Positions 1 to 64,000 of a stretch of DNA of 64,000 nucleotides are shown here, one piece after another (the first letter of the stretch is position 1; every line of letters begins with the position of its first letter). The DNA comes from a virus, in IMG/VR virus record IMGVR_UViG_3300009181_000063, positions 7,406 through 71,405 of that record; one strand, 5' to 3'. The translations under genes and the position numbers were made by a program. The notes below the pieces were generated by a model. That model was given only the letters and a program-made list of their open reading frames with translations. It made no database searches and was not told the origin of the DNA.

Positions 1-1
1 C

Positions 2-115
2 GACCGAGTTTACAAGGCAGGTTGGGCAACTGACGCAATGGCAACAATGCGCACCGAATTGCACCCGAAGGTAGTTGCAACCTTCGAAGTGGAAGAAGAG
101 TTGGCTATCGCATAG
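2..115 (+). CDS. 3' end of hypothetical protein (truncated by window edge)
   Basis: Open frame DRVYKAGWATDAM...EEELAIA ending TAG at 113-115, followed by a terminator. Confidence 0.5.
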   Translation, partial: DRVYKAGWATDAMATMRTELHPKVVATFEVEEELAIA

Positions 116-127
116 CCAGCCCCAATG

Positions 128-160
128 GAAAGCCCTCGGCAGAGATGTCGGGGGTTTTTC
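128..160 (+). terminator. Intrinsic terminator
   Basis: GAAAGCCCTCGGCA-GAGA-TGTCGGGGGTTTTTC hairpin with T-run. Confidence 0.7.
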
Positions 161-233
161 CATGCCCGGATCCTGGAGCTCGTTTTTTTAGGGGATGCCA
201 AAATACTATTTTGCCCAAAGCCTCAATGCCAAT

Positions 234-396
234 TGTTTGTGTTGGACACCCACCCTCCCAGTGTCCTATCCCTAAAGGGATCGGGAGGAGAGAGATGATG
301 TGATGTAGATAACAACAAAGGGCATTAGTGCGATTGGCGAGAGATGAGAAGGTTCTCTTAGTTGAGGCGAACGACCTCAGCGACAGGGGCTAAGAA
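234..396 (+). repeat. Cassette header R1 (composite repeat/promoter)
   Basis: TGTTTGTGTTG 234-244; CCCACCCTCCC 249-259; box TGTGATGTAGATAACA 299-314; -35 TTAGTG 325-330; -10 GAAGGT 348-353; hairpin GTTGAGG/CCTCAGC from 361; GGGGCTAAG before ATG 397. Confidence 0.85.
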
Positions 397-663
397 ATGA
401 ACGAACAAAACGCAATGAAAGTGTTTGACCTTATTAGCAAGACTGGTAATGAGGAATTGACTTCAGAGGAAGTTAGTTTTCTCAACAACAACCTTGCGCC
501 TTTCACCTCAGTTCTAATTGAGGCAGGGGTTCATACAATGACCAATGCGGGAATGGATAAAGAGGAAGCACTCTCTATCTTGGAATTGCTCGCAATGGTA
601 TCTCGTATGGCTGGTGCGTCAAACTTCGTTGATTTCGTCAATGTAAAACAAATGGAGGGCTAG
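397..663 (+). CDS. Hypothetical protein (cassette 1)
   Basis: 88-aa ORF directly after header R1. Confidence 0.8.
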   Translation: MNEQNAMKVFDLISKTGNEELTSEEVSFLNNNLAPFTSVLIEAGVHTMTNAGMDKEEALSILELLAMVSRMAGASNFVDFVNVKQMEG

Positions 664-667
664 ACAA

Positions 668-1087
668 ATGGCATCAAAAGCAATAACTGTAAAAGTTCCA
701 ACGGCAAAAGTAATAACTGCTCTACAAGCAAAGTTGGAAAAGATTGAGTTGGATTTTGCTTCTCAAGAGTCCAATGATGCTCAATACCAAAACGCTATGG
801 AAGCGTGGCGCAAGGAAATTGGAAAGTGGGCTATTGACCGCTTCTCAAAGGCTTCTAACATCAGAACCAATTATCGGGAGTGGAACAAGACTCTCAATGT
901 TGATTTTGACATCACAGTTGATGAGAAAGAGTTTCCAAAAGAACCAGTGCGAGAGCACGACAAAATCCATCTTCACGAATACAAAGAGATGAAAGAGGAC
1001 ATTACAAATGCCCTTAGCATCTTGCGTATGACTGAGGAAGAAGTAGTAAATGCCTCAACTATGAAATCCATAGCAAGGTATCTATAA
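668..1087 (+). CDS. Hypothetical protein (cassette 1)
   Basis: 139-aa ORF, GAGGGCTAG upstream, terminator downstream. Confidence 0.85.
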   Translation: MASKAITVKVPTAKVITALQAKLEKIELDFASQESNDAQYQNAMEAWRKEIGKWAIDRFSKASNIRTNYREWNKTLNVDFDITVDEKEFPKEPVREHDKIHLHEYKEMKEDITNALSILRMTEEEVVNASTMKSIARYL

Positions 1088-1098
1088 GAGAAGCGACC

Positions 1099-1130
1099 GG
1101 CTGCTCTGGGCTTCGGCTCAGAGCGGCGCG
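1099..1130 (+). terminator. GC-rich hairpin closing cassette 1
   Basis: GCTGCTCTGGGC-TTCG-GCTCAGAGCGGC stem with UUCG tetraloop. Confidence 0.65.
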
Positions 1131-1142
1131 GGCCGCGCAAAA

Positions 1143-1301
1143 TGTTTGTGTTGGATCCCACCCTCCCTGATCCTTTCCCTTACAGGGAAGGTAAGAGAGA
1201 GATGTGACGCACATCACAGCAAAGCCTATTAGCGCTGGGGGATAGCGGGCTTATTGTTCAGTTATTAGAGAAGCACAGTATCTAATGGAATGGGGCTAGA
1301 C
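1143..1301 (+). repeat. Cassette header R2
   Basis: TGTTTGTGTTG 1143-1153; CCCACCCTCCC 1157-1167; TGTGACGCACATCACA 1203-1218; TTAGCG 1229-1234; TATTGT 1252-1257; ATTAGA/TCTAAT hairpin from 1264; GGGGCTAGAC before ATG 1302. Confidence 0.9.
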
Positions 1302-1553
1302 ATGGCAGATGATTTTTGGAAGCGTTACTACGGTTCATTCGTAGGCGCTCGCATCCTATCATTCGAGGGTATGAATACCGAGGATGATTTAGGCGACGGG
1401 TTCCCTGAATTTACCGTTCAATTCGCAAATGGTGAGATTGGACTAATCTCAGTATCACAAGACCCCGAGGGTAATGGCGGAGGATTCTTGTTCGGATTGG
1501 CATTACCTGCGGAGCATCCGCAAGGTGGAGAGATGAGGACACTCAATGCTTGA
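1302..1553 (+). CDS. Hypothetical protein (cassette 2)
   Basis: Track ORF 1290-1553; start moved to ATG 1302 behind the GGGGCTAG motif. Confidence 0.75.
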   Translation: MADDFWKRYYGSFVGARILSFEGMNTEDDLGDGFPEFTVQFANGEIGLISVSQDPEGNGGGFLFGLALPAEHPQGGEMRTLNA

Positions 1554-1656
1554 TGAATACAGCGATGATGAACTAATCGAAGTGCTCATTGCACGTGGGT
1601 GCTACGACATTGACAATGAAGGTCAAGCGATTATTTACACGGGGGTGAAGGTATGA
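1546..1656 (+). CDS. Small hypothetical protein (36 aa)
   Basis: MLDEYSDDELIEVLIARGCYDIDNEGQAIIYTGVKV; overlaps both neighbours' ends. Confidence 0.6.
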   Translation: MLDEYSDDELIEVLIARGCYDIDNEGQAIIYTGVKV

Positions 1657-1835
1657 GTAGATTAGAGGTAGGTGATACCTACACTACGCAAAAGACTGGT
1701 GTGACTGGCGTAATCATGGAGATTGTGCCAAATGACACGGGCTCCACTAGATTGAAGTTGTTGACCGCGGATCTCGTGATTCGTTGGACGACATACGTTC
1801 CTGAGAGACTGGGGCAGGTAAAGGTTTCTCGTTAG
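1653..1835 (+). CDS. Small beta-barrel-like protein, paralog of 17956-18159
   Basis: GDTYTTQKTGVTGVIMEIVPNDTGSTRLKL...RWTT aligns by eye with GDWYTTHSSGVSGRIQEIVPNKTGTSRVRL...RWTT. Confidence 0.8.
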   Translation: MSRLEVGDTYTTQKTGVTGVIMEIVPNDTGSTRLKLLTADLVIRWTTYVPERLGQVKVSR

Positions 1836-1856
1836 CCCCACTAAAGAGAAAGTGCT

Positions 1857-1980
1857 GGGTCACACTATAAAATGACCCTATAAATTTAGCTAGGCGAGTC
1901 AAAGCGCTTCACTTCCTTTCTTGCCAAGCGTATCCAGGATCCGGACTGTTCACCGGGGAGATATTGCTGCTCGCCTAGCT
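1857..1980 (+). ncRNA. Candidate structured non-coding RNA
   Basis: GGGTCA/TGACCC hairpin 1857-1878; perfect 11-bp stem AGCTAGGCGAG (1888-1898)/CTCGCCTAGCT (1970-1980) enclosing two inner hairpins. Confidence 0.4.
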
Positions 1981-2006
1981 GCTCCACTTTCGGCCGCTCG
2001 CAAAAA

Positions 2007-2172
2007 GTTTGTGTTGGCCCACCCTCCCCATTAGGGAATTATTATGAGAGAAGCTCAGCTACCGGGGATCCAGGTGTGACGAGCATCACAGCAAAGCCTC
2101 TTCGCCGTAGGGGAGAGATAAGAGATAGTTCTACTACTAGCAAATCGCTAGTGATTGAGAAAGGGGCTAGAC
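2007..2172 (+). repeat. Cassette header R3
   Basis: GTTTGTGTTG 2007-2016; CCCACCCTCCCC 2018-2029; TGTGACGAGCATCACA 2075-2090; TTCGCC 2101-2106; GATAGT 2124-2129; ACTAGC/GCTAGT hairpin from 2136; GGGGCTAGAC before GTG 2173. Confidence 0.88.
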
Positions 2173-2730
2173 GTGGGTTACTACGTTTCGTTGCATTCAT
2201 CAGATTGGGAGATTACAGAATCTCCTGAGTTACTGGCAGTTCTAAAAGAAATGCCTACACGGTTCCATGCTATCAAGCGTGGCGGTTCATCTAATGGTGA
2301 ATCATGGTTCTCATGGGTAAATGATGAGGACTTCGTCAAAGCGACTACATGCGAAGAGATTATCAACGCGTTTGGTTTCGAGACATCAGAATCACAAGGC
2401 GTTGTATCTATAGATGGATACAACAACAAGACTGGACAAGAAGACGTCCTACTCGCAGTCCTTGCACCATTCGTTACAGAAGGTGCAGAAATGGAATGGA
2501 GTGGCGAAGAAGGCGAGCGCTGGCTCTACCTTGTCAAAGACGGCAAGTTATTTGTATCAGGTGAAACGCGTAATTGGGATGAGCCTGAGCCATACAAGTA
2601 TCTTCACTACGATTTCCACACGGATGCAGATGGCAAAATGGTTACTGACACCAAGGTCATTGACATCTATGCGCCAATGCCAGAAGACTTAGTAAGTCGC
2701 TGGGATAAGAAGAAGAAGGTCGAAGCCTAA
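2173..2730 (+). CDS. Hypothetical protein (cassette 3)
   Basis: Track ORF 2155-2730; start moved to GTG 2173 after GGGGCTAG. Confidence 0.8.
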   Translation: MGYYVSLHSSDWEITESPELLAVLKEMPTRFHAIKRGGSSNGESWFSWVNDEDFVKATTCEEIINAFGFETSESQGVVSIDGYNNKTGQEDVLLAVLAPFVTEGAEMEWSGEEGERWLYLVKDGKLFVSGETRNWDEPEPYKYLHYDFHTDADGKMVTDTKVIDIYAPMPEDLVSRWDKKKKVEA

Positions 2731-2740
2731 GAAGTAGAAG

Positions 2741-2773
2741 AAGCCCCTCAGCCAAAAGCTGGGGGGTTTTTTC
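2741..2773 (+). terminator. Intrinsic terminator
   Basis: AAGCCCCTCAGC-CAAAA-GCTGGGGGGTTTTTT. Confidence 0.75.
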
Positions 2774-2845
2774 ATACCAGGATCCAGCTGCTCGATCGCG
2801 CCGGTAAATTTAGGGGTGCCAAATGTTATTTCCCAAAGCCTAATT

Positions 2846-3032
2846 TGTTTGTGTTGAACAGCCCTCCCACCCTGTTTAACCCTTTCAGGGAATGGGTAGG
2901 AGAGAGATAGCTAGCTAGCTGCTCGGCCGGTGTGATGCAGATAACACCAAAGCCTATTAGCGAGAGAGACACGTGGGCATATGTTTATACCAGTGAGCAA
3001 CACCGCTTACTAAATAGTGAAGGGCTAGGAAC
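2846..3032 (+). repeat. Cassette header R4
   Basis: TGTTTGTGTTG 2846-2856; CCCTCCCACCC 2862-2872; TGTGATGCAGATAACA 2931-2946; TTAGCG 2957-2962; TATGTT 2980-2985; AGTGAGC/GCTTACT hairpin from 2992; AGGGCTAG before GTG 3033. Confidence 0.88.
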
Positions 3033-3278
3033 GTGAGACCACTATCTCAAATTGCTCAGGACATCGAGTCCGAGTGCGGTACCAAGGATTGGTACGTATA
3101 TGCAGAAGCATATGTGACACCAATGAAATCGCTTACATCTTTAAGCGATACATATGGCGCTGATAGCGCTGAATCTATAGTGCTCTACGCACTATCTAAT
3201 CTCACCTCATGGCGAGGAGAGAGAGCCCGCAGTATCAAGGCGGAGCTCAACGGGATGCTCAAGGGGGTGAGTGCATGA
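3033..3278 (+). CDS. Hypothetical protein (cassette 4)
   Basis: 81-aa ORF after header R4. Confidence 0.8.
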   Translation: MRPLSQIAQDIESECGTKDWYVYAEAYVTPMKSLTSLSDTYGADSAESIVLYALSNLTSWRGERARSIKAELNGMLKGVSA

Positions 3279-3733
3279 GCGTCGATACATATAACCCGAA
3301 TGCGCTAGTTACTTATAAAAAGATAGCTGGCACCTATGCTGAACCAGAAGCACCAGAATACATTACCGACAAGGTAGTGGACCTCGAGTGGACGCTGCAC
3401 CAAGGGCGCGAAGCTCGCACCGAAGCTCAAAAGCTCCGGGCCACAATAGCTTCGATCCAGGAGCACATGACCCGCAACGATTGGTATAACCCGAATACAG
3501 AAGCATCGGAGATCCTGGCTGCTCTGCAGGAGATCCTGGGTTACGAACCAAAAGCTGAAATTCGGATCACAGCTGTAATTGAAGTAGAGGTTACGGTTGA
3601 GCTCAACATGGATGAAGTAGAAGATTTCGATGCAGAGACCTGGATCAGTGATTGGGTCTCAGTAGATACCAGCTCGGGAGATTCGAGCTGTGATAGCTGG
3701 GCAGTTAGCTCAGCTGATTGGGAAGATGCCTGA
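3275..3733 (+). CDS. Hypothetical acidic protein (cassette 4)
   Basis: Track ORF 3209-3733; ATGA-coupled start at 3275. Confidence 0.8.
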   Translation: MSVDTYNPNALVTYKKIAGTYAEPEAPEYITDKVVDLEWTLHQGREARTEAQKLRATIASIQEHMTRNDWYNPNTEASEILAALQEILGYEPKAEIRITAVIEVEVTVELNMDEVEDFDAETWISDWVSVDTSSGDSSCDSWAVSSADWEDA

Positions 3734-3905
3734 CGCATTAAGCATCGTGGGACGGCTGCTGGTCGAAGGGTCAGCAGCCTACCTAGATGCTAAAACAATC
3801 GATGAAGAGAATGGATATTCAGATGCTATGGAATCCATGGAGAGAAAGTACTGGGAAGGGTACACAGATGCTCTCTATGAATTGGAAGCTCTGATTAATA
3901 AATAG
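3726..3905 (+). CDS. Hypothetical protein (cassette 4)
   Basis: Track ORF 3690-3905; likely ATG 3726. Confidence 0.65.
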   Translation: MPDALSIVGRLLVEGSAAYLDAKTIDEENGYSDAMESMERKYWEGYTDALYELEALINK

Positions 3906-3909
3906 CCCG

Positions 3910-3948
3910 GTGCGATCCTGGCGGCTTCGGCCGCTGGGGTTGCGCTTT
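3910..3948 (+). terminator. Hairpin closing cassette 4
   Basis: GCGATCCTGGCGGC-TTCG-GCCGCTGGGGTTGC followed by T-rich sequence. Confidence 0.65.
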
Positions 3949-4103
3949 GTTTGTGTTGAATGCCCACCCACCCATTCACCCTTCGGGTTATTTTAAGAGA
4001 GAGCTCGCTCCTGGCGTGTGACGTACATCACATCAAAGCCTATTGGGGAGAGAGGTGCCATAAGGTTAAATATGCATTACATCAACGACATGGAGGCTAG
4101 TTC
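3948..4103 (+). repeat. Cassette header R5
   Basis: TGTTTGTGTTG 3948-3958; CCCACCCACCC 3963-3973; TGTGACGTACATCACA 4017-4032; CAAAGCCTATT; GGAGGCTAG before ATG 4104; -10 spacing less clean. Confidence 0.85.
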
Positions 4104-4805
4104 ATGGAAAAGTTAAAGCGTAGTAAGGACCGCAAGGTAGCTAATTCTCTCACCGCATCGGGCGGCGTTAGAATCGCTAATTCTTTCGGTCTACCGGCGG
4201 GCAAGGCATATTCATGCCCTAGCGCCACTAGTATATGCACACGCATATGTTATGCGGGCAAGCTAGAGAAGATTTACAAGGGTGTTAAGGCTAATCTCAT
4301 TCACAATTGGGATTTATTGAGAGATGCCGATCATGACACTATGGAAGCACTATTAGAAGAGATGATTGCAGACTTTCGCAAGGATTGTGAGAAATGGGAT
4401 GCGCCTAAAGAATTCCGTATCCATTGGGACGGGGATTTCTTTAAGCCAGACTACGCATTCGCATGGAAGCACGTTATTTTAAATAACCCGGATATTCTAT
4501 TCTGGGCATATACACGTGTAGAATCTGCAGCGTACATGCTCAAGGGCATGGATAACCTGGCGTTATATTTCTCCGCCGATACGGAGAATATGGAGGCGGC
4601 TAAGCGCTTAAGCGCACACGGTATCAAGCTCGCCGGGTTACATGAGACATTCTCTCAAGCTAAGGACATGCTCATGTCATTAGGTGAGAGAGGGGCTAAG
4701 TGCCCGGAACAACGTAAGCAAATTCCACTAGAGGGCGCATGCGTAGCATGCAGAATATGCCTAAAGGCGGATGCAAATATTACATTCTCAATAAGTAAGA
4801 GATAA
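4104..4805 (+). CDS. Gp88-like protein (Cys-rich, radical-SAM-like phage family)
   Basis: FGLPAG..CPSATSICTRICYAGK, FRIHWDGDF, FWAYTR, C-terminal CP...CVACRIC. Confidence 0.75.
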   Translation: MEKLKRSKDRKVANSLTASGGVRIANSFGLPAGKAYSCPSATSICTRICYAGKLEKIYKGVKANLIHNWDLLRDADHDTMEALLEEMIADFRKDCEKWDAPKEFRIHWDGDFFKPDYAFAWKHVILNNPDILFWAYTRVESAAYMLKGMDNLALYFSADTENMEAAKRLSAHGIKLAGLHETFSQAKDMLMSLGERGAKCPEQRKQIPLEGACVACRICLKADANITFSISKR

Positions 4806-4815
4806 GGGGATAAAA

Positions 4816-5097
4816 ATGGGACGTAATCTATCAATGGAGCTAGCTGGAGGATTGGGAGACCTATCCTTGCAGCACCAGCTCAAGATTCAATTGCAGAATA
4901 ATCACTACCCGCCAGTGCCTACGTCCATGGTATTCCCATGCATCGCGGCAATTACGGCCGTTAATGAGGAGGATCCTGGCAAGCTCATCGAATTACCGGA
5001 GGGCGTGCTATGGAGAGGGAAGACATCCGCGCCAGCGAGCGCGATAGTAGAGGCGCATCACCTTGATGCATGGTTAGATGGAGATGACTATGAGTAA
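4816..5097 (+). CDS. Hypothetical protein
   Basis: 93-aa ORF with AAGGGGA upstream. Confidence 0.8.
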   Translation: MGRNLSMELAGGLGDLSLQHQLKIQLQNNHYPPVPTSMVFPCIAAITAVNEEDPGKLIELPEGVLWRGKTSAPASAIVEAHHLDAWLDGDDYE

Positions 5098-5185
5098 TAC
5101 ATTCCTTGATTTGATGGACCAGATCCTAAAGGAGGGCCTGGCCGCCATCGATGCCCTAGATGAGGATGATCTAGAAGAAGAATAG
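5090..5185 (+). CDS. Small acidic peptide (31 aa)
   Basis: MSNTFLDLMDQILKEGLAAIDALDEDDLEEE, coupled to the upstream gene. Confidence 0.5.
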   Translation: MSNTFLDLMDQILKEGLAAIDALDEDDLEEE

Positions 5186-5219
5186 AGTTGCTCCCGGTTC
5201 TTGCCCGGTCGAGCACACG

Positions 5220-5266
5220 CTCCCAGCTGCTGCTAGCCCGGTAGCTGGGAGTTTTTCTTTTTTTAT
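5220..5266 (+). terminator. Intrinsic terminator
   Basis: CTCCCAGCTGC...GTAGCTGGGAG followed by a long T-run. Confidence 0.75.
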
Positions 5267-5296
5267 GGTTGTTTTTTTAGCCTACACCCATCCAAA

Positions 5297-5402
5297 TGTT
5301 TGTGTTGACCCACCCTCCCCTTATCCCTTCGGGATAGGGTAAGAGAGAGAGGCTGTGACGTAAGTCACATGTGACATTACTCACGCAGTGATGTTCATCA
5401 CA
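5297..5402 (+). repeat. Header R6 with three tandem CRP-type boxes
   Basis: TGTTTGTGTTG 5297-5307; CCCACCCTCCCC 5309-5320; boxes 5354-5369, 5370-5385, 5387-5402. Confidence 0.85.
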
Positions 5403-5588
5403 GTAGAGAGAGTTGAGTCGGGCCGGCTCAACTTTGCTGAGTCCAGCCCATTCAAGCTAATTCCACCGGGAATTTGCGATCTCGAGAGAGATGAGAGAGA
5501 ATGAGCTGAAGAGAGAGAGAAGGAGAGAGAGAGAGAGCCAAGCTAAGTAGCCGACATTAAATGTCGACAAATCGACTGATTAGGCTAC

Positions 5589-5604
5589 TGTGAGCCACAT
5601 CACA
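5589..5604. promoter_or_regulatory. CRP-type box
   Basis: TGTGAGCCACATCACA, perfect TGTGA-N6-TCACA. Confidence 0.7.
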
Positions 5605-5819
5605 GGACTCAGCAGTTATGCCACCAGCTCTACAGCCTGTTCAGCCTGAACATATGCGTATATGTGAGAGATATCGCTTGAATAGGCTGAATATGCGATC
5701 TCAGCCCGGTAGAGAATAAAGAAGCAGAGATAGCAAGCCAGGATCCATATGATTCTCTCTCTCATATGCTCTCTCTAGTAGAACAAGGAGAAGTAAATCT
5801 ATTTCGGGCCCATCCGCCA

Positions 5820-5881
5820 CGTGATGCAGGTCACAGCAAAGGTACTTAGCCATAGCGCCATCAAGCTCTAATGTTCTCTAT
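5820..5881 (+). promoter_or_regulatory. Box-linked promoter driving the 5.9-9.5 kb operon
   Basis: CGTGATGCAGGTCACA 5820-5835, TTAGCC 5846-5851, 17 nt, TAATGT 5869-5874; same spacing as R1-R4. Confidence 0.8.
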
Positions 5882-5898
5882 ATCAAGCAAACAACGAA

Positions 5899-6126
5899 AT
5901 GGAGCAAAAAATGATGGATTACCACAAGGCTGAAGAGGACAAGTACGACGCAGAACGTGACGTTGCTTTCCACGCAATTATGCAATTGGTTCGTGACTCA
6001 CTCACAACCAAGCAACAGGAAGAACTTATCAAGTTATACGTAGATGCCACATTTGCAAGTTATTGGGCTGGCTGGCATGGTCATGGCTATGCCATTGAGA
6101 AGGTCGAAAAGAAGGTGAGCGCATGA
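5899..6126 (+). CDS. Hypothetical protein
   Basis: 75-aa ORF (start may be ATG 5911 after GGAG). Confidence 0.7.
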   Translation: MEQKMMDYHKAEEDKYDAERDVAFHAIMQLVRDSLTTKQQEELIKLYVDATFASYWAGWHGHGYAIEKVEKKVSA

Positions 6127-6263
6127 ACGATTCAATTAGCTGGGGCGAGTTAGCCGAACTCACCCACGAGTCACAGGTCGAGCGATTTGGCTTCTGTTCT
6201 TGTGAGGATCTTGAACCTCATGAGTATCCCTATCCATCATGCCTAACAAGGTTGATTCCATGA
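6123..6263 (+). CDS. Small hypothetical protein (46 aa)
   Basis: MNDSISWGELAELTHESQVERFGFCSCED...; ATGA overlaps on both sides. Confidence 0.65.
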   Translation: MNDSISWGELAELTHESQVERFGFCSCEDLEPHEYPYPSCLTRLIP

Positions 6264-6517
6264 GTCGCGTTATTAGGTATGACAGTAATGGCGAACAGTT
6301 TTTGGGCGATCCGCCATCGCTGGCAGAAGTCATGGCTGATGTAGATGACCTAAGAGAAGGTAAGATTCCAGCAGGTGAACTGCATGGTCGTGTATTAGAC
6401 ATTGTTGGGTCAATTCGTGACCTTGATGGTGAACTCTATTCAGACGAACAATGCCTATGGATGATTCACGATGTTATTAACCACTGGTCAGAACTAGCAG
6501 ATGAAGGGAGATTTTGA
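6260..6517 (+). CDS. Hypothetical protein
   Basis: Track ORF 6239-6517; coupled start at 6260. Confidence 0.7.
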   Translation: MSRVIRYDSNGEQFLGDPPSLAEVMADVDDLREGKIPAGELHGRVLDIVGSIRDLDGELYSDEQCLWMIHDVINHWSELADEGRF

Positions 6518-6660
6518 TGGACTTTGAGAATGTTATACCTATTGAGTCTAAGCCGAAGGTGTATTCAAAATTTTCGGACAAAAATACAAGAGAGCAGATA
6601 TTGCAATCATTGCAAGATGAAGGACGACTTCATATCATCAAAGTAGGGGAGGATGAATGA
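6517..6660 (+). CDS. Small hypothetical protein (47 aa)
   Basis: MDFENVIPIESKPKVY...; TGATG and ATGA overlaps fill the gap. Confidence 0.6.
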   Translation: MDFENVIPIESKPKVYSKFSDKNTREQILQSLQDEGRLHIIKVGEDE

Positions 6661-6884
6661 AGATTTCAACTAAAGATGCAATTATGATCCATATGCTTAA
6701 AACAGGTAATTTTGAAGATGCAACGCTAACCGTCAAAGGTTTGGTGGGCGCTAACCTCGTGGCAGCACGGGTTGCGTTACAAGAGTTACCTAAACCATTG
6801 ACACAAGAGGATATAGATAGTGTTCTTGCGTTCATTGTTGAGGCGGAAGCCACCCTCGAGTATCTAGGAGATGTGGAGGATTAA
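6657..6884 (+). CDS. Hypothetical protein
   Basis: 75-aa ORF with GGGGAGG SD. Confidence 0.75.
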   Translation: MKISTKDAIMIHMLKTGNFEDATLTVKGLVGANLVAARVALQELPKPLTQEDIDSVLAFIVEAEATLEYLGDVED

Positions 6885-6888
6885 TTGA

Positions 6889-7179
6889 ATGGCAGTAAAA
6901 GCATATGAAAACCTCAAACCAACTGCGGATTTATGGGAATGGCAAAATCAAGGTAATTGCGTAGGCAAGGATCCTGAGATGTTCTTTTTAGAGCATAACA
7001 TGCGTGACTCCATGAAGCGCAAGAAAGAAACAGAAGCAAAAGCTGTGTGCAAAGGTTGCCCGGTAATTGCTAAATGTTTAAATCACGCGTTAAGTGTCCC
7101 TGAAGCCTATGGCGTATGGGGTGGCTTGAGTGCTGATGAAAGGTTTTATTACAACACCAAGAGAAGGGTAAACGCATGA
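6889..7179 (+). CDS. whiB: WhiB family transcription factor
   Basis: Four Cys (C..DPEMFF...AKAVCKGCPVIAKC) and GVWGGLS turn. Confidence 0.95.
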   Translation: MAVKAYENLKPTADLWEWQNQGNCVGKDPEMFFLEHNMRDSMKRKKETEAKAVCKGCPVIAKCLNHALSVPEAYGVWGGLSADERFYYNTKRRVNA

Positions 7180-7910
7180 AGGCTGTATCGCTGTTTGCTG
7201 GTGTAGGTGGATTTGATTTAGCGTTGGAGAATGCTGGTGTATCAGTAGTTGCTTCATGTGAAATCGATAAACACGCACGAGCTGTGCTTGCAAAACAATT
7301 TCCAAACTCAACACTAATCAACGATGTAAAGGATGTAACAGGTGATCAACTTAGAAAACTCGGATTCAACGGTAGTGAAGGAATTATTGTCGGAGGATTT
7401 CCATGCCAGGATCTGTCCGTTGCGGGAAAGCGAGCAGGACTTGCTGGCTCTCGAAGTGGACTCTTCTGGGAAATCTGTCGCATCCTCGAAGAAACGAAAA
7501 CTAAATGGTTCGTCCTCGAAAACGTCCCCGGTTTGCTGTCATCTAACGACGGAGCAGACATGGGCACCGTCCTCCAAGCGTTGGCTGAGCGCGGGTATGG
7601 GGTCGCATACAGGATTCTTGACGCTCAGCACTTCGGAGTCGCCCAAAGAAGGCGTCGAGTCTTCATTGTTGGATGTCTTGGAGACAACGGGAGCGCACCT
7701 GCAGAAGTACTTGCTCTCATCGAGGGCATGCGAGGGCATCTTGAGACGAGCGACAAAAAGAGGAAAGTCATTGCCAGCGCTACTCCACTCAGCACTCGAG
7801 CGGGGGATGGAAGAAAAGTAGCTAACGCTATTCCAGCAGAGATTTACCATCATGCAACAGTAGTCAACCAAGATGTGGACAGTGGTCACCTTGTGGTTCA
7901 TCAAGAGTAG
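7176..7910 (+). CDS. C5-cytosine DNA methyltransferase, N-terminal catalytic part (motifs I-VIII)
   Basis: SLFAGVGG (I), GGFPCQDLS (IV), ENVPG (VI), QRRRRVF (VIII); lacks motif X. Confidence 0.92.
   Translation: MKAVSLFAGVGGFDLALENAGVSVVASCEIDKHARAVLAKQFPNSTLINDVKDVTGDQLRKLGFNGSEGIIVGGFPCQDLSVAGKRAGLAGSRSGLFWEICRILEETKTKWFVLENVPGLLSSNDGADMGTVLQALAERGYGVAYRILDAQHFGVAQRRRRVFIVGCLGDNGSAPAEVLALIEGMRGHLETSDKKRKVIASATPLSTRAGDGRKVANAIPAEIYHHATVVNQDVDSGHLVVHQE
7342..7821 (+). CDS. Nested alternative-frame ORF, putative methyltransferase beta polypeptide (M.EcoHK31I-like)
   Basis: Long open +1 frame inside the MTase gene ending SESPKEGVESSLLDVLET...KYLLSSRACEGILRRATKRGKSLPALLHSAL; true start uncertain. 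Confidence 0.6.
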   Translation: MINLENSDSTVVKELLSEDFHARICPLRESEQDLLALEVDSSGKSVASSKKRKLNGSSSKTSPVCCHLTTEQTWAPSSKRWLSAGMGSHTGFLTLSTSESPKEGVESSLLDVLETTGAHLQKYLLSSRACEGILRRATKRGKSLPALLHSALERGMEEK

Positions 7911-8640
7911 GAGAGCACAGACTGTGGATGATTTTGAGACATGGGTAGATGGAGAAGTTACTCCAACACTCAACGCGTTTGATAACAACGGGGACACTCG
8001 TGCAACGGTATTGATCTTCTATGGTAATCGAGTCGATGACATTCGTATTCAAGGAGGAGTAATCAATACACTACAAGCACGTATGGGAACTGGTGGAAAC
8101 AATATGCCAATGCTGGCGTATCCAATACAAGATGGGCGTGATATGGAAAAGAAACAGAACGGTTTAGGTGTAGGTGACGAAAATGATCCTTCATACACAC
8201 TAGATAGAACTGGTGGTCAGGCTGTTGCTTATCCAATTCAAGGCACAGTAATTGGTCGTAGTGATACAGCTGGACCGCAAGGAAAGGGTTACGGCAATCC
8301 TGATGATCCTATGTTTACTATCGATACAGTTGGAGGTCATGCAGTGGCACGAGTAGGTAACTTTGAGTTGTATGACTTCCCTAAAGAAGATGTGGCGCCA
8401 AGCCTTAACGCTCGACGTGCTAAAGATACGTTGGCTTATGAGGACGCTGTTGTTCGCAGACTAACTCCGTTAGAGTGCGAGCGCTTGCAGGGTTTCCCTG
8501 ATGGTTGGACTGATAGCCAGTCTGATTCACAGCGCTACAAGCAAATGGGTAATGCTGTTGCAGTACCTGTTGTTCAATGGATTATTAACCGTATCGTGGA
8601 GGTAGATAATGCAAGACCTGATGCAGAACCTAAAGAATAA
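7873..8640 (+). CDS. C5 methyltransferase C-terminal part (repeated TRD-like modules plus C-terminal motifs)
   Basis: RRLTPLECERLQGFPDGWT and RYKQMGNAVAVPV; repeated TL...GG..AVAY modules. Confidence 0.9.
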   Translation: MWTVVTLWFIKSRRAQTVDDFETWVDGEVTPTLNAFDNNGDTRATVLIFYGNRVDDIRIQGGVINTLQARMGTGGNNMPMLAYPIQDGRDMEKKQNGLGVGDENDPSYTLDRTGGQAVAYPIQGTVIGRSDTAGPQGKGYGNPDDPMFTIDTVGGHAVARVGNFELYDFPKEDVAPSLNARRAKDTLAYEDAVVRRLTPLECERLQGFPDGWTDSQSDSQRYKQMGNAVAVPVVQWIINRIVEVDNARPDAEPKE

Positions 8641-8806
8641 ATGCATTGAGATTCATAATGCTGGTGGGTTGGATGCTGTTGATCGGTATCTTGATGAACA
8701 CCACCGCCTGATTCCGTGGGAGTCGTGCTTTGAATGCGACGCCATTACCCCACGTGATCCACGAACACTTAAATGTTTTTTTGAGGAGGAATGTCATGAA
8801 ATCTAA
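8609..8806 (+). CDS. Hypothetical protein with CxxC
   Basis: 65-aa ORF, GGAGG SD. Confidence 0.6.
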   Translation: MQDLMQNLKNKCIEIHNAGGLDAVDRYLDEHHRLIPWESCFECDAITPRDPRTLKCFFEEECHEI

Positions 8807-9194
8807 TCCATACGATTTCTTTTTCTACGATAGAAACGGAAAAGGTATCACCATGAAGCAGTGGTGCGTTGAGTCCAGTAGCAAGTATGCTTTCAGAAAG
8901 GAAGTAACTGTTAATGGATTAAGGATTCTTACTAAGTGGACTGGTGTTGACGCACCAGAATACGACTGGATGGTTAAGAACCAGTTCAGTATTAATAAGT
9001 GGAAGCCCAGTCACCGGGCTCGAGTCTTCGTCTCATACATATGGAATGAAGACAGCGAAATCGTAAAGTCTCAGCGTTACATTACGATTGAGCAAGCATA
9101 CGAGGGTCATCACAAGTTGGTAGCGGAAGTTGAGGCTATGCACTTTGGGGTGTACCATCAACCAGTAAACCAATTGGAGGAAGTACATGGCTAA
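8796..9194 (+). CDS. Hypothetical protein
   Basis: Track ORF 8730-9194; ATG 8796 after GAGGAGG. Confidence 0.7.
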   Translation: MKSNPYDFFFYDRNGKGITMKQWCVESSSKYAFRKEVTVNGLRILTKWTGVDAPEYDWMVKNQFSINKWKPSHRARVFVSYIWNEDSEIVKSQRYITIEQAYEGHHKLVAEVEAMHFGVYHQPVNQLEEVHG

Positions 9195-9486
9195 AAAAGT
9201 TACGCAAACTCTCAAGGCTCACCTAGCAAAGAACACCATCTTTGATAAGGGCGGGGCTTGGTTGTTGGAAATCACAATTCAAACTGAAGGTCATCAGATT
9301 TATGATCTAAACACATGCACAGCTTGGGCTAACCCATCGGCTGCTAAACGTTATCTTAAGTCGGTTGTATTGGATAACACACCACGCAAATCAATCAAGA
9401 TGGTTGTAACAAGTGGGAACCTCGACACTGGCAAGCCTCTTACTCTTGATGGCGAATTAACCTACAAGGTCGACGCAGGTCTATAA
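9187..9486 (+). CDS. Hypothetical protein
   Basis: 99-aa ORF with GGAGG SD. Confidence 0.8.
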   Translation: MAKKVTQTLKAHLAKNTIFDKGGAWLLEITIQTEGHQIYDLNTCTAWANPSAAKRYLKSVVLDNTPRKSIKMVVTSGNLDTGKPLTLDGELTYKVDAGL

Positions 9487-9487
9487 A

Positions 9488-9546
9488 CAAAATTACCCCC
9501 AGCCTTTAAAGCAAACTGTGAGTTGCTAAGGCTGGGGGTATTTTTA
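9488..9546. terminator. Bidirectional terminator between convergent arms
   Basis: TACCCCCAGCCTT...AAGGCTGGGGGTA flanked by A-run and T-run. Confidence 0.8.
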
Positions 9547-9553
9547 TGTTATT

Positions 9554-11593
9554 TTATTGATTCTCTTTAATAAGTCTTACTTCGCAAGCATCAGTTGTGC
9601 AGTACGCTTCACCGATAGCATCGGCCGCCATTCCTGCATACACTCCAGTAAAGTCAATTGGCATCAGTTTCATAGTCGCGTCGTTGAACTTTTTCTCTGT
9701 AATTTGAGTGTAAGGCATCTGCGGATAAGTCTCGTTCCCCATTGGTAGGAAGGAAACGGTTTTGAGTTGTCCGTCAAACATGTGTAGGACTGTTCCTACA
9801 TCGTCCCTTTCAGTCTCTGCATTAAATGATACGGTTACAGATACCGAGTTGTCTGACCAATGTCGTTGAGCTGTAGCAGCAAGTGACACCTTCTCATAAA
9901 TTGATACATCTTTTTCTGATCGTTTAGCTGAGGATTTGATTGGAAAGAACACCACTGACGTAGTCTTTGGTGATTCGCTTGCCTTCTCAACTCGATAGTT
10001 AGCCATCTTAAATAATGGAAGCATCGGATCCTCGTTGCTAAAACGAATAGCACGATCAAAGTACTCTCCACCCGGTGTCCAATGAACTCCCGGTGATTCT
10101 CCCGCCAGGATCGATACTGTTCCTGATGGCTTTACCGTGGTGGTCTTGATTGACTCACGGATACCTAGCCACTCTGAATATGTGGTGTCGTACTTCTTAA
10201 TGACCGCGTAGCCTTCGTCCATCCAGTTGCGAAGTATTGGCAAACCATTGATGTCTGCAAAGTTAGCAACACCTGACATTGAAGTACCAATGCGACGGTT
10301 ACGTTGCATGATGGCGTTAGTTTCTTCCCAATGTGTAGGTAGAAGCGTCACAGTCTTTGCGTATAGGTAGGCAAACTTAAGTGTGCGCTTGTAGTCCTCT
10401 AGATTTTCATGACGGTTTAGGTATGTTTCAACCAAGGTACACATCTCAAATGACTCTAGTGATTGCTCAGCACATGGGTTGTACCCAGCTACACGCCAAT
10501 CCTTATCGTTTGCTGGATCAATGAGGCGACCATACTTACGGCTTACATCCATCCAAACAACGCCCGGTTCTCCGTTGTTAGCAATACCGTCGACAATACC
10601 TGAAAGGTCAGCGCCTACGGATGCTTCGATTGAGTTGTTAGACATCCACGCCCAACCAGGGCTGGCTGGATCATATGAGTTGCGCTCTGGGAATACGGCA
10701 GCGTTCTTTAAGTTCAAGAAGTCTGGGTCGTCTAAACGACCAATAAGTAGTTCTGCTGAACGACGGACGTTTCCTGATACAACGCATACGCCAATCATGT
10801 TTCCAATGTCCGCAATATCACGACGAGTCACTGTCTGACCAGCACGACCTTTGAACAATGTATGAATATGGTTGTGAAGCTTTAAGAGGGGTTCGTGTCC
10901 TGCGGCTGTTCCACCGAAGGTTCGGATTGGCGTTCCTGCTGGGCGGATCTCGCTGTAATCAAAGCCTGCAATCTTCTGATCTGGTCGGAGGTAAGAATTG
11001 ATGACTGCTGTGAGGGACTCAACCCAGCCTTCTCTAGTGTCTGCAATGATGGTAAGTGTTTCAGGTTCTTTTGGCTCATAGATTGTAAATTCCTTGTCTG
11101 CTCCCTTATCGTCAAAGCCAACGCCCACTCCGAGCATTGAGGCTTCCATAAGAAATGCGAATGGTTTTGCTGGATCGTTTTTGGTCATTGAAGATGTGCT
11201 AACAAAAGCACAGTTCTGTAAAGCAGCGGAGTTCTTTTGCTCGTTAACAATTTGAGTGCCCATTACCCACAGCCCACGTCCCGGTGGTGACCACTTCAAA
11301 TGGAACAAACGGTCGAAGGCTTCTTTAGCTGATGCCTGAGCTTTAGCGTCTGACCAAGGGAGTCGTTGGGATTTAGCGTGATCCTTTTGAAGGGAGTACA
11401 TGCCATTGATTACTCGCTCGCATACATCTACCCAAGTCTCCTTGGTGCCGTCCTCTTTTAATCGGGAGTAAGTTCTTAAAAAAGTAATCTCTCCCACCGA
11501 GTTTCCTGCCGCATCTTTGTAACCCCAAGGAACTGTCTTACCCTTGTATACAGTTACAAACTCATCTGCTAGGCGGAAACTCAAATTCATCAT
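9554..11593 (-). CDS. nrdJ: Class II (B12-dependent, monomeric RTPR-type) ribonucleotide reductase
   Basis: PPGRGLW, LQNCAF, GNVRRSA, NPCAEQ, TTVKPSGTVS, C-terminal YCTTDAC. Confidence 0.93.
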   Translation of the reverse strand: MMNLSFRLADEFVTVYKGKTVPWGYKDAAGNSVGEITFLRTYSRLKEDGTKETWVDVCERVINGMYSLQKDHAKSQRLPWSDAKAQASAKEAFDRLFHLKWSPPGRGLWVMGTQIVNEQKNSAALQNCAFVSTSSMTKNDPAKPFAFLMEASMLGVGVGFDDKGADKEFTIYEPKEPETLTIIADTREGWVESLTAVINSYLRPDQKIAGFDYSEIRPAGTPIRTFGGTAAGHEPLLKLHNHIHTLFKGRAGQTVTRRDIADIGNMIGVCVVSGNVRRSAELLIGRLDDPDFLNLKNAAVFPERNSYDPASPGWAWMSNNSIEASVGADLSGIVDGIANNGEPGVVWMDVSRKYGRLIDPANDKDWRVAGYNPCAEQSLESFEMCTLVETYLNRHENLEDYKRTLKFAYLYAKTVTLLPTHWEETNAIMQRNRRIGTSMSGVANFADINGLPILRNWMDEGYAVIKKYDTTYSEWLGIRESIKTTTVKPSGTVSILAGESPGVHWTPGGEYFDRAIRFSNEDPMLPLFKMANYRVEKASESPKTTSVVFFPIKSSAKRSEKDVSIYEKVSLAATAQRHWSDNSVSVTVSFNAETERDDVGTVLHMFDGQLKTVSFLPMGNETYPQMPYTQITEKKFNDATMKLMPIDFTGVYAGMAADAIGEAYCTTDACEVRLIKENQ

Positions 11594-11713
11594 TTTCTCT
11601 TTTCTTGTCGTATGGAAAGGTAATTTTACTCAAGCGGACCTTACACTTCATGACGTGTTAGTACAACTTTTATGCTTATCTAGCGTCGGTACAGGTTCAT
11701 GGTTTAAAACACG

Positions 11714-11730
11714 AACATATCCGATATGTT
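11714..11730. promoter_or_regulatory. 17-bp palindromic operator-like site upstream of nrdJ
   Basis: AACATATC-C-GATATGTT; reverse-complement-identical copy at 12364-12380. Confidence 0.55.
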
Positions 11731-13190
11731 TATTCTTCTATTGCTTGCTTAATTATGGTCGTGGTGTCCTCTTCGCTGATCCCACCGTTAGGTATTTCTT
11801 TTAAGATTTGAGCTTTCTCGCCAAATATTTGAGACAAAACTCCAGCGTTTCCTTGGCGCTCTACGGTCATTCTAATGAACTCTCGCGAATCGTCCAATTC
11901 TTTAGTTGTTTTAATTAATTTAAACAAACGATCAATCTCTTGGCTAACATTTGGGTCAGCGTACCCGCCGTTCATTTCTTCAGCAAATCGCATAAAAGCA
12001 ACTCTTTGCCCCTGCATTTCGATGATTGCGTTAATTAAACTCTTAAGTTGATCTTTAGTCTTTACTTCAATAGGGAGTTTAAATGCACAAGTATTTTGAG
12101 GTTTAAACGCTGGGCAATTTGATGCAATAAAGCACGTGTCGCACTGACGCAAACTTGTGTCATGTGTACGAATTACTGGAACATCTTTTAGTACGTCGTT
12201 ACCTGAATCATCTCGTTCAACAATGGTCTTTATTTCAAATCCAAAGACAGGTAAATTGCCCATTTCTTCTGGATTTCTAGGTTGAAGTTTCCGCATCTCT
12301 ACCCCCAACCTATCCGATACTGCGGGTACGTTTTCCGCATAATCTTCACCAGCTGGATCTTCAAACATATCGGATATGTTGCCCACTTTGGTTAACCTCG
12401 TCTCTAATTGGTCAAAAGACCAAACTGCTAATTTACAAAGTTCTTCTGAATCATCTCCGACTATCTTGTCAAAGTCTAAACCAGCCTTTTCGTACACGGC
12501 CTTGTGACGTGGACGAGCTTGCTCTTTCATGCTCTTTGGGTAGCGTACCAGTCTGGTTCCGTCCCAGACGATGGTTTCTCCACGAGTCATTGGCGATAGC
12601 CACGAAAGTGTTGCCGCGCTCTCCACGGGCACCTGACGCAGGTTGTCTGGTCGGGCTGTACCCAAGGCGTGGAAGCGGCTTCCTTCTGTCCTTACAAGCC
12701 TCTGTGTGACTCCTGATAGCCACGTGTGATCTTCTAGGGACTCACCGGGAAGGGCTACATCCAAGTACTTGGCGGTTAGTTCGCCTAACCCCTTTTGACC
12801 GGTTTGAGGGTTCCAGACAGGCAAGAACTTGGCTGGTGGCATTTCCGCCCAGACAGTTTCTCGTTGATCTCGAACAAAGTCAGGGCTTACTTGAAAGTGG
12901 TTAATCTCTGTGAATTGATTAAGGCGTTCAATATTGTTGACTATAAACTCTTCATAATCAGCGGCAAACTCTTCCAGCTCTGTGCGACCAATCTCTTGGG
13001 CTCTTGGTATTCCGGGGTGAACCAGAATGCTCATGCCTTCTGGAAAGTAGTTCTCTAATAAATAAATCTTGGTTTTGGGTAAGCCCCGTTTAACTAAACG
13101 CCAGTAACTTACGCCAACAGACGTGGCTCCAGCTGAGCCTAAAAGGATGCGGTTGCTAGGGACCTCTGCCCCAAGGTAGATAATCTTCAC
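11730..13190 (-). CDS. TGT/DpdA-like barrel domain (apparently degenerate) fused to a Cys4 domain
   Basis: FLPVWN, FHALG...LRQVPVESAATLSW..RGE resemble TGT-like phage proteins; CDTC...CP...C in the C-terminal part. Confidence 0.5.
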   Translation of the reverse strand: MKIIYLGAEVPSNRILLGSAGATSVGVSYWRLVKRGLPKTKIYLLENYFPEGMSILVHPGIPRAQEIGRTELEEFAADYEEFIVNNIERLNQFTEINHFQVSPDFVRDQRETVWAEMPPAKFLPVWNPQTGQKGLGELTAKYLDVALPGESLEDHTWLSGVTQRLVRTEGSRFHALGTARPDNLRQVPVESAATLSWLSPMTRGETIVWDGTRLVRYPKSMKEQARPRHKAVYEKAGLDFDKIVGDDSEELCKLAVWSFDQLETRLTKVGNISDMFEDPAGEDYAENVPAVSDRLGVEMRKLQPRNPEEMGNLPVFGFEIKTIVERDDSGNDVLKDVPVIRTHDTSLRQCDTCFIASNCPAFKPQNTCAFKLPIEVKTKDQLKSLINAIIEMQGQRVAFMRFAEEMNGGYADPNVSQEIDRLFKLIKTTKELDDSREFIRMTVERQGNAGVLSQIFGEKAQILKEIPNGGISEEDTTTIIKQAIEE

Positions 13191-13636
13191 TTACGGGGGT
13201 CTTCCAAGTACATATCCGCCTGCTTATTAAGTTCTGCGGTTATGTCTCCCCAGCTTTTTCTTCCTTCAATGCTGTCGGGTCGAAACTTATGATCAATATA
13301 AACTGGATCAAGGAATAAAAGTACCCTGAAACCGTGTTCTAGTAGTTTGGTAGAAAGTGCGGGATCTGAAGTAATTACATAATCAATAGGACCTTGAGAA
13401 CGGCACCACTCTGCTTGTCTAAATGGGTCGTTATCTCCACCGGGAACAACCCCAACAAGGTTGTCTATCTTTCCCATGTTATTTTGCTTAAGCCAATGAT
13501 CCGCTTTTTCTTTGTCTTTAGCAAGGAGGATTACGGCAAGTGTTTTTTGCAGGGTACGGGTGAGTCCTAGCCCTGGTGCAATAGCCACACCTTTATCGTT
13601 CGACAATACTCCGTCGATATAAATTAAAACTGCCAC
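13187..13636 (-). CDS. HAD-like protein
   Basis: N-terminal VLIYIDGVL resembles HAD motif I with the first Asp replaced. Confidence 0.5.
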   Translation of the reverse strand: MAVLIYIDGVLSNDKGVAIAPGLGLTRTLQKTLAVILLAKDKEKADHWLKQNNMGKIDNLVGVVPGGDNDPFRQAEWCRSQGPIDYVITSDPALSTKLLEHGFRVLLFLDPVYIDHKFRPDSIEGRKSWGDITAELNKQADMYLEDPRK

Positions 13637-13661
13637 AAGTCATGCTCCGTATTCCGACTAA

Positions 13662-14594
13662 TTATCTGTTGTATGTAGCAGCCCTGCGAATCAGGGTTGA
13701 TACGTTAGGTAACTCTATACCATAGGTAGCGGCGGCAAAATCTCTTGCTGACATATCCGCAATTTCTTTTAGCTTTGCCAAAGCTTGAACAATACCGGCC
13801 TCTTTGCCTGCTTGCCAACGATAGTTGTTGTAATCCAAGTATCCTGATCCAGACTCACTAAACGCGTATTTACGTCCTTGATGAATATCCTCGAACAACG
13901 CTGAGGCTTGGTCTACTGCTAATTTTAAAGCACGTTCGGCATTAATTCTCATGGCTGGATTAGTGGATGAGTTAACCGCATTTAGTGCTGTGGCATATCG
14001 AGCAATAATTTCAGAAGCAGCGCCTTTATCCCGTTCAGCTTTTATTGTCCATTGTGGATCCGTAGGCGCTTCTTCAATAGTTGGTTCAACAACCCAATCA
14101 TTATTAACAAGTGAGTATGCTGCGTAGGGTTTAATTTTTTTAATGTCCGACTGTACATTTACATAAAAAGTAAGTTCAAATGTTTCTAAAAAGTTTTCTG
14201 TGAGTGGCCATAGATTTTCCCTAAAGCCTTCATTAATCATGCTTGCAATTTCTTGGTTGTTAAGACCTGTGTACTTAACGTTTGCTTGACGAAAAGATAA
14301 ATAGTCAATACCGACTAAACAGTCTAAGTCACCGGGGTATCTTTTAGCCGCCCACTGGTGCGATACTCCAGAGCCAGCCAACCAAGCAGATGTCCAGTCT
14401 TGTGGGGTTTGGTACAGAGTTGATAAATAATTGTACAAAACGGTTAATACACCGTTGCGTACTGATGAAATAAGTTTTCCATTTACGAACAGGCGTGGAT
14501 CAAGCCCAACCTGTGGTTTGCTAAAATAAGATGTTGAGGACGGCTCAATGTTTACGGGTACTGCCTTCGCAGCCAACGCCTCGTAAAAATCCAT
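13662..14594 (-). CDS. Pol-beta-superfamily nucleotidyltransferase
   Basis: LAGSG...GDLDCLV (GS/DxD) and later ELTFYV strand. Confidence 0.75.
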   Translation of the reverse strand: MDFYEALAAKAVPVNIEPSSTSYFSKPQVGLDPRLFVNGKLISSVRNGVLTVLYNYLSTLYQTPQDWTSAWLAGSGVSHQWAAKRYPGDLDCLVGIDYLSFRQANVKYTGLNNQEIASMINEGFRENLWPLTENFLETFELTFYVNVQSDIKKIKPYAAYSLVNNDWVVEPTIEEAPTDPQWTIKAERDKGAASEIIARYATALNAVNSSTNPAMRINAERALKLAVDQASALFEDIHQGRKYAFSESGSGYLDYNNYRWQAGKEAGIVQALAKLKEIADMSARDFAAATYGIELPNVSTLIRRAATYNR

Positions 14595-14608
14595 ATGCTT
14601 ATTCTATG

Positions 14609-15175
14609 CTATTCGTACTGGATATGGGTGTGTATCTTCCCGCCAGAATAAATATCATGTTTGCAAGCAATCTCTACAGCCCTATGTACTAGTTTTTCCA
14701 CAGCTTCTGGGGTCTTACATTTTTTGTAATCTAAAGCCTCTAAAGCACCTAAAGCAACATCTCCACCACTACCTGCGTAGTAAACCTTGCGCTCTTCTCG
14801 ATCCCAAGAATAGTCATTAAAGATTGGGTATATAACTCCACGAACAGAAATCAAAAGGTTGGAGTCATGCCAAGCTGCATCGCCATCTTCTTTACCTTCA
14901 AAGCCAGCATCTTGAAAAGCTTTACGCATTGAAGGGATAAACCTTTTAGTCATAAACACGTCAAGGTCTTCGCTTGCGCGGGGCTTTGGGGGTTTCCAAC
15001 CAAACTGTGTAATGTTTCCGCCACGTGAAGCGCCAGAAACGGCAATAAGAACTCCGTTATTGTTAACAATTTTTGGAGTGGCAAGTTCCATAAAACGACC
15101 ATCTTCATCAGAAGCACGACTGTCACACCCTACGACGGACCAACCATCACCTTGAATGGCTACAAGCGTGGTCAT
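14609..15175 (-). CDS. HslV/proteasome-beta-like Ntn peptidase
   Basis: N-terminal MTT, CDSR, GSGG..ALGAL, DIYSGG. Confidence 0.85.
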   Translation of the reverse strand: MTTLVAIQGDGWSVVGCDSRASDEDGRFMELATPKIVNNNGVLIAVSGASRGGNITQFGWKPPKPRASEDLDVFMTKRFIPSMRKAFQDAGFEGKEDGDAAWHDSNLLISVRGVIYPIFNDYSWDREERKVYYAGSGGDVALGALEALDYKKCKTPEAVEKLVHRAVEIACKHDIYSGGKIHTHIQYE

Positions 15176-15193
15176 TGAATCCCCTTTGTGTAG

Positions 15194-15505
15194 TTACAGA
15201 ATGTCGCGGTTGGATAAAGCCTGCCGCACACCGTCGGTTGCCCGCTGGGTATCCGTCTGGTTTTGAGATGAAATTCTTGCGGCTGTGTAGCGTGCAATGT
15301 CATCTTCTGACAAAAACTCGTGAATTTCACGTGTTCCAGTTTTTACGTCTAATCGGGAGGCTGGGCGTTCAATAGTAAAAATTGATGATACGTCAACGGT
15401 AGCTTTCCAACTTCCGTCTTTCTGTTTTATAACAATAAATGCTGTTTCGGCATCTGCTGGGACGTCAACTTCTTCTGTTGTGTCTGGGGTTACTTCATCT
15501 GTCAT
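15194..15505 (-). CDS. Hypothetical protein
   Basis: 103-aa ORF in operon. Confidence 0.7.
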   Translation of the reverse strand: MTDEVTPDTTEEVDVPADAETAFIVIKQKDGSWKATVDVSSIFTIERPASRLDVKTGTREIHEFLSEDDIARYTAARISSQNQTDTQRATDGVRQALSNRDIL

Positions 15506-16044
15506 TTGTATAGTCCTCTTTCTTTGTTGCTCTTCATCATGTTGAAGCTTTTAACTGGGCAAAAATCGCAAAGATAAAACGAAGGTAGTTTTTCATCAGA
15601 TAAACCCGCTTCGCGTCTTTCACGTTTCATAACGTCAATCTTAATAAGTTTTGATCCTGATTTGTAATCGGGGCATTGTCCTTCTGGGCGCAAATGAACC
15701 TGAAAACATTTCATTGCATCTGCTGAGTAAGTGTCTTTGGCCGCATAAATCTCTTGACCAAGCCCTCCGCCACCAAGACCGTCTAGAACCTGAGCATGGA
15801 TCTGTTTACGACCTGTGTCGCTATTCCATACCGCAAAGTCAACGTCAAATAAAACACCCAAGTGTGGCTGTGGGCGTTGGTGCTTTTCTAAAGCAATGGC
15901 AAGATAAGGGTTATCTTGTTGGTGTTTAATTGGATATCGCTCATCCACTGGGACTTCTTCCATTGTAAGGCAGTCTTTGCATGCCAAAACAAGGATGCGA
16001 TGTTCATCCTTTTTATTTGCTAGGGTCGAAAGGTCAATTACCAT
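15502..16044 (-). CDS. Cys/His-rich hypothetical protein
   Basis: CKDC and CDFCP motifs; leaderless promoter upstream. Confidence 0.75.
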   Translation of the reverse strand: MVIDLSTLANKKDEHRILVLACKDCLTMEEVPVDERYPIKHQQDNPYLAIALEKHQRPQPHLGVLFDVDFAVWNSDTGRKQIHAQVLDGLGGGGLGQEIYAAKDTYSADAMKCFQVHLRPEGQCPDYKSGSKLIKIDVMKRERREAGLSDEKLPSFYLCDFCPVKSFNMMKSNKERGLYK

Positions 16045-16058
16045 GACCCGATACTACA

Positions 16059-16499
16059 CTATCCGCGAGGGCGAGCTACATTCTTGTCTAGTGACTTACC
16101 GCAGTCTCCACGACCGCAGGTATCGCTTCCGCTTGGGGCGGTCTTGATGCAACCAGAGCCTGTGCAAGGAGCCTCTATGTCACGAGGTACTCCACGGGAC
16201 GAAGACTTAACGGCGTGGAAAGCGGCGCGGGACGCCTCTAACTTTGCACGGTTAGGCTTTAGCTTAGTTCCTTCTGCAATAAAGTCAGCTGAATGTTGTG
16301 CCATAGCACGATGGTTTGAATCTTCTGCGTCAGATCCTGGGACCTTCATGTCTAAAACTTGCTTGCGACCACCCGGTACCTGCTTTTTAACTAAATCATC
16401 TGTCTCGTTCTGGATGACACGATTTTTGTTAGCACGGCTTGCACGTGCGGCAATATCTCTATCCGCTGCTGAGTCTGCTGAGTCTCTTTCGTCTGACAT
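16059..16499 (-). CDS. Hypothetical basic protein
   Basis: 146-aa ORF, TAATG coupling. Confidence 0.6.
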   Translation of the reverse strand: MSDERDSADSAADRDIAARASRANKNRVIQNETDDLVKKQVPGGRKQVLDMKVPGSDAEDSNHRAMAQHSADFIAEGTKLKPNRAKLEASRAAFHAVKSSSRGVPRDIEAPCTGSGCIKTAPSGSDTCGRGDCGKSLDKNVARPRG

Positions 16500-16858
16500 T
16501 ATTTAGCCTTTCCGCTGTCAATTTTAATAACTTCTTTTTCTTTTTTAAGTGGGCTCCAGCTAGTTTTTTCTCTAAACTCACGAACGCTTGCGCCGTATTT
16601 TGCCGCTTCACCAGATGCACGCATATTTGTTAGATCAGTACTTGCTTGATTATAGTCTGCTTGAGACATGGCTTGAAAAGCTCCGTTACGAGGTTCAATA
16701 ACTTTAACGCTTGGGGAAACTTTAGTTCTTTTGTGGCCTGCTAGAGCAGCGCTTGAAAAATCATCAACAGTTTCTGGCAAATCAATACCGCGAGCTTTAA
16801 ATCCACTTAAACTTTTAGGAAACTGGGATGCGGTCGGTTCCATGTTATTTGTCTCCAT
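16499..16858 (-). CDS. Hypothetical protein
   Basis: 119-aa ORF (start may be ATG 16843). Confidence 0.6.
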   Translation of the reverse strand: METNNMEPTASQFPKSLSGFKARGIDLPETVDDFSSAALAGHKRTKVSPSVKVIEPRNGAFQAMSQADYNQASTDLTNMRASGEAAKYGASVREFREKTSWSPLKKEKEVIKIDSGKAK

Positions 16859-17000
16859 ATTCAGACTTGATATTAATTTTTAGTTCAGGCTTTGGCTTTG
16901 AGTCTTTAGATATAACTCGTACACCACTAATAGGCTCGGCGATTGGACCGCCTCCGCCTAACTTACCTGCACCTAAAAACTGACCGCGCTTTGGAATCAT
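16845..17000 (-). CDS. Small basic protein (51 aa)
   Basis: MIPKRGQFLGAGKLGGGGPIAEPISG...; fills the gap in the operon. Confidence 0.5.
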   Translation of the reverse strand: MIPKRGQFLGAGKLGGGGPIAEPISGVRVISKDSKPKPELKINIKSEYGDK

Positions 17001-17002
17001 AA

Positions 17003-17209
17003 TTAGCCCAGTGGGTTAACTTTGTTTGATTCTTCTGAGTTAATGAAGCCATAGTTCATGTATGGGTGAAGTCCAGCACGGTTCTGTACGACAGTCTGGT
17101 CGCCCATTCCCGGTGCTACTTCAGTGTTTGGACGGCGCTTGCGGTACTTGCCATCTGTTGCACCCTCGATGAGTGATGCGTTTTCTGAACGTGCTTTGCG
17201 TACTGTCAT
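17003..17209 (-). CDS. Hypothetical protein
   Basis: 68-aa ORF, ATGA coupling. Confidence 0.7.
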   Translation of the reverse strand: MTVRKARSENASLIEGATDGKYRKRRPNTEVAPGMGDQTVVQNRAGLHPYMNYGFINSEESNKVNPLG

Positions 17210-17442
17210 GCCATTCGGCCTTTCACTAGGTTTGCCTTCTTACGTCGTGTGCAGTTTGGGCACATTCCGTTTTGTGAGTGTAAGTTCTCTACGGGGTTCA
17301 TAGATAAACCACATTCAATACAAGGTTTACTACCATTGTAGTAAGTCTTTTTTAAATCGCGCTGAGTCTCAAGACTTACGTCGTAAGAACCAGACATTCC
17401 TTCGCCTGTTGAGTCTGTTAATAAACCTGAATCTTTAGGCAT
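17206..17442 (-). CDS. Zinc-ribbon protein
   Basis: CIECG...CPNC. Confidence 0.7.
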   Translation of the reverse strand: MPKDSGLLTDSTGEGMSGSYDVSLETQRDLKKTYYNGSKPCIECGLSMNPVENLHSQNGMCPNCTRRKKANLVKGRMA

Positions 17443-17621
17443 TAGTTACCGACTTTTCCTTCATCGTCTACGTTATACCCAGTGTCTCTAGCTTGCGCTT
17501 TAGCGTGTTCTGGGCTTTTAGACATAAAAGTGTGTGAACCAGACCATCCTCCGTCTTTTGAAGACATTTGGAATGTTACAGGAACCTGACCTTTTTTAAA
17601 GTCTGTGTTATTACGTGGCAT
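17442..17621 (-). CDS. Small hypothetical protein (59 aa)
   Basis: MPRNNTDFKKGQVPVTF...; TAATG coupling on both sides. Confidence 0.6.
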   Translation of the reverse strand: MPRNNTDFKKGQVPVTFQMSSKDGGWSGSHTFMSKSPEHAKAQARDTGYNVDDEGKVGN

Positions 17622-17956
17622 TAAACTTGTCCTAACGTGTTTCTGCTGGTCGATTCAGTTGTAGTAGCCTCACCAGAAAAGTCTTTTCTAGTGGCGGTTC
17701 TAGTACTGAGTTCAATAATATCCTCAATTGCGTATTCTTCCTTGGTGTATCCGTACTTATCTGGAAACATCTCAATTTGAGGTAAGTTCGGGCGTACGTA
17801 AAGTTGGAGTTCCGCTTTGGACATGGTGATTGAAGAAGCGGCTTGATGGATTAAGCGCTCTCTATTGCTAGAAAACGGGCCCATGTAATCGGCTGGGGGT
17901 GCTTCATCTCCCCAAGGTTTACGGCTGTATACGCCGTCAGCAATCCTGCCGGTCAT
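17621..17956 (-). CDS. Hypothetical protein
   Basis: 111-aa ORF in operon. Confidence 0.7.
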   Translation of the reverse strand: MTGRIADGVYSRKPWGDEAPPADYMGPFSSNRERLIHQAASSITMSKAELQLYVRPNLPQIEMFPDKYGYTKEEYAIEDIIELSTRTATRKDFSGEATTTESTSRNTLGQV

Positions 17957-18159
17957 CAGTTACCTCCGTCAGGGATGTGAGTAGTCCAGCGTTCATTTCC
18001 ATCGTTCATACGTAATCTAACTCTACTTGTTCCTGTTTTATTTGGAACAATTTCTTGAATTCTTCCGCTAACCCCAGAACTATGTGTAGTGTACCAATCC
18101 CCTTCTTTAGGGGGAACATAACGGCGTTTAGGATCGCCAGACTTGTCTGGTGCGCTCAT
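17956..18159 (-). CDS. Small beta-barrel-like protein, paralog of 1653-1835
   Basis: Shared GD.YTT..G..G.I.EIVPN.TG..R..L......RWTT pattern. Confidence 0.8.
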   Translation of the reverse strand: MSAPDKSGDPKRRYVPPKEGDWYTTHSSGVSGRIQEIVPNKTGTSRVRLRMNDGNERWTTHIPDGGN

Positions 18160-18160
18160 T

Positions 18161-18700
18161 TTATTTCCAAACTGGTCTCATTCGTGCCCATTGATCGGCA
18201 CGCTTTTGGTTAATCTGACCGGGTGAATCGCTTTTTACTGTTGGACCAGCCTTACCATCGTTAGGAAGGTGTGGAGCTGGAACAAGGGTTACTTGATCGG
18301 AATTCTTTTTAGTTTGAATAGTATTTCCAACTTGAACCCCACGCATTTGTCGTTTAATACCGCGATCTGGTTCAAAACCTTCTGGGTAATAATAATCGCT
18401 TGGGTCAATTCGCTCACCACGGTGAACACCACGTTGATACGAACGTTGACCAACACGGTTTTTAATACTGTCAAGAACTGTGTCTGAGGTTGAGCTTGAA
18501 CGACCGCGATCATCGCGACGTGAACGAATAGTTCCTAGGTAACCGTCTGGATATTCTGCAGATGGTTGGCGACCAACACCCATACGTGACGTATCGAGTT
18601 CTGAGCGTGCAACAGGTACGCCACCACCACCGTAAGTGGTGTTAGTTCCGTACATGCCACCAGCGCCCAAGTTCTGAACGTTTTGATGAAGATTAGGCAT
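18161..18700 (-). CDS. Hypothetical Gly/Arg-rich protein
   Basis: 179-aa ORF with leaderless promoter. Confidence 0.75.
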   Translation of the reverse strand: MPNLHQNVQNLGAGGMYGTNTTYGGGGVPVARSELDTSRMGVGRQPSAEYPDGYLGTIRSRRDDRGRSSSTSDTVLDSIKNRVGQRSYQRGVHRGERIDPSDYYYPEGFEPDRGIKRQMRGVQVGNTIQTKKNSDQVTLVPAPHLPNDGKAGPTVKSDSPGQINQKRADQWARMRPVWK

Positions 18701-18714
18701 GTCTAAAGTATAGG

Positions 18715-19887
18715 CTAGCGAAACCCGCCAAGTACTACTAACTCACGTCGTGGATCAAAACCTTCTCCTACAACTAATGAAGTAATTCCGGGGTGGGATT
18801 CAAGACCAGATTTGTCTCTAAACCAAGCTGAACCGTTATCCATTGCTGGGTTCTGAATAAATAATCTCATTCCTACGCTCTTCACATCGTAGTGGTGAAG
18901 GTGTCCAACGTTAAGGATGTCAGCGTTTGCCACGGAACAACGTCCCATGACTTGACCTGACCACCACTTAACCATGTCTCTTGCTTGGTGACCGTGAGCC
19001 ATGCCGTACAAAATACCGCTCAAGTTAACAGCAAGCGTGCTGTCATCTTTGGCTGGGTAACGGAACTCCACTCGATCCTTCAAGAATTCATTCTCTAAAC
19101 AGGCGTCTTCAACGGCACGAACAATCTCAATCTGCCATGAGTCTTCTGGGCGTGATACTAAGAAGCGTTGAACTTCGTCATGATTTCCGGGGACAACTGG
19201 AACAATAATCTTTGTGGCAAATGGGGCCATGGCTTTAATCTGCGCCATAAGAATTCTTCGGCCAACCTGCACTTGTTGCGCAACACCAATGTCGTGGCGC
19301 CCCATTACTTTACCTTTTTGGCTTGTCATACCTTCAATGCAATCTCCAAGTTGTGGAAGTGCAATCTGACTAATTTTGTATTTAGTTTGTAAGAACTTGT
19401 GATGCTCTACAGCTTCGGTAAATGATCTAAGAACTCTTTCAACAATTGCTGGTGTATCGTCCTTGCCGTATTGAGTGTCTCCAAGGCTATAAACAGCCGT
19501 TAGGTCGCCTTCAAAATCTATTGAACTTTCTGGGCGCCAACTACTTATGGATTCAATTAATTTTTCTGCGTCGTAATCGTTAACTAAACTACCAACTACT
19601 GGGACTACATTAACTCTAAAAGATTCTAACCACTCTCCGTCGTAGCGTTGCCAGCGGGAACGTCGATGTGAAATCACTGCCCACTCTGCGGGATCTAAAT
19701 TTGCTTCTCGCAAAATTTCTTCGGCACCGGGAGTATTGCCATCTGGTCGTGGAGTTGAAACTACAAACCCGCCATCGGTACCTATCTCAGAACGCGGCCG
19801 CCATGCGTCTGGTATGTCTTTTGTTATGTTGTCTGATCCTTCGATTCCTGCTTTTACAAACTCGTTAAACTCATCCTTTAGAGCCAC
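18715..19887 (-). CDS. Calcineurin-like metallophosphoesterase
   Basis: GDTQYG, LGDCIEG, PGNHD, HGH, GHLHH. Confidence 0.85.
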   Translation of the reverse strand: MALKDEFNEFVKAGIEGSDNITKDIPDAWRPRSEIGTDGGFVVSTPRPDGNTPGAEEILREANLDPAEWAVISHRRSRWQRYDGEWLESFRVNVVPVVGSLVNDYDAEKLIESISSWRPESSIDFEGDLTAVYSLGDTQYGKDDTPAIVERVLRSFTEAVEHHKFLQTKYKISQIALPQLGDCIEGMTSQKGKVMGRHDIGVAQQVQVGRRILMAQIKAMAPFATKIIVPVVPGNHDEVQRFLVSRPEDSWQIEIVRAVEDACLENEFLKDRVEFRYPAKDDSTLAVNLSGILYGMAHGHQARDMVKWWSGQVMGRCSVANADILNVGHLHHYDVKSVGMRLFIQNPAMDNGSAWFRDKSGLESHPGITSLVVGEGFDPRRELVVLGGFR

Positions 19888-20095
19888 ATGAACACCATTT
19901 ATTTCTGTGAGATTTGAATGAAGTTAGGCCCGGAAACATATCATTATTTGATGATAAGAACCTATGTAAACTTGCTGTAGACGCAGAATCATTTGCTAAC
20001 AGTTCATCAAACTCTTGACGAAACGCCTCGTCTTTATCAGACAAGAACTTAGCCACGGAGCAAAAACCTCGGGCGTTAGATGGTAGATGTTCCAC
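19871..20095 (-). CDS. Hypothetical protein
   Basis: C...HR...CSC pattern, coupled to the phosphoesterase. Confidence 0.65.
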   Translation of the reverse strand: MEHLPSNARGFCSVAKFLSDKDEAFRQEFDELLANDSASTASLHRFLSSNNDMFPGLTSFKSHRNKWCSCGSKG

Positions 20096-20178
20096 GCCCT
20101 TAGTTAATCACATGGTTGTAATTAGCACAAAATGAGAATGCCCCCCATTACGCTGGGGGGCGAGCGCCTAATAACTAA

Positions 20179-20511
20179 TTAGGATTGGCTGCTTACGCCG
20201 TCCTGAAAGTTAGGAGCAGTGCGCTTTACAGCTGCCTGAAACAAACGACCGTTACCCTGAGTTGCCCCAGCTTCTGGTGATGTGTATGAAGGCATAGATA
20301 CGTTGATGCCGTACTTAGCGCCGCTTGTAGCGGTTACCTTGGTACGTGATGGAGCTGCTTGCTTTGTAAAGTCAGTTCCGCCCTTAGCGTTACCTGTCTT
20401 TTTAATAAGCGTGCCTTTTTCAGGCTTTGATGTGTGACGTGCTTTTGTTGCAGAACCTGGCCCTGTAGAAGTAGGGGCAAGTGGTGCTGGGTTCTTAATT
20501 GAATCTTTCAT
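20179..20511 (-). CDS. Hypothetical basic low-complexity protein
   Basis: 110-aa ORF, AAGGA SD, hairpin at about 20140-20161 downstream. Confidence 0.7.
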   Translation of the reverse strand: MKDSIKNPAPLAPTSTGPGSATKARHTSKPEKGTLIKKTGNAKGGTDFTKQAAPSRTKVTATSGAKYGINVSMPSYTSPEAGATQGNGRLFQAAVKRTAPNFQDGVSSQS

Positions 20512-20557
20512 GTTTTGTTTCCTTCGGCCAAAGGTTGGAAAATTAAATGTACCAGTT

Positions 20558-20848
20558 TTAGCTGGTTTTTACTTCAAATACGATGGCAGAAATCTGTCCA
20601 TCGTGGCTTTCAATGCTTGCAAAACCCGGTACGCAGACAAGATCAATACCTCTTGGGGCTGTATAGCCTCTTGCGATAGCAATTGCTTTGACTGCTTGGT
20701 TTACGGCACCAGCGCCTACAGCACGAACTTTGCATCCACGTGTTTCATAAACACTGTGGGCAATCGCTGAAGCAACTGATTGGGGATTAGAACCTGCGCC
20801 TACACGCAAAATTTGTTCTTCTTTTGGATCTGTAGTCATTTTGTGCAC
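20558..20848 (-). CDS. spoVS: SpoVS family protein
   Basis: LRVGAGSNPQSVASAIA...AVGAGAVNQAVKAIAIARGY..P.GIDLVCVPGF. Confidence 0.9.
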   Translation of the reverse strand: MHKMTTDPKEEQILRVGAGSNPQSVASAIAHSVYETRGCKVRAVGAGAVNQAVKAIAIARGYTAPRGIDLVCVPGFASIESHDGQISAIVFEVKTS

Positions 20849-20912
20849 CTCGGGGTTACGTATATTTGAGCTCCTTGCCTAAATTATGAAGGCAATTACC
20901 CTAGGTGTAATG

Positions 20913-21104
20913 CTAAACAGTCCTGTAGTCCACTGGGGTTGGGGCGGTAGCTAAGGAGCCACAAAGATAGCACTCCATATCCAGCATATATAGGGATATC
21001 TCACCCTCTTCAAATTGTGCTTTTACTTTCCACAATGTGGATCCGCAAACGCACACCTCAAGGGGCGCTTCTTTGTCTCTAAGGTCAAATGTCATACGTT
21101 CCAC
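20913..21104 (-). CDS. Zinc-ribbon protein
   Basis: CVCGS...CYLCGS..TAPTP. Confidence 0.75.
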   Translation of the reverse strand: MERMTFDLRDKEAPLEVCVCGSTLWKVKAQFEEGEISLYMLDMECYLCGSLATAPTPVDYRTV

Positions 21105-21328
21105 TTTTCTTTAAATTCTTCAACCACTTTACGGTTTTTTTCAATCTCAACTTCAATTAAAGCCTGTTCTTCTTCAGACATTTTATCTTTATTTTCTAAA
21201 TAAAAACGCATCCCTGTATCAAAATTCTGCTCAAATATTGAAATTTGAGTTTTACGGCGTTCTTTTACAAACGCGTCTGCTTCGGCTTGTCGTTGAGCTC
21301 GTTTTTCTTGAGTTTTGCTAAGCGACAT
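21092..21328 (-). CDS. Hypothetical helical protein
   Basis: 78-aa ORF in operon. Confidence 0.65.
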   Translation of the reverse strand: MSLSKTQEKRAQRQAEADAFVKERRKTQISIFEQNFDTGMRFYLENKDKMSEEEQALIEVEIEKNRKVVEEFKEKWNV

Positions 21329-21476
21329 TTTCTTTAGACCAATCTAGCCATGCTAAAGCTAGCTCGTTTACATCAATAGTGCCTGTAAACCCAAGTTCGT
21401 GTAAGTGCTCAATAAAATCGTCATCTGCCATTAGTACTGGTAGACCCTTGTAAGTTACATTTTCTTCGTAGTTCAT
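21318..21476 (-). CDS. Small hypothetical protein (52 aa)
   Basis: MNYEENVTYKGLPVLMADDDF...; ATGA coupling. Confidence 0.6.
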   Translation of the reverse strand: MNYEENVTYKGLPVLMADDDFIEHLHELGFTGTIDVNELALAWLDWSKENVA

Positions 21477-21643
21477 CCTTGTCCCCCCCATCCTCCGCCT
21501 TTAAATTGCACCGCTGGTGGTGTCCAAACTTTTGTCATAAAGTTTCCGCATCGATCGCAAGCAGGGCGGTCAACAGAATCAAACGCTAAATGCATTTCTA
21601 CTGTGCTATCACACGGCACACAAGAAAAATCATATTTAGGCAT
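21473..21643 (-). CDS. FmdB-family zinc-ribbon protein
   Basis: MPKYDFSCVPC...CDRCG..MTKVW.PPAVQFKGGGW. Confidence 0.85.
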   Translation of the reverse strand: MPKYDFSCVPCDSTVEMHLAFDSVDRPACDRCGNFMTKVWTPPAVQFKGGGWGGQG

Positions 21644-22212
21644 TACCTCTCCCGATTCTCTGCGGTTTGCAACTTCTGATAAATTTCTTTTTCATAGGCC
21701 ATAGTACCCTTTCCTGAAACAATGTGCGCTAGCCCGTAAGAGTCAGCGGCATTGTCATCGGGAAACTCGACGTTCCATTTCTTGTATACCTGAAGGAGCA
21801 TTTGGTTCTTTTGGACGCCAGTACCACGACCAGTTACGTATTTCTTTAGGCTCGTTGGGGGAACAATCATGGGGCTATTCCCGTTTCCAAGACCTTCGGT
21901 TTCGTGAAGGGTTAGCTTAACAACCCCGCCTAGTTCCCCTAATTTATTAGCCATGATTGATCCGTAGGCGTAGCCTTCCATGGCAACGTCCTGAACTTGG
22001 CAACAATTTTTAGTTTGAGTTAAGGCGTCTTGCAGGTGAGCCTGTACCTCGCTAAGGCGTTCTCCGCCAGAGTTATCAAACTTGGCAACTGTGGTTTGGT
22101 AAGAACTATCTTCGCCAAGGACGGTTATAGCGAATCCGCCATAGGACTGATCGATACCTACCCAACACTTTTTGTTGGGTGTAACCCCGTCTCCGTAAGT
22201 CTTTAGTCTCAT
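21643..22212 (-). CDS. RuvC-like Holliday junction resolvase
   Basis: VGIDQS, VAMEGY, PTSLKKYVTG, DNAADSY. Confidence 0.85.
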   Translation of the reverse strand: MRLKTYGDGVTPNKKCWVGIDQSYGGFAITVLGEDSSYQTTVAKFDNSGGERLSEVQAHLQDALTQTKNCCQVQDVAMEGYAYGSIMANKLGELGGVVKLTLHETEGLGNGNSPMIVPPTSLKKYVTGRGTGVQKNQMLLQVYKKWNVEFPDDNAADSYGLAHIVSGKGTMAYEKEIYQKLQTAENRER

Positions 22213-22706
22213 GGAAACAGCCGATTTGAACGCTGGAGTGCGCTGTTGGATGTGCGTCGCGTCAACTCTCGGCTTACTAATTGCGTACTTCTATCTACGT
22301 TGTTAACCATTACTTCAATTAATTTGCGGTAAGCGTACTTAGCGGAAAGACCTTCGCGTAAATAAATAATTGTAGGATCTGCCGCCATTCGTGCTTTCAT
22401 TATGGTTACAGTCTCTTTTTTGTTTTCTTCGTAAGAAGATATGTAGTTCTTACTTTCTTCCATGTCTAATGATTGATCTGCATTTTTTTCATCAATAACA
22501 GCACAGGCAAACTGCACAGATAAGAAGTTAGCGTAAGCGGTTAACTCGCCAAACAACTGCATAAGGCTTTCATCATCAATTTCTGTAATGTCTGCCGGTA
22601 CATTTGGCAGTTTCATCTTCATTCGTGTTTGAAATTCAAACCCTTGAAGTTGTAAACTTTCTATTACTGGCTGGCTAGTACCAGCATTAATTGCTAACTC
22701 GCTCAC
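22209..22706 (-). CDS. Helical protein, possible recombination mediator
   Basis: 165-aa helical ORF in the recombination operon; function inferred from context only. Confidence 0.5.
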   Translation of the reverse strand: MSELAINAGTSQPVIESLQLQGFEFQTRMKMKLPNVPADITEIDDESLMQLFGELTAYANFLSVQFACAVIDEKNADQSLDMEESKNYISSYEENKKETVTIMKARMAADPTIIYLREGLSAKYAYRKLIEVMVNNVDRSTQLVSRELTRRTSNSALQRSNRLFP

Positions 22707-23553
22707 TTATTTTCTCCTCTTTGTAGTCGGAGCACTTTGGGCACCCTGCAACACCATTAATATTACAGATGGGAGGGGTACCTTTGTCAATTGCTAAAAT
22801 GATGTTGGCTGCCGCTTCAAATAACTCGGCAATACCCCAATCATTTTTTTGTACTACAAATTCTTTATGTTCGTGAAGACCCTTTGCTTCGTACAAAATA
22901 AGGGCTTCTTGTGGGGCATTAGGCTGTCCCATAAGTTCTAACAGCTTCATATAAATCTGTGCCTGATGAATGTGCTCTAAAAATGGTGCGCCAATAGCTG
23001 CCCACATCTTTTTAAAATCATTGTTATTTGCATATGCAATGTCTGGGGCATACCAACGAATACTGCCCTCACCAATAGTTTTTACTTCAAGTAGTAGTGG
23101 ATCTCCAAAATTAACAAGCCATCCGTCGGCCTTACCTGAAATGCGAAGGGGGTCAAAAAACACAGGCACTTCGTTGTATTTAGTACGGCATCCGCCTTGT
23201 GCGTGTTCGCTATTTAAACCAAACCACTCTAAATCATGTGTGTAGCAATACCATAAGCCTTTAATCTGATCCATCTCTTTAAACCAACTTTGCCACATAT
23301 TGTGAGCGGCGTGACCTGTTCCAAAAATAGATGCGCGACGAAGACTCATAACTTCTGGTTTAGGTGCGTGACCGTTTAGCCAAAAGTATTGTGCCCGGTG
23401 ACACCAGCTTGCTGATGCCATTTCAGAAGGGTGGATTACATCTGAAGCACGAAAATCTCGCGGCTTCGAAATAATATGTTTTTCAACTTTACCAATTACT
23501 CTGGTGCCTTTATCTGCTGCTAAAAACGCTTTCAATGCACCAGTTGGTTTCAT
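22687..23553 (-). CDS. Cas4/RecB-like PD-(D/E)XK exonuclease
   Basis: HPSE..WC, GHAAH, GKADG..LLEVKT, QAQIY, C-terminal Cys cluster. Confidence 0.85.
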   Translation of the reverse strand: MKPTGALKAFLAADKGTRVIGKVEKHIISKPRDFRASDVIHPSEMASASWCHRAQYFWLNGHAPKPEVMSLRRASIFGTGHAAHNMWQSWFKEMDQIKGLWYCYTHDLEWFGLNSEHAQGGCRTKYNEVPVFFDPLRISGKADGWLVNFGDPLLLEVKTIGEGSIRWYAPDIAYANNNDFKKMWAAIGAPFLEHIHQAQIYMKLLELMGQPNAPQEALILYEAKGLHEHKEFVVQKNDWGIAELFEAAANIILAIDKGTPPICNINGVAGCPKCSDYKEEKISERVSN

Positions 23554-23876
23554 TTCTTTTTAACCCATTCCTCTAATGTTTTCCCGTTTTTAGCGGCTTT
23601 TCTTTTAAGAGCGTTGCGCTCTCGATGAGATAAGCCACCCCATATACCGTGTTGTTCATCGTTTTGATCCGAATACAAAAGGCAGGCTAGTCTCACGGGA
23701 CATTCTGCCTTACCATCCTTGCCAAAGCAAACTGCCTTAGCCTTGTCAGCAATAGGTTTATATTTAGTTTTATCGCGTGGAGGGAACCAGTAATCGGTTT
23801 CTGGGCTGTCGCACATGCCGCGGCATTTAGCCTGATAACGCCACTTCTCTACACCTTCGTCTTCGTACAAGAGCAC
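23550..23876 (-). CDS. whiB: WhiB family transcription factor
   Basis: AKC...WFPP...AKAVC....ECPVRLAC...HGIWGGLS. Confidence 0.93.
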   Translation of the reverse strand: MLLYEDEGVEKWRYQAKCRGMCDSPETDYWFPPRDKTKYKPIADKAKAVCFGKDGKAECPVRLACLLYSDQNDEQHGIWGGLSHRERNALKRKAAKNGKTLEEWVKKK

Positions 23877-24187
23877 TCCAATAGGATTTGGCGCAGCTCT
23901 AGAAAGTCGTCTTCCGTTAACATGACGTAATTTTCGCCGTTAAGATAAAAGCCGAGAACAGGTGTCCGACCGTCAAGAATTGCTTCTGTGACAATCTTCT
24001 CTAAAACCGCAGCCTTAACGGATACGGAAGCTTTGCCAGTCCACTTATGCTCTACGAGCAAATCTTTGGATCTAACATCACCTTTTCGACTCCAAAATGC
24101 TCCGCTGGCTGCTGTTCGCTGACCACCAATAGCTTTTGCAAGTCTATCCTCGTGCTTCCTTGACTCTTTTTGTCCTTTAGTTTTCAT
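23849..24187 (-). CDS. Hjc-like PD-(D/E)XK resolvase/endonuclease
   Basis: HEDRLAK..SGA..KGDV...LVEHK. Confidence 0.75.
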   Translation of the reverse strand: MKTKGQKESRKHEDRLAKAIGGQRTAASGAFWSRKGDVRSKDLLVEHKWTGKASVSVKAAVLEKIVTEAILDGRTPVLGFYLNGENYVMLTEDDFLELRQILLECSCTKTKV

Positions 24188-25262
24188 CTTCGTCTGGTTC
24201 TACAACGTACTTAGATCCAGCTTTGACGGTTTCAAGAACATCCTTCTCCAATGTTTCCCGCAGGTCAATCTCTTCTTTAATAGAAGCAACCATAGCATCT
24301 GCGCCTTGCCACTGCCTTTGCTCTCCGTTAAACGTGTAACGGTAGTAAGCCCCAGCTCGAGCAATTACCCTGTTAATAATGCCTAAAGCCACAATTTCCT
24401 TAGCAAAATCGTAGTCTCCTGCTGGAACTGTCCCACCATCGGCAAAGTAAAAGTCTAAATATGCCACTTGTGACGGTGGGGCTGACTTGTTTTTAAGTGT
24501 TCTGGCTTTAATAGTCTGACCAACACGGCGCTTAGAATCTCCAGTGCCTACTTCGATCCACTCGTCACGTTTAATCTCAACACGCGTAAAGAACGCGTAG
24601 TTCTTTCCTTTACCACCAGGTGTTGTGCGTGGGTCACCGTACATAACTCCAACTTTGTCACGCCACTGGTTAATCATTAATCCAATAAATGGGCGCTCTA
24701 TCTCAATAAGACTGCGCTTAGATGCCTTACCAACCTTGCGAAAAAACTTGTTGGTCATAAGCGCTCCGCGACCTACGGTAAATTCTTCCATTTCTTTTTG
24801 ATCTTCTGCACTAGGAACGAGAGCAGGAAGGGAGTCGATAACAATGCAATCAACAGCCTTGCTTTCGATAATTTGAATAACCGCTTCATAAACTTCCTCC
24901 ATAATATTAGACTCAATAACAAATAAACGTGAAACATCCACACCGCATAGTTCTGCGTAGGAAGGAACCCATTGTTCAGCCGCTACCCAAACAGCAGTCC
25001 ACTCTGGATCTCTGCGTTGGTTTGCTGCAATTGTTTTAAAAGCAATTGCGGTTTTACCGTTGGATTCTTCTCCAACAATCTCATGCCATTGGTTAATTGG
25101 CCATCCGCCACCAAGGGCTACGTCTAACGCTAGTGACCCTGTTGTAAAACGTCCAGATAAATCTCTAATGTTTGACCCAACAACAATTGTGTCTTGACCA
25201 AACTTTTTATTTAATTTTGCTACGATTTTTAATAATTCCGGATTGAGTGCCACGTTCGCCAT
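24177..25262 (-). CDS. recA: RecA recombinase
   Basis: TGSLALDVALGGG, GEESNGKT, IVIDSL, INQWR.KVGVMYGDP.TTPGG; start set at ATG 25262. Confidence 0.95.
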   Translation of the reverse strand: MANVALNPELLKIVAKLNKKFGQDTIVVGSNIRDLSGRFTTGSLALDVALGGGWPINQWHEIVGEESNGKTAIAFKTIAANQRRDPEWTAVWVAAEQWVPSYAELCGVDVSRLFVIESNIMEEVYEAVIQIIESKAVDCIVIDSLPALVPSAEDQKEMEEFTVGRGALMTNKFFRKVGKASKRSLIEIERPFIGLMINQWRDKVGVMYGDPRTTPGGKGKNYAFFTRVEIKRDEWIEVGTGDSKRRVGQTIKARTLKNKSAPPSQVAYLDFYFADGGTVPAGDYDFAKEIVALGIINRVIARAGAYYRYTFNGEQRQWQGADAMVASIKEEIDLRETLEKDVLETVKAGSKYVVEPDEDEN

Positions 25263-25624
25263 TAACCTAACTTTCCAATAATTGTTGTTGGATTCCATCC
25301 GCCTGTGGCTACTTGTACTGCTGGTTGAGCTGGACCTACGGCCTGTGGGCCACCAGTAATTCCTTTGCCTAAACCGCTACCGCTTTGAACAATTGGATAA
25401 CCGCAATCGTAACAACGTGCTTTAGTTCCTTCAATTGATCCATAGTTTCCGCTACCGCAACCTGGGCATCGTGAAGCATTAGCTGATGCGGGTGGGCGAA
25501 CTCCTTGTTGTGGAGGCGCTGGTGGTGCGTACGTCATGGGTTGTTGCGAGGGAGGCATCGGAGGCATATTTGCCGGACGTGATTGCTGTTGAGGTTGACT
25601 TAGTTTATCTGCCCACCAACTCAT
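25262..25624 (-). CDS. Pro/Gln-rich zinc-ribbon protein
   Basis: CPGCGSGNY...CYDCGYP. Confidence 0.75.
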   Translation of the reverse strand: MSWWADKLSQPQQQSRPANMPPMPPSQQPMTYAPPAPPQQGVRPPASANASRCPGCGSGNYGSIEGTKARCYDCGYPIVQSGSGLGKGITGGPQAVGPAQPAVQVATGGWNPTTIIGKLG

Positions 25625-26073
25625 ATTTGGATATCTCCTTTAATCGTATCTGTGCTGATAATACCCAATTCTAGTCCAGATGCAAAAGCGGACAAAAGCG
25701 CTGAATAACCTACCTGAACATACATATCTTCAATATGTTCTTTTTCGTGGGCTAACTCTTCTGGATTCATGCCTTGAGCTTTTGTAAAATGATCAAACTG
25801 TAATGCGGTAATGGCGCGAGCATTAATATCTGCAATAGTTTCTAAAAATGGAACTAATGGCATAACGTTAAGTAAACGTGCGTCACTCTCTGACTCTTCC
25901 TGCTCTTCGCCTTCTGCGCTAACGGGCATCATCCCTACAAGACTTGCAATCTTGTTTGGCTCTTCCATCCCAGCGTCGTAAAAGTACCAGCGGGCAAGAA
26001 CTGGTAACGGAACCTCGGTTATAGTTCTTTCACCTTCATCAGCCTGAACTTTTTGCCAAAATTTCCAATTCAT
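25621..26073 (-). CDS. Hypothetical protein
   Basis: 150-aa ORF in operon. Confidence 0.75.
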   Translation of the reverse strand: MNWKFWQKVQADEGERTITEVPLPVLARWYFYDAGMEEPNKIASLVGMMPVSAEGEEQEESESDARLLNVMPLVPFLETIADINARAITALQFDHFTKAQGMNPEELAHEKEHIEDMYVQVGYSALLSAFASGLELGIISTDTIKGDIQI

Positions 26074-28028
26074 TACTTAGCCTCTCCCCAACGCTGAACA
26101 ACCGTTATGTCAGCAATGAGTGGCACCTCCAATAGGTTAATGCCTTCCATGGCTTCTTTAATTGCTGCTTTTGTCTCTTCCACCAGATTATCTGGAGCAA
26201 GAGTCACCAATTCATCGTGAACGGTAAGTATAAGTTTAGCCTCTTTGGGTATTAAGCTGTGTGCTCGAACCATAGCAAGTTTAATGACGTCTGCTGCCGA
26301 CCCTTGGATCTTGGTATTAAACGCTTGGCGTTCTGCACCAGCTCGATCATATTTATCAGAGGCATTCATTTCTGGAAGATAGCGGCGTCTTCCAAGAATG
26401 GTCGTAACGTAAGGAACTGGCTTTTCTTTATTACCTAATTTTCTGGTAGAAACAAGTACTTTAAACTTATAGGTGTTAATAGAAGGAAAACGGGCTGAAA
26501 AACGGTCTAAAAGATCTCTAGCCTCTTGTTTTGTACACCCGATTGATCTGGCAATTTTATCTGGACCTACTCCATAAGACATAGCAAGAACAAGAACTTT
26601 GCCAGCCTTGCGGTCTACGCCCATTTCATTTCCCACGGTGGTGTAGATGTCCCCACCGTTTTTGTAGTTTTCAACCATGATTGGATCCTTAGAAAAGGAA
26701 GCAATAACTCTTGGCTCAATCTGCGAATAGTCGGCTACAACAAACTTGTACCCATCTGGGGCTTTAAAGAGGTTGCGAATTGCTTTACCGTGCGCCGTGT
26801 GTGGTGCTGGTACGTTTTGTAGGTTTGGGTTACGACTTGAGAACCGCCCTGTTTCTGCGCCGTGCTGTACAAAATCACAATGGATTCTGTTGTTAATGAG
26901 TAAACTGTCTTTTGTTTCAATTCTAACCTTTCCGGCTGTAGTCCTAGTAACTTCTCCGCCTAAATATGGGACAACGTATGTGGTGTGCAATTTGTTTAAA
27001 TCAGCGTAAGTTAAAAGAGCGTCAACTAGCGGGTCTTCTCCCCGGTAAGCCTCCAGCGCTTCAGCTGAAACTGAATCCCCGCCCTTTGCGGTAACAATCT
27101 TTGGCTTAAGTCCTCGACCGCCTTCTGATTTGGGGCCATACAAAATTACCTGCTTATCAACGTTAGAGTTGATGTTGAACTGCTGACCAGCAACCTTAAA
27201 GATCTCAGCTTTTGCGGCTTCAATGTCAATTTTTAATTGAGCATCTAAAACTGTAAGAGCATCCATATCGATAGGAGCGCCAGTCAACTTCATGTCACAA
27301 AGAACCTTAAGAACATCCATCTCAAGTTTCATAACGCCAGTCACTTGATTTTCTTCTAACTTCTTTACAAGTATTTTCCATAGCAAGAACGTGTACTTAG
27401 CGTCGAGGTATGCGTACTTAGCAACCTCATCAAATGAATAAACTTCTACTTGAGCTCCTACGCCCTTTTCCATTTGAAAACCAATTTCACGCTTTAAACA
27501 ATCGGCAAGACCGCATCGGTTCTTGTTACGGTTATCGTAAAGAAACGAAGCAATCATGGTGTCAAAGTAAGGACCTACGGGAAAATTACCACCGTAGTAT
27601 TTTGCAACAGAAGTAAGGTCAAATACTAAATTGTGACCAATCTTTAAAATGCTGTTATTAAACATAAGAGGTTTAAGGGAAGCAAAAACCTCTGCTGGAA
27701 ATAACTGTGAGGGAGGGTCAGAAAATACTTTAGTTGATTTTTTAGAGTCTCGTGAGTAGTCGCTAGGTCGTGCTTCAAGACCTTGTTCTACGCGCTTTTC
27801 ACCTTGTCCTGTTAAAGGAAAGACCGTATCGAGAAGAACACCATTAGGATGACCCATAGGGATAACATCACAACGACCGTGAGTAGCCAAACTAATCCAG
27901 AGTACTTCATTAACAGGCGTATCGCCTCTACGTTCTCCGACTGTTTCCACGTCGTAAGCAAACGCATCTTGTTCAAGATAGTAGGCAACCATTTCATCTA
28001 GTTGATCGTTAGTTGTAATTATATTCAT
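26073..28028 (-). CDS. polA: Family A DNA polymerase (3'-5' exonuclease + polymerase)
   Basis: YDVET, GHNLVFD, TGRFSS.NPNLQN, ADYSQIE, K.LVLAMSYG, IQGSAAD, TVHDEL; start ATG 28028. Confidence 0.95.
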   Translation of the reverse strand: MNIITTNDQLDEMVAYYLEQDAFAYDVETVGERRGDTPVNEVLWISLATHGRCDVIPMGHPNGVLLDTVFPLTGQGEKRVEQGLEARPSDYSRDSKKSTKVFSDPPSQLFPAEVFASLKPLMFNNSILKIGHNLVFDLTSVAKYYGGNFPVGPYFDTMIASFLYDNRNKNRCGLADCLKREIGFQMEKGVGAQVEVYSFDEVAKYAYLDAKYTFLLWKILVKKLEENQVTGVMKLEMDVLKVLCDMKLTGAPIDMDALTVLDAQLKIDIEAAKAEIFKVAGQQFNINSNVDKQVILYGPKSEGGRGLKPKIVTAKGGDSVSAEALEAYRGEDPLVDALLTYADLNKLHTTYVVPYLGGEVTRTTAGKVRIETKDSLLINNRIHCDFVQHGAETGRFSSRNPNLQNVPAPHTAHGKAIRNLFKAPDGYKFVVADYSQIEPRVIASFSKDPIMVENYKNGGDIYTTVGNEMGVDRKAGKVLVLAMSYGVGPDKIARSIGCTKQEARDLLDRFSARFPSINTYKFKVLVSTRKLGNKEKPVPYVTTILGRRRYLPEMNASDKYDRAGAERQAFNTKIQGSAADVIKLAMVRAHSLIPKEAKLILTVHDELVTLAPDNLVEETKAAIKEAMEGINLLEVPLIADITVVQRWGEAK

Positions 28029-28045
28029 AGATATCCCCAAAAGCC

Positions 28046-28079
28046 TAGAGGCGCTAGGGGGATAAATCTAGCGCCTCTA
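28046..28079 (-). promoter_or_regulatory. 12-bp hairpin ahead of polA (terminator/translational operator candidate)
   Basis: TAGAGGCGCTAG-N10-CTAGCGCCTCTA perfect stem. Confidence 0.6.
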
Positions 28080-28091
28080 AACATTTTTTGG

Positions 28092-28766
28092 TTAGAGCAG
28101 ACTTTCTGCAATCTCTACCAATGATTGATGAGAATCCTCACGGATCTCAGTGCGCTCAAATGGTTTAAAAGCTGCAACAGCAAGTTCTGTCTCAGCCTCG
28201 TTAAGTCCCCAATCTTCTGTAAGATCACGAGCCTTTACTGGCATTAAGTTGTAAACAGTTTGCTGCTTTTGTCCTGTGCGACTTAGCGCCCAGTAGTTGC
28301 GGGTCAATGGACCAGCCTGTGAAAACTCACCCGCGTGCAAAGTCTTATACAAACGAGGTGTTGCAATTAGCATTTGACGCTGGTATGGCTTAGCAGTCAA
28401 ATTAATAACAGTGAACGCACGCTTTACTTCTGGCTTGTCTTGAAGCTTTAAGCAAAGTGGGCAAGTATCACCTAAACACACATAAGAACGGCGACCTTCG
28501 GTCTTGTCCTTTAAGAAGTGTTGGCGGTAGTTGGCAAATGGACCAGCAGTATCGATGAAACGAACTAACTGGAATGTTTCAGAATGCTTGTACTCAGTTG
28601 GGAACTCTGTCTGAACTGGAACAAGTTGTTCTGCTGCTTCCCAACCCGATTGGATTGAGGATGTTGTTGCTGATGTTGTTTGAGTTGGACGATCTTCTAC
28701 TGAGAATGATTCGTCTATTACTTGTCCGTATGTCGATGCATCCGGTGTTGTTTGATTTACGCCCAT
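28092..28766 (-). CDS. Probable single-stranded DNA-binding protein
   Basis: YRQHF...YVC....CPLC, aromatic OB-like strands; adjacent to polA. Confidence 0.65.
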   Translation of the reverse strand: MGVNQTTPDASTYGQVIDESFSVEDRPTQTTSATTSSIQSGWEAAEQLVPVQTEFPTEYKHSETFQLVRFIDTAGPFANYRQHFLKDKTEGRRSYVCLGDTCPLCLKLQDKPEVKRAFTVINLTAKPYQRQMLIATPRLYKTLHAGEFSQAGPLTRNYWALSRTGQKQQTVYNLMPVKARDLTEDWGLNEAETELAVAAFKPFERTEIREDSHQSLVEIAESLL

Positions 28767-28802
28767 GGGCGGCTTTCTCCTTTTCGCAGTTGTATGCAGT
28801 TA

Positions 28803-29255
28803 TTAAGCAGTTTCCTCAGCGAGGGATTGTTCCCAAGCTTTGGCTATTTCTTCAGTGACCTCTCGGTACTTTACCCAGTCTATACGCTTCACGTGTAAAA
28901 CGCCAAACTTAGTAAAGATCATGATTGCGGATTCAATCATCGAGCGGCTATATAAGCGCCTTCCTTGCCGTTCCCGTCCCAACTTATCCGTTTTAGTCGG
29001 TAAGCGGTAAGGCGATGTTGGTAGGTGCCCTTCGTTCATCCATAGTTTAAGTGTCACAACTGGTCGACCCAGTGCTTGACTTAAAGAGCCTATGCTGAAC
29101 AAATCTATTTCTTTCCCATTTGGAAGTAAAGTTGATCGTGGGTGTTTATCCCAATTTGATTCTTTAACTTCTTTAACTTCTGGCTCGCGACGTTTGCGTT
29201 TGCTATTAGGGTAAAACAAATCCCCAAACGTCTGATCGATAAAATCTTCTGTCAT
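28803..29255 (-). CDS. MerR-like HTH DNA-binding protein
   Basis: FSIGSLSQALGRPVVTLKLWMNEGHLP...RRLYS. Confidence 0.75.
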   Translation of the reverse strand: MTEDFIDQTFGDLFYPNSKRKRREPEVKEVKESNWDKHPRSTLLPNGKEIDLFSIGSLSQALGRPVVTLKLWMNEGHLPTSPYRLPTKTDKLGRERQGRRLYSRSMIESAIMIFTKFGVLHVKRIDWVKYREVTEEIAKAWEQSLAEETA

Positions 29256-29641
29256 AGTACGAAAGCGTAAGAAACCTTTGCTGGGAACATTGAGTCAATA
29301 TCTTCTTCTGACAATTGACCTTTGTAAAACGCAGCCATGATTGCGTCTTCACTAACCGTTGGGATCATGATGATGCAGTCATCTTTAATGCCACGTTCTA
29401 CAAGCAACGTGTCTGCAACATCCATGTTAAGTGTTTTAGAAACTCGACGTTGGTTTGTAACCTTAATGTCTTCGTCAAGTTCTAATGTGATGTGGCCTCG
29501 GCCATCTGTTTCGCCAAGTTCTTTAACCGCGTCGTTTAAGCGATCTTTAATTTCTTTTTGGCGCTCTTCTAAAAACTTAATTTGCTTCTTAAGTTCTAGG
29601 TATTGCTTAGCTTCATTTGTAAGCTGTTTGATGTCTGACAT
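29252..29641 (-). CDS. Hypothetical coiled-coil protein
   Basis: 129-aa ORF with N-terminal coiled coil. Confidence 0.7.
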   Translation of the reverse strand: MSDIKQLTNEAKQYLELKKQIKFLEERQKEIKDRLNDAVKELGETDGRGHITLELDEDIKVTNQRRVSKTLNMDVADTLLVERGIKDDCIIMIPTVSEDAIMAAFYKGQLSEEDIDSMFPAKVSYAFVL

Positions 29642-29706
29642 TTGTATCCCCTTTGTTTGGTAGGAATCTATACCCTACCTGGGGGGACTGACAAATTGAG
29701 GGAGCC

Positions 29707-29853
29707 TTACTCGGAGGCTTTGTACTCCTCAAGAGCCTTAATTATGACCGAGGTCACAGTTACGGACTCTCTGGCGGCTTTGCGCTGTACGGCAAGCCAC
29801 AGGTCATCTGCCACCCGAATTGTGCGGGTTGGGGTCTTTGGTGCGTTAGGCAT
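29707..29853 (-). CDS. Ribbon-helix-helix protein (48 aa)
   Basis: TPTRTIRVADDLWLAVQRKAARESVTVTSVIIKALEEY; leaderless promoter. Confidence 0.8.
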   Translation of the reverse strand: MPNAPKTPTRTIRVADDLWLAVQRKAARESVTVTSVIIKALEEYKASE

Positions 29854-29862
29854 CCGTCTAGT

Positions 29863-31455
29863 TTACACGGAGCTGTTAAGCAAAAACTGGTTCAAACTAG
29901 ACAAACTGAAGTCTATTCCACCCTCAGTATTTATGCCCTCGCCATCAATTACGGCGCTTGCTACGGCGTTTTTATGCTGAAGCATCTCGTGTTGACGAAC
30001 TTCTATTGATCCTCCTACAAGAAAGTCTTGAATAACAATGCTGGGCCATTTAGAAGAGGCACGCATTATTCGTCCATTGCGCTGTGTCGCCCCGCCAGAC
30101 GACCAAGGTAAGTCGTAATTGACAAGAAGATTAGCAGCTGGGAGGTCAACACCATACCCACCAGCATCAGAACTAACGAGGACACGGACATTTGGGTCTG
30201 TGTTAAGGGCAATTTTATTTTCTTCTTTAGTCTTGGCATCTAGTTTCCCTGTGTATGTTCTAGTTCCGTATTGAATAAGGGCTTGAGAAATCATGTCTGT
30301 CATGTCTACATATGTGGCAAAGATAACCACTTTGTTTTCTTCTGATTGTTCTAAAAAATCTTTTACGTATTGAATAAGCGCTTCTAGTTTAGGGGATTTA
30401 TCAATACCTTCTAAATACCCAAACTCAACTAGTTCGTTTGCGTATGAAGAGCCTTCACCGGGAGTTGATAAGTATTTACGTGCGCTTGTTCTGAGTAGGT
30501 CTGGGTGGGAGCAAAGCATTTTAAGCGCCCCGACTTTAGACATAATTTTTCCACGCCACTCGTTCTCTTCGTAACTACCACTACCGTTCTGCACACCGTA
30601 ATGTGAAAAGATATTAAAGTTAGCCCCAAAAAGGGACTGAGCCTCTGCTAAGTCGTTTAATAAGTCTTTTCTAATTCGTTCGTATAACTTGGCACTTCGT
30701 CTATCGAACGTGATGAGAAGCGGCTCACTATGGATGGAATCTGGTAGGTGAGGCGCAACATCTGGATCTTTTTGCGACTTTCTAACACTTGCTTCTTTAA
30801 GTTTTTCATGAAGAGTAGGCAAATTGCGATAACGCTGGACTCCACCAAAATTATTACGAACAATAAAAGCTTTATCAAATATATCAAACCTTCCTAGTAC
30901 GGAGTCATCAACAAACTGCATAATGCTAAAGACCTCTTCTGGCTTCCCATTCTCTACTGGAGTTCCAGTAAGAGCAAATTTAAACGGAGCGTTAGCCATA
31001 CGCTTCACCGCTTTAGATCGTTTTGACTTAAAAGATTTAATTGCTGTTGCTTCGTCAATAACAATAAAACCCCGTGGAAGTTTCTTTACTAAATCCCAAT
31101 CGTTTACTACCTGCTCGTAGTTCATAATTACATAATCAACTTTTGTTTCACGCCAATTAAAAGCCTCTTCGTATTGCTCAAGACGTTGCTTAGGTGTTCC
31201 GTCAATAACAATAGATTTAGAGGTGCCGTCAGTAAACTTTTCGATCTGGTTGTGCCATTGGTATTTAAGTGATGAAAGGCAGATAACCATTCCCGGTTCT
31301 GTAATCTGACCTTCGTCCATAAGTTGTTCTACGGCAGCAATAGTCAGAACTGTTTTTCCTAAACCAAGATCGTAGGCAACTAATACCTTATGCCTGTCAA
31401 CCATCTTGTTGACCGCCTCGGGTTGGTAAGGAAGTAGAGTCCCAGTAAAAGTCAT
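29863..31455 (-). CDS. SNF2-family helicase
   Basis: DLGLGKT, IDEAT, LTGTPVEN, GGYGVDL, QRNGRI.R. Confidence 0.92.
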   Translation of the reverse strand: MTFTGTLLPYQPEAVNKMVDRHKVLVAYDLGLGKTVLTIAAVEQLMDEGQITEPGMVICLSSLKYQWHNQIEKFTDGTSKSIVIDGTPKQRLEQYEEAFNWRETKVDYVIMNYEQVVNDWDLVKKLPRGFIVIDEATAIKSFKSKRSKAVKRMANAPFKFALTGTPVENGKPEEVFSIMQFVDDSVLGRFDIFDKAFIVRNNFGGVQRYRNLPTLHEKLKEASVRKSQKDPDVAPHLPDSIHSEPLLITFDRRSAKLYERIRKDLLNDLAEAQSLFGANFNIFSHYGVQNGSGSYEENEWRGKIMSKVGALKMLCSHPDLLRTSARKYLSTPGEGSSYANELVEFGYLEGIDKSPKLEALIQYVKDFLEQSEENKVVIFATYVDMTDMISQALIQYGTRTYTGKLDAKTKEENKIALNTDPNVRVLVSSDAGGYGVDLPAANLLVNYDLPWSSGGATQRNGRIMRASSKWPSIVIQDFLVGGSIEVRQHEMLQHKNAVASAVIDGEGINTEGGIDFSLSSLNQFLLNSSV

Positions 31456-32003
31456 TAGTAAGACTGCATCCTAGTTCTAATTAAAAGTTCAAGGTCTTCT
31501 ATAGACCCGTTATTAACAAATATTTGATCTACTTTATAGCCGTCTAGTTCGGATTCGGAAACATGTTCGTTAACCGGAGCTGTTCCTAATCGTTTTACAC
31601 GCCAAATTTGTCCGCCAAACTCTTGAACCCATTGAGCTTCATTTTCAAACCTAACGTCAGAAACAACAACTTTGTCTTGTGGTGCAACGTCTGACAAAGC
31701 TTGATAAATCCAAAAGGTGTCTCCAAACAATTTTCGTGCCTCTACTCCAACATCCTGTAAAAGTCTTCTAACTTCTGGATAATCAACTTTAACTTTGTCC
31801 CAACCATAAGAATCAACAAGATCTTGTAAACGGTAATTAATTACGTTGTCTTCGTAACCTTTAGGTATTAAAGGATCCATTCCATAAATAAGATCTCGAA
31901 TAGGGTCGGCAAAAGCAATACGTCGGTAGCCATGTTTTTCAACAAGAATGTTGGCAACGGTATCTTTTCCTGATTGTGCGTACCCAGATAATCCAATAAT
32001 CAT
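31455..32003 (-). CDS. Deoxynucleoside monophosphate kinase
   Basis: IIGLSGYAQSGKDT, FADPIR, RRLLQ.VG, SDVRFENE, HVSE. Confidence 0.9.
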   Translation of the reverse strand: MIIGLSGYAQSGKDTVANILVEKHGYRRIAFADPIRDLIYGMDPLIPKGYEDNVINYRLQDLVDSYGWDKVKVDYPEVRRLLQDVGVEARKLFGDTFWIYQALSDVAPQDKVVVSDVRFENEAQWVQEFGGQIWRVKRLGTAPVNEHVSESELDGYKVDQIFVNNGSIEDLELLIRTRMQSY

Positions 32004-32947
32004 GACAGTGCCTTCTCCCCATGTAGAGCGTGCTTTGCGTTTTCAATTCCGTAGACTATCTCAGATTTACTCATAGCGCCAACATCCTTAACACTAGAGC
32101 GCTCAACCCAGTCAATCCCAGAGTAATCAAAGAACCAGCACTCAAACCACATGTCAATAGATTTTTTTAGAAAATCTTGAGAAGCTTGATGACCGGCCTC
32201 ATCGTTATCCATTGCAACAATTACACGATCCGCACCCTTGATTACGTTTAATTGATCTTTAGATACCGCGGTTCCGTAAGTAGAAACTCCTCCTAGAACC
32301 CCTACAGAAGCCATACGAGCAACATCAAGAGGCGACTCAACAACTACCATCACTCCGCCCTTGTATTGCTGGTAACCAAACAACGAATGGCTTTTCTGAA
32401 TACCGGCGGGATAATTTCTAAAGTAACGTCCCTTAGAGCCCTTCTCCTGCCAACCAAGTAATTTCCCAGTCATGTCACGGATAGGAAGAATCCAACACTC
32501 TTTACGAGAGTCATACAAAATTCCATACAACGCAGCAGCCTCTGGCGTTATTCCACGGCTTTGTAAAAGCTCAACTGGTGGCGCTACATAAGCAGCAAGG
32601 TTAGCCTCTGTAATAGTAATTGAATTTTCAACTACTTTTGGTTTTGGATTAAGCGCTCGCTCTAAACGCATTGATAAGTCGCTGGTAGTTGTTTTAACCC
32701 ACTCGTCAGCTTGCTCCATAGGGATACCGTTAACGTATGAAACAAGATACTGCAGTCCACCACGGAATCCGCATGAGAAACAGTTATGCGCCCCTGTGTC
32801 TGCGTTGATTGACCATGATGGGTTGTGATCTTCCTTGCCTGTTCTATCAAAGTGACCGGGGCATAAACCCTTTACCTCTGAACCACGAACACCATAAGTT
32901 TCAATACCTAAACCTTTAAGAAAATCTTCCATCTCTTCTACTGTCAT
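32000..32947 (-). CDS. DNA primase (CHC2 Zn finger + TOPRIM)
   Basis: CPGH...PSWS...CFSCG, VVESPLD, MDNDEAG. Confidence 0.9.
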   Translation of the reverse strand: MTVEEMEDFLKGLGIETYGVRGSEVKGLCPGHFDRTGKEDHNPSWSINADTGAHNCFSCGFRGGLQYLVSYVNGIPMEQADEWVKTTTSDLSMRLERALNPKPKVVENSITITEANLAAYVAPPVELLQSRGITPEAAALYGILYDSRKECWILPIRDMTGKLLGWQEKGSKGRYFRNYPAGIQKSHSLFGYQQYKGGVMVVVESPLDVARMASVGVLGGVSTYGTAVSKDQLNVIKGADRVIVAMDNDEAGHQASQDFLKKSIDMWFECWFFDYSGIDWVERSSVKDVGAMSKSEIVYGIENAKHALHGEKALS

Positions 32948-34185
32948 GCGTCTTCACCTGACATCTCACGGAAGGTACCTTCGTCCCAAGCCCACGTTAA
33001 GAATGTAGAACCAGGTCCAGAGTTACGGCTTGCAAGAACACTGAGGATGCGAGTCTGGTCATCGCTTTCTTCTGGCTTTTCAAGACCGAACAATACGTCA
33101 GCATCTTGGAAGAATGAAGATGAGTAACCGATTGAGTTAGCGGTCAGTTTACCTTTGCTCTTCTTCCAATCCAAGGACTGAGTTGTAATAATAATTGGAA
33201 TCTTAAAACTCTGAGCCAAACGCTTAAACCCACGGGTTAGATTAGTTAGGGCTTGCGGAGTGTTCTGCTCACCAGTCTGCTCGTCTGTCATCAAGTACAT
33301 ACCGTCAATAAAAAGAATGCTTGGACGATGTAACTGTAACTTAGCGGTAACGCCAGACAAAGTTGATCCTGATGAAGAGTCAACAAGCCAAAACTTTTCA
33401 GCATCATTACGCATTTTGTTAGTAACAAGTGTTTGGTATCTCGCCTCTTCGTCGGGGCGTAAAGTTCCAGTAATTAAACGCTGGTGTGAGATTCGAGCAC
33501 GCATTGAGTCGTAGCGGTCTTCTTGCTCACGGTTGCTCATCTCAAACGAGTAGAACATAGGCATTACCTCAGACTGAGTATGCACGTTAATTGCAACCTG
33601 CATAGCAACTGTTGACTTACCTGTCTTAGGTGTAGCGGTAATAACAATTAACTGTTCGTTCTGCAAACCATTAGTAACCTTGTCAATAGTTGGAAACCCT
33701 GTTGGGTAACCAAGTAGACCGTTTGGAAGTAACTTGCGCTCTTGATAACGAGCCCAACGCCGGTCAAGTTCTTTGCCTTCGGTAATATCGATATCGTTGG
33801 TTTGACTAAACCCAGCTTCGTCCATTTTAAGAACGCCAGATTGAAGAACTTGAAGAGCGCCCTCATGATCCTGCTCACGGTCAATCTTCTCAATAGCATC
33901 ACGAAGTATGTTGGCGGTGTAAACCTTGCGACGTGCTGAAGATAAAGAGTCAAGAAGATACCCAGTAGTGTCATTAACTGGAACTACTTCATAAGAGGGG
34001 TAGTTATCTTTAATAACATCAAGGCTTGGGCACTCACCATAACGTGCGTAGTGCTCACGTATGAATACCCAAATTTTTTTATCGTTATCATCTGAAAACC
34101 AAGATTGATTTACGTTGCGGTCAAATAACGGGGTTAGGTCTCTATCAGTAAGAGCCTTGCTTAATAATCTCTTCTCGTTGTTCAT
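32944..34185 (-). CDS. dnaB: DnaB-like replicative helicase
   Basis: TGFPTID, ATPKTGKS, SFEM, FIDGMYLM, QDADV. Confidence 0.9.
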   Translation of the reverse strand: MNNEKRLLSKALTDRDLTPLFDRNVNQSWFSDDNDKKIWVFIREHYARYGECPSLDVIKDNYPSYEVVPVNDTTGYLLDSLSSARRKVYTANILRDAIEKIDREQDHEGALQVLQSGVLKMDEAGFSQTNDIDITEGKELDRRWARYQERKLLPNGLLGYPTGFPTIDKVTNGLQNEQLIVITATPKTGKSTVAMQVAINVHTQSEVMPMFYSFEMSNREQEDRYDSMRARISHQRLITGTLRPDEEARYQTLVTNKMRNDAEKFWLVDSSSGSTLSGVTAKLQLHRPSILFIDGMYLMTDEQTGEQNTPQALTNLTRGFKRLAQSFKIPIIITTQSLDWKKSKGKLTANSIGYSSSFFQDADVLFGLEKPEESDDQTRILSVLASRNSGPGSTFLTWAWDEGTFREMSGEDA

Positions 34186-34592
34186 AGCCGCGTTAAGTCC
34201 ATTCCCCAGTGTCCGTATCTCATCAATCTATCAGGCCGATCTATGACCCCTAAAATCTCAGGTCTGTAAGGAAGTTGCTTAACTAAAAAGTCAACCGACT
34301 CGTAAGCGTTGCAATGTCTAAACGGGTTAGTTCCGTACTTGTCTAACGTGTCTAAAACTTTTTGAAGTTCTTCTTGACTTAAATTAAAAGAAGCAAGCTC
34401 TACAACATATGGGGTTTGAACTGCCCATAAAAACAATTGACTAAGTACTTCTTTTTTAAATGAAACCTTTTTGCGTGTTTGCTTAAATATTTTGTATTTC
34501 TTTGGCAGGTTTTCTGTTTCTAACAGTACAAACACATCCGTAGTAACAATAATCCGTTGCGGTATATCGTTACTAATATCCCCGAATTGCAT
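34182..34592 (-). CDS. Hypothetical protein
   Basis: 136-aa ORF coupled to dnaB. Confidence 0.7.
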   Translation of the reverse strand: MQFGDISNDIPQRIIVTTDVFVLLETENLPKKYKIFKQTRKKVSFKKEVLSQLFLWAVQTPYVVELASFNLSQEELQKVLDTLDKYGTNPFRHCNAYESVDFLVKQLPYRPEILGVIDRPDRLMRYGHWGMDLTRL

Positions 34593-34904
34593 TTAGAAAA
34601 CTTCAATCTTGCCAAAAGCTAATATGAAGTCTCTGTAAGCCTCAATAGAGTGCTTTGCTTTCTCTGTGTCTTCATCTGTTGCGCGTTTAGATATCTCAAG
34701 CGGATAGGAGCCTCCGTTAGAGTTAATGCGTGCTTGAACAAAACGAGTGTGCTTGCAAGTAGTTCGACCCTTAAACCCAGCGCAAGTACATAGCAAGTCA
34801 CCGTTTGGCTTTGTGCTTACTTCGTAAATGCTAGGGCCCGGTGTTTGAGTCGGACTTAAAAAAACCTGAAGCAACTTCGGTTGATCCATTAAACGTCCTC
34901 TCAT
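34593..34904 (-). CDS. SWIM zinc-finger protein
   Basis: YEV...CTCAGF....CKH. Confidence 0.8.
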   Translation of the reverse strand: MRGRLMDQPKLLQVFLSPTQTPGPSIYEVSTKPNGDLLCTCAGFKGRTTCKHTRFVQARINSNGGSYPLEISKRATDEDTEKAKHSIEAYRDFILAFGKIEVF

Positions 34905-35581
34905 CTTCGTAGGTCTCCTTTAGTTGATTTTAAATCAATATTTAAAAATGCTTCGTGAGCAAAGCTAGCGGTAGCCTCACCGTAAAAGTCTTGCCATTTC
35001 ATAAGGGGAATATTAGAGGTAACAATAGTCGGAAGACCAGCATTAAATCTACTACGAAGGACATGGTGAAGAGTACTTTGATTCCAGCCACTAGCCATAT
35101 TGTGCTCACGACCAACATCATCTAAAACCAAAACCTTTACATTACGACGGCTATCAGAGGACTCTCCCATAATGCCTTCATAAAGCATCTCTCTGCTTTC
35201 CTCAATCTGATCGCCCATGGTTTCACCTTTAAGATCGATAAGACTTGCGTAAGTAGTGAAGTAACAAGGACGCACATCGTTAAGTTCAAAAATGTCAAGG
35301 GAGGAAGTTCTCATCATGTTTTGAATTAGTGCTGCAACCAAAGTTGTTTTTCCATTACCGGGATCGCCATACAAAGCAACACCACGACCGCAGGTTCTCT
35401 TTCCTACTGCGTTAATAATCTTTCCGTCTTGAACTAAAGTTTCCCAACCCTGTAAAGCCTCAAGATATTTTTTATCAACAGAATTGCAGTCTGAGTATTC
35501 CCAACCTTGTAAATGCTTTGGTATACCAGCAGCCCTAATCCAGCTCTTGCGCCGAATCTTTAGCTCTTCAACATTAAACAT
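34901..35581 (-). CDS. DnaC/IstB-like AAA+ ATPase (helicase loader)
   Basis: AGIP, GDPGNGKT, LVLDDVGRE, R....LPTIVTSN. Confidence 0.88.
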   Translation of the reverse strand: MFNVEELKIRRKSWIRAAGIPKHLQGWEYSDCNSVDKKYLEALQGWETLVQDGKIINAVGKRTCGRGVALYGDPGNGKTTLVAALIQNMMRTSSLDIFELNDVRPCYFTTYASLIDLKGETMGDQIEESREMLYEGIMGESSDSRRNVKVLVLDDVGREHNMASGWNQSTLHHVLRSRFNAGLPTIVTSNIPLMKWQDFYGEATASFAHEAFLNIDLKSTKGDLRR

Positions 35582-36470
35582 CTTCTCCCCTTAAAATCCG
35601 TTGCGCTTTATCCCAAGCCTCTTCTGCCATAAGAACGTCTGCATCCGTGTTGACGGATAGTACGGCTCCCTTTACCAAACCCGGTAATCGGCTTACGAAC
35701 AATCGCCACAATACCTCGGCGTCTTTGTATTCGCTAATTGAGATTTGCCTAAAGAATAAATCCATAGCGGCTACCTCGGTAACACTATCAGTGCCTAAAC
35801 GTTTTCTAGCAGAAGCAAGGGCTCCAGAGAATTTACTTTGAGTAACTGACCATGGCTGAATATTCCAGTAACTGTGAATCCGCTCAGCAAACTCAAAACA
35901 CACGTCAGTGACAGACCACTCGGCAACTGGCATGGTGTGACGTTTTTGAAACCTGCTCACATGCGTTGTCATAGATTTTTTATCAAAATCAGACTTTCGC
36001 TTCTTTTCAGCGGCGGCACGACGCTTCTTCGGATCTTCGGAATCTTCGGAAGGTTCGGCGGTAGAGTCGAAAAATTCGTAACCCATCGTTTTATACTCCT
36101 CGGTCTCTAAAACCAATCTCGACTTCGTCGAGAGATTTGGTTTACTTATAACAGTAGAATTAGTAATTCTGCTTATATGCTCATTACTGTAATCAGAAGT
36201 CACGTTATGTGACTCCACAACTTGAGACGGCACAATACCAAAAAATGCACGATTTGCTTTTTCAGTTAACACCGAAACAGTCATAATCTTGTTACCGATT
36301 CGTTGCTGACTTGTGAGAATGTAGGAGTTATCCCTTAGTTCCTTCAAGCCACTCAACGCTGCCCTACGACCCACTCTAAAGTGATCCATCATAGTTTGGG
36401 CAGAGATGTTTAATGAGTGCTGATGAATTGCTAAAAGAAACCCGTAGGCTTTTGGAGATAGGTCTTTCAC
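35574..36470 (-). CDS. Putative replication initiator (N-terminal winged HTH)
   Basis: LSPKAYGFL...GRRAALSGLKEL...YI; lies just upstream of the DnaC-like loader. Confidence 0.6.
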   Translation of the reverse strand: MKDLSPKAYGFLLAIHQHSLNISAQTMMDHFRVGRRAALSGLKELRDNSYILTSQQRIGNKIMTVSVLTEKANRAFFGIVPSQVVESHNVTSDYSNEHISRITNSTVISKPNLSTKSRLVLETEEYKTMGYEFFDSTAEPSEDSEDPKKRRAAAEKKRKSDFDKKSMTTHVSRFQKRHTMPVAEWSVTDVCFEFAERIHSYWNIQPWSVTQSKFSGALASARKRLGTDSVTEVAAMDLFFRQISISEYKDAEVLWRLFVSRLPGLVKGAVLSVNTDADVLMAEEAWDKAQRILRGEDV

Positions 36471-37036
36471 ACCACGCCAGCCTCTTTGAGCGCTTCCATA
36501 ACCTTCTTGGTTATTAGCTCAGCAAGGTCAACCTTTACCTTAGGATCATTAGCCTTTACCTTAATCTCAGATTTTGGGATTTCCTCTGTAACGACCTCCT
36601 GGGGCTCGTTCTCACGTTCTATGTGTGACAACTCAACCAGACCCATGCAAAGGTCGTAGGAGGGCACGGAAGCCTCTTGGAAGGCGTAAAAAGCAGCAGT
36701 CCCAAAGCCATCTTCCTCATCCCACAAAATGAACGCTTGAGTGTCCTCCCCACGAATCAGTTCGACTACAGCCGAGATTGGGTTTGAAGAGTTGTGAAGA
36801 CTGGAGCTTCCAAGACTCATGATGACTGCGTTCTCTGGAGCTATGGCTATTGTTGGTATCTCAAGTTCTGCGGATACCTGATGCGCCCATATTTGCCCTT
36901 GACTTGGTCTATCTTGAAAAGGCAAAAGCAGTGTTACGTCTTTGCCGTTACCTCTGTAGTGATCTTCTAATAAAGCTTCTACGTTAACTCTTGTTGTTTC
37001 ACCGTTACCGGCAATGACCAAAAATTTTGATCCCAT
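36467..37036 (-). CDS. Hypothetical protein (Rossmannoid/SLOG-like N-terminus)
   Basis: FLVIAGNG start; fold call tentative. Confidence 0.55.
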   Translation of the reverse strand: MGSKFLVIAGNGETTRVNVEALLEDHYRGNGKDVTLLLPFQDRPSQGQIWAHQVSAELEIPTIAIAPENAVIMSLGSSSLHNSSNPISAVVELIRGEDTQAFILWDEEDGFGTAAFYAFQEASVPSYDLCMGLVELSHIERENEPQEVVTEEIPKSEIKVKANDPKVKVDLAELITKKVMEALKEAGVV

Positions 37037-37083
37037 GTAATCCCCCTGACTTGGAGGCAGATACTACACAGGTCTGGGGAGTG

Positions 37084-39387
37084 CTACAAACCTGGTTGGG
37101 CTAAGTCAACCCGAAAGGGGGTTCCATGCATTAAATAGCTAGGAAGTTGTGCAATTAAGCGTAGTTGTGTGGCAATTCTGTTTTTGTAGTAATGAGATCT
37201 ACCTAAAAAAGCTTGATTGTCTTCCCATATAAGGTCATCTGTTGAAGTAAACCCAGAGTACCCATCAAAGTAAGGTTTTGGTGCTGTTGTTTGTTCAAAC
37301 ATTGCTGAATCTAAATGAATGACTTGAGTTGTTAAAGCGTTTGTCCAATCAAAATATGGTTTTGCGTAAACAGCGTTTTCTGGAGATAGATCCGAGTAGG
37401 AAGTTCTAATAAAATCAAATTTTAAATCTTGAATAGATGGCACTGGGCCAGGTTCTATTGTTGGAATATTAGTACCGTTAGAAACAACCTGGAAGTATCT
37501 TCCACCAATTGCCGTAACTGTTTTAACACCATTTAATCCTGTTAAATTGTATGTAGTTCCTTGAGAAGCAACAGAACCAAAATCTACAAATCTAACTGAG
37601 CCCCCTACAGTAAAGCTGTGTTGTTCTACCGTGTATACAGTCAACACATTTCCAGCACGTGAGATTTTATCTATTTTATAAAACTCACTTAATCGTTCTG
37701 GAGTACCAGAGGTAGTGGTTTCAAGAAAGTTTTTGTTAGCGTCGTACCAGTCAATTGACATACGACCAGTTAAGTCAGCAGATGGGTCACCTATAAAACC
37801 AGTGCGTGTGTAAACACTAAAGCTATACCAAAAGCCCTCTAGCACTTCTATAAATTCATTGTATTTTAAACGTACTTGACCGTTGGCTATTGGAATAAGT
37901 TTTAAAGAAACACTGCTATTTCTATCCTCATCAAAAACCGTAAGATCTTGTGTTGCCGTAGCGTTAGTAGCTACCCAAGGTGCAACAGCCCCATCAAAGC
38001 TTGGGTTTTTAAATTCGTTTACTCGACTTGCTTTAAGAGTAATATTAATTTGACGCGCTTCTTCAAACGTTGTTGCGCCTTCAGAAGATTGTTCAAATTG
38101 AGCCGCATCAAAGAAGTGCATTTCACCTTCTGTAGCGCCATTAATTCGAACATATGGAACCGCAAAGTACGCGTTTACAGGAGCAATGCTAGTTGTAGCT
38201 ACTCTAGTTGACCAAGAAGATGTGTTATTTGTTTTTGACTCTTCACCGGCTCTTGAGATTTCTTCACCGTTACGGTCATACCAACGAATATCAACAGTAA
38301 TTTCTCTAGCCACTGTTTTAGCACGGCTATAGATTGAAAACGTGTACGAAGAACCTTCTTTAATTGGAATGCCTCTAGTTTTAGGGGCGGATAGCCCGCA
38401 CGCAAACTCAATACCTGCGTCTACGTAGGTTCCAGACGTTCCGTCACTTGCTGCTGTTACTTTAAGACTGGCTGCTCTTTTATTAGGAAATAGTGAGGGA
38501 GAAGAACTTTCTATGTAAGGCGCTACTTCTGCAGGAAGAGCCCGAGAAAGTGTTGCTCTGTAAATACTTGCCCATCTACCAAGGTCTTCTTCAAAAGAAG
38601 AGTCGTTATAGTCAAGCATTAAATTTTTACCAAGAGTAGTCGTTTCGTCATACCCCGTAAATGCTTTAATAAAGTCTTTAATTCCTTGAAGACTTCCCTT
38701 TTGTTTGTTTATGTAGATGGCGTTTCTTAAAAAGATACGAGACTGCTGAAGACCTAGTTCTGGTTCAAATGCAAGACCAAACTGTCTCATAATTTCAGGG
38801 ACTATTGGAGCGTAGGTAATTGCAGTGTCGTATGACTTGTACGATAACTCAGCGTTCGTTTTGTATAAATCGTATGCAAAAGCAAAGACGGAAAGAAACG
38901 CACGCAAGTCTGGGTTTTCGTTGTTATCCGTAACGCTTGCAAGTTGTGTATTTCTATATATTGCTGGCAAATTGTTGTACATAAAATCTAAAGATCCATA
39001 ATTTTTTACAGATATACCCAAAGCGTTTCCTGCTTTAATCCAAATTTCAGTTTGTGCATCAAGAACAAAAATTGAATAATGGTAGGCAATTCCTTGGCGT
39101 AAACCAATATTATTTGGAACTTCTCCGCTATCTATGTAACTGCCAAGTGAAAAGTTTTTTGGTTCATCAGCTACAATAGCTCCGTCATCTACGGAAAGTG
39201 GAAATCCATATGTGTTTCTTACAACGCGAAGGCGAGACCAATCTCCCGTAGGAGGAGTCCAAGTTACAGTAATTTGACCATATCCAGTAGGAGTTGCTAA
39301 AACTGGTGACGCGTCAAAGTCAACAACAGCTACGCCACCCGATCCGTAGTTAGACAGACCGTAATAATCAATTCCGTACCGTGCCAT
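37084..39387 (-). CDS. Baseplate/tail protein with carbohydrate-binding-like domains
   Basis: LPAIY...LRAFL, KGSLQGI (P2 gpI-like), N.SFE and DAAQFE beta-sandwich repeats. Confidence 0.75.
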   Translation of the reverse strand: MARYGIDYYGLSNYGSGGVAVVDFDASPVLATPTGYGQITVTWTPPTGDWSRLRVVRNTYGFPLSVDDGAIVADEPKNFSLGSYIDSGEVPNNIGLRQGIAYHYSIFVLDAQTEIWIKAGNALGISVKNYGSLDFMYNNLPAIYRNTQLASVTDNNENPDLRAFLSVFAFAYDLYKTNAELSYKSYDTAITYAPIVPEIMRQFGLAFEPELGLQQSRIFLRNAIYINKQKGSLQGIKDFIKAFTGYDETTTLGKNLMLDYNDSSFEEDLGRWASIYRATLSRALPAEVAPYIESSSPSLFPNKRAASLKVTAASDGTSGTYVDAGIEFACGLSAPKTRGIPIKEGSSYTFSIYSRAKTVAREITVDIRWYDRNGEEISRAGEESKTNNTSSWSTRVATTSIAPVNAYFAVPYVRINGATEGEMHFFDAAQFEQSSEGATTFEEARQINITLKASRVNEFKNPSFDGAVAPWVATNATATQDLTVFDEDRNSSVSLKLIPIANGQVRLKYNEFIEVLEGFWYSFSVYTRTGFIGDPSADLTGRMSIDWYDANKNFLETTTSGTPERLSEFYKIDKISRAGNVLTVYTVEQHSFTVGGSVRFVDFGSVASQGTTYNLTGLNGVKTVTAIGGRYFQVVSNGTNIPTIEPGPVPSIQDLKFDFIRTSYSDLSPENAVYAKPYFDWTNALTTQVIHLDSAMFEQTTAPKPYFDGYSGFTSTDDLIWEDNQAFLGRSHYYKNRIATQLRLIAQLPSYLMHGTPFRVDLAQPGL

Positions 39388-39390
39388 TTT

Positions 39391-39867
39391 TTAAGCCCCA
39401 AAAATAGCAAGAATTATTGATTGATCAATTTCAGGAGCATCAATGTAACTAGCAGTAATTTTTCCAACAGGACTAACACTTGCCACCGTTGTTCCAGCGG
39501 AGGTCTTCCACTCCATAAGGTTTGCGCTTTGAGATGCAGCACCCCTAACAGTTAAACCAATGCTACTTGCCGCGACGTTTACAATAGTGTCAGCTCCGGC
39601 TTTTTTTACATACTGCGTGTGACTGTCTCCAACAATTCCTCGTTCAATGTTTGCCAATCGCAAAGCTACGGTCGAGTACTGGCTAGAGGTGCCAAGGAAA
39701 GTATCAGTTGATACAACTGAAGTAGAAAGCGCTGGGTTAACACCAAGCGTTGTCTCGATAGCTACAACTTCTTCTTGCAAAGTGTTTGGATCAGCAGCGT
39801 CGATAACGCTGAGGATGTTTGTTTTTGTTGTAAACGGGCGTACCGATGATGGATAACTGGCTGTCAT
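39391..39867 (-). CDS. Virion structural protein (baseplate-associated)
   Basis: N.LQEEVVAIETTLG coiled motif; position in the baseplate operon. Confidence 0.65.
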   Translation of the reverse strand: MTASYPSSVRPFTTKTNILSVIDAADPNTLQEEVVAIETTLGVNPALSTSVVSTDTFLGTSSQYSTVALRLANIERGIVGDSHTQYVKKAGADTIVNVAASSIGLTVRGAASQSANLMEWKTSAGTTVASVSPVGKITASYIDAPEIDQSIILAIFGA

Positions 39868-39875
39868 GATGTCTC

Positions 39876-41327
39876 CTAGTCTTCAATTCCGCCGGTTACG
39901 GTAACTAAAATAGTTCCGGCTCGTGGAATTTCATTGAGTGCAAATACGGCATCTGCTATACCAGATTGAGCCGCACCTACCCGCGCTATTAAAGTAGGAT
40001 TTGAATACGCTACACCTTGTGTTGCGGCAAGAGCCTCAATTACATAGTGTAAAGAAATACGGTCAGCAAATTGAACGTTGTCAAATGTTAAAATTTCTTG
40101 TAATGCTTTTTCCGCGTTACTCTTAACAACACTTCTCTTGTACTGAGGTAAAGCATTTACTGTAACCGTAATGTTTACACCAACAAACGTTGGAGGAAGC
40201 AATGTAATACTTACATTTGGTGGAGTTTTATCTACAAAAAATTGAGCAATTCTATTTCCAAGTTGTTGAAAAACGGCTGTTAAATTTCCAGAGCCGTCTA
40301 GTCCAGTATCGCCCGCTGGGGCAACATATAGATTAATGCTTGAGTAAACTTCTGATGTTGCGGTTGCTTTTGCAACTCCCGGAACTTGAAGTGCTAGGTC
40401 AGCATAATCTTTAAGAGACACGGCTCGTTGAATAGCACGAATACTTGCTGGAGCATTTAAACGAATAGAGTCTGTAGATTCTGCGTCTACTCCACCCGAG
40501 GCTGCTGCCGCATTTGTTACAGTTAAACCGGGAGTAAAGTTTGTCACAATACTGTTTAAAGTTCCAACAGTTACGTTTCCTTGGGCTCCTCCGCCAATTC
40601 GATAGGCTACAAGAATTTCAGCGTTTGCTGGTGGAATTCTTCCACTAACTCCGTCTCCAAAAATAATAGTAGTAACTTCGTCCGCGTCAGTTGTGCTGTA
40701 GAAAACAGCGTCTGAACTACCAGCGTCAATAATGTAAGTAACAGGTGAGTACACGGTGTCGTTTACTGTTACTGAAATGCTGTTACTAATAACAGGGGTT
40801 TCGGAAAGAATAAACTCTTGATCAGAGGTTCCATCAGATGTTCCCGCAACCTCCTCGTAGATAGTCTCACCTTCGGTTGCGGCTACGCTGATATTGCCAT
40901 TTGCTGGAACGGTAACGGCTGCGTCTGTTTCAAATATAATTTGCGTGTTTGTTCCATTTACTACAGTTGTGCTAGCTACTTGAGTTCCAGCAGGCACGAC
41001 AATAGAAGCAGAAGTGCTGTTAAAAAACGATAATGTAGTGGTTGCTGGGATGCTGTCTACAGGGGTGTAGCCAAGAACATTTGCAATACGCAAAACGCTG
41101 TCTCGCTGGCTTGCTGTTGACAAGAAAGACTCATTAGCGGCTCTATCAATGTAGTAATTAAGTGAGTCGCCCATATAAGCAAACATTTCTAGCAAAACAA
41201 TGCCGAAATCGGCTGGGTCACGGCTTACCCACTGTGGGGCGTAAAGAGGAATTAAATTAATTAAGTCTTCACGGATTGAGGCGTAATCACGGGAGGTGTA
41301 ATCAACTTGTGGGACAAAGTCAGCCAT
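39876..41327 (-). CDS. Baseplate J-like wedge protein
   Basis: DYTSRDY, DPADFG, FGDGVSG.IP, GG.DAES...IR, RAVS.KDY. Confidence 0.92.
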   Translation of the reverse strand: MADFVPQVDYTSRDYASIREDLINLIPLYAPQWVSRDPADFGIVLLEMFAYMGDSLNYYIDRAANESFLSTASQRDSVLRIANVLGYTPVDSIPATTTLSFFNSTSASIVVPAGTQVASTTVVNGTNTQIIFETDAAVTVPANGNISVAATEGETIYEEVAGTSDGTSDQEFILSETPVISNSISVTVNDTVYSPVTYIIDAGSSDAVFYSTTDADEVTTIIFGDGVSGRIPPANAEILVAYRIGGGAQGNVTVGTLNSIVTNFTPGLTVTNAAAASGGVDAESTDSIRLNAPASIRAIQRAVSLKDYADLALQVPGVAKATATSEVYSSINLYVAPAGDTGLDGSGNLTAVFQQLGNRIAQFFVDKTPPNVSITLLPPTFVGVNITVTVNALPQYKRSVVKSNAEKALQEILTFDNVQFADRISLHYVIEALAATQGVAYSNPTLIARVGAAQSGIADAVFALNEIPRAGTILVTVTGGIED

Positions 41328-41734
41328 TATGCAAGCTCCTGAATTAGATCGCCAGATCGGGTAAAGGTTCCAGCCTTAACGTCAAGACTGTCCACCTGTT
41401 TGTTTGGTAGCTCGTATTCTACAGAAATATTGAGCGCATCAACTCCTAAGCTACTTGACTCCTTTGTTACAGAAAGTCGCGTCAAGCTTAGCTCTGGCAG
41501 GTACTGGTTAAAAGCAGCGCCAATAGCCTTGCTCACATACTCAGTCACAACACTTTCTGGCTCAAACACCGCTCCAGCAGCAACTGTTCCATATGTAGGT
41601 CGCATGACTCTACTATCAGGTGCTGTAAAAATTACCCCTAAAACACGGTCTTGGTATTGCTTAGAGGCTAAAGTAGTTGTATCAATAGCCCCCGATGTGT
41701 TAAACGAAAACGGTAATGAAATTGATGATGCCAT
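41327..41734 (-). CDS. Baseplate wedge gp25/GpW-like protein
   Basis: ISLPFSF, RVMRPTYG, FEP; start ATG 41734. Confidence 0.85.
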   Translation of the reverse strand: MASSISLPFSFNTSGAIDTTTLASKQYQDRVLGVIFTAPDSRVMRPTYGTVAAGAVFEPESVVTEYVSKAIGAAFNQYLPELSLTRLSVTKESSSLGVDALNISVEYELPNKQVDSLDVKAGTFTRSGDLIQELA

Positions 41735-42255
41735 TAAAATACTCCCATCCATATTGGAAAGTTAGGGTCTCCGCCTTCAAACATGACCCAAACACCTTGA
41801 TTTAAATCCGGCACCAACCTGTGAGGCGTGTGCTCAGGAAATTCTGTAGTTATTTCTAGATTGTCATTCCATTTATTTTCTTCATCTGGATCCGTATCGT
41901 GAGCATGATCTAAGTTCCACGTAGTGTCAGGGCTCTTACCTGTGTGGTTATTGGTATGTGCTGCGGTATAGCTAAAGGTGTGGGTGTGGGAGCCAAAAGT
42001 AGAAACGGTAGTTCCACCAGTAGTTCCTGAAATTGCATGATCTGCATGAGCATTAAGAAGCGCGGCTACCTCAGAGGCTAGGTGCTTTTTGTGGTCAGGG
42101 TGGTTAGCGTTAGAAAGTACAGGAAGGCACGGCCAAGCCCAGTCACTAATAGATTGCCCAAGCACCTGAGGAACTTGAACTTTAATACGATTTTTGTCAA
42201 TAGGGTCGGCATTATCCATACAAACGGCTCTATATATGCCATAGAACTTATCCAT
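41734..42255 (-). CDS. Baseplate spike gp5/Vgr OB-fold protein with His-rich insertion
   Basis: YGIYRAV...DP....RIKVQVP...WAWPC and VP....VWVMFEGGDPNFPIWMG; start ATG 42255. Confidence 0.85.
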   Translation of the reverse strand: MDKFYGIYRAVCMDNADPIDKNRIKVQVPQVLGQSISDWAWPCLPVLSNANHPDHKKHLASEVAALLNAHADHAISGTTGGTTVSTFGSHTHTFSYTAAHTNNHTGKSPDTTWNLDHAHDTDPDEENKWNDNLEITTEFPEHTPHRLVPDLNQGVWVMFEGGDPNFPIWMGVF

Positions 42256-43600
42256 TTGTTCTCCTAAGTTTTTTAACAACAACTGCCGACTTCCCAGTCT
42301 TTTTAGTTATTTTAACTAAATTTCCAGATGTACTTGCCCACTTAGTTGCAATTATAGTCTTTCCAGCAGATTTAGGTTTAGCGCGATTTCCTATTTTTCC
42401 AAAACCAACTGGGGAGTTTTTGTTTGCGTTTTTTGTTCCCTTTTTAAGCGTAGTCCTACCCTTTTTGTTAGTTTGTCTAACGTTAGGAATAATTGTTCTT
42501 TTTGGACGACTATTTGGTACTTCACCCGTTCTTTTACCGCCCTTAGCCATACCAGCTCTAGTTCCAGCCGAACCCAAAGAGTCAGTTCCTAAATGTAAGA
42601 TTGTTACGTATCGTTGGTTGCTATACGCTTCAGAATCAATTACATGTTCCGCTTTAAGCACCACCCAATAACCCGCGTACGCTGATGCCACACCGTCTAA
42701 ATACACTGGCATATCTGGATGCAAGTTAGGATCTCCAAGAACTTTTGCGGTAGCACGATATGGAAACCTAGTTCTTTCATCCACAGACTTAGATTCGTTT
42801 TTTGCCATGTCGTAGTCGTTAACCACTACTCCAGTAGAGAAACTGTCAAAAAACTCAGGCTCATATTGTTTCTTTGCGGGCTTAGGTCGTTTTTGATTAG
42901 TTAACTGAATAACTTTTCCTGTGTGTTTATCCACACCCGACATTGCCGCCGCTGATTTTATTTCTCCGTCGTGGTCTAAACTTTCGCCAATAAGAGGCTT
43001 AAAGGAGTAAAGAGTAGATCCTTGAGGATCGTTTGAGTCACGAAGTACAAAGGTAGGAGCATTTTCTCGTTCTTGATCAAACAGCTTTGTTACTGGTTGA
43101 AAATGAATTTCAGAGTTTGTAATACGCAAAGAGTATCCACATTGTTTTGCTAATTTTTGTAACATTTCCATGTCAGTTAGACCAGCTTGTGAGACTTGAT
43201 CGTACACACGTGGATGCGGTTCAGCTTTGTAACAAAAGTTGTTTCTTTTAGCAATTTTTACAACAATTTGATCAGCGGTTAGTTTTTTGTAAACTTGTTG
43301 GGAAGTCTGTTTTAAGTAGTAGGAAGCTCCAATAAAATGAACTCTTACAAAGTTTACACCGGGGCTTATTACGGGCTCAACGTGATGTACATATGCGTTG
43401 TAGTCACGACTACCGTTGTCTCCATTAATTGTAAACTCAACAGGAGTTCCCGGTCTAATATCATCAAAGTCTACGTCTACCTCACGAAATTGAAAATAAC
43501 CAAACTCGTGCTTGTACCGCTCTTGCCAAAGTGTCATGTCAGAGACACGAGACGGCGATATGTTTGCAGAAGGAAACCCAACCTGTACAAAGTTAAACAC
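42248..43600 (-). CDS. Baseplate hub (GpD/gp27-like)
   Basis: Q...TD.E.LQKLA...GY, GDPNL.P...V......YAGYW.V..AEH. Confidence 0.8.
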   Translation of the reverse strand: MFNFVQVGFPSANISPSRVSDMTLWQERYKHEFGYFQFREVDVDFDDIRPGTPVEFTINGDNGSRDYNAYVHHVEPVISPGVNFVRVHFIGASYYLKQTSQQVYKKLTADQIVVKIAKRNNFCYKAEPHPRVYDQVSQAGLTDMEMLQKLAKQCGYSLRITNSEIHFQPVTKLFDQERENAPTFVLRDSNDPQGSTLYSFKPLIGESLDHDGEIKSAAAMSGVDKHTGKVIQLTNQKRPKPAKKQYEPEFFDSFSTGVVVNDYDMAKNESKSVDERTRFPYRATAKVLGDPNLHPDMPVYLDGVASAYAGYWVVLKAEHVIDSEAYSNQRYVTILHLGTDSLGSAGTRAGMAKGGKRTGEVPNSRPKRTIIPNVRQTNKKGRTTLKKGTKNANKNSPVGFGKIGNRAKPKSAGKTIIATKWASTSGNLVKITKKTGKSAVVVKKLRRTNG

Positions 43601-43874
43601 GAGGAATCCTAAGTACAGTTCCGGGCTTTATGTTTTGTGGGTCTGTTATCTCTGGGTTGTAGTCTAAAATAATCCACCAAAGATCAGATCGACGGTAATA
43701 CAAATGAGCAATTGTGTCTAAACGCTCGCCTAAAATATATGTGTGCTCTGTGTAGTTGAAGCTTCCTAAATCTTCAAAAGCGTAAAAAACAATAGGGTTT
43801 GAGTCAGAGTTTTCTTTAACAGATACAAAATCAATTACTGAATACTCGTAGCGTGACCCTTGAAAAATTCCCAT
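43593..43874 (-). CDS. LysM/GpX-like baseplate protein
   Basis: GERLDTIAH.YY....LWW.I.DYNP......I.PGT.LRIP. Confidence 0.88.
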   Translation of the reverse strand: MGIFQGSRYEYSVIDFVSVKENSDSNPIVFYAFEDLGSFNYTEHTYILGERLDTIAHLYYRRSDLWWIILDYNPEITDPQNIKPGTVLRIPRV

Positions 43875-44911
43875 TACGACTCCTTCTTATCTTGAATACC
43901 AGCCGACGCCATTAAGTTCATTGCAATAGATACGTCGGTACGAATAGGGGTCATGTCTTGGCTAAAAGAGAGATGAGTTACGTTTAATGAGTTAATGTAG
44001 CCAATGTAAGACAGCGGTCCTATATCAATTCTTAACAAAGTTGCGCTTAGGTATCCGATGTCGCCAGTTTTACGACCAGTAATGTTTTTCCATCCCGGAC
44101 CGTTTACAGCGGTATAGATGTATTCAAGATCAGCAACGGTTCCAAGGTCTAACAACTCTTTTAGTTGTTTTCCTCTTTGTGCTGCTGTTTGGTTATTAAA
44201 AAACCCAGTGTTATAGTACTTCTGAACCATCTCAACTAAATTTTTATCGTCAGCCACAGGTCCTTCATAATTTCCTAAAGTGTAGCCTTTTTTAATTAAG
44301 TTTTTTAAACAAGCAAAATCGTTTGTTCGGTCCAAACGTATACTGAAGGAGATAGTCTCTCCGCTGGGAAACGCTCCAGCAACACCCACGAAACGATCGT
44401 TAACGCTTGGAGTAACGTCCGTATTCAGGGAAATAGAAGTTGTGTAGCTTTCTGGGTTCCACAAAAATTGAAAACCATAGCGTCTATCAGAGCCTTTTGT
44501 TTGAGGCTTTTCTTTTCCGTCTGCATCCACAAAGTTATTAGTTGTATTTGCGTACCACCAAATGCGACCACGTCGATAAGTTTCTGGAACCCCAACTAAG
44601 TTTGTGTCGGCTTTGTACATGTCTTCTTCAACTTGAATTGGCGTTACAGGCAGGCTCCATGTGTGCGGAGGTAGGTTCCACTTGTAGTCTAAAGTCGGCT
44701 CTGTAGAAGGTTTGTTTTTTTCATACTCAGCTTTTTCTTTAGCTTTTCTGGCTTTTTCCGCAGCAGCGGCCTTCTTTTTTGCAGCTTCTGCTTTCTTTTT
44801 CTGTGTAGCAGCTGCGGCTTTGTCGGCTTTATCTTGAGCTTTTTTAGCCGCCGCAGCCTGAGCAGGGGTTATTGCAAGGAGTGTAGAACCAACATACATA
44901 TAACCAGCCAT
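43874..44911 (-). CDS. Tail tube initiator-like protein
   Basis: FLWNPESY, GYINSLNVTH..FS.DMTPIR; follows the tape measure gene. Confidence 0.7.
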   Translation of the reverse strand: MAGYMYVGSTLLAITPAQAAAAKKAQDKADKAAAATQKKKAEAAKKKAAAAEKARKAKEKAEYEKNKPSTEPTLDYKWNLPPHTWSLPVTPIQVEEDMYKADTNLVGVPETYRRGRIWWYANTTNNFVDADGKEKPQTKGSDRRYGFQFLWNPESYTTSISLNTDVTPSVNDRFVGVAGAFPSGETISFSIRLDRTNDFACLKNLIKKGYTLGNYEGPVADDKNLVEMVQKYYNTGFFNNQTAAQRGKQLKELLDLGTVADLEYIYTAVNGPGWKNITGRKTGDIGYLSATLLRIDIGPLSYIGYINSLNVTHLSFSQDMTPIRTDVSIAMNLMASAGIQDKKES

Positions 44912-47214
44912 TATTTTGTCATCGCTTTCTCACGGATTGAACTATCACTTAGAATTCTTCGCAATTCTGATGCAATTAATTTTACATCCGTTGATCCTTC
45001 TTTTGGCATATGGAAGTTAATAGTTACTCCACCGTAATTTACTGTTTGCGCAGTGTCTTGGTGTGTAGCCCCACGACCAAATCCAGCGGCAGGTGTGTGA
45101 CCTTCTCCACCCATAGGCTGAAGAATTAAATCGCCAGCGCCTTTTTTAATAGTAAGGCTTGATTTAGCTGGTGGAACAGAGTTGTTTCCCGCTTCAGCAG
45201 CATTAGATAAATACTGCATTGGGTCTAACTTGTTTCCGCCTTTGCGTACTTCAAAGTGAAGGTGCGGTCCCATACCGGGTCCACCACCAGATTTACCACT
45301 TTGACCAATAAGTTCACCGGCTTTAACAGCCTTACCCGCAGGAGCAATCTTCTTGTCTAAGTGTCCAAAATAATTTTCAGTTCCATCTGAATTTAAAGTT
45401 TTTATAAAATTTCCAAAACCACCGCCATCATACGGGGTTCCTTCAACCACACCATCAGCAACAGCAAATACGTTTGTACCTTCAGCGGCACGAAGGTCTA
45501 CACCGCCGTGCGGCTTACCCCAAGTTGGGCTTTTTGATCCGTCATCAAAAGTAATATGTCGAACTTCATTCCATGGGCTTGTTACGGTCAATACTCCACT
45601 AAGTGGGTTTACTCTAGAAGGGTCTGCTCCATCGGAACCATCTCCTTCTTCTCCATAAGGATTAGCGAGGGATGTGACAGCGCCGGCTCCAGCACCAGCA
45701 ATTGCAGCAAAAGGATTTTTGGTTACAGCAAGAGTAGTTAACGCACCTTCACCAGTATCAAAGGCTACGTTTCCAGCAGTGCGAAGCCAATCAGGAACGT
45801 CCGCTCTATTTAATTGCTTTTGCAACCATTCCATTGACCCGTACACAGCCGCACCAGATAAAGCGCGACCGCCAAACTTCATTGCTTTGCTACCAGCGCC
45901 CTTAAAAAAGTTTCCAGCTTTACCAGCAGCGGCCTTAGCCCCACCACCTTTAAAGAAATTTTTCATTCCGTTAAACGCTTTTCCAGCAAACGCTCCAGCA
46001 CCACCAGCAAGAAGGGATGTCAGCATGCTACCGGCTCCGTTACCAGAACTGGCTACGGTGTCTGTATACCCTTTAAGTTCTAATACTTTACGAAGAGCCT
46101 CTCCCACAACACCCGCAGATCTAGCAACTTCCGCAAGTTTGTTACTTGCGGCGGCTAAGTGTTCGTTTGCTTTTTCAAATCCTTTAAGCGTTGATGGAGC
46201 AACGGCTTGAATAGCATTAAGTGACGCCGCGCTTCTATTGCTTGCTGAGGTAACAGCGCTTGTTGTTGCGCCTTGATCCTCTAGGGTTTTTTTATTCATA
46301 GGCGATCCTTTACCGCCAGTACCCGCTAAAAGCATAAGTTCAGAAATAACTGTTTGACGAAGAATAGGGTCATTACCAAAATATTGATTCATCATAGAAT
46401 CAAGGGCGTTACCGGGTTGCAAAGAGAACGAGATATCTTCTTTGCTAAGTTTACCTGCGCCAGACTTTTGAGTGTTTAATACTTTCCATAGATCTTTAGC
46501 TATGTCTTGGAATTGACGCATCATGCCATCAGCGCCACGCACATTGACGCCAATCATTTTAAGCATGTTTACATTTTTACCTTGGTTAAGCGCACCCATT
46601 GCTTGCATACCGCCTTGGAGACCAACACCAGGCATAAGGTTAGAAATTGATGCTGCACTACTTGCAATAGAACTAAAGTTTTTAAGTCCGGGCATTAAGC
46701 CCATGCTTGCGCCAGTCATAGAGGCGCGAGCGGCATCCATAGGGTCAGTAGTTGTACCCTGACGGGCCATACTTAACTGGGTTGCGTTAGCGTTTTTTCC
46801 GCCGTAGAAACCAAAGCGTGAACGTAGCAAGTCTTGTTCAAACGACTGCTCAACTGTAGGAAGACTTTGTAGACCAATAGCTCCAAGTTTTAAAGCGTTT
46901 CTTCCTAGGAATCCCATAACACGTGAAGCCGTGCTTGGACCACCGCCTCCACCACCCGTGCCATTAGAGGTATCGGTGTCTTTAGTTCCAGTAGAGTCAC
47001 TAAAACTTGATCCTAGGAGATTGTTTCCTCCACCAGAACCGGGTCTTGCATTCTTAAGGTTTTTGGAAATTTCCTCAGACAGGCGTTTAGTTTTTTCAAG
47101 TTCAGCATTAAGGGTTTTAAAAGCGGTCGTTAAATCAGCGACTAATTCAGTTTTACGACTGAATATGCCGCCTCCGCCAACACCCATTGCTGAGCTAGTG
47201 TTTTTACCCGCCAT
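44911..47214 (-). CDS. Tape measure protein with M23 peptidase domain
   Basis: Ala/Gly-rich helical body; HGGVDL, FGHL, GPHLHFEV. Confidence 0.88.
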   Translation of the reverse strand: MAGKNTSSAMGVGGGGIFSRKTELVADLTTAFKTLNAELEKTKRLSEEISKNLKNARPGSGGGNNLLGSSFSDSTGTKDTDTSNGTGGGGGGPSTASRVMGFLGRNALKLGAIGLQSLPTVEQSFEQDLLRSRFGFYGGKNANATQLSMARQGTTTDPMDAARASMTGASMGLMPGLKNFSSIASSAASISNLMPGVGLQGGMQAMGALNQGKNVNMLKMIGVNVRGADGMMRQFQDIAKDLWKVLNTQKSGAGKLSKEDISFSLQPGNALDSMMNQYFGNDPILRQTVISELMLLAGTGGKGSPMNKKTLEDQGATTSAVTSASNRSAASLNAIQAVAPSTLKGFEKANEHLAAASNKLAEVARSAGVVGEALRKVLELKGYTDTVASSGNGAGSMLTSLLAGGAGAFAGKAFNGMKNFFKGGGAKAAAGKAGNFFKGAGSKAMKFGGRALSGAAVYGSMEWLQKQLNRADVPDWLRTAGNVAFDTGEGALTTLAVTKNPFAAIAGAGAGAVTSLANPYGEEGDGSDGADPSRVNPLSGVLTVTSPWNEVRHITFDDGSKSPTWGKPHGGVDLRAAEGTNVFAVADGVVEGTPYDGGGFGNFIKTLNSDGTENYFGHLDKKIAPAGKAVKAGELIGQSGKSGGGPGMGPHLHFEVRKGGNKLDPMQYLSNAAEAGNNSVPPAKSSLTIKKGAGDLILQPMGGEGHTPAAGFGRGATHQDTAQTVNYGGVTINFHMPKEGSTDVKLIASELRRILSDSSIREKAMTK

Positions 47215-47216
47215 TG

Positions 47217-47366
47217 TTAACCCCTACGTCTGGATCGGTCAATCCAATTTTTGCGTTCTCTAAAGGACAGTGATCGGATATCCGTCAAAGTCCATCCAGT
47301 AAAGTGCCGAGTTAGTAGTTCAAATTGGTCCAGTAAATTTACGTAGTCTTCGTCTTTATACTCGAA
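47217..47366 (-). CDS. Start-less ORF, probable +1 frameshift extension of the tail assembly chaperone
   Basis: FEYKDEDYVNLLDQFELLTRHFTGWTLTDIRSLSFRERKNWIDRSRRRG; entered at TTT-CGA (47362-47367). Confidence 0.7.
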   Translation of the reverse strand, partial: FEYKDEDYVNLLDQFELLTRHFTGWTLTDIRSLSFRERKNWIDRSRRRG

Positions 47367-48153
47367 ACAATGCAGCTAAGGTCAGTGGCATAGGAATATC
47401 CTCACCACATGCCTCGCATACCTTCTTCACCTCCCCAAGGCGTGGGCCTGGGTTACGGTCTAGAATTTGCTGTACGAGTACTTCACGATCTTTCCAACTA
47501 AGTCTTAAAACATCAGTAGCGCCAATTGAAGGACTTCCATTGATAGATGCTACGCACCCAGACAATAGAATTGTATTCAATTCTGCTGCACTTTTTTCGG
47601 AATTCTCAAGCAGTCTGCGCTGAACGCTTCCTGTAGGAAGACCAACTTTTACAATTCCCAGCTTTGATTCATAATCCCACATTCGATCTTCCATTGGATC
47701 AGTAAGTTCCTTAATTGGAATATCTTTAGTTAGATCTAAAACCAGAGCTTGCTCAGCGTCACAGGTAGGACATGCCCCGTTGAATTCAATTTCATTTCCA
47801 AATGTTGCTATGCGCACTCCAATTAGGATTGCATCACGGTCTCCAGATAGAAGGGTGTCTAAATCTTCTTTAGACGCTGAATCCATACCTAGGCTTACCA
47901 AACCACGCTGAAGCATGGTGTTCAACGCACGACCCGTATTACCAGATCGAGCAATTGCTTCTTCATCTGCGCCGTTAAGTTCACGGACTTCCGCGTACTT
48001 AACTAAGGCACCCTCCCGGTTCATAAATCCTCCGGGAAGGGCGACCTCAGTGTCAGAAGGCGCCTTAGTAACAACTGCTACTTTAGGCGTTTCTTCAAAT
48101 TGAGCTGCGGCTTTTGCTAGAAGTTGTGGATCTGAGCTTATTGACTCGTTCAC
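47356..48153 (-). CDS. Tail assembly chaperone (T4 gp26-like, CxxC pairs)
   Basis: VRELNGADEE, GDRD.IL..VRIATFG, CPTC, CEACG; between tube and TMP. Confidence 0.8.
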   Translation of the reverse strand: MNESISSDPQLLAKAAAQFEETPKVAVVTKAPSDTEVALPGGFMNREGALVKYAEVRELNGADEEAIARSGNTGRALNTMLQRGLVSLGMDSASKEDLDTLLSGDRDAILIGVRIATFGNEIEFNGACPTCDAEQALVLDLTKDIPIKELTDPMEDRMWDYESKLGIVKVGLPTGSVQRRLLENSEKSAAELNTILLSGCVASINGSPSIGATDVLRLSWKDREVLVQQILDRNPGPRLGEVKKVCEACGEDIPMPLTLAALFRV

Positions 48154-48178
48154 GATTTGTTCTCCTTATTAGTTTAGA

Positions 48179-48781
48179 TTAAGCGGTGCGAGTGTAATCA
48201 GTACCGGTAAAGAATACTGAAAGTCCTTCATGTACAAGACCAATGGTCTCTACCATGAGGTTATTTCCGCCTGCATCTAGGTCAGAATAGTTCAAAGTTG
48301 AAATCCATGCGTTGTGCACGTGGAATCCCATCTTTGGAACATTTGCCCCACCTTCACCAGTAGTTGTAGCAGTTGCGTTGCTTGCTGCTGGGTGATCCAT
48401 GACGTAGATTTTAAGGTCGCAACGGAAATCATTATCGCCTAAGGCAATACCATCTCCTGCTGCTGCTGCGAATAGGTGTCGCATCCATTTCATACCCTGA
48501 TCGTTTCCAACGATAACTCCACGGTTAAGTGTTATTGGGTTAAATGTTGTCATGCCAGGTACTTGGTGAATTGTGGTGTTGTAACCACCTTCACGGTACG
48601 CGATTGACTGTGTGTTGATTCCAAGACCAGAGACTTGTGTAAACCCGCCCTTAAAACCAGTGATTGTGCTGCTCACCTTGCTTCCTTGCTGAGGCGCAAG
48701 GAATTCAACTGTGTATCGAAACGAACGAAGTGGGTCGGTCGCTACGCTAGAAAAGCGATTGATTACGCTATCGGTTGCCAT
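48179..48781 (-). CDS. Tail tube protein (gp19-like)
   Basis: DPLRSFRY, GFTQVSGL, YREGG, PG......ITLNRG, LVHEG. Confidence 0.92.
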   Translation of the reverse strand: MATDSVINRFSSVATDPLRSFRYTVEFLAPQQGSKVSSTITGFKGGFTQVSGLGINTQSIAYREGGYNTTIHQVPGMTTFNPITLNRGVIVGNDQGMKWMRHLFAAAAGDGIALGDNDFRCDLKIYVMDHPAASNATATTTGEGGANVPKMGFHVHNAWISTLNYSDLDAGGNNLMVETIGLVHEGLSVFFTGTDYTRTA

Positions 48782-48796
48782 TTTTATATGTCTCCT

Positions 48797-50287
48797 TTAC
48801 GCCACAGTAACGGTGGTGCCACCGTCAAACTGTCCGATTTTGATGATTACGAACTCGGCTGGGCGCTGTAAAGCAACACCAACTTCGATGTTTACTTGAC
48901 CACCGTCAATTGCAGACTGTGGATTAGTTTCAGCGTCGCACTTTACATAGAAAGCTTGACTTGGAACAGCTCCGCGAAGACCGCCTTGACGCCAGAAGTT
49001 ATTTAAGAACCCTTCAAGGGATGCAGTGATTGAGCGCCACAATTTTTCGTCGTTTGGCTCAAAGATTGCAAACTGACTTAGGTCTGACATTGATTTACGT
49101 AAGTAAATAAGTGTACGACGTACAGGTACATAACGATCTACGTATGTTCCCTGAAGTGTGCGTGAACCCATAACTACAATTCCAGAACCTGGAACAAACT
49201 TAATAGCGTTTACTGCAGCAGTGTTGCTGTTTAGCGAATCAAGTTCAGAGTTAGTTAAAGTTGCAACAGAAATAGCGCCTCCGACACGAGTCTGAAGACC
49301 CGCTGGAGCCTTAAACACACCGCGTGATGCGTCTGTGCTTAGGTAAAGACCAACGACCGCTCCACCGGGGCTAACAGATACTGTTACTCCTTGTGTGTTA
49401 GTTGTTGGGTCTTTAATTACGATTTCTGGGAAGTATACAGCGCCGTATGAAGTTGCTGTATAAGAATTAGCACGAGTAATTTGATTTGCCGCAGTTCCAG
49501 CTATTGGATCAATAACAACAAATACGTCGCCACGAGCTGCCGCATAAGCTGTAAGAAGGTTTACAGAAGTTGCGTCATTAATTCCTGGTGCATTTAGAAC
49601 TAGTGAATTAATTACAGTATCAAAAGATGATACGGCTCCAGCAACAGCTGAATCTGCTGGAAGAGTTCCATCTGTACCGCTGATTAGATAAGCATTTGTA
49701 GTTATTACTGGAATACGAAGAGCTCCTGTTGTTGCAGAATTCTCATCAATTAGTTTAATATACTTAGACTGTGAGTTAACTAAAGTTACAGCGTAACGAT
49801 CGTCTACCGCAGTCATTGTAAGGTCGGTGTAACGCTCAACAATATTAGTTGAAGCAACACCGTTGTAAAAAACTGTAAGATCAAATGCACCAGCAGTTGT
49901 AGCTGCTGAAACACTAACGTTTACAAGACTGCCCCAAGAACCTACGTTTGCTGAATTAATTGTAAGCGTGTTTAAAGGTGTTCCCGCTCGATCTTTAAGT
50001 GTACGAGTAGAGATGTCAGATCCACTACCGGGTACACGTTTAATATAAGCTTGGCTTCCGCCATTTGAAAAAAACAACAAAAGCGCTGTGTGCATTTTTG
50101 TGTTTGTTGTCCACCCACCGTAAAGGCTGACATATTGGCTCCAGGATGTGACCAGAGTTGGAGTGATAGGACCACGATCCGTATAGCCAATAAAGGCAGC
50201 AATTGACTGCGATGTGGTGCTTTGTACTGGTGCGGATAAGTTGAGGGATTCCTCAACAAACACACCGGGACGAAGGTATGCAGGCAT
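48797..50287 (-). CDS. Tail sheath protein
   Basis: YLRPGVFVEE, GVFKAPAG, YVPVRR, FEPND..LW, PAEFVII. Confidence 0.95.
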   Translation of the reverse strand: MPAYLRPGVFVEESLNLSAPVQSTTSQSIAAFIGYTDRGPITPTLVTSWSQYVSLYGGWTTNTKMHTALLLFFSNGGSQAYIKRVPGSGSDISTRTLKDRAGTPLNTLTINSANVGSWGSLVNVSVSAATTAGAFDLTVFYNGVASTNIVERYTDLTMTAVDDRYAVTLVNSQSKYIKLIDENSATTGALRIPVITTNAYLISGTDGTLPADSAVAGAVSSFDTVINSLVLNAPGINDATSVNLLTAYAAARGDVFVVIDPIAGTAANQITRANSYTATSYGAVYFPEIVIKDPTTNTQGVTVSVSPGGAVVGLYLSTDASRGVFKAPAGLQTRVGGAISVATLTNSELDSLNSNTAAVNAIKFVPGSGIVVMGSRTLQGTYVDRYVPVRRTLIYLRKSMSDLSQFAIFEPNDEKLWRSITASLEGFLNNFWRQGGLRGAVPSQAFYVKCDAETNPQSAIDGGQVNIEVGVALQRPAEFVIIKIGQFDGGTTVTVA

Positions 50288-50325
50288 TATTTATCTCCTT
50301 TGAGAGTTTCTAGTTTGACCATGTG

Positions 50326-50952
50326 TTAGACCGATCTTAAGCCCGAAGGGATGTTCGTTGGTTCTGTTTCGAGATTTACTATTTCAACTTGTGGAGTTGC
50401 TACATCTGGCACCAACGGTGTCATTTCACTAACCACTCTGATACTAAAGACGTTTCTAAAGAGACGTCTTCCATCCTCGATGGAGTCGCGTTTTACGAAC
50501 CCCTCAAGAAACATATGTCTTGCTACCGTACCTACCCCGTTACCCTGTGGCACCATTAAGTGCCCGTACTTACCGGGTATCTTTTCATTTAACATTGAAA
50601 GCATAATTCCACGATCATGTCGTGGGTGTCGTGAGTATGAGCTCACTTGGTAGTACAAATCGTACACAACTGGGGCATAGTATGAATAAGTGCTTTCAGC
50701 AGCAACTGGTTGCGTTCCTCTGTTGGTATTGTCCATCCAAATTCCGCTGCTTTGGCGATCGCTAGCAGGTTGAATATCGTACAAATCAATAACTAGGTAT
50801 GGGTACTCTTGTGCTCGAAGTTCTACGTCTGGATAGCCAAACCACACTTTAACTTGTCGGGTGCTTTGTTTTAAATCCGAAACAGTGATGCCTTGAAGGT
50901 GTTCTTTTAAGGCTTTATCTTCAGCAAATAAGAATGCGTCATCTAGGCTCAT
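50326..50952 (-). CDS. Tail terminator-like protein
   Basis: YPYLVIDLYDI, LYYQVSSY; upstream of the sheath gene. Confidence 0.65.
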   Translation of the reverse strand: MSLDDAFLFAEDKALKEHLQGITVSDLKQSTRQVKVWFGYPDVELRAQEYPYLVIDLYDIQPASDRQSSGIWMDNTNRGTQPVAAESTYSYYAPVVYDLYYQVSSYSRHPRHDRGIMLSMLNEKIPGKYGHLMVPQGNGVGTVARHMFLEGFVKRDSIEDGRRLFRNVFSIRVVSEMTPLVPDVATPQVEIVNLETEPTNIPSGLRSV

Positions 50953-51263
50953 GGGAGTATTCCTTGTGAGAAAAGATAATCAAGCGCTTCTGCGCCTATA
51001 GCGTTTTTAATGGCTGGCTCAGCCTTGACCATAAAAGGGCGAATTACAGAGTTAGGGCTTACACTTTCATGCCCATACTCTGAGTTAAAAATATTTGTTT
51101 CATCAGCTTCAAGGTAGGAAAGCGTTATTGTTCCACGCTTAGCGTCTACAGATACTGTTGCATCCCAACTAGCATTTTTAGCAGCCTGTTGAAGTTCATC
51201 ATCAAGATCTCTGGCTATATGGCCAGCAACAATAGGAGCGCGGTCTTGGAAATTACCGGTCAC
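50949..51263 (-). CDS. Neck/tail-completion-like protein
   Basis: EYG.....P..VIRPF motif. Confidence 0.55.
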   Translation of the reverse strand: MTGNFQDRAPIVAGHIARDLDDELQQAAKNASWDATVSVDAKRGTITLSYLEADETNIFNSEYGHESVSPNSVIRPFMVKAEPAIKNAIGAEALDYLFSQGILP

Positions 51264-51427
51264 TTCTTCTTCTTCTTTTTCTTTGCCTTTTTAAGACCGT
51301 ACATATACCCAAGTCCTACAGCCGCTAAAGATATTGCTGATTCTTTTGCGCCAGGAGCATTGCCTGTTATGCCACGATAGAAGTCGACCTCAGTAGGGCC
51401 GTCTAACCATGAAGGTTTATCTGACAT
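51260..51427 (-). CDS. Small protein with poly-Lys tail (55 aa)
   Basis: MSDKPSWLDGPTEVDFY...GLKKAKKKKKK, GGAG SD. Confidence 0.55.
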   Translation of the reverse strand: MSDKPSWLDGPTEVDFYRGITGNAPGAKESAISLAAVGLGYMYGLKKAKKKKKKK

Positions 51428-51509
51428 GTCAGTCTCCAATCGGAGTCGCAGGTATACGTACGCAAAAGGTAAAGAAACCCCCGCATGGGAGTTAAAACCA
51501 ATGGTAAAT

Positions 51510-51533
51510 GAAAAAGCCCCCTTGCGGGGGCTA
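51510..51533 (-). terminator. Intrinsic terminator
   Basis: AGCCCCC-GCAA-GGGGGCT-TTTT on the - strand. Confidence 0.75.
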
Positions 51534-51538
51534 AGTCA

Positions 51539-51757
51539 TCAGTCCTTATCGGACTTCTTAATTTTCTTTATAATCTTGGAATCAATCTTCTTATCTTCCG
51601 CCATGGTCTTAGGCTTTTTCTTGGCTCCGTGGGCTTTGTCGGCTTTCTCAAACTTAGCCTTTTCGTCCTTGTCAAAACCAGCTTTCTTAAGCATCTTAGA
51701 GTCCTTCTTCTTGTCTTTAGACTCTGTGTACTTGCCTTTCTCAAACGCCTTAGCCAT
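51539..51757 (-). CDS. Lys/Asp-rich small protein
   Basis: 72-aa highly charged ORF. Confidence 0.65.
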   Translation of the reverse strand: MAKAFEKGKYTESKDKKKDSKMLKKAGFDKDEKAKFEKADKAHGAKKKPKTMAEDKKIDSKIIKKIKKSDKD

Positions 51758-51846
51758 TATTCGTCCCTTTTTCCGCAGTTACAGTTGCCGCATTTGCAGC
51801 CTTCTTCTTGTTTCTCTGAACTAATCTTTACTTCTTGAATTGTCAT
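51757..51846 (-). CDS. Cys-cluster micropeptide (29 aa)
   Basis: MTIQEVKISSEKQEEGCKCGNCNCGKRDE, TAATG-coupled on both sides. Confidence 0.5.
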   Translation of the reverse strand: MTIQEVKISSEKQEEGCKCGNCNCGKRDE

Positions 51847-52388
51847 TAGATAGTTCCATTCGCGTATTGTTGGAATTGTGCGTCGTTTATAAGTTCGTCG
51901 TGCATGACTTGAATCATTCGAATTGTAACCAGAGTACCACGGTCGTCCAAGTAGCCATCTGGCTGTACGTGGTACGGGCGGTAAACCTGCTCTTTCCAGA
52001 CAGCTCGGTATCGGTTTGCTTCTGAAATTTTTGCTTTATACGCTCCGCGAGACTCAAATAGTTCTGGGCTAACTTCGATTAAATCATCAATATTGACAGT
52101 GAAGGTAAGCATGTCGGCATTGTAAAAGCCTCGCTCGCTAGATTGAACGTTTCCTTGCAACCAGTTAGCGCTAAGTACGTGAATTTCCTTAGGTCCAATC
52201 CAAACACGACCGCCAACTGTAGAGTCCACGTCGTATACGGGATCCATGGTTGAAGCAGCTTTATTAAAAGACCACCACTCGGCAAAAGTTCCTACTGGGT
52301 TTGTAAGATCCGAGGTGATTCCATCGCCAATAGCGTTAAGCTCAAATTCAGTGGTAAAACGACCACCAGGTGTATAGGCTCTCATCAT
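51846..52388 (-). CDS. Probable head-closure/neck protein
   Basis: DPVYD...GGR, ERGFYNAD; position upstream of neck genes. Confidence 0.6.
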   Translation of the reverse strand: MMRAYTPGGRFTTEFELNAIGDGITSDLTNPVGTFAEWWSFNKAASTMDPVYDVDSTVGGRVWIGPKEIHVLSANWLQGNVQSSERGFYNADMLTFTVNIDDLIEVSPELFESRGAYKAKISEANRYRAVWKEQVYRPYHVQPDGYLDDRGTLVTIRMIQVMHDELINDAQFQQYANGTI

Positions 52389-52393
52389 TCCCC

Positions 52394-53443
52394 TTAAGCT
52401 TTATAGAACATAAGGTTACGCTGCAATCGTTCATCTGTCGGGTTTAGTTCAACGGCTTTCATACCGTATTCCAACGCCTCAGGGGTTTTTCCTAAGTTAT
52501 ACGCAGCAATAGCCGCGTAGTCGTATGGAGCATAACTCCAAGCATATTCCTCACAGAGATACTCTAAAGGTTTTTCAACTATATCTAAAGCCTTTTCAGC
52601 AGAGTCTAAGCACGCAAGCCAAGATTGAGTCGAGTAGTAAAGGGCGGCAAGGTCTACATAAGCCTCGCGGCGGTCGGGAGATTCATTAACAGCTTTTCTA
52701 AGCCATTCTTCCCGCACCTGTAGGTCATCATCCATCTTAGATATAAATCGCATAGATGCTGCTCTTTCAGGTCTCCACGTAGCCCTAGGAAGACTTAAAT
52801 GCCTTTTAAACTCTTCCGTAGACTTTTGGTACTCACCGTAGAAATACAATTCTCTAGCGTAGTAAAAGGCGTTACGGTCATCGTATGGATCTTCTTCTAC
52901 TGACTGAGCTAATAAAGGCATGTATTGAGACCTAGGTTTTGAGTTGTCTGGGTGATGGTGGATTTCAAGTTCAGTCCAGTTTTCTATTTGAGTAATGCGA
53001 TCCGTAATCATTACTTCGTGCACTGGGTGCTTCCAACGGTATCCGTGACGAGAGTGAATCTTGTCCCCACTATATTGAAGCCCAGGTTTTCCATCATCAG
53101 TCCAGTTCCACGTGTACTTGTACCGCGGTCTAGTTGTTTGTGTTGGTACAGCCTCTAGCCGTTCACGCCAGCCAGTTATTAAAACTTCGTCAAGATCTAG
53201 AGCAATGCAGTAATCAACATCGTTAGGAACAACAGCGAGACTAGCATTACGAGCATCATCAAACCTCCACGGTTTGATTGAAATTTCAACTACATTTATC
53301 CCAAGACTTTTAGCAAGGGCAACAGTCCCATCAGTAGAACCAGTGTCAGCAATAAGTAAGTAGTCAGCTTCTTTAGCCGACTCGTACCAGCGCTCAACAA
53401 ACTGTTCTTCATTTAAAGCAATCGTGTATACGGCTATTTTCAT
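52394..53443 (-). CDS. GT2 glycosyltransferase with TPR repeats
   Basis: IALNEE, DTGSTDGT, FDDARN, LDLDE, VHE, C-terminal TPR-like helices. Confidence 0.9.
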   Translation of the reverse strand: MKIAVYTIALNEEQFVERWYESAKEADYLLIADTGSTDGTVALAKSLGINVVEISIKPWRFDDARNASLAVVPNDVDYCIALDLDEVLITGWRERLEAVPTQTTRPRYKYTWNWTDDGKPGLQYSGDKIHSRHGYRWKHPVHEVMITDRITQIENWTELEIHHHPDNSKPRSQYMPLLAQSVEEDPYDDRNAFYYARELYFYGEYQKSTEEFKRHLSLPRATWRPERAASMRFISKMDDDLQVREEWLRKAVNESPDRREAYVDLAALYYSTQSWLACLDSAEKALDIVEKPLEYLCEEYAWSYAPYDYAAIAAYNLGKTPEALEYGMKAVELNPTDERLQRNLMFYKA

Positions 53444-53453
53444 AGCGCATAGT

Positions 53454-53585
53454 CTACTCAGTTTCTGCGGGAGCGACTAAGTCGTACCCGATTACTTCTC
53501 CAGTATCTGCGTTCTTTACCTCAAACTTTTCAAAACCAGAGGCTTCTACCCCAAGGCTTGTTTTAGTTACGTTAATAGCTGTCAT
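53454..53585 (-). CDS. Small hypothetical protein (43 aa)
   Basis: [35 protein letters not shown]..., ATGA-coupled to the fibre gene. Confidence 0.55.
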
Positions 53586-55102
53586 GCTAGGCGACCCCAG
53601 TATCCGTTAGATGTGTTAGTTAGAGGAGTGGCTGTAGCCAGAAGATCTGATTGACCGTCTAGGTAACCACGCATAATTGGGCTAAGTACGTTGAGGGGTG
53701 TGGCTGGGTAACCAAACGCTAGGAAACCAGTTCCCGGAGTAGTAGCCACTACCAGTACCGCAAAACCATAACGAGTACCAGCCGTTAAGGTAACTGAATT
53801 TCCCAGACTTCGGGTGTAAACAGTGTTACGAGTTGAGAATATCGTAGAGTCATTAGCGGTGTTAGCAAGTCTAGTTGCTGTTGTTTCGTTAAATGAGTAG
53901 ATACCCATCTTTACAAGAGTTGCTCCAGTAGTTGCTGTACCAGCAGATGCCACCGTTACGTTGGTTACTGTTGTTGTAAACATAGGCGTAAAGAATGTCC
54001 AGTAGATAGTTCCACTTTCAAATGTTGCCGAACGGTTATCCCAGCGAGGGGATACGTCAACGTAAGTTGACTGTAAGTCAAAACGAGCAAGAACTTGTTC
54101 TGCAAGAGCCACAGTACCGTTAGCATTTGGAAGCGTAATTGTTCTGTCAGCAGTTGGGTCCGTTACCTGAAGAGTAGTTTCAAACGCGTCAGCGGTAGTT
54201 CCTTCAAAAACAATGTTTGATCCCACCATTGGATCTGTAAGAGTAAGACCAGCAATAGTTGATGCGGTTCCACCAAGTGAAACTGAAGTGCTACCAATGG
54301 TTACAGAGGAGTTTGCTAACTTAACGTTAGTTACATTAGCGTCTACAATCTTGGCTGTTGTAACAGATAAGTCTGCAGGGGTTCTAACGTTAGTAAGGCG
54401 GGTATCAGTTCCATAAACTACCTGTGAGGTAGACGCATCTCCAGTTGCTGGCACGTCTTTTACAGAGGATGTGCCAAGACCAGTTACCTGGGTGTTTGCA
54501 ATTGAAATAAGAGTTTGGTTGATACCAATATTTGCAGCAGTTGAGGTGCCGCTATTTGTAATTGGTCCAGTTACTGAGATGACTCCAGAAGGGCCTGTAA
54601 CGGTGCTGTTAGCACCAGTTGCACCAGTTGCACCAGTTGGCCCTGTAGCGCCAGTTGGGCCTGTAACGGTGCTGTTAGCACCAGTTGCACCAGTTGCACC
54701 AGTCGGACCAGTTGGACCTGTAGGTCCTGTCGGTCCAGTTACCGTGCTTGCTGCACCTGTTGATCCTGTCGGACCAGTAGGACCTGTTGGACCTGTAGGT
54801 CCTGTCGGTCCAGTAGCACCAATAGGTAAAACTAAATTTAATGTTTGTGTTGGTGCTGTTCCAGAAACAGAAGCACCTGCGCTTGCACCACTTGATACAG
54901 AACCAATGCTTAATGAGTTAGGTGCACCCGTTGGACCTGTTGGGCCAGAAGAATAAGGAAGAGAGTTCCAGACTGTAGCGCCAGTACCTACTTTAAACTT
55001 TCCAGTGTCGTACTCGTAACCTACTTCACCTTGTGAAAGGGTAGGGTTGGTGCTCGTCCATGTAGCAGCAGAGTCACGTCTAAATTGAACACGAACAGCC
55101 AT
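53582..55102 (-). CDS. Collagen-like tail fibre protein
   Basis: VQFRRD.AA.W...NP.L..GE.GYE.DT.KFKVG.G N-terminal domain; (GPT)n/(GAT)n repeats. Confidence 0.88.
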
Positions 55103-55111
55103 TAGATCTCC

Positions 55112-55474
55112 TTAAGCTCCGGCAGCAAATCCACAGTCAATGATAGATGAACCACCATAGATTGTTGTAGCTGTACCGCCATCTACATTTTGAAACACAG
55201 GTCCTGTTGGTCCGGTTTCTCCGATTAATCCTGTTGGACCAGTAACTCCTTGTGCACCAGTTGGGCCCGTAGGTCCAGTAGGTCCAGTTGGACCAGTGGG
55301 TCCTGTTACTGAAGGACCAGTTGGGCCCGTAACTCCGGGACCAGTTGGACCAGTAGGACCGACAGGTCCTTGGGCAACACTAATTCTCCATACTGCGCCA
55401 TCCCAATACCACAGCTGATCTCCAGCCGAAAACAGCTGGTTTACGGCAGGGGAGTTGGGAAAGTCGATTGGCAT
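55112..55474 (-). CDS. Collagen-like virion protein
   Basis: IDFPNSP...WYWDG.VW then (GPT)n. Confidence 0.85.
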
Positions 55475-55525
55475 ACTAGATATTGTAATGCCTTACTCTT
55501 AAAATATACTGCTAAGATAAGACTT

Positions 55526-55696
55526 GTGAGACAGGGACGGGATATACCTACAACAGAACATCCCACATCCTTGACCATATATACGAGATGCCCAGAGAAA
55601 TGGGTATTGGTAGACACCGAAACGGGTCAAGTTTACAAAGGTAACCAAGGTGGTTATTGGGATAGGCTAGATCTAATTACTAAGGGGGAACATTAA
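55526..55696 (+). CDS. Small hypothetical protein
   Basis: Track ORF 55370-55696; likely GTG 55526 after TAAGAT; CPEKWVLVDTETGQVY. Confidence 0.6.
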   Translation: MRQGRDIPTTEHPTSLTIYTRCPEKWVLVDTETGQVYKGNQGGYWDRLDLITKGEH

Positions 55697-56320
55697 ATGG
55701 CTGAACAAATAAACGGATTTTTTCCAGGAGAGCTTTTACCAACAACTACCGTAGGTGGGTGTATTGATATTTTTGAGGGTGCTTGGCCTAATCCAAAAGA
55801 AACAATTGAAGCTATGGATTTTGCCTGTTCCTCTCTAGACTCAGGCGCAAGATGGGTAAGGGCAAAAACGGTTGGTAACCGGGGCTCAGAAAAAAGAACA
55901 AATAACTTCCTTAGTGTTACAGAAGAAGCTATGAGAGACAGTGCAATTTTTCAAAATATTCATAATCAAATGAACATGTTGTTACTTGCCACAACAATTC
56001 CTTACGCAAAAAAACACGATATTGAGGCTTTATATCACGAGGGCTATCAGGCTTTAAAGTACTCCGGGGGGCAAGAGTACAAAGCACACGCAGATGGCAC
56101 TACCGCTATGGGTAGGGCTGTTTCAGCAATTGTTTACTTAAATGATAACTACAGTGGTGGAGAAGTTGAGTTTGTAAATTTTGGGCTTAAAATTAAACCT
56201 AAACCTGGAATGTTACTTCTTTTTCCGTCTACGTATCCTTATACGCACATAGCCCATCCAGTAACCGAAGGACTTAAATATGCGTTAGTTACTTGGATCC
56301 ATGATCGGCCATTAGATTGA
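55697..56320 (+). CDS. 2OG-Fe(II) oxygenase (prolyl-4-hydroxylase-like)
   Basis: HAD, VYLNDNYSGGE, LFPS...HIAHPV..G.KY. Confidence 0.92.
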   Translation: MAEQINGFFPGELLPTTTVGGCIDIFEGAWPNPKETIEAMDFACSSLDSGARWVRAKTVGNRGSEKRTNNFLSVTEEAMRDSAIFQNIHNQMNMLLLATTIPYAKKHDIEALYHEGYQALKYSGGQEYKAHADGTTAMGRAVSAIVYLNDNYSGGEVEFVNFGLKIKPKPGMLLLFPSTYPYTHIAHPVTEGLKYALVTWIHDRPLD

Positions 56321-57048
56321 TAAATAGCAAAAAAATTAAATTTATTGCTAACGCCGAATTAACGTACACTACAGAAGACCCTCCCGTACCCGCCAGGTCT
56401 ACTATTCCCCAATGGTATAAAAATATTCCTTTGGAACGAGAAGAAGCTTTAAAGAATGATAAAAAACCTTTTACTGTTAAAGCTTGCATACCTTTTATGG
56501 ATGTTATGGTTTCTGGGTATATGTTGTGTATGCCACAAGATTTAGAGTTTAGATTTGTAGACGGTCAACGTAGGGTTTTTTGGGGGTATATAAAACACAC
56601 AAAACATCCGCATGAAGATAATGAACCCGTATGTAACCCCGAACCTTTTTATAGAACAGATGGGATTGTATTGCCAAATGAATACGAAAATCAATTTTGG
56701 AGAATCCCTATGTACCCCCGTGTAGAAACTCCTTCCGGGTACAGTTTACTAATCTCCCATCCGTTTAATAGGTACGATTTACCCTTTATTAGCTTGTCTG
56801 GGATTATTGATACTGACACGTATAATGGAGTTTTAGTCGCTACAATTGCCGTAAGAAAAGATTTTGTTGGCGTAATAAAAAAAGGAACACCAGTGGCTCA
56901 GATACTACCTTTTAAGCGTGATAGTTGGAAAAGCGAAATCTTGCCTCCATATAGTGCAGAGATTACAGATAAAAAACTTTTTAACTTAAAATCTACGCTT
57001 AAAAAATCTTATCAATTAAACTATTGGAGTAAAAAAACATATGAATAG
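56317..57048 (+). CDS. Conserved phage hypothetical (dUTPase-like beta-clip pattern)
   Basis: TVKAC.PF.D....GY, TPSGYS, SGIIDTD, IKKGTP.AQILPFKR. Confidence 0.75.
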   Translation: MINSKKIKFIANAELTYTTEDPPVPARSTIPQWYKNIPLEREEALKNDKKPFTVKACIPFMDVMVSGYMLCMPQDLEFRFVDGQRRVFWGYIKHTKHPHEDNEPVCNPEPFYRTDGIVLPNEYENQFWRIPMYPRVETPSGYSLLISHPFNRYDLPFISLSGIIDTDTYNGVLVATIAVRKDFVGVIKKGTPVAQILPFKRDSWKSEILPPYSAEITDKKLFNLKSTLKKSYQLNYWSKKTYE

Positions 57049-57319
57049 CGGGTGGGTTACAGCACTTAAAAAGTTTCGTAAAAAAGAGTACTGGAATAGG
57101 GCAAATACTGTAGAGTTTTTTGCCTTTATGGTAAAACTAGCCATTATTTTTCCAGGATTGATTTTTGGTAAGCAGTGGTGGTGGCTCTATATATTTGCCC
57201 TTATTTCAAGCCTATCTTTAATTTGGTCGTCTACAGTTAAGACCTTGCCTACTATTATCTTGTTTAATATAGGCTGGTCGGTACTAGCTTTTACGGCAAT
57301 ATTAAAGTATTGGCTTTAA
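57041..57319 (+). CDS. Small membrane protein
   Basis: Three hydrophobic segments. Confidence 0.7.
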   Translation: MNSGWVTALKKFRKKEYWNRANTVEFFAFMVKLAIIFPGLIFGKQWWWLYIFALISSLSLIWSSTVKTLPTIILFNIGWSVLAFTAILKYWL

Positions 57320-57713
57320 GTTCTGGTTCTTGATACAACCACATTTCAGACTCATCTACCCAAATTTTGTTTCTAACCAAGTCCATACCTAGTTCTTTTG
57401 CTCGTAGATACGCTTTTTCTCCAGCATTTGGGCCGTAAAAAGTTTCTAAAGCGTTATTTTTTATTGCAAAATGGTAATGGGTTATTAGATAAAACTCAGC
57501 GTAGGGTGACCAAGAGGCATACAAAGCCAGTCCCCCACCCATATAAAAAATTTGTTCCCAAATGTCTACTTTTTCAATAGTTAACTCTTCTTTATAGTCC
57601 CAATTACCTTTAGGTGGAAGAACTAACGTGTCAGAATCCATCCAGTTATCGTCCCATAGCTCATCTTCCCATGGGGTAGTTAGTATGTTATGTGTCGTTT
57701 TAAATATAGGCAT
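57291..57713 (-). CDS. Hypothetical protein
   Basis: 140-aa ORF with leaderless promoter. Confidence 0.7.
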   Translation of the reverse strand: MPIFKTTHNILTTPWEDELWDDNWMDSDTLVLPPKGNWDYKEELTIEKVDIWEQIFYMGGGLALYASWSPYAEFYLITHYHFAIKNNALETFYGPNAGEKAYLRAKELGMDLVRNKIWVDESEMWLYQEPELKANTLILP

Positions 57714-57769
57714 GAACTAATGATACACTTACGGAGTAGATGTACACACATTAAATTAAAGGGATTAGC

Positions 57770-59353
57770 GTGAACGTAGATAAAATTACGGTTGTGGGCG
57801 GGGGATCTGCTGGTTGGATGACAGCAGCTATGTTGATTAAAGCTTTTCCTAATAAAACCATATGCCTTATTGAAAGCCCTACCATATCTACGGTAGGTGT
57901 TGGAGAAAGTACTCTTGGCGGTATAAACGACTACGTAAGGTACCTAGGTATTGATGAAAAAGAGTTTCTTAAATTTACAGATGGTTCGTATAAATTAAGT
58001 ATTAAATTTACTGATTTTTATGAAAAAGACGCGGGTTCTTTTCACTACCCGTTTGGAAGACCTTTTTTTGATCAAACTACTAAAACTGTAAACGACTGGT
58101 TAATTAAAAAGGGTGCGTATCCAGATACACCAGTTGAAGACTTTGTAAAGTGTTATTTTCCAATATCAGCATTATATGAAAAAAATAAGTTTGCTTTAAA
58201 CACTTACGGGATTTACGATAATTATGATGATGTATACGACGTTGCTTATCACTTTGATGCTACAAAGTTTGGTTTATGGCTTAAAGAGCATTATTGTTTG
58301 CCACGTGGAGTTGAGCATATTATTGCAGATGTTACTGAGGTAAAGGTTAACGAAGATGGCGTTGAGTGCTTAGTGTTAAGTACCGATTTAAAACATTATT
58401 CTGATTTGTATGTTGATTGCACCGGATTTAAAAGTTTATTACTTGGTCAAGCTTTAAACGAACCTTTTACGTCTTACAACGATATGTTGCCTAATAACCA
58501 TGCTTGGGCTACTCAAATGCCTTACATTAACAAAGAAGAAGAGCTTGAGCCGTTTACTAATTCAACCGCAATAGACAATGGTTGGGTTTGGAACATACCC
58601 TCATGGTCTCGCATAGGTACTGGATATGTCTATAGTGATAAATTTATTTCTTCAGAGGACGCTTTAGAGCAATTTAAAAACCACTTATGCTCAAGTAAGA
58701 TGATGTACCCAAGATCTCGAGAAGAGGTAGACGCCCTAACGTTTAAAAATATTCCTATGCGTGTAGGCATTCACGAAAGAACTTGGGTTAAAAATGTTGT
58801 AGCAATTGGGCTATCAGCTGGATTTATTGAACCATTAGAAAGTAACGGTTTATTTTCTGTACATGAATTTTTGTTTAAGCTTGTAAAGACGCTTCTTCGT
58901 GGAAAAGTTACTCAATGGGATATTGACGTATACACTACTTCAACTAAAGGTATATTTAACAACTTTGCAGAGTTTGTTGCGTTGCACTACGCTTTAAGCG
59001 TGCGTGATGACACTCCTTATTGGAAAGCTAATAACGAGCGTGTATACTCTCCAAAAATGATTAAGGGAGAGGCTATTACAAGTGTAGGGTTTTTCCAACT
59101 ACAGAATAACAAAATGTTTAACTTTAACGTTATAGGAAACGCAGGCATTAACTATATATCTGTAGGTATGAACTATTTTATCTCAGACATTATTGATCAA
59201 ACTCTTGATCAAAACCATTTAAGAATTGATTACAAAGGCGTAATGCAACCTATATTTAATCATTTTGAGGCAAGAAAAGAACGTTGGAATAAAGCCGCAG
59301 AACAAGAACTAAGTTTATATGAATATTTAAAGAAAAATATTTATACGGGATAG
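57770..59353 (+). CDS. Tryptophan-halogenase-family flavoprotein
   Basis: GGGSAGW, GVGEST, DCTGF, GWVWNIP (WxWxIP), FIEPLES. Confidence 0.92.
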   Translation: MNVDKITVVGGGSAGWMTAAMLIKAFPNKTICLIESPTISTVGVGESTLGGINDYVRYLGIDEKEFLKFTDGSYKLSIKFTDFYEKDAGSFHYPFGRPFFDQTTKTVNDWLIKKGAYPDTPVEDFVKCYFPISALYEKNKFALNTYGIYDNYDDVYDVAYHFDATKFGLWLKEHYCLPRGVEHIIADVTEVKVNEDGVECLVLSTDLKHYSDLYVDCTGFKSLLLGQALNEPFTSYNDMLPNNHAWATQMPYINKEEELEPFTNSTAIDNGWVWNIPSWSRIGTGYVYSDKFISSEDALEQFKNHLCSSKMMYPRSREEVDALTFKNIPMRVGIHERTWVKNVVAIGLSAGFIEPLESNGLFSVHEFLFKLVKTLLRGKVTQWDIDVYTTSTKGIFNNFAEFVALHYALSVRDDTPYWKANNERVYSPKMIKGEAITSVGFFQLQNNKMFNFNVIGNAGINYISVGMNYFISDIIDQTLDQNHLRIDYKGVMQPIFNHFEARKERWNKAAEQELSLYEYLKKNIYTG

Positions 59354-60255
59354 CGCAATATTACAATACCAGTTCCACCACGACCTCCTGGCCAATCAGG
59401 TGGGTGAGCTCCCGCTCCTCCGCCTCCGCCAGTTCCATCTACTCCTTGTGAACCATTGCCTGAACCAGAGTACGTAAATCCAGCTGGACTTGGTCCGCCA
59501 GATCCGCCATTTGTAGCGTGTCCTCCTCCATCTCCACCACCAGCGTATACAACAGCCGACCCAGAGATTGAACTTGAAGTTCCTAATCCGCCTCCACCAC
59601 GACTAGCATCATTACCGGTTCCACCGGCATAAGTAGTTGACCCATTTTGACCTGCTTGGCTTGCGCCACCACCACCAGCACCCATAGAGCTAGTACCAGC
59701 GTTACCTACGCTAGTTCCTCCTGGATGACCTTGTCCAGAAGTTCCAGTGCCAGGTGTATTAGGGGATGAACCAGCTCCGCCTCCACCAGAACCTAGCGGT
59801 ACTCCAGAATTGTCTGGTCTAGTAGTTAGATTGTCGTAACTTGCGCCACGACCTCCGCCATAAGCAATAATGCTATTAAAAGTAGAGTTGCCACCATTTG
59901 TCATGGTGTTACTTTCTCGTGGAGCTGCGCTACCAGCTCCGGAAGCTCCTACAGTTACTTGCCAATCATTAACTCCTAAATTAGAAGAAGTTCCAGTAAG
60001 CATTCCTCCAGCGCCACCGCCTCCACCAATACAGGTTCCGCCTCCGCCTCCGCCACCAACAATTAAGTATTCAACGGTAAGGGGTAGTCCATAGTTAGAT
60101 GTACTGAAGGTAGAATTTCCTACTGTAGTAAACGTGTGAATTCGGTAACCGCCAGCGGTTGTGATAGCTCCACCGGAGGTGTCAAAAACTCCACCGTTAC
60201 GTTTATTTCTGCCTGCGGGACCAAAATTACCCCGAACGCTTGATACAAATGGCAT
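59341..60255 (-). CDS. Glycine-rich virion protein
   Basis: YRIHTF, VGGGGGGG, GGTGIVILRY. Confidence 0.85.
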   Translation of the reverse strand: MPFVSSVRGNFGPAGRNKRNGGVFDTSGGAITTAGGYRIHTFTTVGNSTFSTSNYGLPLTVEYLIVGGGGGGGTCIGGGGGAGGMLTGTSSNLGVNDWQVTVGASGAGSAAPRESNTMTNGGNSTFNSIIAYGGGRGASYDNLTTRPDNSGVPLGSGGGGAGSSPNTPGTGTSGQGHPGGTSVGNAGTSSMGAGGGGASQAGQNGSTTYAGGTGNDASRGGGGLGTSSSISGSAVVYAGGGDGGGHATNGGSGGPSPAGFTYSGSGNGSQGVDGTGGGGGAGAHPPDWPGGRGGTGIVILRYPV

Positions 60256-60266
60256 TCGTGTTCTCC

Positions 60267-63182
60267 TTAGAAGTTAGAGTTACCTTGGGCTAGTACAGTG
60301 TAAGCAGATGCTCTACGTATAATTGTATAGCTGAATACGTCGATTTTACCATTTGATGATGTTCCAGCTGGAGTTGCGTTACCTGCCCATTTAATAGTAA
60401 CTGCGTTTCCGTTAATAGTCATGGTTGTTGGTACGTATGCAGTTGCGCCTTGAGTTACTATAACGTTAAGAGTAAATGTTCTACCGTCTGTTGTTGGGGC
60501 ATTAGTAACGGCAAGAGTTAATGCAGCTGATGGAGTGTTTGTTGTGAAGAAAATGTTACCCAAGGAGTAGTCAATAGCGAGTACGTTAGAAGAGTGTGCT
60601 ATATCTACAACGTCCTCAATCATTTCCTGAATACGAACTCCACCAGTAAAAGTTGGGGTTCCAGTAAATGATGGTGCACCAGAAAACACTGCGTTACCTG
60701 AAAATGTTGGAGCACCTGTAAATGTAGTGCTTGCCACAGATACGGTTGCGCTATCAAATACGTTTGTAGAACCGCTAAGAGTAAGGTTTTTAATAGCACT
60801 TGTTACACCAGTTGCAGTTGCTGTGATTGATCCATTATCAACCACTGTAAGTGAGTTAACTTCTGACGCACCAACTTTAACTGGACCATATACTAAACCA
60901 GCTTCTGAGAAGTTTACCGAAGTGCCCGGCTTAGTTGTAGCACCAGCAAAAGTCTTGAAAATACCGTCTGAGGCATCACGAACAACACCAGAGTAACGTC
61001 GATCACGAGTTGTTACAACAGAGCCTGCTGGGGATACCGCAGCTGAGGTAACGTTTGTTGCTTCTTTAGTGTAAGTAAATGTGGTTGCGGTAGGCGTACC
61101 GTTAATAGTAAACGTACCATTAAATGTGGAATCCACACCAGTTACAGCTACTACTTGACCCACAATGTATCCGTGAGAAGTTGATGTTGTAAGAGTTGCA
61201 ATGTTAGAGGTAAGAGACTTGTTAGATACAGCCTTAGTTGCAGGAGATGCTGCAGCAATTGTGTATTCGCCAACAATACCTAAGTCAATAACATCAGATG
61301 TGTTACCAGTACCCGCAAAGATCATAGGGGCATCAACAGCAAGGTTTGCAGTAGATACTGTAGTTCCAGAACCACCAAATGAGATGGTACCTACGATAGC
61401 TACGTTACCTGCAACGTTCATATCACCTGAAATACCGACGCCACCAACTACCTGGAATGCTCCAGTTGTTGCAGATGTAGATGGGGTAGAGATGTTAATT
61501 TTTACGTTTGCATTGGGAGTAATCTCCATTTGAGTAGAGTTAGAGTCAAGGCCACCTGCTGCAAAAATAATTTTGTTAGCATTACCTTCGCCGCCTGTTG
61601 CAAGAACAAGGTTACCGTTACCAGTGGTTCCCACAGGTGCGGTCATGAATATATAACCATCATTAGGCCCAGTAATTGTAAATTCTGGATCATTAAAGGC
61701 AGAAGAGGTGATACCCATATCAATGTAGCCAGAGAAGTCTGTTCCATTGTCTGCGTATGCTTGGAAGTCAGTAGATGAGTTTGCGCCGTTTCCAGTATTT
61801 TGGATAGCAAACTGAGCGTAATCATCATCTGCGTCTTTTGTTACAAAGCCCATAAGGTTAGTAAACCCAGTTACTGCAGAGGCAGTACCAGCAGAGGCTA
61901 CGGATGCAATGTTTGCGTTGGTTATTGCAAATCTAAATGTGGTAGCTGTAGGAACTGCAGTAATTTCCCAAGTACCGTTAAATGGGGCTGCTGCTCCAGC
62001 AATAGTTATGTATTGGAATGGGCTAAAGCCGTGCGCTGTTGTAGTTGTGATAGTAGCAACGTTAGAGGTAATTGCTCTAAAGCTAAGGTTCTTAACGTTA
62101 GTTCCGTTAGTGGTAGCCACTGTCTTAGCGGATGGACCAGAGTAAATTTTGTCGGTAACTTGTAGTTCAGAGACTGTAATATCTGATACCCAAGTAGCTT
62201 GTGTTCCATCGTTAGATAGGAACTTTCCGGTGTTTCCAGTAAAGGATGGGAAAGTACCTGCTGCTAGAAGATCCCAGTACGCACCGACTGCAGGGGCGTT
62301 ACCTGTTGTATTAAGTTTAGCAATCCAAGAAGATCCAGAGTAAGCCACAATATCGTTTTTGTTATAGGCAGTTAGAGAGTTATAAGTGCTCTTCCAAGCA
62401 ATACCCTCAATAAGCTTTGTCCAGTAAACAGTGTCTGTTGGTGCATTTGCAGTTGTATTAGCAATTGCTACGTAAACAATACCGCCGTAGTTTACTACGT
62501 CACCTTTTTGATAAGCAGTTGAGTTGCTGTATTCGCCCTCAAATTGGAAACCTTCAACAAAGATTGCCCAAGTAGCGCCAGATACCGGAGTTACTCCAGT
62601 AGCAGCAAGTAGTGCAATATAGGCGGTTCCACCAAAAGTTACAATATCATTTGGCTTATACACGGTTGAAGAGTTGTATGCGCCCTTGTATTCAACACCA
62701 TAAATTAAGATATCCCAAGTACCTGTGTTAGAGGGTAGAGTACCTGTAGTGTTAGATTTAGCAATATATACGGCTCCACCATATTTAACCACATCGCCCT
62801 TTTGATAAGCAGTGCTGCCAGAGTATGTGCCTTCGTATTGAATACCGTCAACAAATACTGACCAATAGGCTGTTGCCGTAACTGGGTTTTGAGCTGTGTT
62901 TACTGATTGAATTGCGATATAAACTTTACCGCCGTAAGAAACAATTTGACCAATTTCATATTCTTCTGCTATATCCCAAGCGCCACGGTACTCGGTACCG
63001 CTAACCATGATGGCCCAGAAGGCTGTGTTAGTTGGGAGGTTTCCTGTAGAAGCTGTGCCTAGCGTGTAAACATAGACGTTACCACCGTAGCGGACTACAT
63101 CGTTTCGTTCGTACTCAGTAGAAACGCTCCAAGCGCCTCTAAAGTCGTAGCGGAACTTACCCAAATCAAGAATTTGAGCCAT
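60267..63182 (-). CDS. Long tail fibre/structural protein with tandem carbohydrate-binding-like repeats
   Basis: About six YxGxW/Y...Y...DVVxYGG..YIA repeats; two TT..HG...FNGT domains. Confidence 0.85.
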   Translation of the reverse strand: MAQILDLGKFRYDFRGAWSVSTEYERNDVVRYGGNVYVYTLGTASTGNLPTNTAFWAIMVSGTEYRGAWDIAEEYEIGQIVSYGGKVYIAIQSVNTAQNPVTATAYWSVFVDGIQYEGTYSGSTAYQKGDVVKYGGAVYIAKSNTTGTLPSNTGTWDILIYGVEYKGAYNSSTVYKPNDIVTFGGTAYIALLAATGVTPVSGATWAIFVEGFQFEGEYSNSTAYQKGDVVNYGGIVYVAIANTTANAPTDTVYWTKLIEGIAWKSTYNSLTAYNKNDIVAYSGSSWIAKLNTTGNAPAVGAYWDLLAAGTFPSFTGNTGKFLSNDGTQATWVSDITVSELQVTDKIYSGPSAKTVATTNGTNVKNLSFRAITSNVATITTTTAHGFSPFQYITIAGAAAPFNGTWEITAVPTATTFRFAITNANIASVASAGTASAVTGFTNLMGFVTKDADDDYAQFAIQNTGNGANSSTDFQAYADNGTDFSGYIDMGITSSAFNDPEFTITGPNDGYIFMTAPVGTTGNGNLVLATGGEGNANKIIFAAGGLDSNSTQMEITPNANVKINISTPSTSATTGAFQVVGGVGISGDMNVAGNVAIVGTISFGGSGTTVSTANLAVDAPMIFAGTGNTSDVIDLGIVGEYTIAAASPATKAVSNKSLTSNIATLTTSTSHGYIVGQVVAVTGVDSTFNGTFTINGTPTATTFTYTKEATNVTSAAVSPAGSVVTTRDRRYSGVVRDASDGIFKTFAGATTKPGTSVNFSEAGLVYGPVKVGASEVNSLTVVDNGSITATATGVTSAIKNLTLSGSTNVFDSATVSVASTTFTGAPTFSGNAVFSGAPSFTGTPTFTGGVRIQEMIEDVVDIAHSSNVLAIDYSLGNIFFTTNTPSAALTLAVTNAPTTDGRTFTLNVIVTQGATAYVPTTMTINGNAVTIKWAGNATPAGTSSNGKIDVFSYTIIRRASAYTVLAQGNSNF

Positions 63183-63460
63183 TAGTAAACCTCCATAAGG
63201 ATATGTCCGTTGTTAGTAACGCTAAACCGAATTGTGTTGTTGCTCCACATCCAGTTTAGATAATCTGTTGACTTGGATGAGAAGGCATCACCTAGGGTAA
63301 TAGCACTATCTGAGCCAATAATATCAATGTAAGTCTTCCCTGTAAGTATATCTTGACGTGCTCCGTAGAAGACCTTATCGACAATATCTTCTAGATCTGA
63401 GGTGGTTAGGGTAGTTGATGTATTTCCGTCTATATTAATAAACGTAGGGGTTTGGGACAT
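63182..63460 (-). CDS. Hypothetical virion-associated protein
   Basis: 92-aa ORF coupled to the fibre gene. Confidence 0.7.
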   Translation of the reverse strand: MSQTPTFINIDGNTSTTLTTSDLEDIVDKVFYGARQDILTGKTYIDIIGSDSAITLGDAFSSKSTDYLNWMWSNNTIRFSVTNNGHILMEVY

Positions 63461-63906
63461 TACTTAACTCCTTCTGATAGCTCTATCTTAAGCTCAATAA
63501 CATCCTCAAAAGGACAAGTAGCATAGAGCTTTTCCCCAGTTTGTAGGGTTATCTCATTAGAAATTTTGTTGTACCCAATAGAGGTAGGGTTGCCGTCTTC
63601 TCCGACTCGAGTATCTCCAGATACTAGGGGCAGGACTAGGTAGGCAGTCTTTAATACGCGGGTCTTATTTACTAGGTGCTTAACAATAGATCCGCTTACA
63701 TCTCTACCTACATAGAGAGCAACAGGAAGAATCCCGGTATCAAATGCTCCGGTGTGAATAGCTAGGACAGAATTAACCCGAGTCTTAGAAGAAGCGGTAT
63801 AAATAAGGGTAGCTGTGCTAGGAACTTTATCAGTTACTAAAAAGCTAATACTTTTAGCAGGGTATTCAGTTGTAGTAGCCCCTACTGGGAAGGCGTATCC
63901 TGGCAT
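63460..63906 (-). CDS. Hypothetical virion-associated protein
   Basis: 148-aa ORF, AGGAG SD. Confidence 0.7.
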   Translation of the reverse strand: MPGYAFPVGATTTEYPAKSISFLVTDKVPSTATLIYTASSKTRVNSVLAIHTGAFDTGILPVALYVGRDVSGSIVKHLVNKTRVLKTAYLVLPLVSGDTRVGEDGNPTSIGYNKISNEITLQTGEKLYATCPFEDVIELKIELSEGVK

Positions 63907-63914
63907 TTACTCTC

Positions 63915-64000
63915 CTAAGCCGTTTGATCTAAACCTTGTAGGTAAAAGGCAACTCCGGATGGACCGGCAACCTTTATAACATCTGTTGGGTTTATACCAA
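63915..64000 (-). CDS. 3' end of hypothetical protein (truncated)
   Basis: ...INPTDVIKVAGPSGVAFYLQGLDQTA stop. Confidence 0.45.
   Translation of the reverse strand, partial: GINPTDVIKVAGPSGVAFYLQGLDQTA

What the first reader, a model, noticed from the sequence alone, without database searches (positions are those of the whole stretch)
128..5900. Array of self-contained gene cassettes headed by a six-copy composite DNA element
Seen: six headers start at 234, 1143, 2007, 2846, 3948 and 5297 (spacing about 0.84-1.35 kb). Their parts occur in fixed order: TGTTTGTGTTG, CCC(A/T)CCC(T/A)CCC, a CCC/GGG hairpin, a GAGAG(AG) tract and TGTGA-N6-TCACA. R1-R5 continue with CAAAG, promoter, leader (stem-loop in R1-R4), GGCTA(G/A), then 1-3 mutually unrelated small genes and a closing hairpin/terminator. 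R1 and R4 also share about 45 nt upstream (TTTAGGGG.TGCCAAA...TATTT..CCCAAAGCCT). Established: T4-type phages have PeSL promoter/stem-loop cassettes implicated in modular shuffling. Inference: this is an integrase-free exchangeable cassette platform for early host-takeover or anti-defence genes. It adds a putative G4 and a CRP-type box, a combination I do not recognise as described.
Basis: partly seen in the sequence, partly recalled or inferred. Interest (0 to 1): 0.9.

Follow-up and report, generated by a model that had tools for sequence, protein, structure and literature searches.

The report
Conserved header before phage early promoters
A freshwater actinobacterial phage starts each small early gene unit with the same terminator, "header", operator and promoter module, and the header is an apparently undescribed element shared by dozens of uncultured phages in which these gene units are shuffled.

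Summary
Six composite headers lie at 234, 1143, 2006, 2846, 3948 and 5297. A seventh full copy and a degenerate eighth lie just upstream of the window. The record is a 71.4-kb myovirus genome with WhiB genes and 44% GC, probably from a phage of low-GC freshwater Actinobacteria. Each intergenic region reads: terminator, header, TGTGA-N6-TCACA operator, host-type promoter (inferred), 5' hairpin leader, GGGGCTAG ribosome site, then 1-3 unrelated small genes. The header (GTTTGTGTTG, CCCNCCCNCCC, small hairpin, GGGAR, GAGAG) is a separate module. It recurs about 170 times in 52 IMG/VR contigs, always clustered in one roughly 5-kb early region. Different operator and promoter types follow it in different contigs. 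When a spacer separates the 10-mer from the C-tract, a complementary arm follows the tract, with strong covariation. The tract is therefore displayed as a hairpin loop in single-stranded nucleic acid. It has no Rfam match. I found no recombinase, sigma-factor or T7-type polymerase gene. Cassettes occur in different orders in relatives, and one sharp recombination joint sits at a header edge. The closest analogue is the T4 PeSL promoter-terminator cassette. The header's molecular role is unresolved; I favour a read-through RNA insulator. The G4 idea is not supported across the family.

The parts
128..163 (+). Intrinsic terminator (hairpin plus T-run) closing the R0 cassette, whose gene ends at 115
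   Evidence: Folds at -26.9 kcal/mol over 116-175. It matches the terminator part of an Rfam leader model.
186..233 (+). Optional upstream module TTTAGGGG.TGCC...CCCAAAGCC (R1 copy)
   Evidence: Shared with R4 (2806-2845) and seen before about 30 of 131 distinct headers in other contigs.
234..295 (+). Header R1: TGTTTGTGTTG, P1 hairpin GGACAC/GTGTCC around CCACCCTCCCA, CCCTAAAGGG hairpin, GGGAGG, GAGAGAGA
   Evidence: P1 arm listed.
299..353 (+). R1 operator TGTGATGTAGATAACA (299-314), CAAAG, inferred -35 TTAGTG (325-330) and -10 GAAGGT (348-353)
   Evidence: The spacing is fixed in all copies.
360..1087 (+). R1 unit: leader with 5' hairpin (about 360-381), GGGGCTAA ribosome site, genes 397-663 (88 aa) and 668-1087 (139 aa)
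   Evidence: No Pfam or PHROG hit. RNA contigs cover 372-672 and 664-944.
1093..1136 (+). GC-rich hairpins without a T-run closing the R1 cassette
   Evidence: -33.6 kcal/mol over 1088-1142.
1143..1202 (+). Header R2 (P1 arms GGATC/GATCC)
1203..1257 (+). R2 operator TGTGACGCACATCACA, inferred -35 TTAGCG (1229-1234) and -10 TATTGT (1252-1257)
1264..1835 (+). R2 unit: leader and genes 1302-1553, 1546-1656, 1653-1835
   Evidence: One RNA contig of a relative skips 1549-1658.
1848..1992 (+). Long imperfect hairpin closing the R2 cassette
   Evidence: -50.8 kcal/mol over 1836-2005.
2006..2053 (+). Header R3, short form with no P1 stem and three C-runs
2075..2129 (+). R3 operator TGTGACGAGCATCACA, inferred -35 TTCGCC (2101-2106) and -10 GATAGT (2124-2129)
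2136..2730 (+). R3 unit: leader hairpin and gene 2173-2730 (185 aa, phrog_38862, unknown function)
2742..2772 (+). Intrinsic terminator closing the R3 cassette
2806..2845 (+). Upstream module (R4 copy)
2846..2907 (+). Header R4 (P1 arms GAACAG/CTGTTT, with a G-U pair)
2931..2985 (+). R4 operator TGTGATGCAGATAACA, inferred -35 TTAGCG (2957-2962) and -10 TATGTT (2980-2985)
2992..3905 (+). R4 unit: leader and genes 3033-3278 (phrog_13953), 3275-3733, 3726-3905
3909..3946 (+). 17-bp terminator hairpin whose T-rich tail is the start of header R5
3948..4003 (+). Header R5 (P1 arms GAATG/CATTC)
4017..4066 (+). R5 operator TGTGACGTACATCACA and -35-like TTGGGG (4043-4048). The -10 is off-register: TAAGGT at 4061-4066.
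4104..5185 (+). R5 genes: 4104-4805 (GP88 family, PF17338), 4816-5097, 5078-5185
5219..5252 (+). Intrinsic terminator closing the R5 cassette
5297..5352 (+). Header R6, the TTATCCCTTCGGGATAGGGT type. In relatives this type is nearly identical and is always the last header.
5354..5898 (+). R6 control region: three abutting operator-like sites (5354, 5370, 5387), a hairpin, a GA-rich tract (5480-5537), further sites at 5589 and 5820, and an inferred promoter (-35 5846-5851, -10 5869-5874) for the operon starting at 5899

Best explanation
The region is the early-gene arm of a lytic-type WhiB-encoding myovirus. It is built from at least seven autonomous transcription units. Each unit is separated from the previous one by a composite control module: terminator hairpin, header, operator, promoter, 5'-hairpin leader and ribosome site.

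Shown:
- The repeats are real and their parts keep a fixed order.
- The spacing from operator to the -35-like and -10-like hexamers is fixed.
- The header is an independent module. Its distance to the operator varies (56-84 nt, not phased). It is shared by 52 uncultured phage contigs, where other operator and promoter types follow it.
- Where a spacer separates GTTTGTGTTG from the C-triplet tract, a complementary arm follows the tract, with many compensatory changes.
- Cassettes are permuted among relatives, and one recombination joint maps to a header edge.

Inferred:
- Host RNA polymerase starts about 61 nt after the operator begins.
- The TGTGA-N6-TCACA box is bound by a CRP/GlxR-type host factor or by a phage repressor, which co-regulates all early units.
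- The header works as single-stranded nucleic acid. Most likely it is the RNA made when polymerase reads through the upstream terminator. It would present an unpaired C-rich tract and act as a second-line insulator (factor-dependent termination, for instance Rho loading), so that each regulated promoter is shielded from upstream transcription.
- Because the header is nearly identical everywhere, it also serves, like T4 PeSLs, as a homology patch for ordinary recombination. The phage has a UvsX-like recombinase. This recombination moves whole promoter-plus-gene units between phages without a site-specific recombinase.

My odds: composite PeSL-like regulatory cassette, about 0.8. Header acts in single-stranded form, about 0.6. 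Specifically an RNA insulator, about 0.3. The confidence figure given for this explanation (0.55) is for the statement as a whole, excluding the specific insulator mechanism.
For: The extra copies are.

Promoter model: in 6 of the 7 operator-proximal promoters with a -10 in register (5 of 6 in the window, plus R0 and R-1), an nAnnnT hexamer lies 49-54 nt after the operator start and TTnGnG lies 17 nt before it. The predicted +1 falls on the first base of a leader hairpin in R0-R4 and R-1.

Metatranscriptome contigs from different studies begin 12-30 nt downstream of the predicted starts: 372-375 in three runs, 1279-1280 in two, 2165-2166 in two, and 3012 in one. This is a weak hint only.

Spread of the header: 67 loci from 54 IMG/VR contigs hold the pattern, and all but 2 contigs look genuine. 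A further 21 relaxed matches have E<0.001. In 5 records, 3 of them 100% complete, all copies lie in one segment of about 5 kb, and the reversed control pattern gives 0 hits.

P1 covariation: the mean stem is 4.96 bp against 2.86 +/- 0.19 in permutations, with 0 of 1000 reaching the observed value, over 53 headers and more than 25 arm pairs. The tool count gives 81.7% of cells paired against 63.3%, and a covariation score of 0.601 against 0.245 (0 of 500), with slid controls at or below 0.18 and 29 double-change cells.

Strand hint: G-U extensions outnumber A-C extensions 16 to 6 in P1 and 107 to 69 in P2.

Upstream context: about 100 of 131 distinct copies follow GC-rich or terminator structures. 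About 30 follow a T-run plus the module.

Downstream of 146 headers, lineage-specific boxes are enriched: CRP-like 46, CGACACGCC 32, ATCGTTAT 30, TGTCGGTG-N8-nAnnnT 11, DnaA-box 9.

Mosaicism: gene-order maps are. Identity to L056 is 0.53-0.82 per 100 nt to the left of R0 and rises to 0.98-1.00 exactly from AAATGTTTGTGTTG.

No recombinase, sigma70 region 2 or T7-type polymerase was found. A UvsX-like recombinase is present. A CRP-family regulator is present in a Nanopelagicaceae MAG. PeSL properties were read in PMC2839356 (abstract and section 13) and PMC4122927 (abstract).
Against: No direct evidence shows that the header is transcribed. None of the contigs laid from four metatranscriptomes covers a header, but depth was low and only contigs were available.

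An intrinsic terminator usually precedes the header, so little read-through RNA may exist.

63 of 117 distinct headers have no P1 stem. RNAalifold finds no consensus fold for all 112 aligned headers. Folding energy is no better than shuffles on the + strand (z = -0.04), and is -0.82 on the - strand.

The header is not C-rich and G-poor overall, as classical rut sites are (recalled).

A subfamily (L003, L008, L016, L022, L043, L058) is inverted relative to both flanking genes. This fits a DNA-level or bidirectional role as well as it fits an RNA role.

The G-U excess is not corrected for the G/T-rich composition.

The neighbour-turnover test shows no excess of shuffling at header junctions.

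The promoter hexamers are paralogous copies, so their agreement is not independent evidence. R5 is out of register.
Confidence: 0.55

Rival explanations
1. The header is a double-stranded DNA site, or two sites (AAAT-GTTTGTGTTG and the C/G-triplet tract). A conserved host or phage protein binds it, acting as an upstream activator, architectural element or roadblock for early promoters. The hairpin complementarity would be incidental, or would serve cruciform recognition.
For: The header lies 65-130 bp upstream of the inferred starts, where activators bind. The 10-mer is almost invariant even in relaxed searches, with only T9C variants. One subfamily works in inverted orientation. A second class carries an inverted copy of the 10-mer about 100 bp downstream. 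Neighbouring boxes look like sites for known DNA-binding regulators. No fold is thermodynamically favoured.
Against: The spacing between the 10-mer and the C-tract varies by 1-5 bp, and the spacing to the promoter by 28 bp without helical phasing. Every inserted 5' arm is matched by a complementary 3' arm, which has no rationale for a duplex site. In one class-2 lineage the inverted 10-mer carries a change that keeps a G-U pair (L014, L024).
Confidence: 0.2
2. The header is a small regulatory RNA or its seed. The C-triplet loop would act like the C-rich loops of actinobacterial 6C RNA (recalled) and pair with G-rich ribosome sites such as the phage's own GGGGCTAG or host mRNAs. It would be made in many copies early in infection.
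For: The C-tract is kept unpaired, either in a covarying hairpin loop or as a linker. The inverted subfamily is a compact unit of module, header and GC hairpin with a T-rich tail, lying antisense between two genes, which looks like a free-standing gene. The base after the 10-mer is always a purine, and an A/T-rich AAAT precedes it.
Against: There is no consistent promoter: 35 of 131 copies lack an A at either possible -11 position, and -35 scores are poor. The module-to-header spacing is not conserved among inverted copies. No terminator follows the header in the standard copies. Rfam 6C does not match. No RNA contig covers a header.
Confidence: 0.1
3. The header is a dedicated recombination site, attC-like or REP-like, recognised as a folded single strand. 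It would make the array an active cassette-exchange platform.
For: Conserved unpaired core plus covarying stems is also the logic of integron attC and REP elements (recalled). Cassettes are permuted among relatives, mostly with a header at each junction. One joint lies exactly at a header edge. The GT-rich 10-mer resembles sequences favoured by RecA-type pairing (recalled).
Against: No integrase, resolvase or Y1 transposase is in the record, and no such domain is in the early genes scanned. Each cassette carries its own promoter, unlike integron cassettes. Turnover is no higher at header junctions. Other patches of divergence lie next to headers or inside a cassette.
Confidence: 0.08
4. The repeats are a recent local tandem duplication of one promoter region, or an assembly artefact, with no function for the header itself.
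For: The promoter and leader parts of R0-R5 are clearly paralogous.
Against: The header recurs in 52 contigs from many samples, with different downstream promoters and different genes. DNA runs from at least 9 studies hold half or more of the sampled words of the stretch. The stems have diverged while staying complementary.
Confidence: 0.02

Closest known systems
PeSL (promoter-early stem-loop) cassettes of T4-type phages (Arbiol et al. 2010, PMC2839356; Comeau et al. 2014, PMC4122927)
   Same: Both are small composite terminator-plus-early-promoter modules. Both are repeated many times in one plastic region, stand before small genes of unknown function, and are implicated in indels and replacements by homologous recombination without a site-specific recombinase.
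   Different: There is no sequence relationship, and the phage lineage and host phylum differ. Here a third element of 50-65 nt (the header) sits between terminator and promoter. It is conserved across lineages whose promoters differ. The promoters carry operator boxes. Mini-circles and promoter or terminator activity have not been tested.
CRP/GlxR-type operator TGTGA-N6-TCACA of Actinobacteria (consensus recalled)
   Same: The palindrome is exact in 4 of the 6 header-proximal sites in the window. It sits at a fixed position, about 53 bp upstream of the inferred start, next to a weak -35.
   Different: The binding protein is unknown. Three sites abut each other in R6, which is more typical of a phage repressor array. 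The position fits neither classical class I nor class II spacing (recalled).
6C RNA (Rfam RF01066), the C-rich-loop small RNA of Actinobacteria
   Same: It shows a hairpin that displays an unpaired C-rich loop, in an actinobacterial setting.
   Different: There is no covariance-model match at E<=10. There is one C-loop rather than two, the triplet pattern is CCCNCCCNCCC, no promoter or terminator of its own is evident, and it is multi-copy in phage intergenic regions.
Integron attC sites and REP/RAYT elements (recalled)
   Same: They share the design of a conserved short core with covarying stems in repeated intergenic elements that delimit gene cassettes.
   Different: No integrase or RAYT gene is present, the cassettes have promoters, and there is no R/L-box or GTAG-type core.

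Membership tests
PeSL-type regulatory cassette | Host sigma-70/sigmaA-type early promoter inside the repeat | tested here: inconclusive
   -35-like TTnGnG, a 17-nt spacer and -10-like nAnnnT lie at a fixed distance from the operator in 5 of 6 window copies plus R0 and R-1. The generic promoter scan did not list them. No activity data exist.
PeSL-type regulatory cassette | Stem-loop terminator or attenuator forming part of the repeat | tested here: met
   A stable hairpin precedes every header in the window (-27 to -51 kcal/mol). 4 of 6 have T-runs. About 100 of 131 distinct copies elsewhere follow GC-rich structures.
PeSL-type regulatory cassette | Concentrated in a plastic region, upstream of small ORFans | tested here: met
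   All copies fall in one segment of about 5-6 kb in G000 and in 5 other records. 8 of the 10 cassette proteins scanned have no Pfam hit, apart from GP88, and 7 of 10 have no PHROG hit.
PeSL-type regulatory cassette | Breakpoints between close relatives coincide with the motifs | tested here: inconclusive
   One sharp joint lies at the R0 header edge, with replaced patches beside R3 and R4. However, there is no excess turnover at header junctions, and one indel lies inside a cassette.
PeSL-type regulatory cassette | Excised mini-circles joined at the motif | not testable with these tools
   Only contigs, not raw reads, could be laid.
Integron-like cassette array | IntI-type tyrosine recombinase | tested here: not met
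   PF00589 gives no match in the record (the record is about 74% complete).
Integron-like cassette array | Promoterless cassettes ending in attC | tested here: not met
   Each unit has its own operator, promoter and leader.
REP/RAYT or IS200/IS605-type hairpin element | Y1 (HUH) transposase | tested here: not met
   PF01797 gives no match.
6C RNA (RF01066) | Match to the covariance model | tested here: not met
   No hit at E<=10 in 1-6600.
G-quadruplex / i-motif element | Four runs of three or more C (or G) within the element | tested here: not met
   5 of 6 in the window have four runs, but only 47 of 117 distinct headers in the family do.
CRP/GlxR binding site | TGTGA-N6-TCACA palindrome | tested here: met
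   Ten sites with at most 1 mismatch lie in 299-5835 against about 2 expected in 64 kb.
CRP/GlxR binding site | Bound by a CRP-family protein of the host | not testable with these tools
   A CRP-family HTH gene exists in a Nanopelagicaceae MAG, and none in the phage. The host itself is only inferred.
Promoter for a phage-encoded polymerase or sigma factor | Phage gene for sigma-70 region 2 or a T7-type RNA polymerase | tested here: not met
   0 of 5 header-bearing records for PF04542 and 0 of 5 for PF00940. The PF00940 control rang nowhere, so that negative is weak.

The most novel reading that the evidence does not exclude
The header is a new family of structured single-stranded element, most simply an RNA, specific to freshwater actinophages. 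A C-triplet tract is held unpaired on an optional covarying hairpin next to an invariant GUUUGUGUUG. The element would act as a portable transcription insulator or as a trans-acting anti-ribosome-site RNA. It would also be the common joint through which whole promoter-plus-gene units are exchanged between otherwise divergent phage lineages.
Probability: 0.3. Interest if true: 0.8.

Novelty: new variant of a known kind. Interest (0 to 1): 0.62.

Why it matters
Phages of the most abundant freshwater bacteria are almost unstudied at the level of gene regulation. This finding gives a concrete, testable anatomy of their early transcription units. It also identifies a conserved motif of about 55 nt that marks early regions in at least 52 uncultured phage contigs, so it can serve as an annotation landmark.

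The motif combines invariant unpaired segments with covarying stems and has no Rfam match. It is therefore a candidate new cis-acting RNA or single-stranded DNA element.

The same loci show that small early genes travel as promoter-equipped units between phages. This extends the PeSL idea from T4-like phages of Gram-negative hosts to actinophages.

The operator boxes that follow the headers look like sites for CRP, LexA, DnaA and PafBC. They suggest that these phages wire early expression to the host's physiological state.

Tried and rejected
**Rejected readings of the header**
- Promoter inside the header (-10 = AAATGT or AATGTT, start at the end of the 10-mer). 35 of 131 copies lack the key A, and no -35 is present. 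In the inverted subfamily a TTGCCA-16-TAATGT arrangement exists in some copies, but its spacing is not conserved.
- T7/T3-like promoter. The strings CTATAGGGAG and CCCTAAAGGGA resemble recalled T7 and T3 promoters. The spacing to the conserved 5' half varies, and no T7-type polymerase was found (with a weak control).
- ECF or SigF-type promoter readings (recalled consensus). The spacing does not fit.
- G4/i-motif as a family feature.
- Pseudoknot between the C-tract and GGGAGG/GAGAG. It is possible in some copies but impossible in the AT-type and GT-type spacers.

**Analyses that gave nothing**
- A common fold for all headers: RNAalifold gives none, and energy z-scores are about 0.
- 6C RNA in the Nanopelagicaceae MAG: none found, but the genome is incomplete.
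- Header in cultured phages: blastn of 63 nt against 50,697 phage records gave nothing at E<=1. The low-complexity filter may mask the C-tract and GA-tract, so this negative is weak.
- I tried to reach the cultured Planktophila phages E7 and F5 (PMC10202952, part 1 read) through a WhiB tblastn. They were not among the rows listed, so they remain untested.
- Header in bacterial genomes: 17 loci matched, of which 15 are chance matches without the other parts. Two are small phage-like contigs binned into MAGs.

**Metatranscriptomes**
- No laid contig covers any header or operator. Depth was 2-8 and only contigs were kept, so this says nothing either way.

**Neighbour-diversity test**
- It found no difference. 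The test is crude: ORF calling was by length, only exact-pattern headers were counted, loci were partial, and L006 and L053 were dropped as chance hits.

**Literature**
- Searches for the 10-mer string (134 papers, the 20 listed all unrelated primers or probes), for actinophage/intergenic/repeated motif/early genes/freshwater (0 papers) and for Nanopelagicales/phage/whiB/intergenic found no description of the element.
- Passages of PMC6802176 do not mention it.
- Supplementary files were not consulted and could hold motif tables.
- The sequence of the RecA-NDp motif is recalled. The two papers read in passages name the motif but do not print it.

Full report
**The record.** The window is bases 7406-71405 of a single 71,405-bp virus record with 44% G+C. 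CheckV-type completeness is 74% and no terminal repeats were found. It encodes a tail sheath, baseplate proteins, DNA polymerase, a helicase, a UvsX-like recombinase, ribonucleotide reductase, two DNA methyltransferases and two WhiB-like proteins. It is therefore a myovirus of an actinobacterium. The low G+C, the freshwater metagenome runs that hold it and a header-bearing contig binned with a Nanopelagicaceae MAG point to a Nanopelagicales-like host. This is an inference. Cultured Planktophila phages have 44.7-44.8% G+C (PMC10202952, part 1 read). Genes run rightwards from about genome 4.9 kb to window 9194, and leftwards after that.

**Checking the observation.** The 11-mer, the CRP-like palindrome and the C-triplet tract are all far above chance and confined to the first 6 kb. 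The genome upstream of the window adds a seventh complete module (R0, genome 6881) and an eighth with a degenerate header. R0 also carries TCGAACAGATGTTCGA (genome 6941-6956) between header and operator. This matches the recalled LexA box of mycobacteria.

**Anatomy of one unit.** Downstream of each header lies the operator at positions 1-16, followed by nCAAAG. A TTnGnG hexamer lies at 27-32, and after 17 nt an nAnnnT hexamer lies at 50-55. This holds in 5 of 6 window copies and in R0 and R-1; R5 is out of register. A start about 7 nt further on would fall on the first base of a 5'-terminal hairpin in R0-R4 and R-1. It gives 37-41-nt leaders that end in GGGGCTAG plus 3-5 nt before the start codon. 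RNA contigs of four lake metatranscriptomes cover the coding parts of R1-R5. In two or three independent runs they begin 12-30 nt after these predicted starts. This is only a weak hint, because contigs cannot show ends. Each cassette ends in a stable hairpin, and 4 of 6 have a T-run. The cassette genes fall in different sequence families. Only GP88 (PF17338), a DUF4192 fragment, an HNH endonuclease upstream and three PHROGs of unknown function are recognisable.

**The header is a separate, widespread module.** A scan of IMG/VR with GTTTGTGTTG-N1-5-CCCNCCCNCCC returned 67 loci from 54 contigs with 148 matches. All but two contigs (L006, L053) also have the downstream GAGAG tract, or, in a second class, an inverted copy of the 10-mer. 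A profile search added 21 copies at E<0.001, in which the 10-mer varies only by T9C and the third C-triplet may be CCT. In five records, three of them complete, all copies lie in one segment of about 5 kb, and the reversed control pattern has no hits. All five records encode WhiB. The distance from the 10-mer to the operator in this phage is 56, 59, 64, 68, 68, 84 and 84 nt, which is not helically phased. In other contigs the header is followed by other boxes. Of 146 distinct copies, 46 have a CRP-like palindrome, 32 CGACACGCC, 30 ATCGTTAT-type repeats, 11 TGTCGGTG-N8-nAnnnT, 9 a DnaA-box string and 5 a GAAC-N4-GTTC string within 200 nt. Each is well above its background rate. Upstream, about 100 of 131 distinct copies follow GC-rich or terminator structures and then AAAT.

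**Single-stranded structure.** Of 117 distinct headers, 63 have one base between the 10-mer and the C-tract and no flanking stem. 53 have 3-5 bases there, and in these a complementary arm follows the tract. The mean stem is 4.96 bp against 2.86 +/- 0.19 when 3' flanks are permuted (0 of 1000), with more than 25 different arm pairs. On the 23 distinct copies with a 3-nt spacer, the pair-counting tool gives 81.7% of cells paired against 63.3% in shuffles. The covariation score is 0.601 against 0.245 (0 of 500), slid controls are at or below 0.18, and 29 cells changed on both sides. A second, smaller hairpin follows (for instance CCCTAAAGGG, TATCCCTTCGGGATA, CTTAC-TTC-GTAAG, TTTAC-TTC-GTAAA). Its stems average 5.43 bp against 4.32 in shuffles, with 72 of 115 at 5 bp or more. 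G-U extensions outnumber A-C extensions, 16 to 6 in P1 and 107 to 69 in P2. This points weakly to the gene-sense strand but is not corrected for composition. Against a tightly folded RNA, there is no alignment-wide consensus fold and no energy advantage over shuffles. What is conserved is the unpaired sequence: the 10-mer, three C-triplets whose spacers are never C, GGGAR and GAGAG. No Rfam family matches at E<=10.

**What the header is not.** It is not a conserved G-quadruplex, because only 47 of 117 headers have four runs. It is not a promoter for a phage sigma factor or a T7-type polymerase. It is not a convincing host promoter. It is not a feature of host genomes, since 15 of 17 genome hits are chance. 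No recombinase was found in the record.

**Cassette exchange.** Families A, B, C, D, E, F, G, H, K and L of this phage recur in 10-16 of 57 contigs (54 from IMG/VR plus G000, L166 and L181) in different orders:
- Here: A|H|B|H|C D|H|E F|H|G|H|H..|H|K L.
- L028: |H|B|H|A|H|E F|H|G|H|H.
- L054: C|H|B|H|D A|H|E|H|G|H|H I K L.
- L050: ..|H|D|H|A|H|B.
- L027 and L066: L K.

The closest relative (L056) is collinear. Its identity is 0.53-0.82 per 100 nt, with one window at 0.96, to the left of R0. Identity rises to 0.98-1.00 exactly at AAATGTTTGTGTTG and stays mostly at 0.96-1.00. Replaced patches lie just upstream of and inside the R3 header, and directly after the R4 GAGAG tract. Against a header-specific mechanism, the share of the commonest downstream neighbour is 0.58 for 11 families with a header at the junction and 0.60 for 36 families without one. 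In addition, an RNA contig of a relative lacks just the 36-codon gene 1546-1656.

**Interpretation.** The array is best described as a PeSL-like system of portable early transcription units. PeSLs are composite sigma-70 promoter plus stem-loop terminator motifs that flank ORFans and mediate shuffling (PMC2839356, abstract and section 13; PMC4122927, abstract). The additional, lineage-independent header works in single-stranded form. Its place, after a terminator and before a regulated promoter, and its mostly co-directional orientation make a read-through RNA insulator the most economical reading. This is inference, and a duplex-DNA site, a C-loop small RNA and a dedicated recombination site remain open. 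The operator is most simply a CRP/GlxR-type site. A CRP-family regulator exists in a Nanopelagicaceae MAG and none in the phage. However, the three abutting sites in R6 would also suit a phage repressor.

**Novelty.** Literature searches and passages of freshwater-phage papers found no description of the element. Supplements were not seen. I rate it a new variant of a known kind (composite promoter-terminator cassettes). It contains a motif that may prove to be a new structured element.

Noticed in passing
window 5354-5898: About 545 nt of non-coding DNA lie between header R6 and the next gene. The stretch holds three abutting TGTGA-N6-TCACA-like sites, two more at 5589 and 5820, a 58-nt GA-rich tract (5480-5537) and the palindrome ATGTCGACAAATCGAC. 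Parts of it are conserved in L009, L011, L018, L051, L062 and L065. It could be a regulatory hub, an origin or a non-coding RNA.
   Followed up: partly
L183 6941-6956 (genome coordinates; 450-465 nt before the window start): TCGAACAGATGTTCGA lies between header R0 and its operator. It matches the recalled mycobacterial LexA (SOS) box. The same string follows headers in L004/L054, L056 and L061.
   Followed up: partly
L017, L019, L025, L048, L050, L061, L064 (downstream of headers): 11 of 146 headers are followed by TGTCGGTG-N8-nAnnnT, against a background of 0.003 per 200 nt. This matches my recalled form of the PafBC-dependent RecA-NDp promoter of mycobacteria. If right, some freshwater actinophages drive early genes from a DNA-damage-type host promoter.
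   Followed up: partly
L002, L007, L010, L022, L052, L064: DnaA-box strings (TTATCCACA / TGTGGATAA) stand directly after the GAGAG tract of headers. L002 has up to three in a row.
   Followed up: no
L008, L012, L013, L014, L020, L023, L024, L045, L049, L057, L181: A second class of header has GTTTGTGTTGG facing CCAACACAAAC about 100 nt downstream, enclosing the C-tract and two or three hairpins. In L014 and L024 the partner reads CCGACACAAAC, which keeps a G-U pair.
   Followed up: partly
L003, L008, L016, L022, L043, L058: A header subfamily (CCCCATTCCCCTACGGGGAATCGAGAGAG plus a GC hairpin) lies inverted relative to both flanking genes, directly after the upstream gene's terminator hairpin.
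   Followed up: partly
window 385-396, 655-667, 1290-1301, 2163-2172, 3021-3032, 4092-4103: Start codons of cassette genes are preceded by an unusual conserved ribosome-site context, (A)GGGGCTAG(A/G), 3-5 nt before ATG or GTG. It also precedes the second gene of R1.
   Followed up: no
window 1546-1656: A metatranscriptome contig of a related strain joins 1549 to 1658 and so lacks the 36-codon gene. This is a presence/absence polymorphism inside a cassette.
   Followed up: no
window 57770-59353 (+): A 527-aa gene matches the PHROG 'tryptophan halogenase' at E = 5e-135, an unusual auxiliary gene for a phage.
   Followed up: no
window 11730-13190 (-): A 486-aa queuine tRNA-ribosyltransferase-like protein may point to 7-deazaguanine modification of the phage DNA (recalled association).
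   Followed up: no
window 53582-55474 (-): Tail-fibre-like genes carry long collagen-like Gly-X-Y repeats, seen as GGNCCNGTN runs on the opposite strand.
   Followed up: no
window 23550-23876 (-): A second WhiB-like gene (genome 31012-31248) sits in the leftward gene block, in addition to the early WhiB at 6889-7179.
   Followed up: no

Follow-up and report, generated by a model that had tools for sequence, protein, structure and literature searches.

The DNA analysed here, a 64,000-nt window (hereafter the window) of a linear 71,405-bp record that is ~74% complete and has no end repeat, comes from an uncultured tailed phage of lake fresh water that probably infects Actinobacteria; two WhiB genes in the record support this host assignment. 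In the early region of this phage, small gene units form an array with one repeated control cassette between neighbours, in which terminator hairpin, slot A, header, slot B, operator TGTGA-N6-TCACA, leader and gene follow one another in this order (Table 1). Seven copies of the cassette are present in the record and 90 non-redundant copies across its relatives. The header is made up of TTTGTGTTG, a C-rich box, a small hairpin and then GAGAGAGA, and the two slots are fixed neither in length nor in sequence. The early region ends with a gene for a putative C5 cytosine methyltransferase.

Table 1. Coordinates of early-region features within the window, with genome coordinates where so marked
Feature	Position	Strand	Remarks
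Terminator hairpin + T-run	125..163	+	fold containing the hairpin, z -2.4
Other terminator hairpins	1093-1136, 2737-2773, 3909-3946, 5219-5252		containing folds, z -3.4 to -4.6
Cassette header 1	236..296	+	TTTGTGTTG, C-rich box, small hairpin, GA-run
Other headers	start ~1145, 2008, 2848, 3950, 5299		each ends with its own GA-run
One more header	genome position 6882		upstream of the window
Operator TGTGA-N6-TCACA, perfect	1203..1218; more at 2075, 4017, 5354, 5589		motif scan
Operator copies, imperfect	299, 2931		
Relaxed operator form GTGA-N6-TCAC	5371, 5388, 5821		
Cluster 1	161..182		slot A filler between terminator T-run and TTTAGGGG...GCCAAA module
Cluster 2	2051..2074		slot B filler between header 3 GA-run and operator at 2075
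Cluster 3	2777..2804		slot A filler directly 3' of terminator 2737-2773
Cluster 4	2908..2930		cassette 4 slot B filler; tandem AGCT/TAGC x3, then CGGCCGG
GATCCWGG site	169..176	+	
GATCCWGG site	1934..1941	-	within large hairpin 1887-1980
GATCCWGG site	2067..2074	+	adjoins operator 2075-2090
GATCCWGG site	2777..2784	-	
Four GATCCWGG sites in CDS 3275-3733	3454..3646	3454+, 3511+, 3532+, 3639-	
GATCCWGG site	3914..3921	+	5' arm of terminator hairpin 3909-3946
GATCCWGG site	4972..4979	+	within CDS 4816-5097
GATCCWGG site	5738..5745	-	725-nt ORF-free spacer
Palindrome-purged gene units, six small CDS	397..2730	+	synonymous shuffles
Word-rich block, spacers and CDS	2731..6126	+	includes GP88-family gene 4104-4805; palindrome and word counts
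Putative C5 cytosine methyltransferase, two overlapping ORFs (7176-7910, 7873-8640)	7176..8640	+	PF00145, TIGR00675

Terminator-like sites number 18 against 4.8 expected. All five perfect copies of TGTGA-N6-TCACA lie in early spacers, with none in the remaining 58 kb of the 64-kb window, and in sequence they match the 16-bp dyad of CRP/GlxR-type binding sites, whose consensus is TGTGA-N6-TCACA. They differ from such sites in their phage-cassette setting and in frequently having CCWGG or CCGG just before them; among 66 distinct contexts, CCWGG lies 0–3 nt upstream of the operator in 9 and CCGG/CCNGG in 13. A scan for the sigma-70 consensus gave 7 hits where 8.6 would be expected, and no hit lay within a cassette; the cassette promoter may be of another type, as expected with an actinobacterial host. 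The placement of the slots outside functional units is therefore an assumption.

Four polylinker-like stretches pointed out in the first-pass annotation were all recovered in place and are allelic filler of slots A and B; cluster 1 includes CCCGGATCCTGG, a match to the pattern CCNGGATCCNGG. Among all 28-nt windows of the 71-kb record, the one densest in palindromes begins at 2908 and the next densest at 2785, the two lying ~100 nt apart in the same 302-nt spacer. With local base composition kept, the probability of four- and six-base palindrome counts (pal4 and pal6) at least as high as observed is 0.025, 0.035, 0.005 and 0.0003 for clusters 1–4, respectively, values that are not remarkable for clusters 1 and 2 because the windows were picked after the fact. 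Of the four, only 2777–2804 and 2908–2930 are outliers. None of the four is structured (fold z +1.23, -0.10, +0.54 and -1.09 for clusters 1–4), and terminator stems are rejected as their explanation.

The broader suggestion that spacers are palindrome-rich as a class was not borne out, as the six spacers have pal4 z scores of -2.7, -1.2, +0.3, +1.5, +0.5 and +0.1 against dinucleotide shuffles, and an excess of pal6 appears in only one of the six tested (2731–3032; 11 versus 4.6, z 3.1). A contrast between spacers and coding sequence is limited to 115–2730, where it arises because palindromes are depleted in the genes: four-base palindromes number 39 in the coding sequences (CDS) of 397–2730, where synonymous shuffling gives 86.9 +/- 7.0, and AGCT, ATAT, CCGG, GGCC, GTAC and TTAA are missing from these CDS altogether. 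A set of five restriction-type words (GGCC, CGCG, AGCT, CCWGG and CCGG) is matched 3 times in the 1783 nt of these CDS versus 49 times in 2058 nt of spacers. The CDS of block 2731–6126 carry 177 four-base palindromes against 141.2 +/- 9.0, with genes 3033–5097 exceeding the synonymous-shuffle expectation at ratios of 1.10–1.42, and the same word-rich pattern is present in relative L120, whose counterpart genes have ratios of 1.22–1.37. Per kb, the five words reach 20.3 in CDS 3033–6126, 23.8 in spacers and 7.4 in the rest of the record. Observed/expected (O/E) ratios in the rest of the genome are 0.41 for GGCC, 0.40 for CCWGG, 0.54 for CGCG and 0.67 for AGCT, and CCCGGG is absent there against 8.8 expected. 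Restriction-site avoidance, taken as O/E <1, is accordingly found in the rest of the genome and in CDS 397–2730 and is lacking in 2731–6126. The slot fillers are built of words (the same five) that are depleted elsewhere in the genome of this lineage. Across relatives, the five-word set has a background of 1.1–1.4 per 100 nt and rises to 4.3–4.6 just upstream of the header and to 3.2 at +60 to +80.

A separate signal is the octamer GATCCWGG, for which an earlier estimate of about eleven occurrences in the first 6 kb proved exact (7 GATCCWGG plus 4 CCWGGATC). Dinucleotide shuffles of this stretch gave a mean of 0.50 and a maximum of 4, with none of 2000 reaching 11. Both orientations together number 14 in the 64-kb window (2.21 +/- 1.48 in shuffles) and 14 in the 71,405-bp record, whose first 7.4 kb, upstream of the window, have none. 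In an unbiased scan under an order-3 Markov model, CCAGGATC was the second most over-represented 8-mer of the first 6 kb (8 versus 0.21), and CCWGG abuts GATC in 11 of its 14 occurrences there versus 3 of 38 in the remainder of the record. Clustering is also seen in the relatives G001 (11 of 13 sites in 6.5 kb), G002 (6 of 10 in 3.3 kb) and G003 (4 of 10 in 2.4 kb). Besides its strong excess, the word turns up again in slot alleles that are independent of one another and is clustered in the early regions of these three relatives, and its core GGATCC/TCCWGG often lies 0–5 nt upstream of an operator. Five of the 11 copies are within CDS, four of these in one gene where two (3511 and 3532) are spaced 21 nt apart, and a linker model leaves them unexplained.

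Comparisons between strains reveal what the slots delimit. Between 1201 and 2051 the window differs from locus L113 in 13.8 columns per 100 nt versus 1.3–3.4 in the other six segments, and this divergent block runs exactly from slot B of cassette 2 to slot B of cassette 3, with cluster 2 as its 3' boundary. Cluster 4 accounts for 18 of the 20 columns differing from L113 within 2908–4002, just two others being found across ~1,070 nt, and L113 has in its place an unrelated 11-nt filler with GATCCAGG. Sequencing runs X3, X4 and X9 were compared as contigs, in which rare variants are dropped and phasing is impossible. At that resolution, nine of the 13 changes listed for X9 within 100–303 sit in 171–182 (cluster 1) and two extra letters follow 2074, contigs of X3 and X4 join 2906 to 299 via 12 other letters containing GATCCTGG, and one X3 contig joins 287 to 1195. 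The slots are the boundaries of modules exchanged between strains, and they are replaced wholesale inside near-identical DNA. No donor of any filler was found among 199 loci; in slot A, the inserts present in the window, L120 and L109 appear to be homologous.

The two methyltransferase ORFs lie in different frames, a split kept in five relatives. PF00145 positions 1–168 match ORF 7176–7910 and positions 260–323 match ORF 7873–8640, TIGR00675 also matches, and the conserved catalytic and C-terminal motifs of C5 methyltransferases are present. By eye, the C-terminal part has about four TRD-like repeats, one of which can be aligned to the TRD region of the HaeIII (GGCC) methyltransferase (E 1e-4); residues 83–157 of this part are missing in L020 and L121. 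The Bacillus phages SPR, phi3T, rho11s and H2 encode multispecific C5 methyltransferases with GGCC, CCGG, CCWGG, GCNGC and GAGCTC among their targets, which overlap the words of this early region. As in those phages, the enzyme is phage-borne and has a long variable region, apparently with several TRD-like repeats. It is spread over two ORFs, and we know of no report that the target words of those four phages are concentrated in an early-region island.

We tentatively posit, at somewhat below an even chance, that the early region combines a PeSL-like array of cassettes, joined by hypervariable linkers, with a protein-recognition word under selection. PeSL stands for promoter-early stem-loop, a type of cassette described in T4-type phages (Arbiol et al. 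2010, PMC2839356; Comeau et al. 2014, PMC4122927). There, as here, an intergenic element of several parts, among them a terminator hairpin, is repeated beside small accessory genes of an early region that is plastic, and where close relatives differ by insertion, deletion or replacement, the differences stop within the element. The predicted stem-loops of the present phage seem stable enough to act as terminators (folds z -3.4 to -4.6), and differences end within the elements (at 1201 and 2051, and at the joints 2906–299 and 287–1195), but the consensus scan found no strong sigma-70-like early promoter in the cassettes. Relative to these PeSLs, the cassette of the present phage lacks a recognisable promoter of that type, has an additional conserved header and TGTGA-N6-TCACA operator, contains two length-free slots with fast-changing palindrome-rich filler, is accompanied by a separate over-represented 8-mer and probably functions in an actinobacterium. 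Because they lie between functional modules, the slots would be beyond selection against restriction-type words, and likewise the accessory block 3033–5097, although relaxed selection alone does not predict the above-expectation palindromes in the genes of that block. Homologous recombination at the conserved header and operator flanks would move gene units and swap fillers, like PeSL cassettes, and GATCCWGG may be the recognition word of a candidate DNA-binding protein acting on early DNA. Prokaryotic viruses avoid restriction-modification recognition sites (Rusinov et al. 2018, PMC6286503), and short palindromes are similarly under-represented over most of this phage genome. Compared with the avoidance described there, however, the pattern is strongly uneven within one genome: three early gene units show avoidance in extreme form, the 3.4 kb that follow lack or even reverse it, and this unevenness is kept in a relative aligning at 67–81% DNA identity in patches.

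The first-pass annotation had proposed either that restriction cuts are steered into spacers beside homologous headers or that the clusters serve as decoys or methylation sensors next to promoters. On the steering account host restriction enzymes could cut the first-expressed units only in their linkers, every promoter-gene-terminator unit would remain expressible, and breaks at header-flanked linkers would drive exchange, a scenario that we regard as unlikely. Part of it stands, since the clusters do sit at exchange joints beside conserved headers and the first gene units are nearly free of restriction-type words (six tetramer palindromes missing) that their linkers keep. Cuts would nevertheless not stay in the spacers, because CDS 3033–6126 are as word-rich as the spacers themselves; the rule is good for only three of six cassette intervals, and recombination between headers accounts for the exchange without breaks at the words. 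Improbable, too, in our judgement, is that slot and island words, with the CCWGG in GATCCWGG among them, serve as targets for the split, multi-TRD methyltransferase that the phage encodes, whose marks by the operators would time or gate early transcription. The position of the gene at the close of the early region and the repeat resembling HaeIII methyltransferase are consistent with such marks, as is the confinement of AGCT, CGCG and CCWGG depletion to four of six sequence sets, all four from methyltransferase-bearing records (O/E 0.42–0.67, 0.54–0.88 and 0.40–0.48, versus 1.04–1.12, 1.01–1.08 and 0.60–0.91 in the two sets without the gene). GATCCWGG clusters were seen in 4 of the 6 gene-bearing records and in 0 of the 5 others (one-sided Fisher P 0.045, computed by hand and ignoring kinship among mutually related records), and this link is only correlative. 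Against such marks, word-rich early islands are also found in the gene-less relatives L001 (a 100%-complete record), L044 and L053, G004 and G010 carry the gene and no motif cluster (the early region of G004 being cut by a contig end), and deamination products of 5-methylcytosine leave a weak signature (GGCT 1.14–1.37, CTWGG 0.98–1.33, TGCG about 1). A combination of both ideas, in which GATCCWGG and the CCWGG or CCGG words adjoining the operators are read by the split multi-TRD methyltransferase, a host nuclease or both, slot methylation times early transcription, and breaks in unprotected slots are channelled by homologous headers into gene-unit exchange, is distinctly unlikely; if true, the linkers would be sacrificial and recombinogenic, converting restriction into cassette shuffling.

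Two further explanations concern how the fillers arose. Actinobacterial hosts have Ku/LigD end joining, and double-strand breaks at short palindromes followed by fill-in and end joining could duplicate overhangs and create new palindromes. The three-fold tandem of a palindromic tetramer in cluster 4 fits such scars, and duplicated G/C-containing palindromic tetramers number 20 in 94 kb near cassette anchors (within about 120–130 nt) versus 119 in 2212 kb elsewhere, an excess of about 4-fold for these 8-mers, with CCGGCCGG found 5 times near anchors and 5 times elsewhere. The numbers are small, however, the higher GC near cassettes (0.54–0.60) is sufficient alone to raise duplicated-tetramer words, and the apparent homology of the three slot-A inserts mentioned above suggests that these were inherited rather than formed as independent scars, so that we consider this origin very unlikely. 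We give a similarly low probability to the clusters being a chance product of GC-rich intergenic DNA beside terminators. The unenriched spacer class, the local P values of clusters 1 and 2, which precede any correction for selection, and the location of site 3914 and several L120 sites in terminator hairpins all agree with chance, but it does not account for the GATCCWGG excess and its recurrence in three relatives, for the record's two densest palindrome windows sharing one spacer, or for four clusters that do not fold. A composition artefact is therefore rejected for the 8-mer and clusters 3 and 4, and stands for clusters 1 and 2 by palindrome count alone.

T5-like phages carry, within a long terminal repeat, a pre-early (first-step-transfer) region that enters the cell ahead of the rest. 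The early region described here resembles it in having a block of small early genes, each under its own control, whose spacers hold repeats and palindromes, and in covering about a tenth of the genome, and differs in that the linear, ~74% complete record shows no sign of a terminal repeat or of stepwise injection. If the reading as a PeSL-like array with a selected recognition word is true, cassette-mediated modular shuffling extends from T4-type phages to abundant freshwater actinophages, with the point of exchange pinned to two short, length-free slots. It would also follow that adjacent gene units in a single phage can be under sharply different selection on short palindromes, leaving a legible record of the DNA that has to come through restriction uncut. 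GATCCWGG, ~20-fold over-represented and conserved in position class though not in sequence context, offers a testable handle that should lead to a candidate protein acting specifically on early phage DNA.

The early gene units of this phage are set apart by seven copies of one cassette, which consists in order of a terminator hairpin with T-run, an optional stretch ahead of the header (slot A), a header made up of TTTGTGTTG, a C-rich box, a small hairpin with covarying arms and GAGAGAGA, a second optional stretch between the header GA-run and the operator (slot B), the dyad TGTGA-N6-TCACA, a conserved AAAGCCTAYT box, and a leader with a ribosome-binding site of the form GGGGCTAGAC. All four palindrome-dense strings singled out in the first-pass annotation are present and fall within these linkers, clusters 1 and 3 (161–182 and 2777–2804) in slot A and clusters 2 and 4 (2051–2074 and 2908–2930) in slot B. 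We take these clusters to be filler in the two length-free slots of an early cassette array that resembles promoter-early stem-loops (PeSLs), described as composite terminator/promoter elements where T4-type phages swap accessory genes (PMC2839356, PMC4122927). Terminator stems are ruled out as the cause of the four clusters, none of which forms a more stable fold than shuffled sequence does (z +1.23, +0.54, −0.10 and −1.09), and a scan for sigma-70 promoters revealed no excess. Fillers as copies of other cassettes were likewise rejected, with no donor of 11-mer identity in the same arrangement among 199 loci.

Across 90 non-redundant cassettes from relatives, GGCC, CGCG, AGCT, CCWGG and CCGG (hereafter the five words) jointly reach their highest density immediately 5′ of the header (4.3–4.6 per 100 nt, GC 0.58–0.60), with a second peak at +60 to +80 (3.2 per 100 nt, GC 0.47), against a background of 1.1–1.4. 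Slot B is empty in most relatives, the GA-run passing directly into the operator. Where it is occupied (loci L006, L107 and L130), it holds repeated TTATCCACA / TGTGGATAA words resembling DnaA boxes in some relatives, and CGACACGCC repeats or a TTCGAACA-N2-TGTTCGAA dyad in others. As the contents of slot B vary among relatives, one header is combined with differing putative protein-site modules. The operator dyad itself, which equals the CRP/GlxR-type consensus, suggests control by a host CRP-family protein or a phage mimic of one.

The slots are exchange joints with fast turnover. A strain (L113) with 96.6% identity across window positions 1–6126 differs, when the alignment is cut at the slot B positions, by 13.8 columns per 100 nt in segment 1201–2051 and by 1.3–3.4 in the other six segments; the unit of exchange thus spans the interval between the B slots of two successive cassettes. 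In the segment 2908–4002, cluster 4 itself accounts for 18 of the 20 differing columns, its place being taken in this strain by an unrelated 11-nt filler containing GATCCAGG, and the strain carries an 8-nt insert at 1201, where slot B of the window is empty. Alleles in public sequencing runs were read from contigs, in which rare variants and phase are invisible. In runs X3 and X4, possibly from one sampling campaign, the header end at 2906 is joined to the operator start at 299 via 12 other letters containing GATCCTGG, and a further X3 contig joins 287 to 1195, removing one unit between two GA-runs. In run X9, 9 of the 13 changes listed in 100–303 fall within 171–182, and small insertions occur behind 2074 and 2793.

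The general claim that spacers are palindrome-rich was not borne out. Against dinucleotide shuffles, four-base palindromes in the six early spacers give z scores of −2.7, −1.2, +0.3, +1.5, +0.5 and +0.1, and only spacer 2731–3032 among the six has an excess of six-mer palindromes (11 versus 4.6 expected). This 302-nt spacer also contains the two 28-nt windows, starting at 2908 and 2785, that rank highest in the entire record for palindrome density; the palindrome counts of 161–182 and 2051–2074 are unremarkable. The apparent contrast between spacers and coding DNA arises because the genes of the first units are depleted of palindromes: compared with shuffles keeping amino acids and codon usage, CDS 397–2730 contains 39 four-base palindromes versus 86.9 ± 7.0, with zero copies of AGCT, ATAT, CCGG, GGCC, GTAC and TTAA, whereas CDS 3033–6126 contains 177 versus 141.2 ± 9.0. 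Per-gene ratios, in order along the early region, are 0.43, 0.18, 0.34, 0.62 and 0.76, then 1.26, 1.28, 1.10, 1.17 and 1.42, with a range of 0.71–1.10 for 25 long genes from elsewhere in the record. L120, a relative with patchy DNA identity of 67–81% to the window, repeats this two-part pattern (upstream ORFs 0.49–0.62, ORFs around the GP88 homologue 1.22–1.37).

The clusters are composed of words that are depleted elsewhere in the record. Outside the early region, depletion extends to GGCC (0.41), CCWGG (0.40), CGCG (0.54), AGCT (0.67) and CCGG (0.75) and spares GATC and GCGC, and the most avoided six-mer palindrome, CCCGGG, is missing from all 71.4 kb (8.8 expected in the non-early part). 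The five words jointly reach 23.8 per kb in early spacers, 20.3 in CDS 3033–6126, 7.4 in the rest of the record and 1.7 in CDS 397–2730, and no further kilobase exceeds 15 per kb. In both this phage and L120, the palindrome-rich block is centred on a GP88-family gene (PF17338). At 4091–4521 this gene has 65–67% DNA identity to Mycobacterium phage genes, with Streptomyces phages also among the matches; phages of both groups differ greatly in GC content from this one. This stretch was the sole match in a distant search of phage records with window 1–8000, for which megablast returned no match and no close relative, and for GP88 neither a relative of solved structure nor, beyond the family itself, an annotated look-alike was found.

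The composite word GATCCWGG is a real feature of the early region. It occurs 7 times and its complement CCWGGATC 4 times in the first 6 kb, in agreement with the eleven counted previously, and 2000 dinucleotide-preserving shuffles of this region gave a mean of 0.50 and a maximum of 4; the whole record has 14 copies, and the window 14 versus a control of 2.21 ± 1.48. In an unbiased scan of the first 6 kb, CCAGGATC ranked second among over-represented 8-mers, comparable to core words of the conserved cassette, and CCWGG adjoins GATC at 11 of 14 sites there versus 3 of 38 elsewhere. Several spacer copies extend into a near-dyad around GGATCC (165–176 matches CCNGGATCCNGG); an extended motif was nevertheless rejected, the flanks being otherwise weakly biased (G at −1 and C at +8, each in 13 of 30). 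Sense orientation is found for 18 of 26 copies (window 7/11, L120 8/10, L123 3/5), which is not significant (two-sided binomial P ~0.08, computed by hand). The copy at 3914 lies within a terminator stem, and for this one the terminator explanation holds. Pairs whose starts are separated by exactly 21 nt occur at 3511/3532 in coding DNA and on the reverse strand of an L120 spacer (1775/1796); 21 nt corresponds to two helical turns. Six of 11 GATCCTGG copies are followed by C (3511, 3914, 4972, 5738, 7406 and 10105). The 9-mer GATCCTGGC is part of the universal 16S rRNA 5′-end primer site, an overlap that is probably coincidental. A full-text literature search for GATCCWGG matched only PMC13490465, where this word is simply tallied as the Dam/Dcm overlap in E. 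coli (n = 264).

Clustering of the motif recurs among related virus records, with 11 of 13 copies inside 6.5 kb of early region in G001, 6 of 10 inside 3.3 kb in G002 and 4 of 10 inside 2.4 kb in G003. G004, its early region truncated by the contig end, has zero copies, G005 has 6 scattered ones, and G006–G010 have 0, 0, 0, 3 and 4 with no cluster; a control with the reversed pattern gave 0–3 per record. Copies in L120 are mostly non-orthologous to those of the window and again occupy terminator loops or stems, slot A and slot B, although the coding copy at 3532 is apparently kept there, as judged by eye. Of 66 distinct operator contexts, 13 have CCWGG or CCGG at slot B, 0–3 nt upstream of the dyad, often as GATCCWGG or GCTCCWGG.

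Coordinates of cassette-related and other features (window positions unless marked)
Feature	Position	Strand	Remarks
Perfect TGTGA-N6-TCACA dyads (n = 5)	1203, 2075, 4017, 5354, 5589		early spacers only; zero in the other 58 kb
ORF-free stretch	5186–5910		725 nt; terminator, header, several CATATG words
Tandem operator-like dyads (three), in ORF-free stretch	5354, 5371, 5388		
Further dyads, in ORF-free stretch	5589, 5821		
Long GA-repeat, in ORF-free stretch	about 5490–5535		
WhiB-family gene 1	6889–7179		directly upstream of methyltransferase
C5 cytosine methyltransferase	7176–7910 + 7873–8640		two ORFs in different frames; 38-nt overlap
Ribonucleotide reductase	9554–11593	−	
Queuine-tRNA-ribosyltransferase-like gene	11730–13190	−	phrog_887, E 2e-49; adjoins ribonucleotide reductase
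Tryptophan-halogenase-like gene	57770–59353	+	phrog_2928, E 5e-135; amid tail-fibre genes
WhiB-family gene 2	31012–31248 (genome)	−	

The ORF-free stretch possibly serves as a control hub or encodes a non-coding RNA. Rfam returned, for window 1–10000, a single sub-threshold match (21.3 bits; gathering score 34.1) and nothing for the cassette. In metatranscriptome run X15, contigs lie on coding pieces only and none on spacers, an absence that carries no evidential weight. Two of them start at 375 and 1280, each 22 nt upstream of a start codon (397 and 1302), which is only a hint of short leaders, because contigs cannot reveal RNA ends. The IMG/VR record is linear (71,405 bp, of which the window covers bases 7406–71405; completeness estimate ~74%), with recognised genes for a tail sheath, a family-A DNA polymerase and a helicase and no tRNA genes found; it has many relatives in IMG/VR, and the stretch is present in freshwater metagenome runs. 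We infer an actinobacterial host because the phage carries two genes of the WhiB family, for which the control search gave matches in Corynebacterium only.

The first-pass annotation had proposed that restriction cuts are steered into the spacers, which fits the first three units and fails for the next three. Methylation sensing, which it also proposed, has correlative support only. The sole DNA methyltransferase found, the C5 enzyme at 7176–8640, is probably not a broken gene but a two-subunit or frameshift-dependent enzyme, because the same two-frame split is kept in five relatives (L020, L122, L123, L105 and L120); its C-terminal part has about four repeats that, judged by eye, resemble target-recognising domains, and two of these are missing from L020 and L121, which lack residues 83–157. 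Depletion of AGCT, CGCG and CCWGG tracks this gene, being found in 4 of 4 sequence sets from records that bear it and absent or weaker in two sets without it, as do motif clusters (in 4 of 6 gene-bearing records and 0 of 5 lacking it) among records that are mutually related and in several cases incomplete. However, word-rich islands also occur in cassette arrays of relatives without the gene (L001, from a complete record, L044 and L053), which weakens the idea that the island is due purely to the phage methyltransferase, and the products expected from deamination show only a slight rise, a weak signature.

The most economical mechanism would be that the conserved flanks, header and operator, undergo homologous recombination and that the DNA between modules is under no selection against restriction-type words, a reading we hold tentatively, as somewhat short of probable. 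It accounts neither for the genes at 3033–5097, which lie above synonymous expectation, nor for a reader of GATCCWGG. A model in which the fillers are scars of cutting, fill-in and end joining has a weak 4-fold signal in its favour, for which GC content may account. Three features of the array are new: slots that are hypervariable and composed of words this lineage purges elsewhere, opposite palindrome biases in adjacent gene units, and a separate 8-mer under strong selection in the early region. The queuine-tRNA-ribosyltransferase-like gene is a candidate for a DpdA-type enzyme; if it is one, 7-deazaguanine in virion DNA would be possible, and restriction words would matter differently to this phage.
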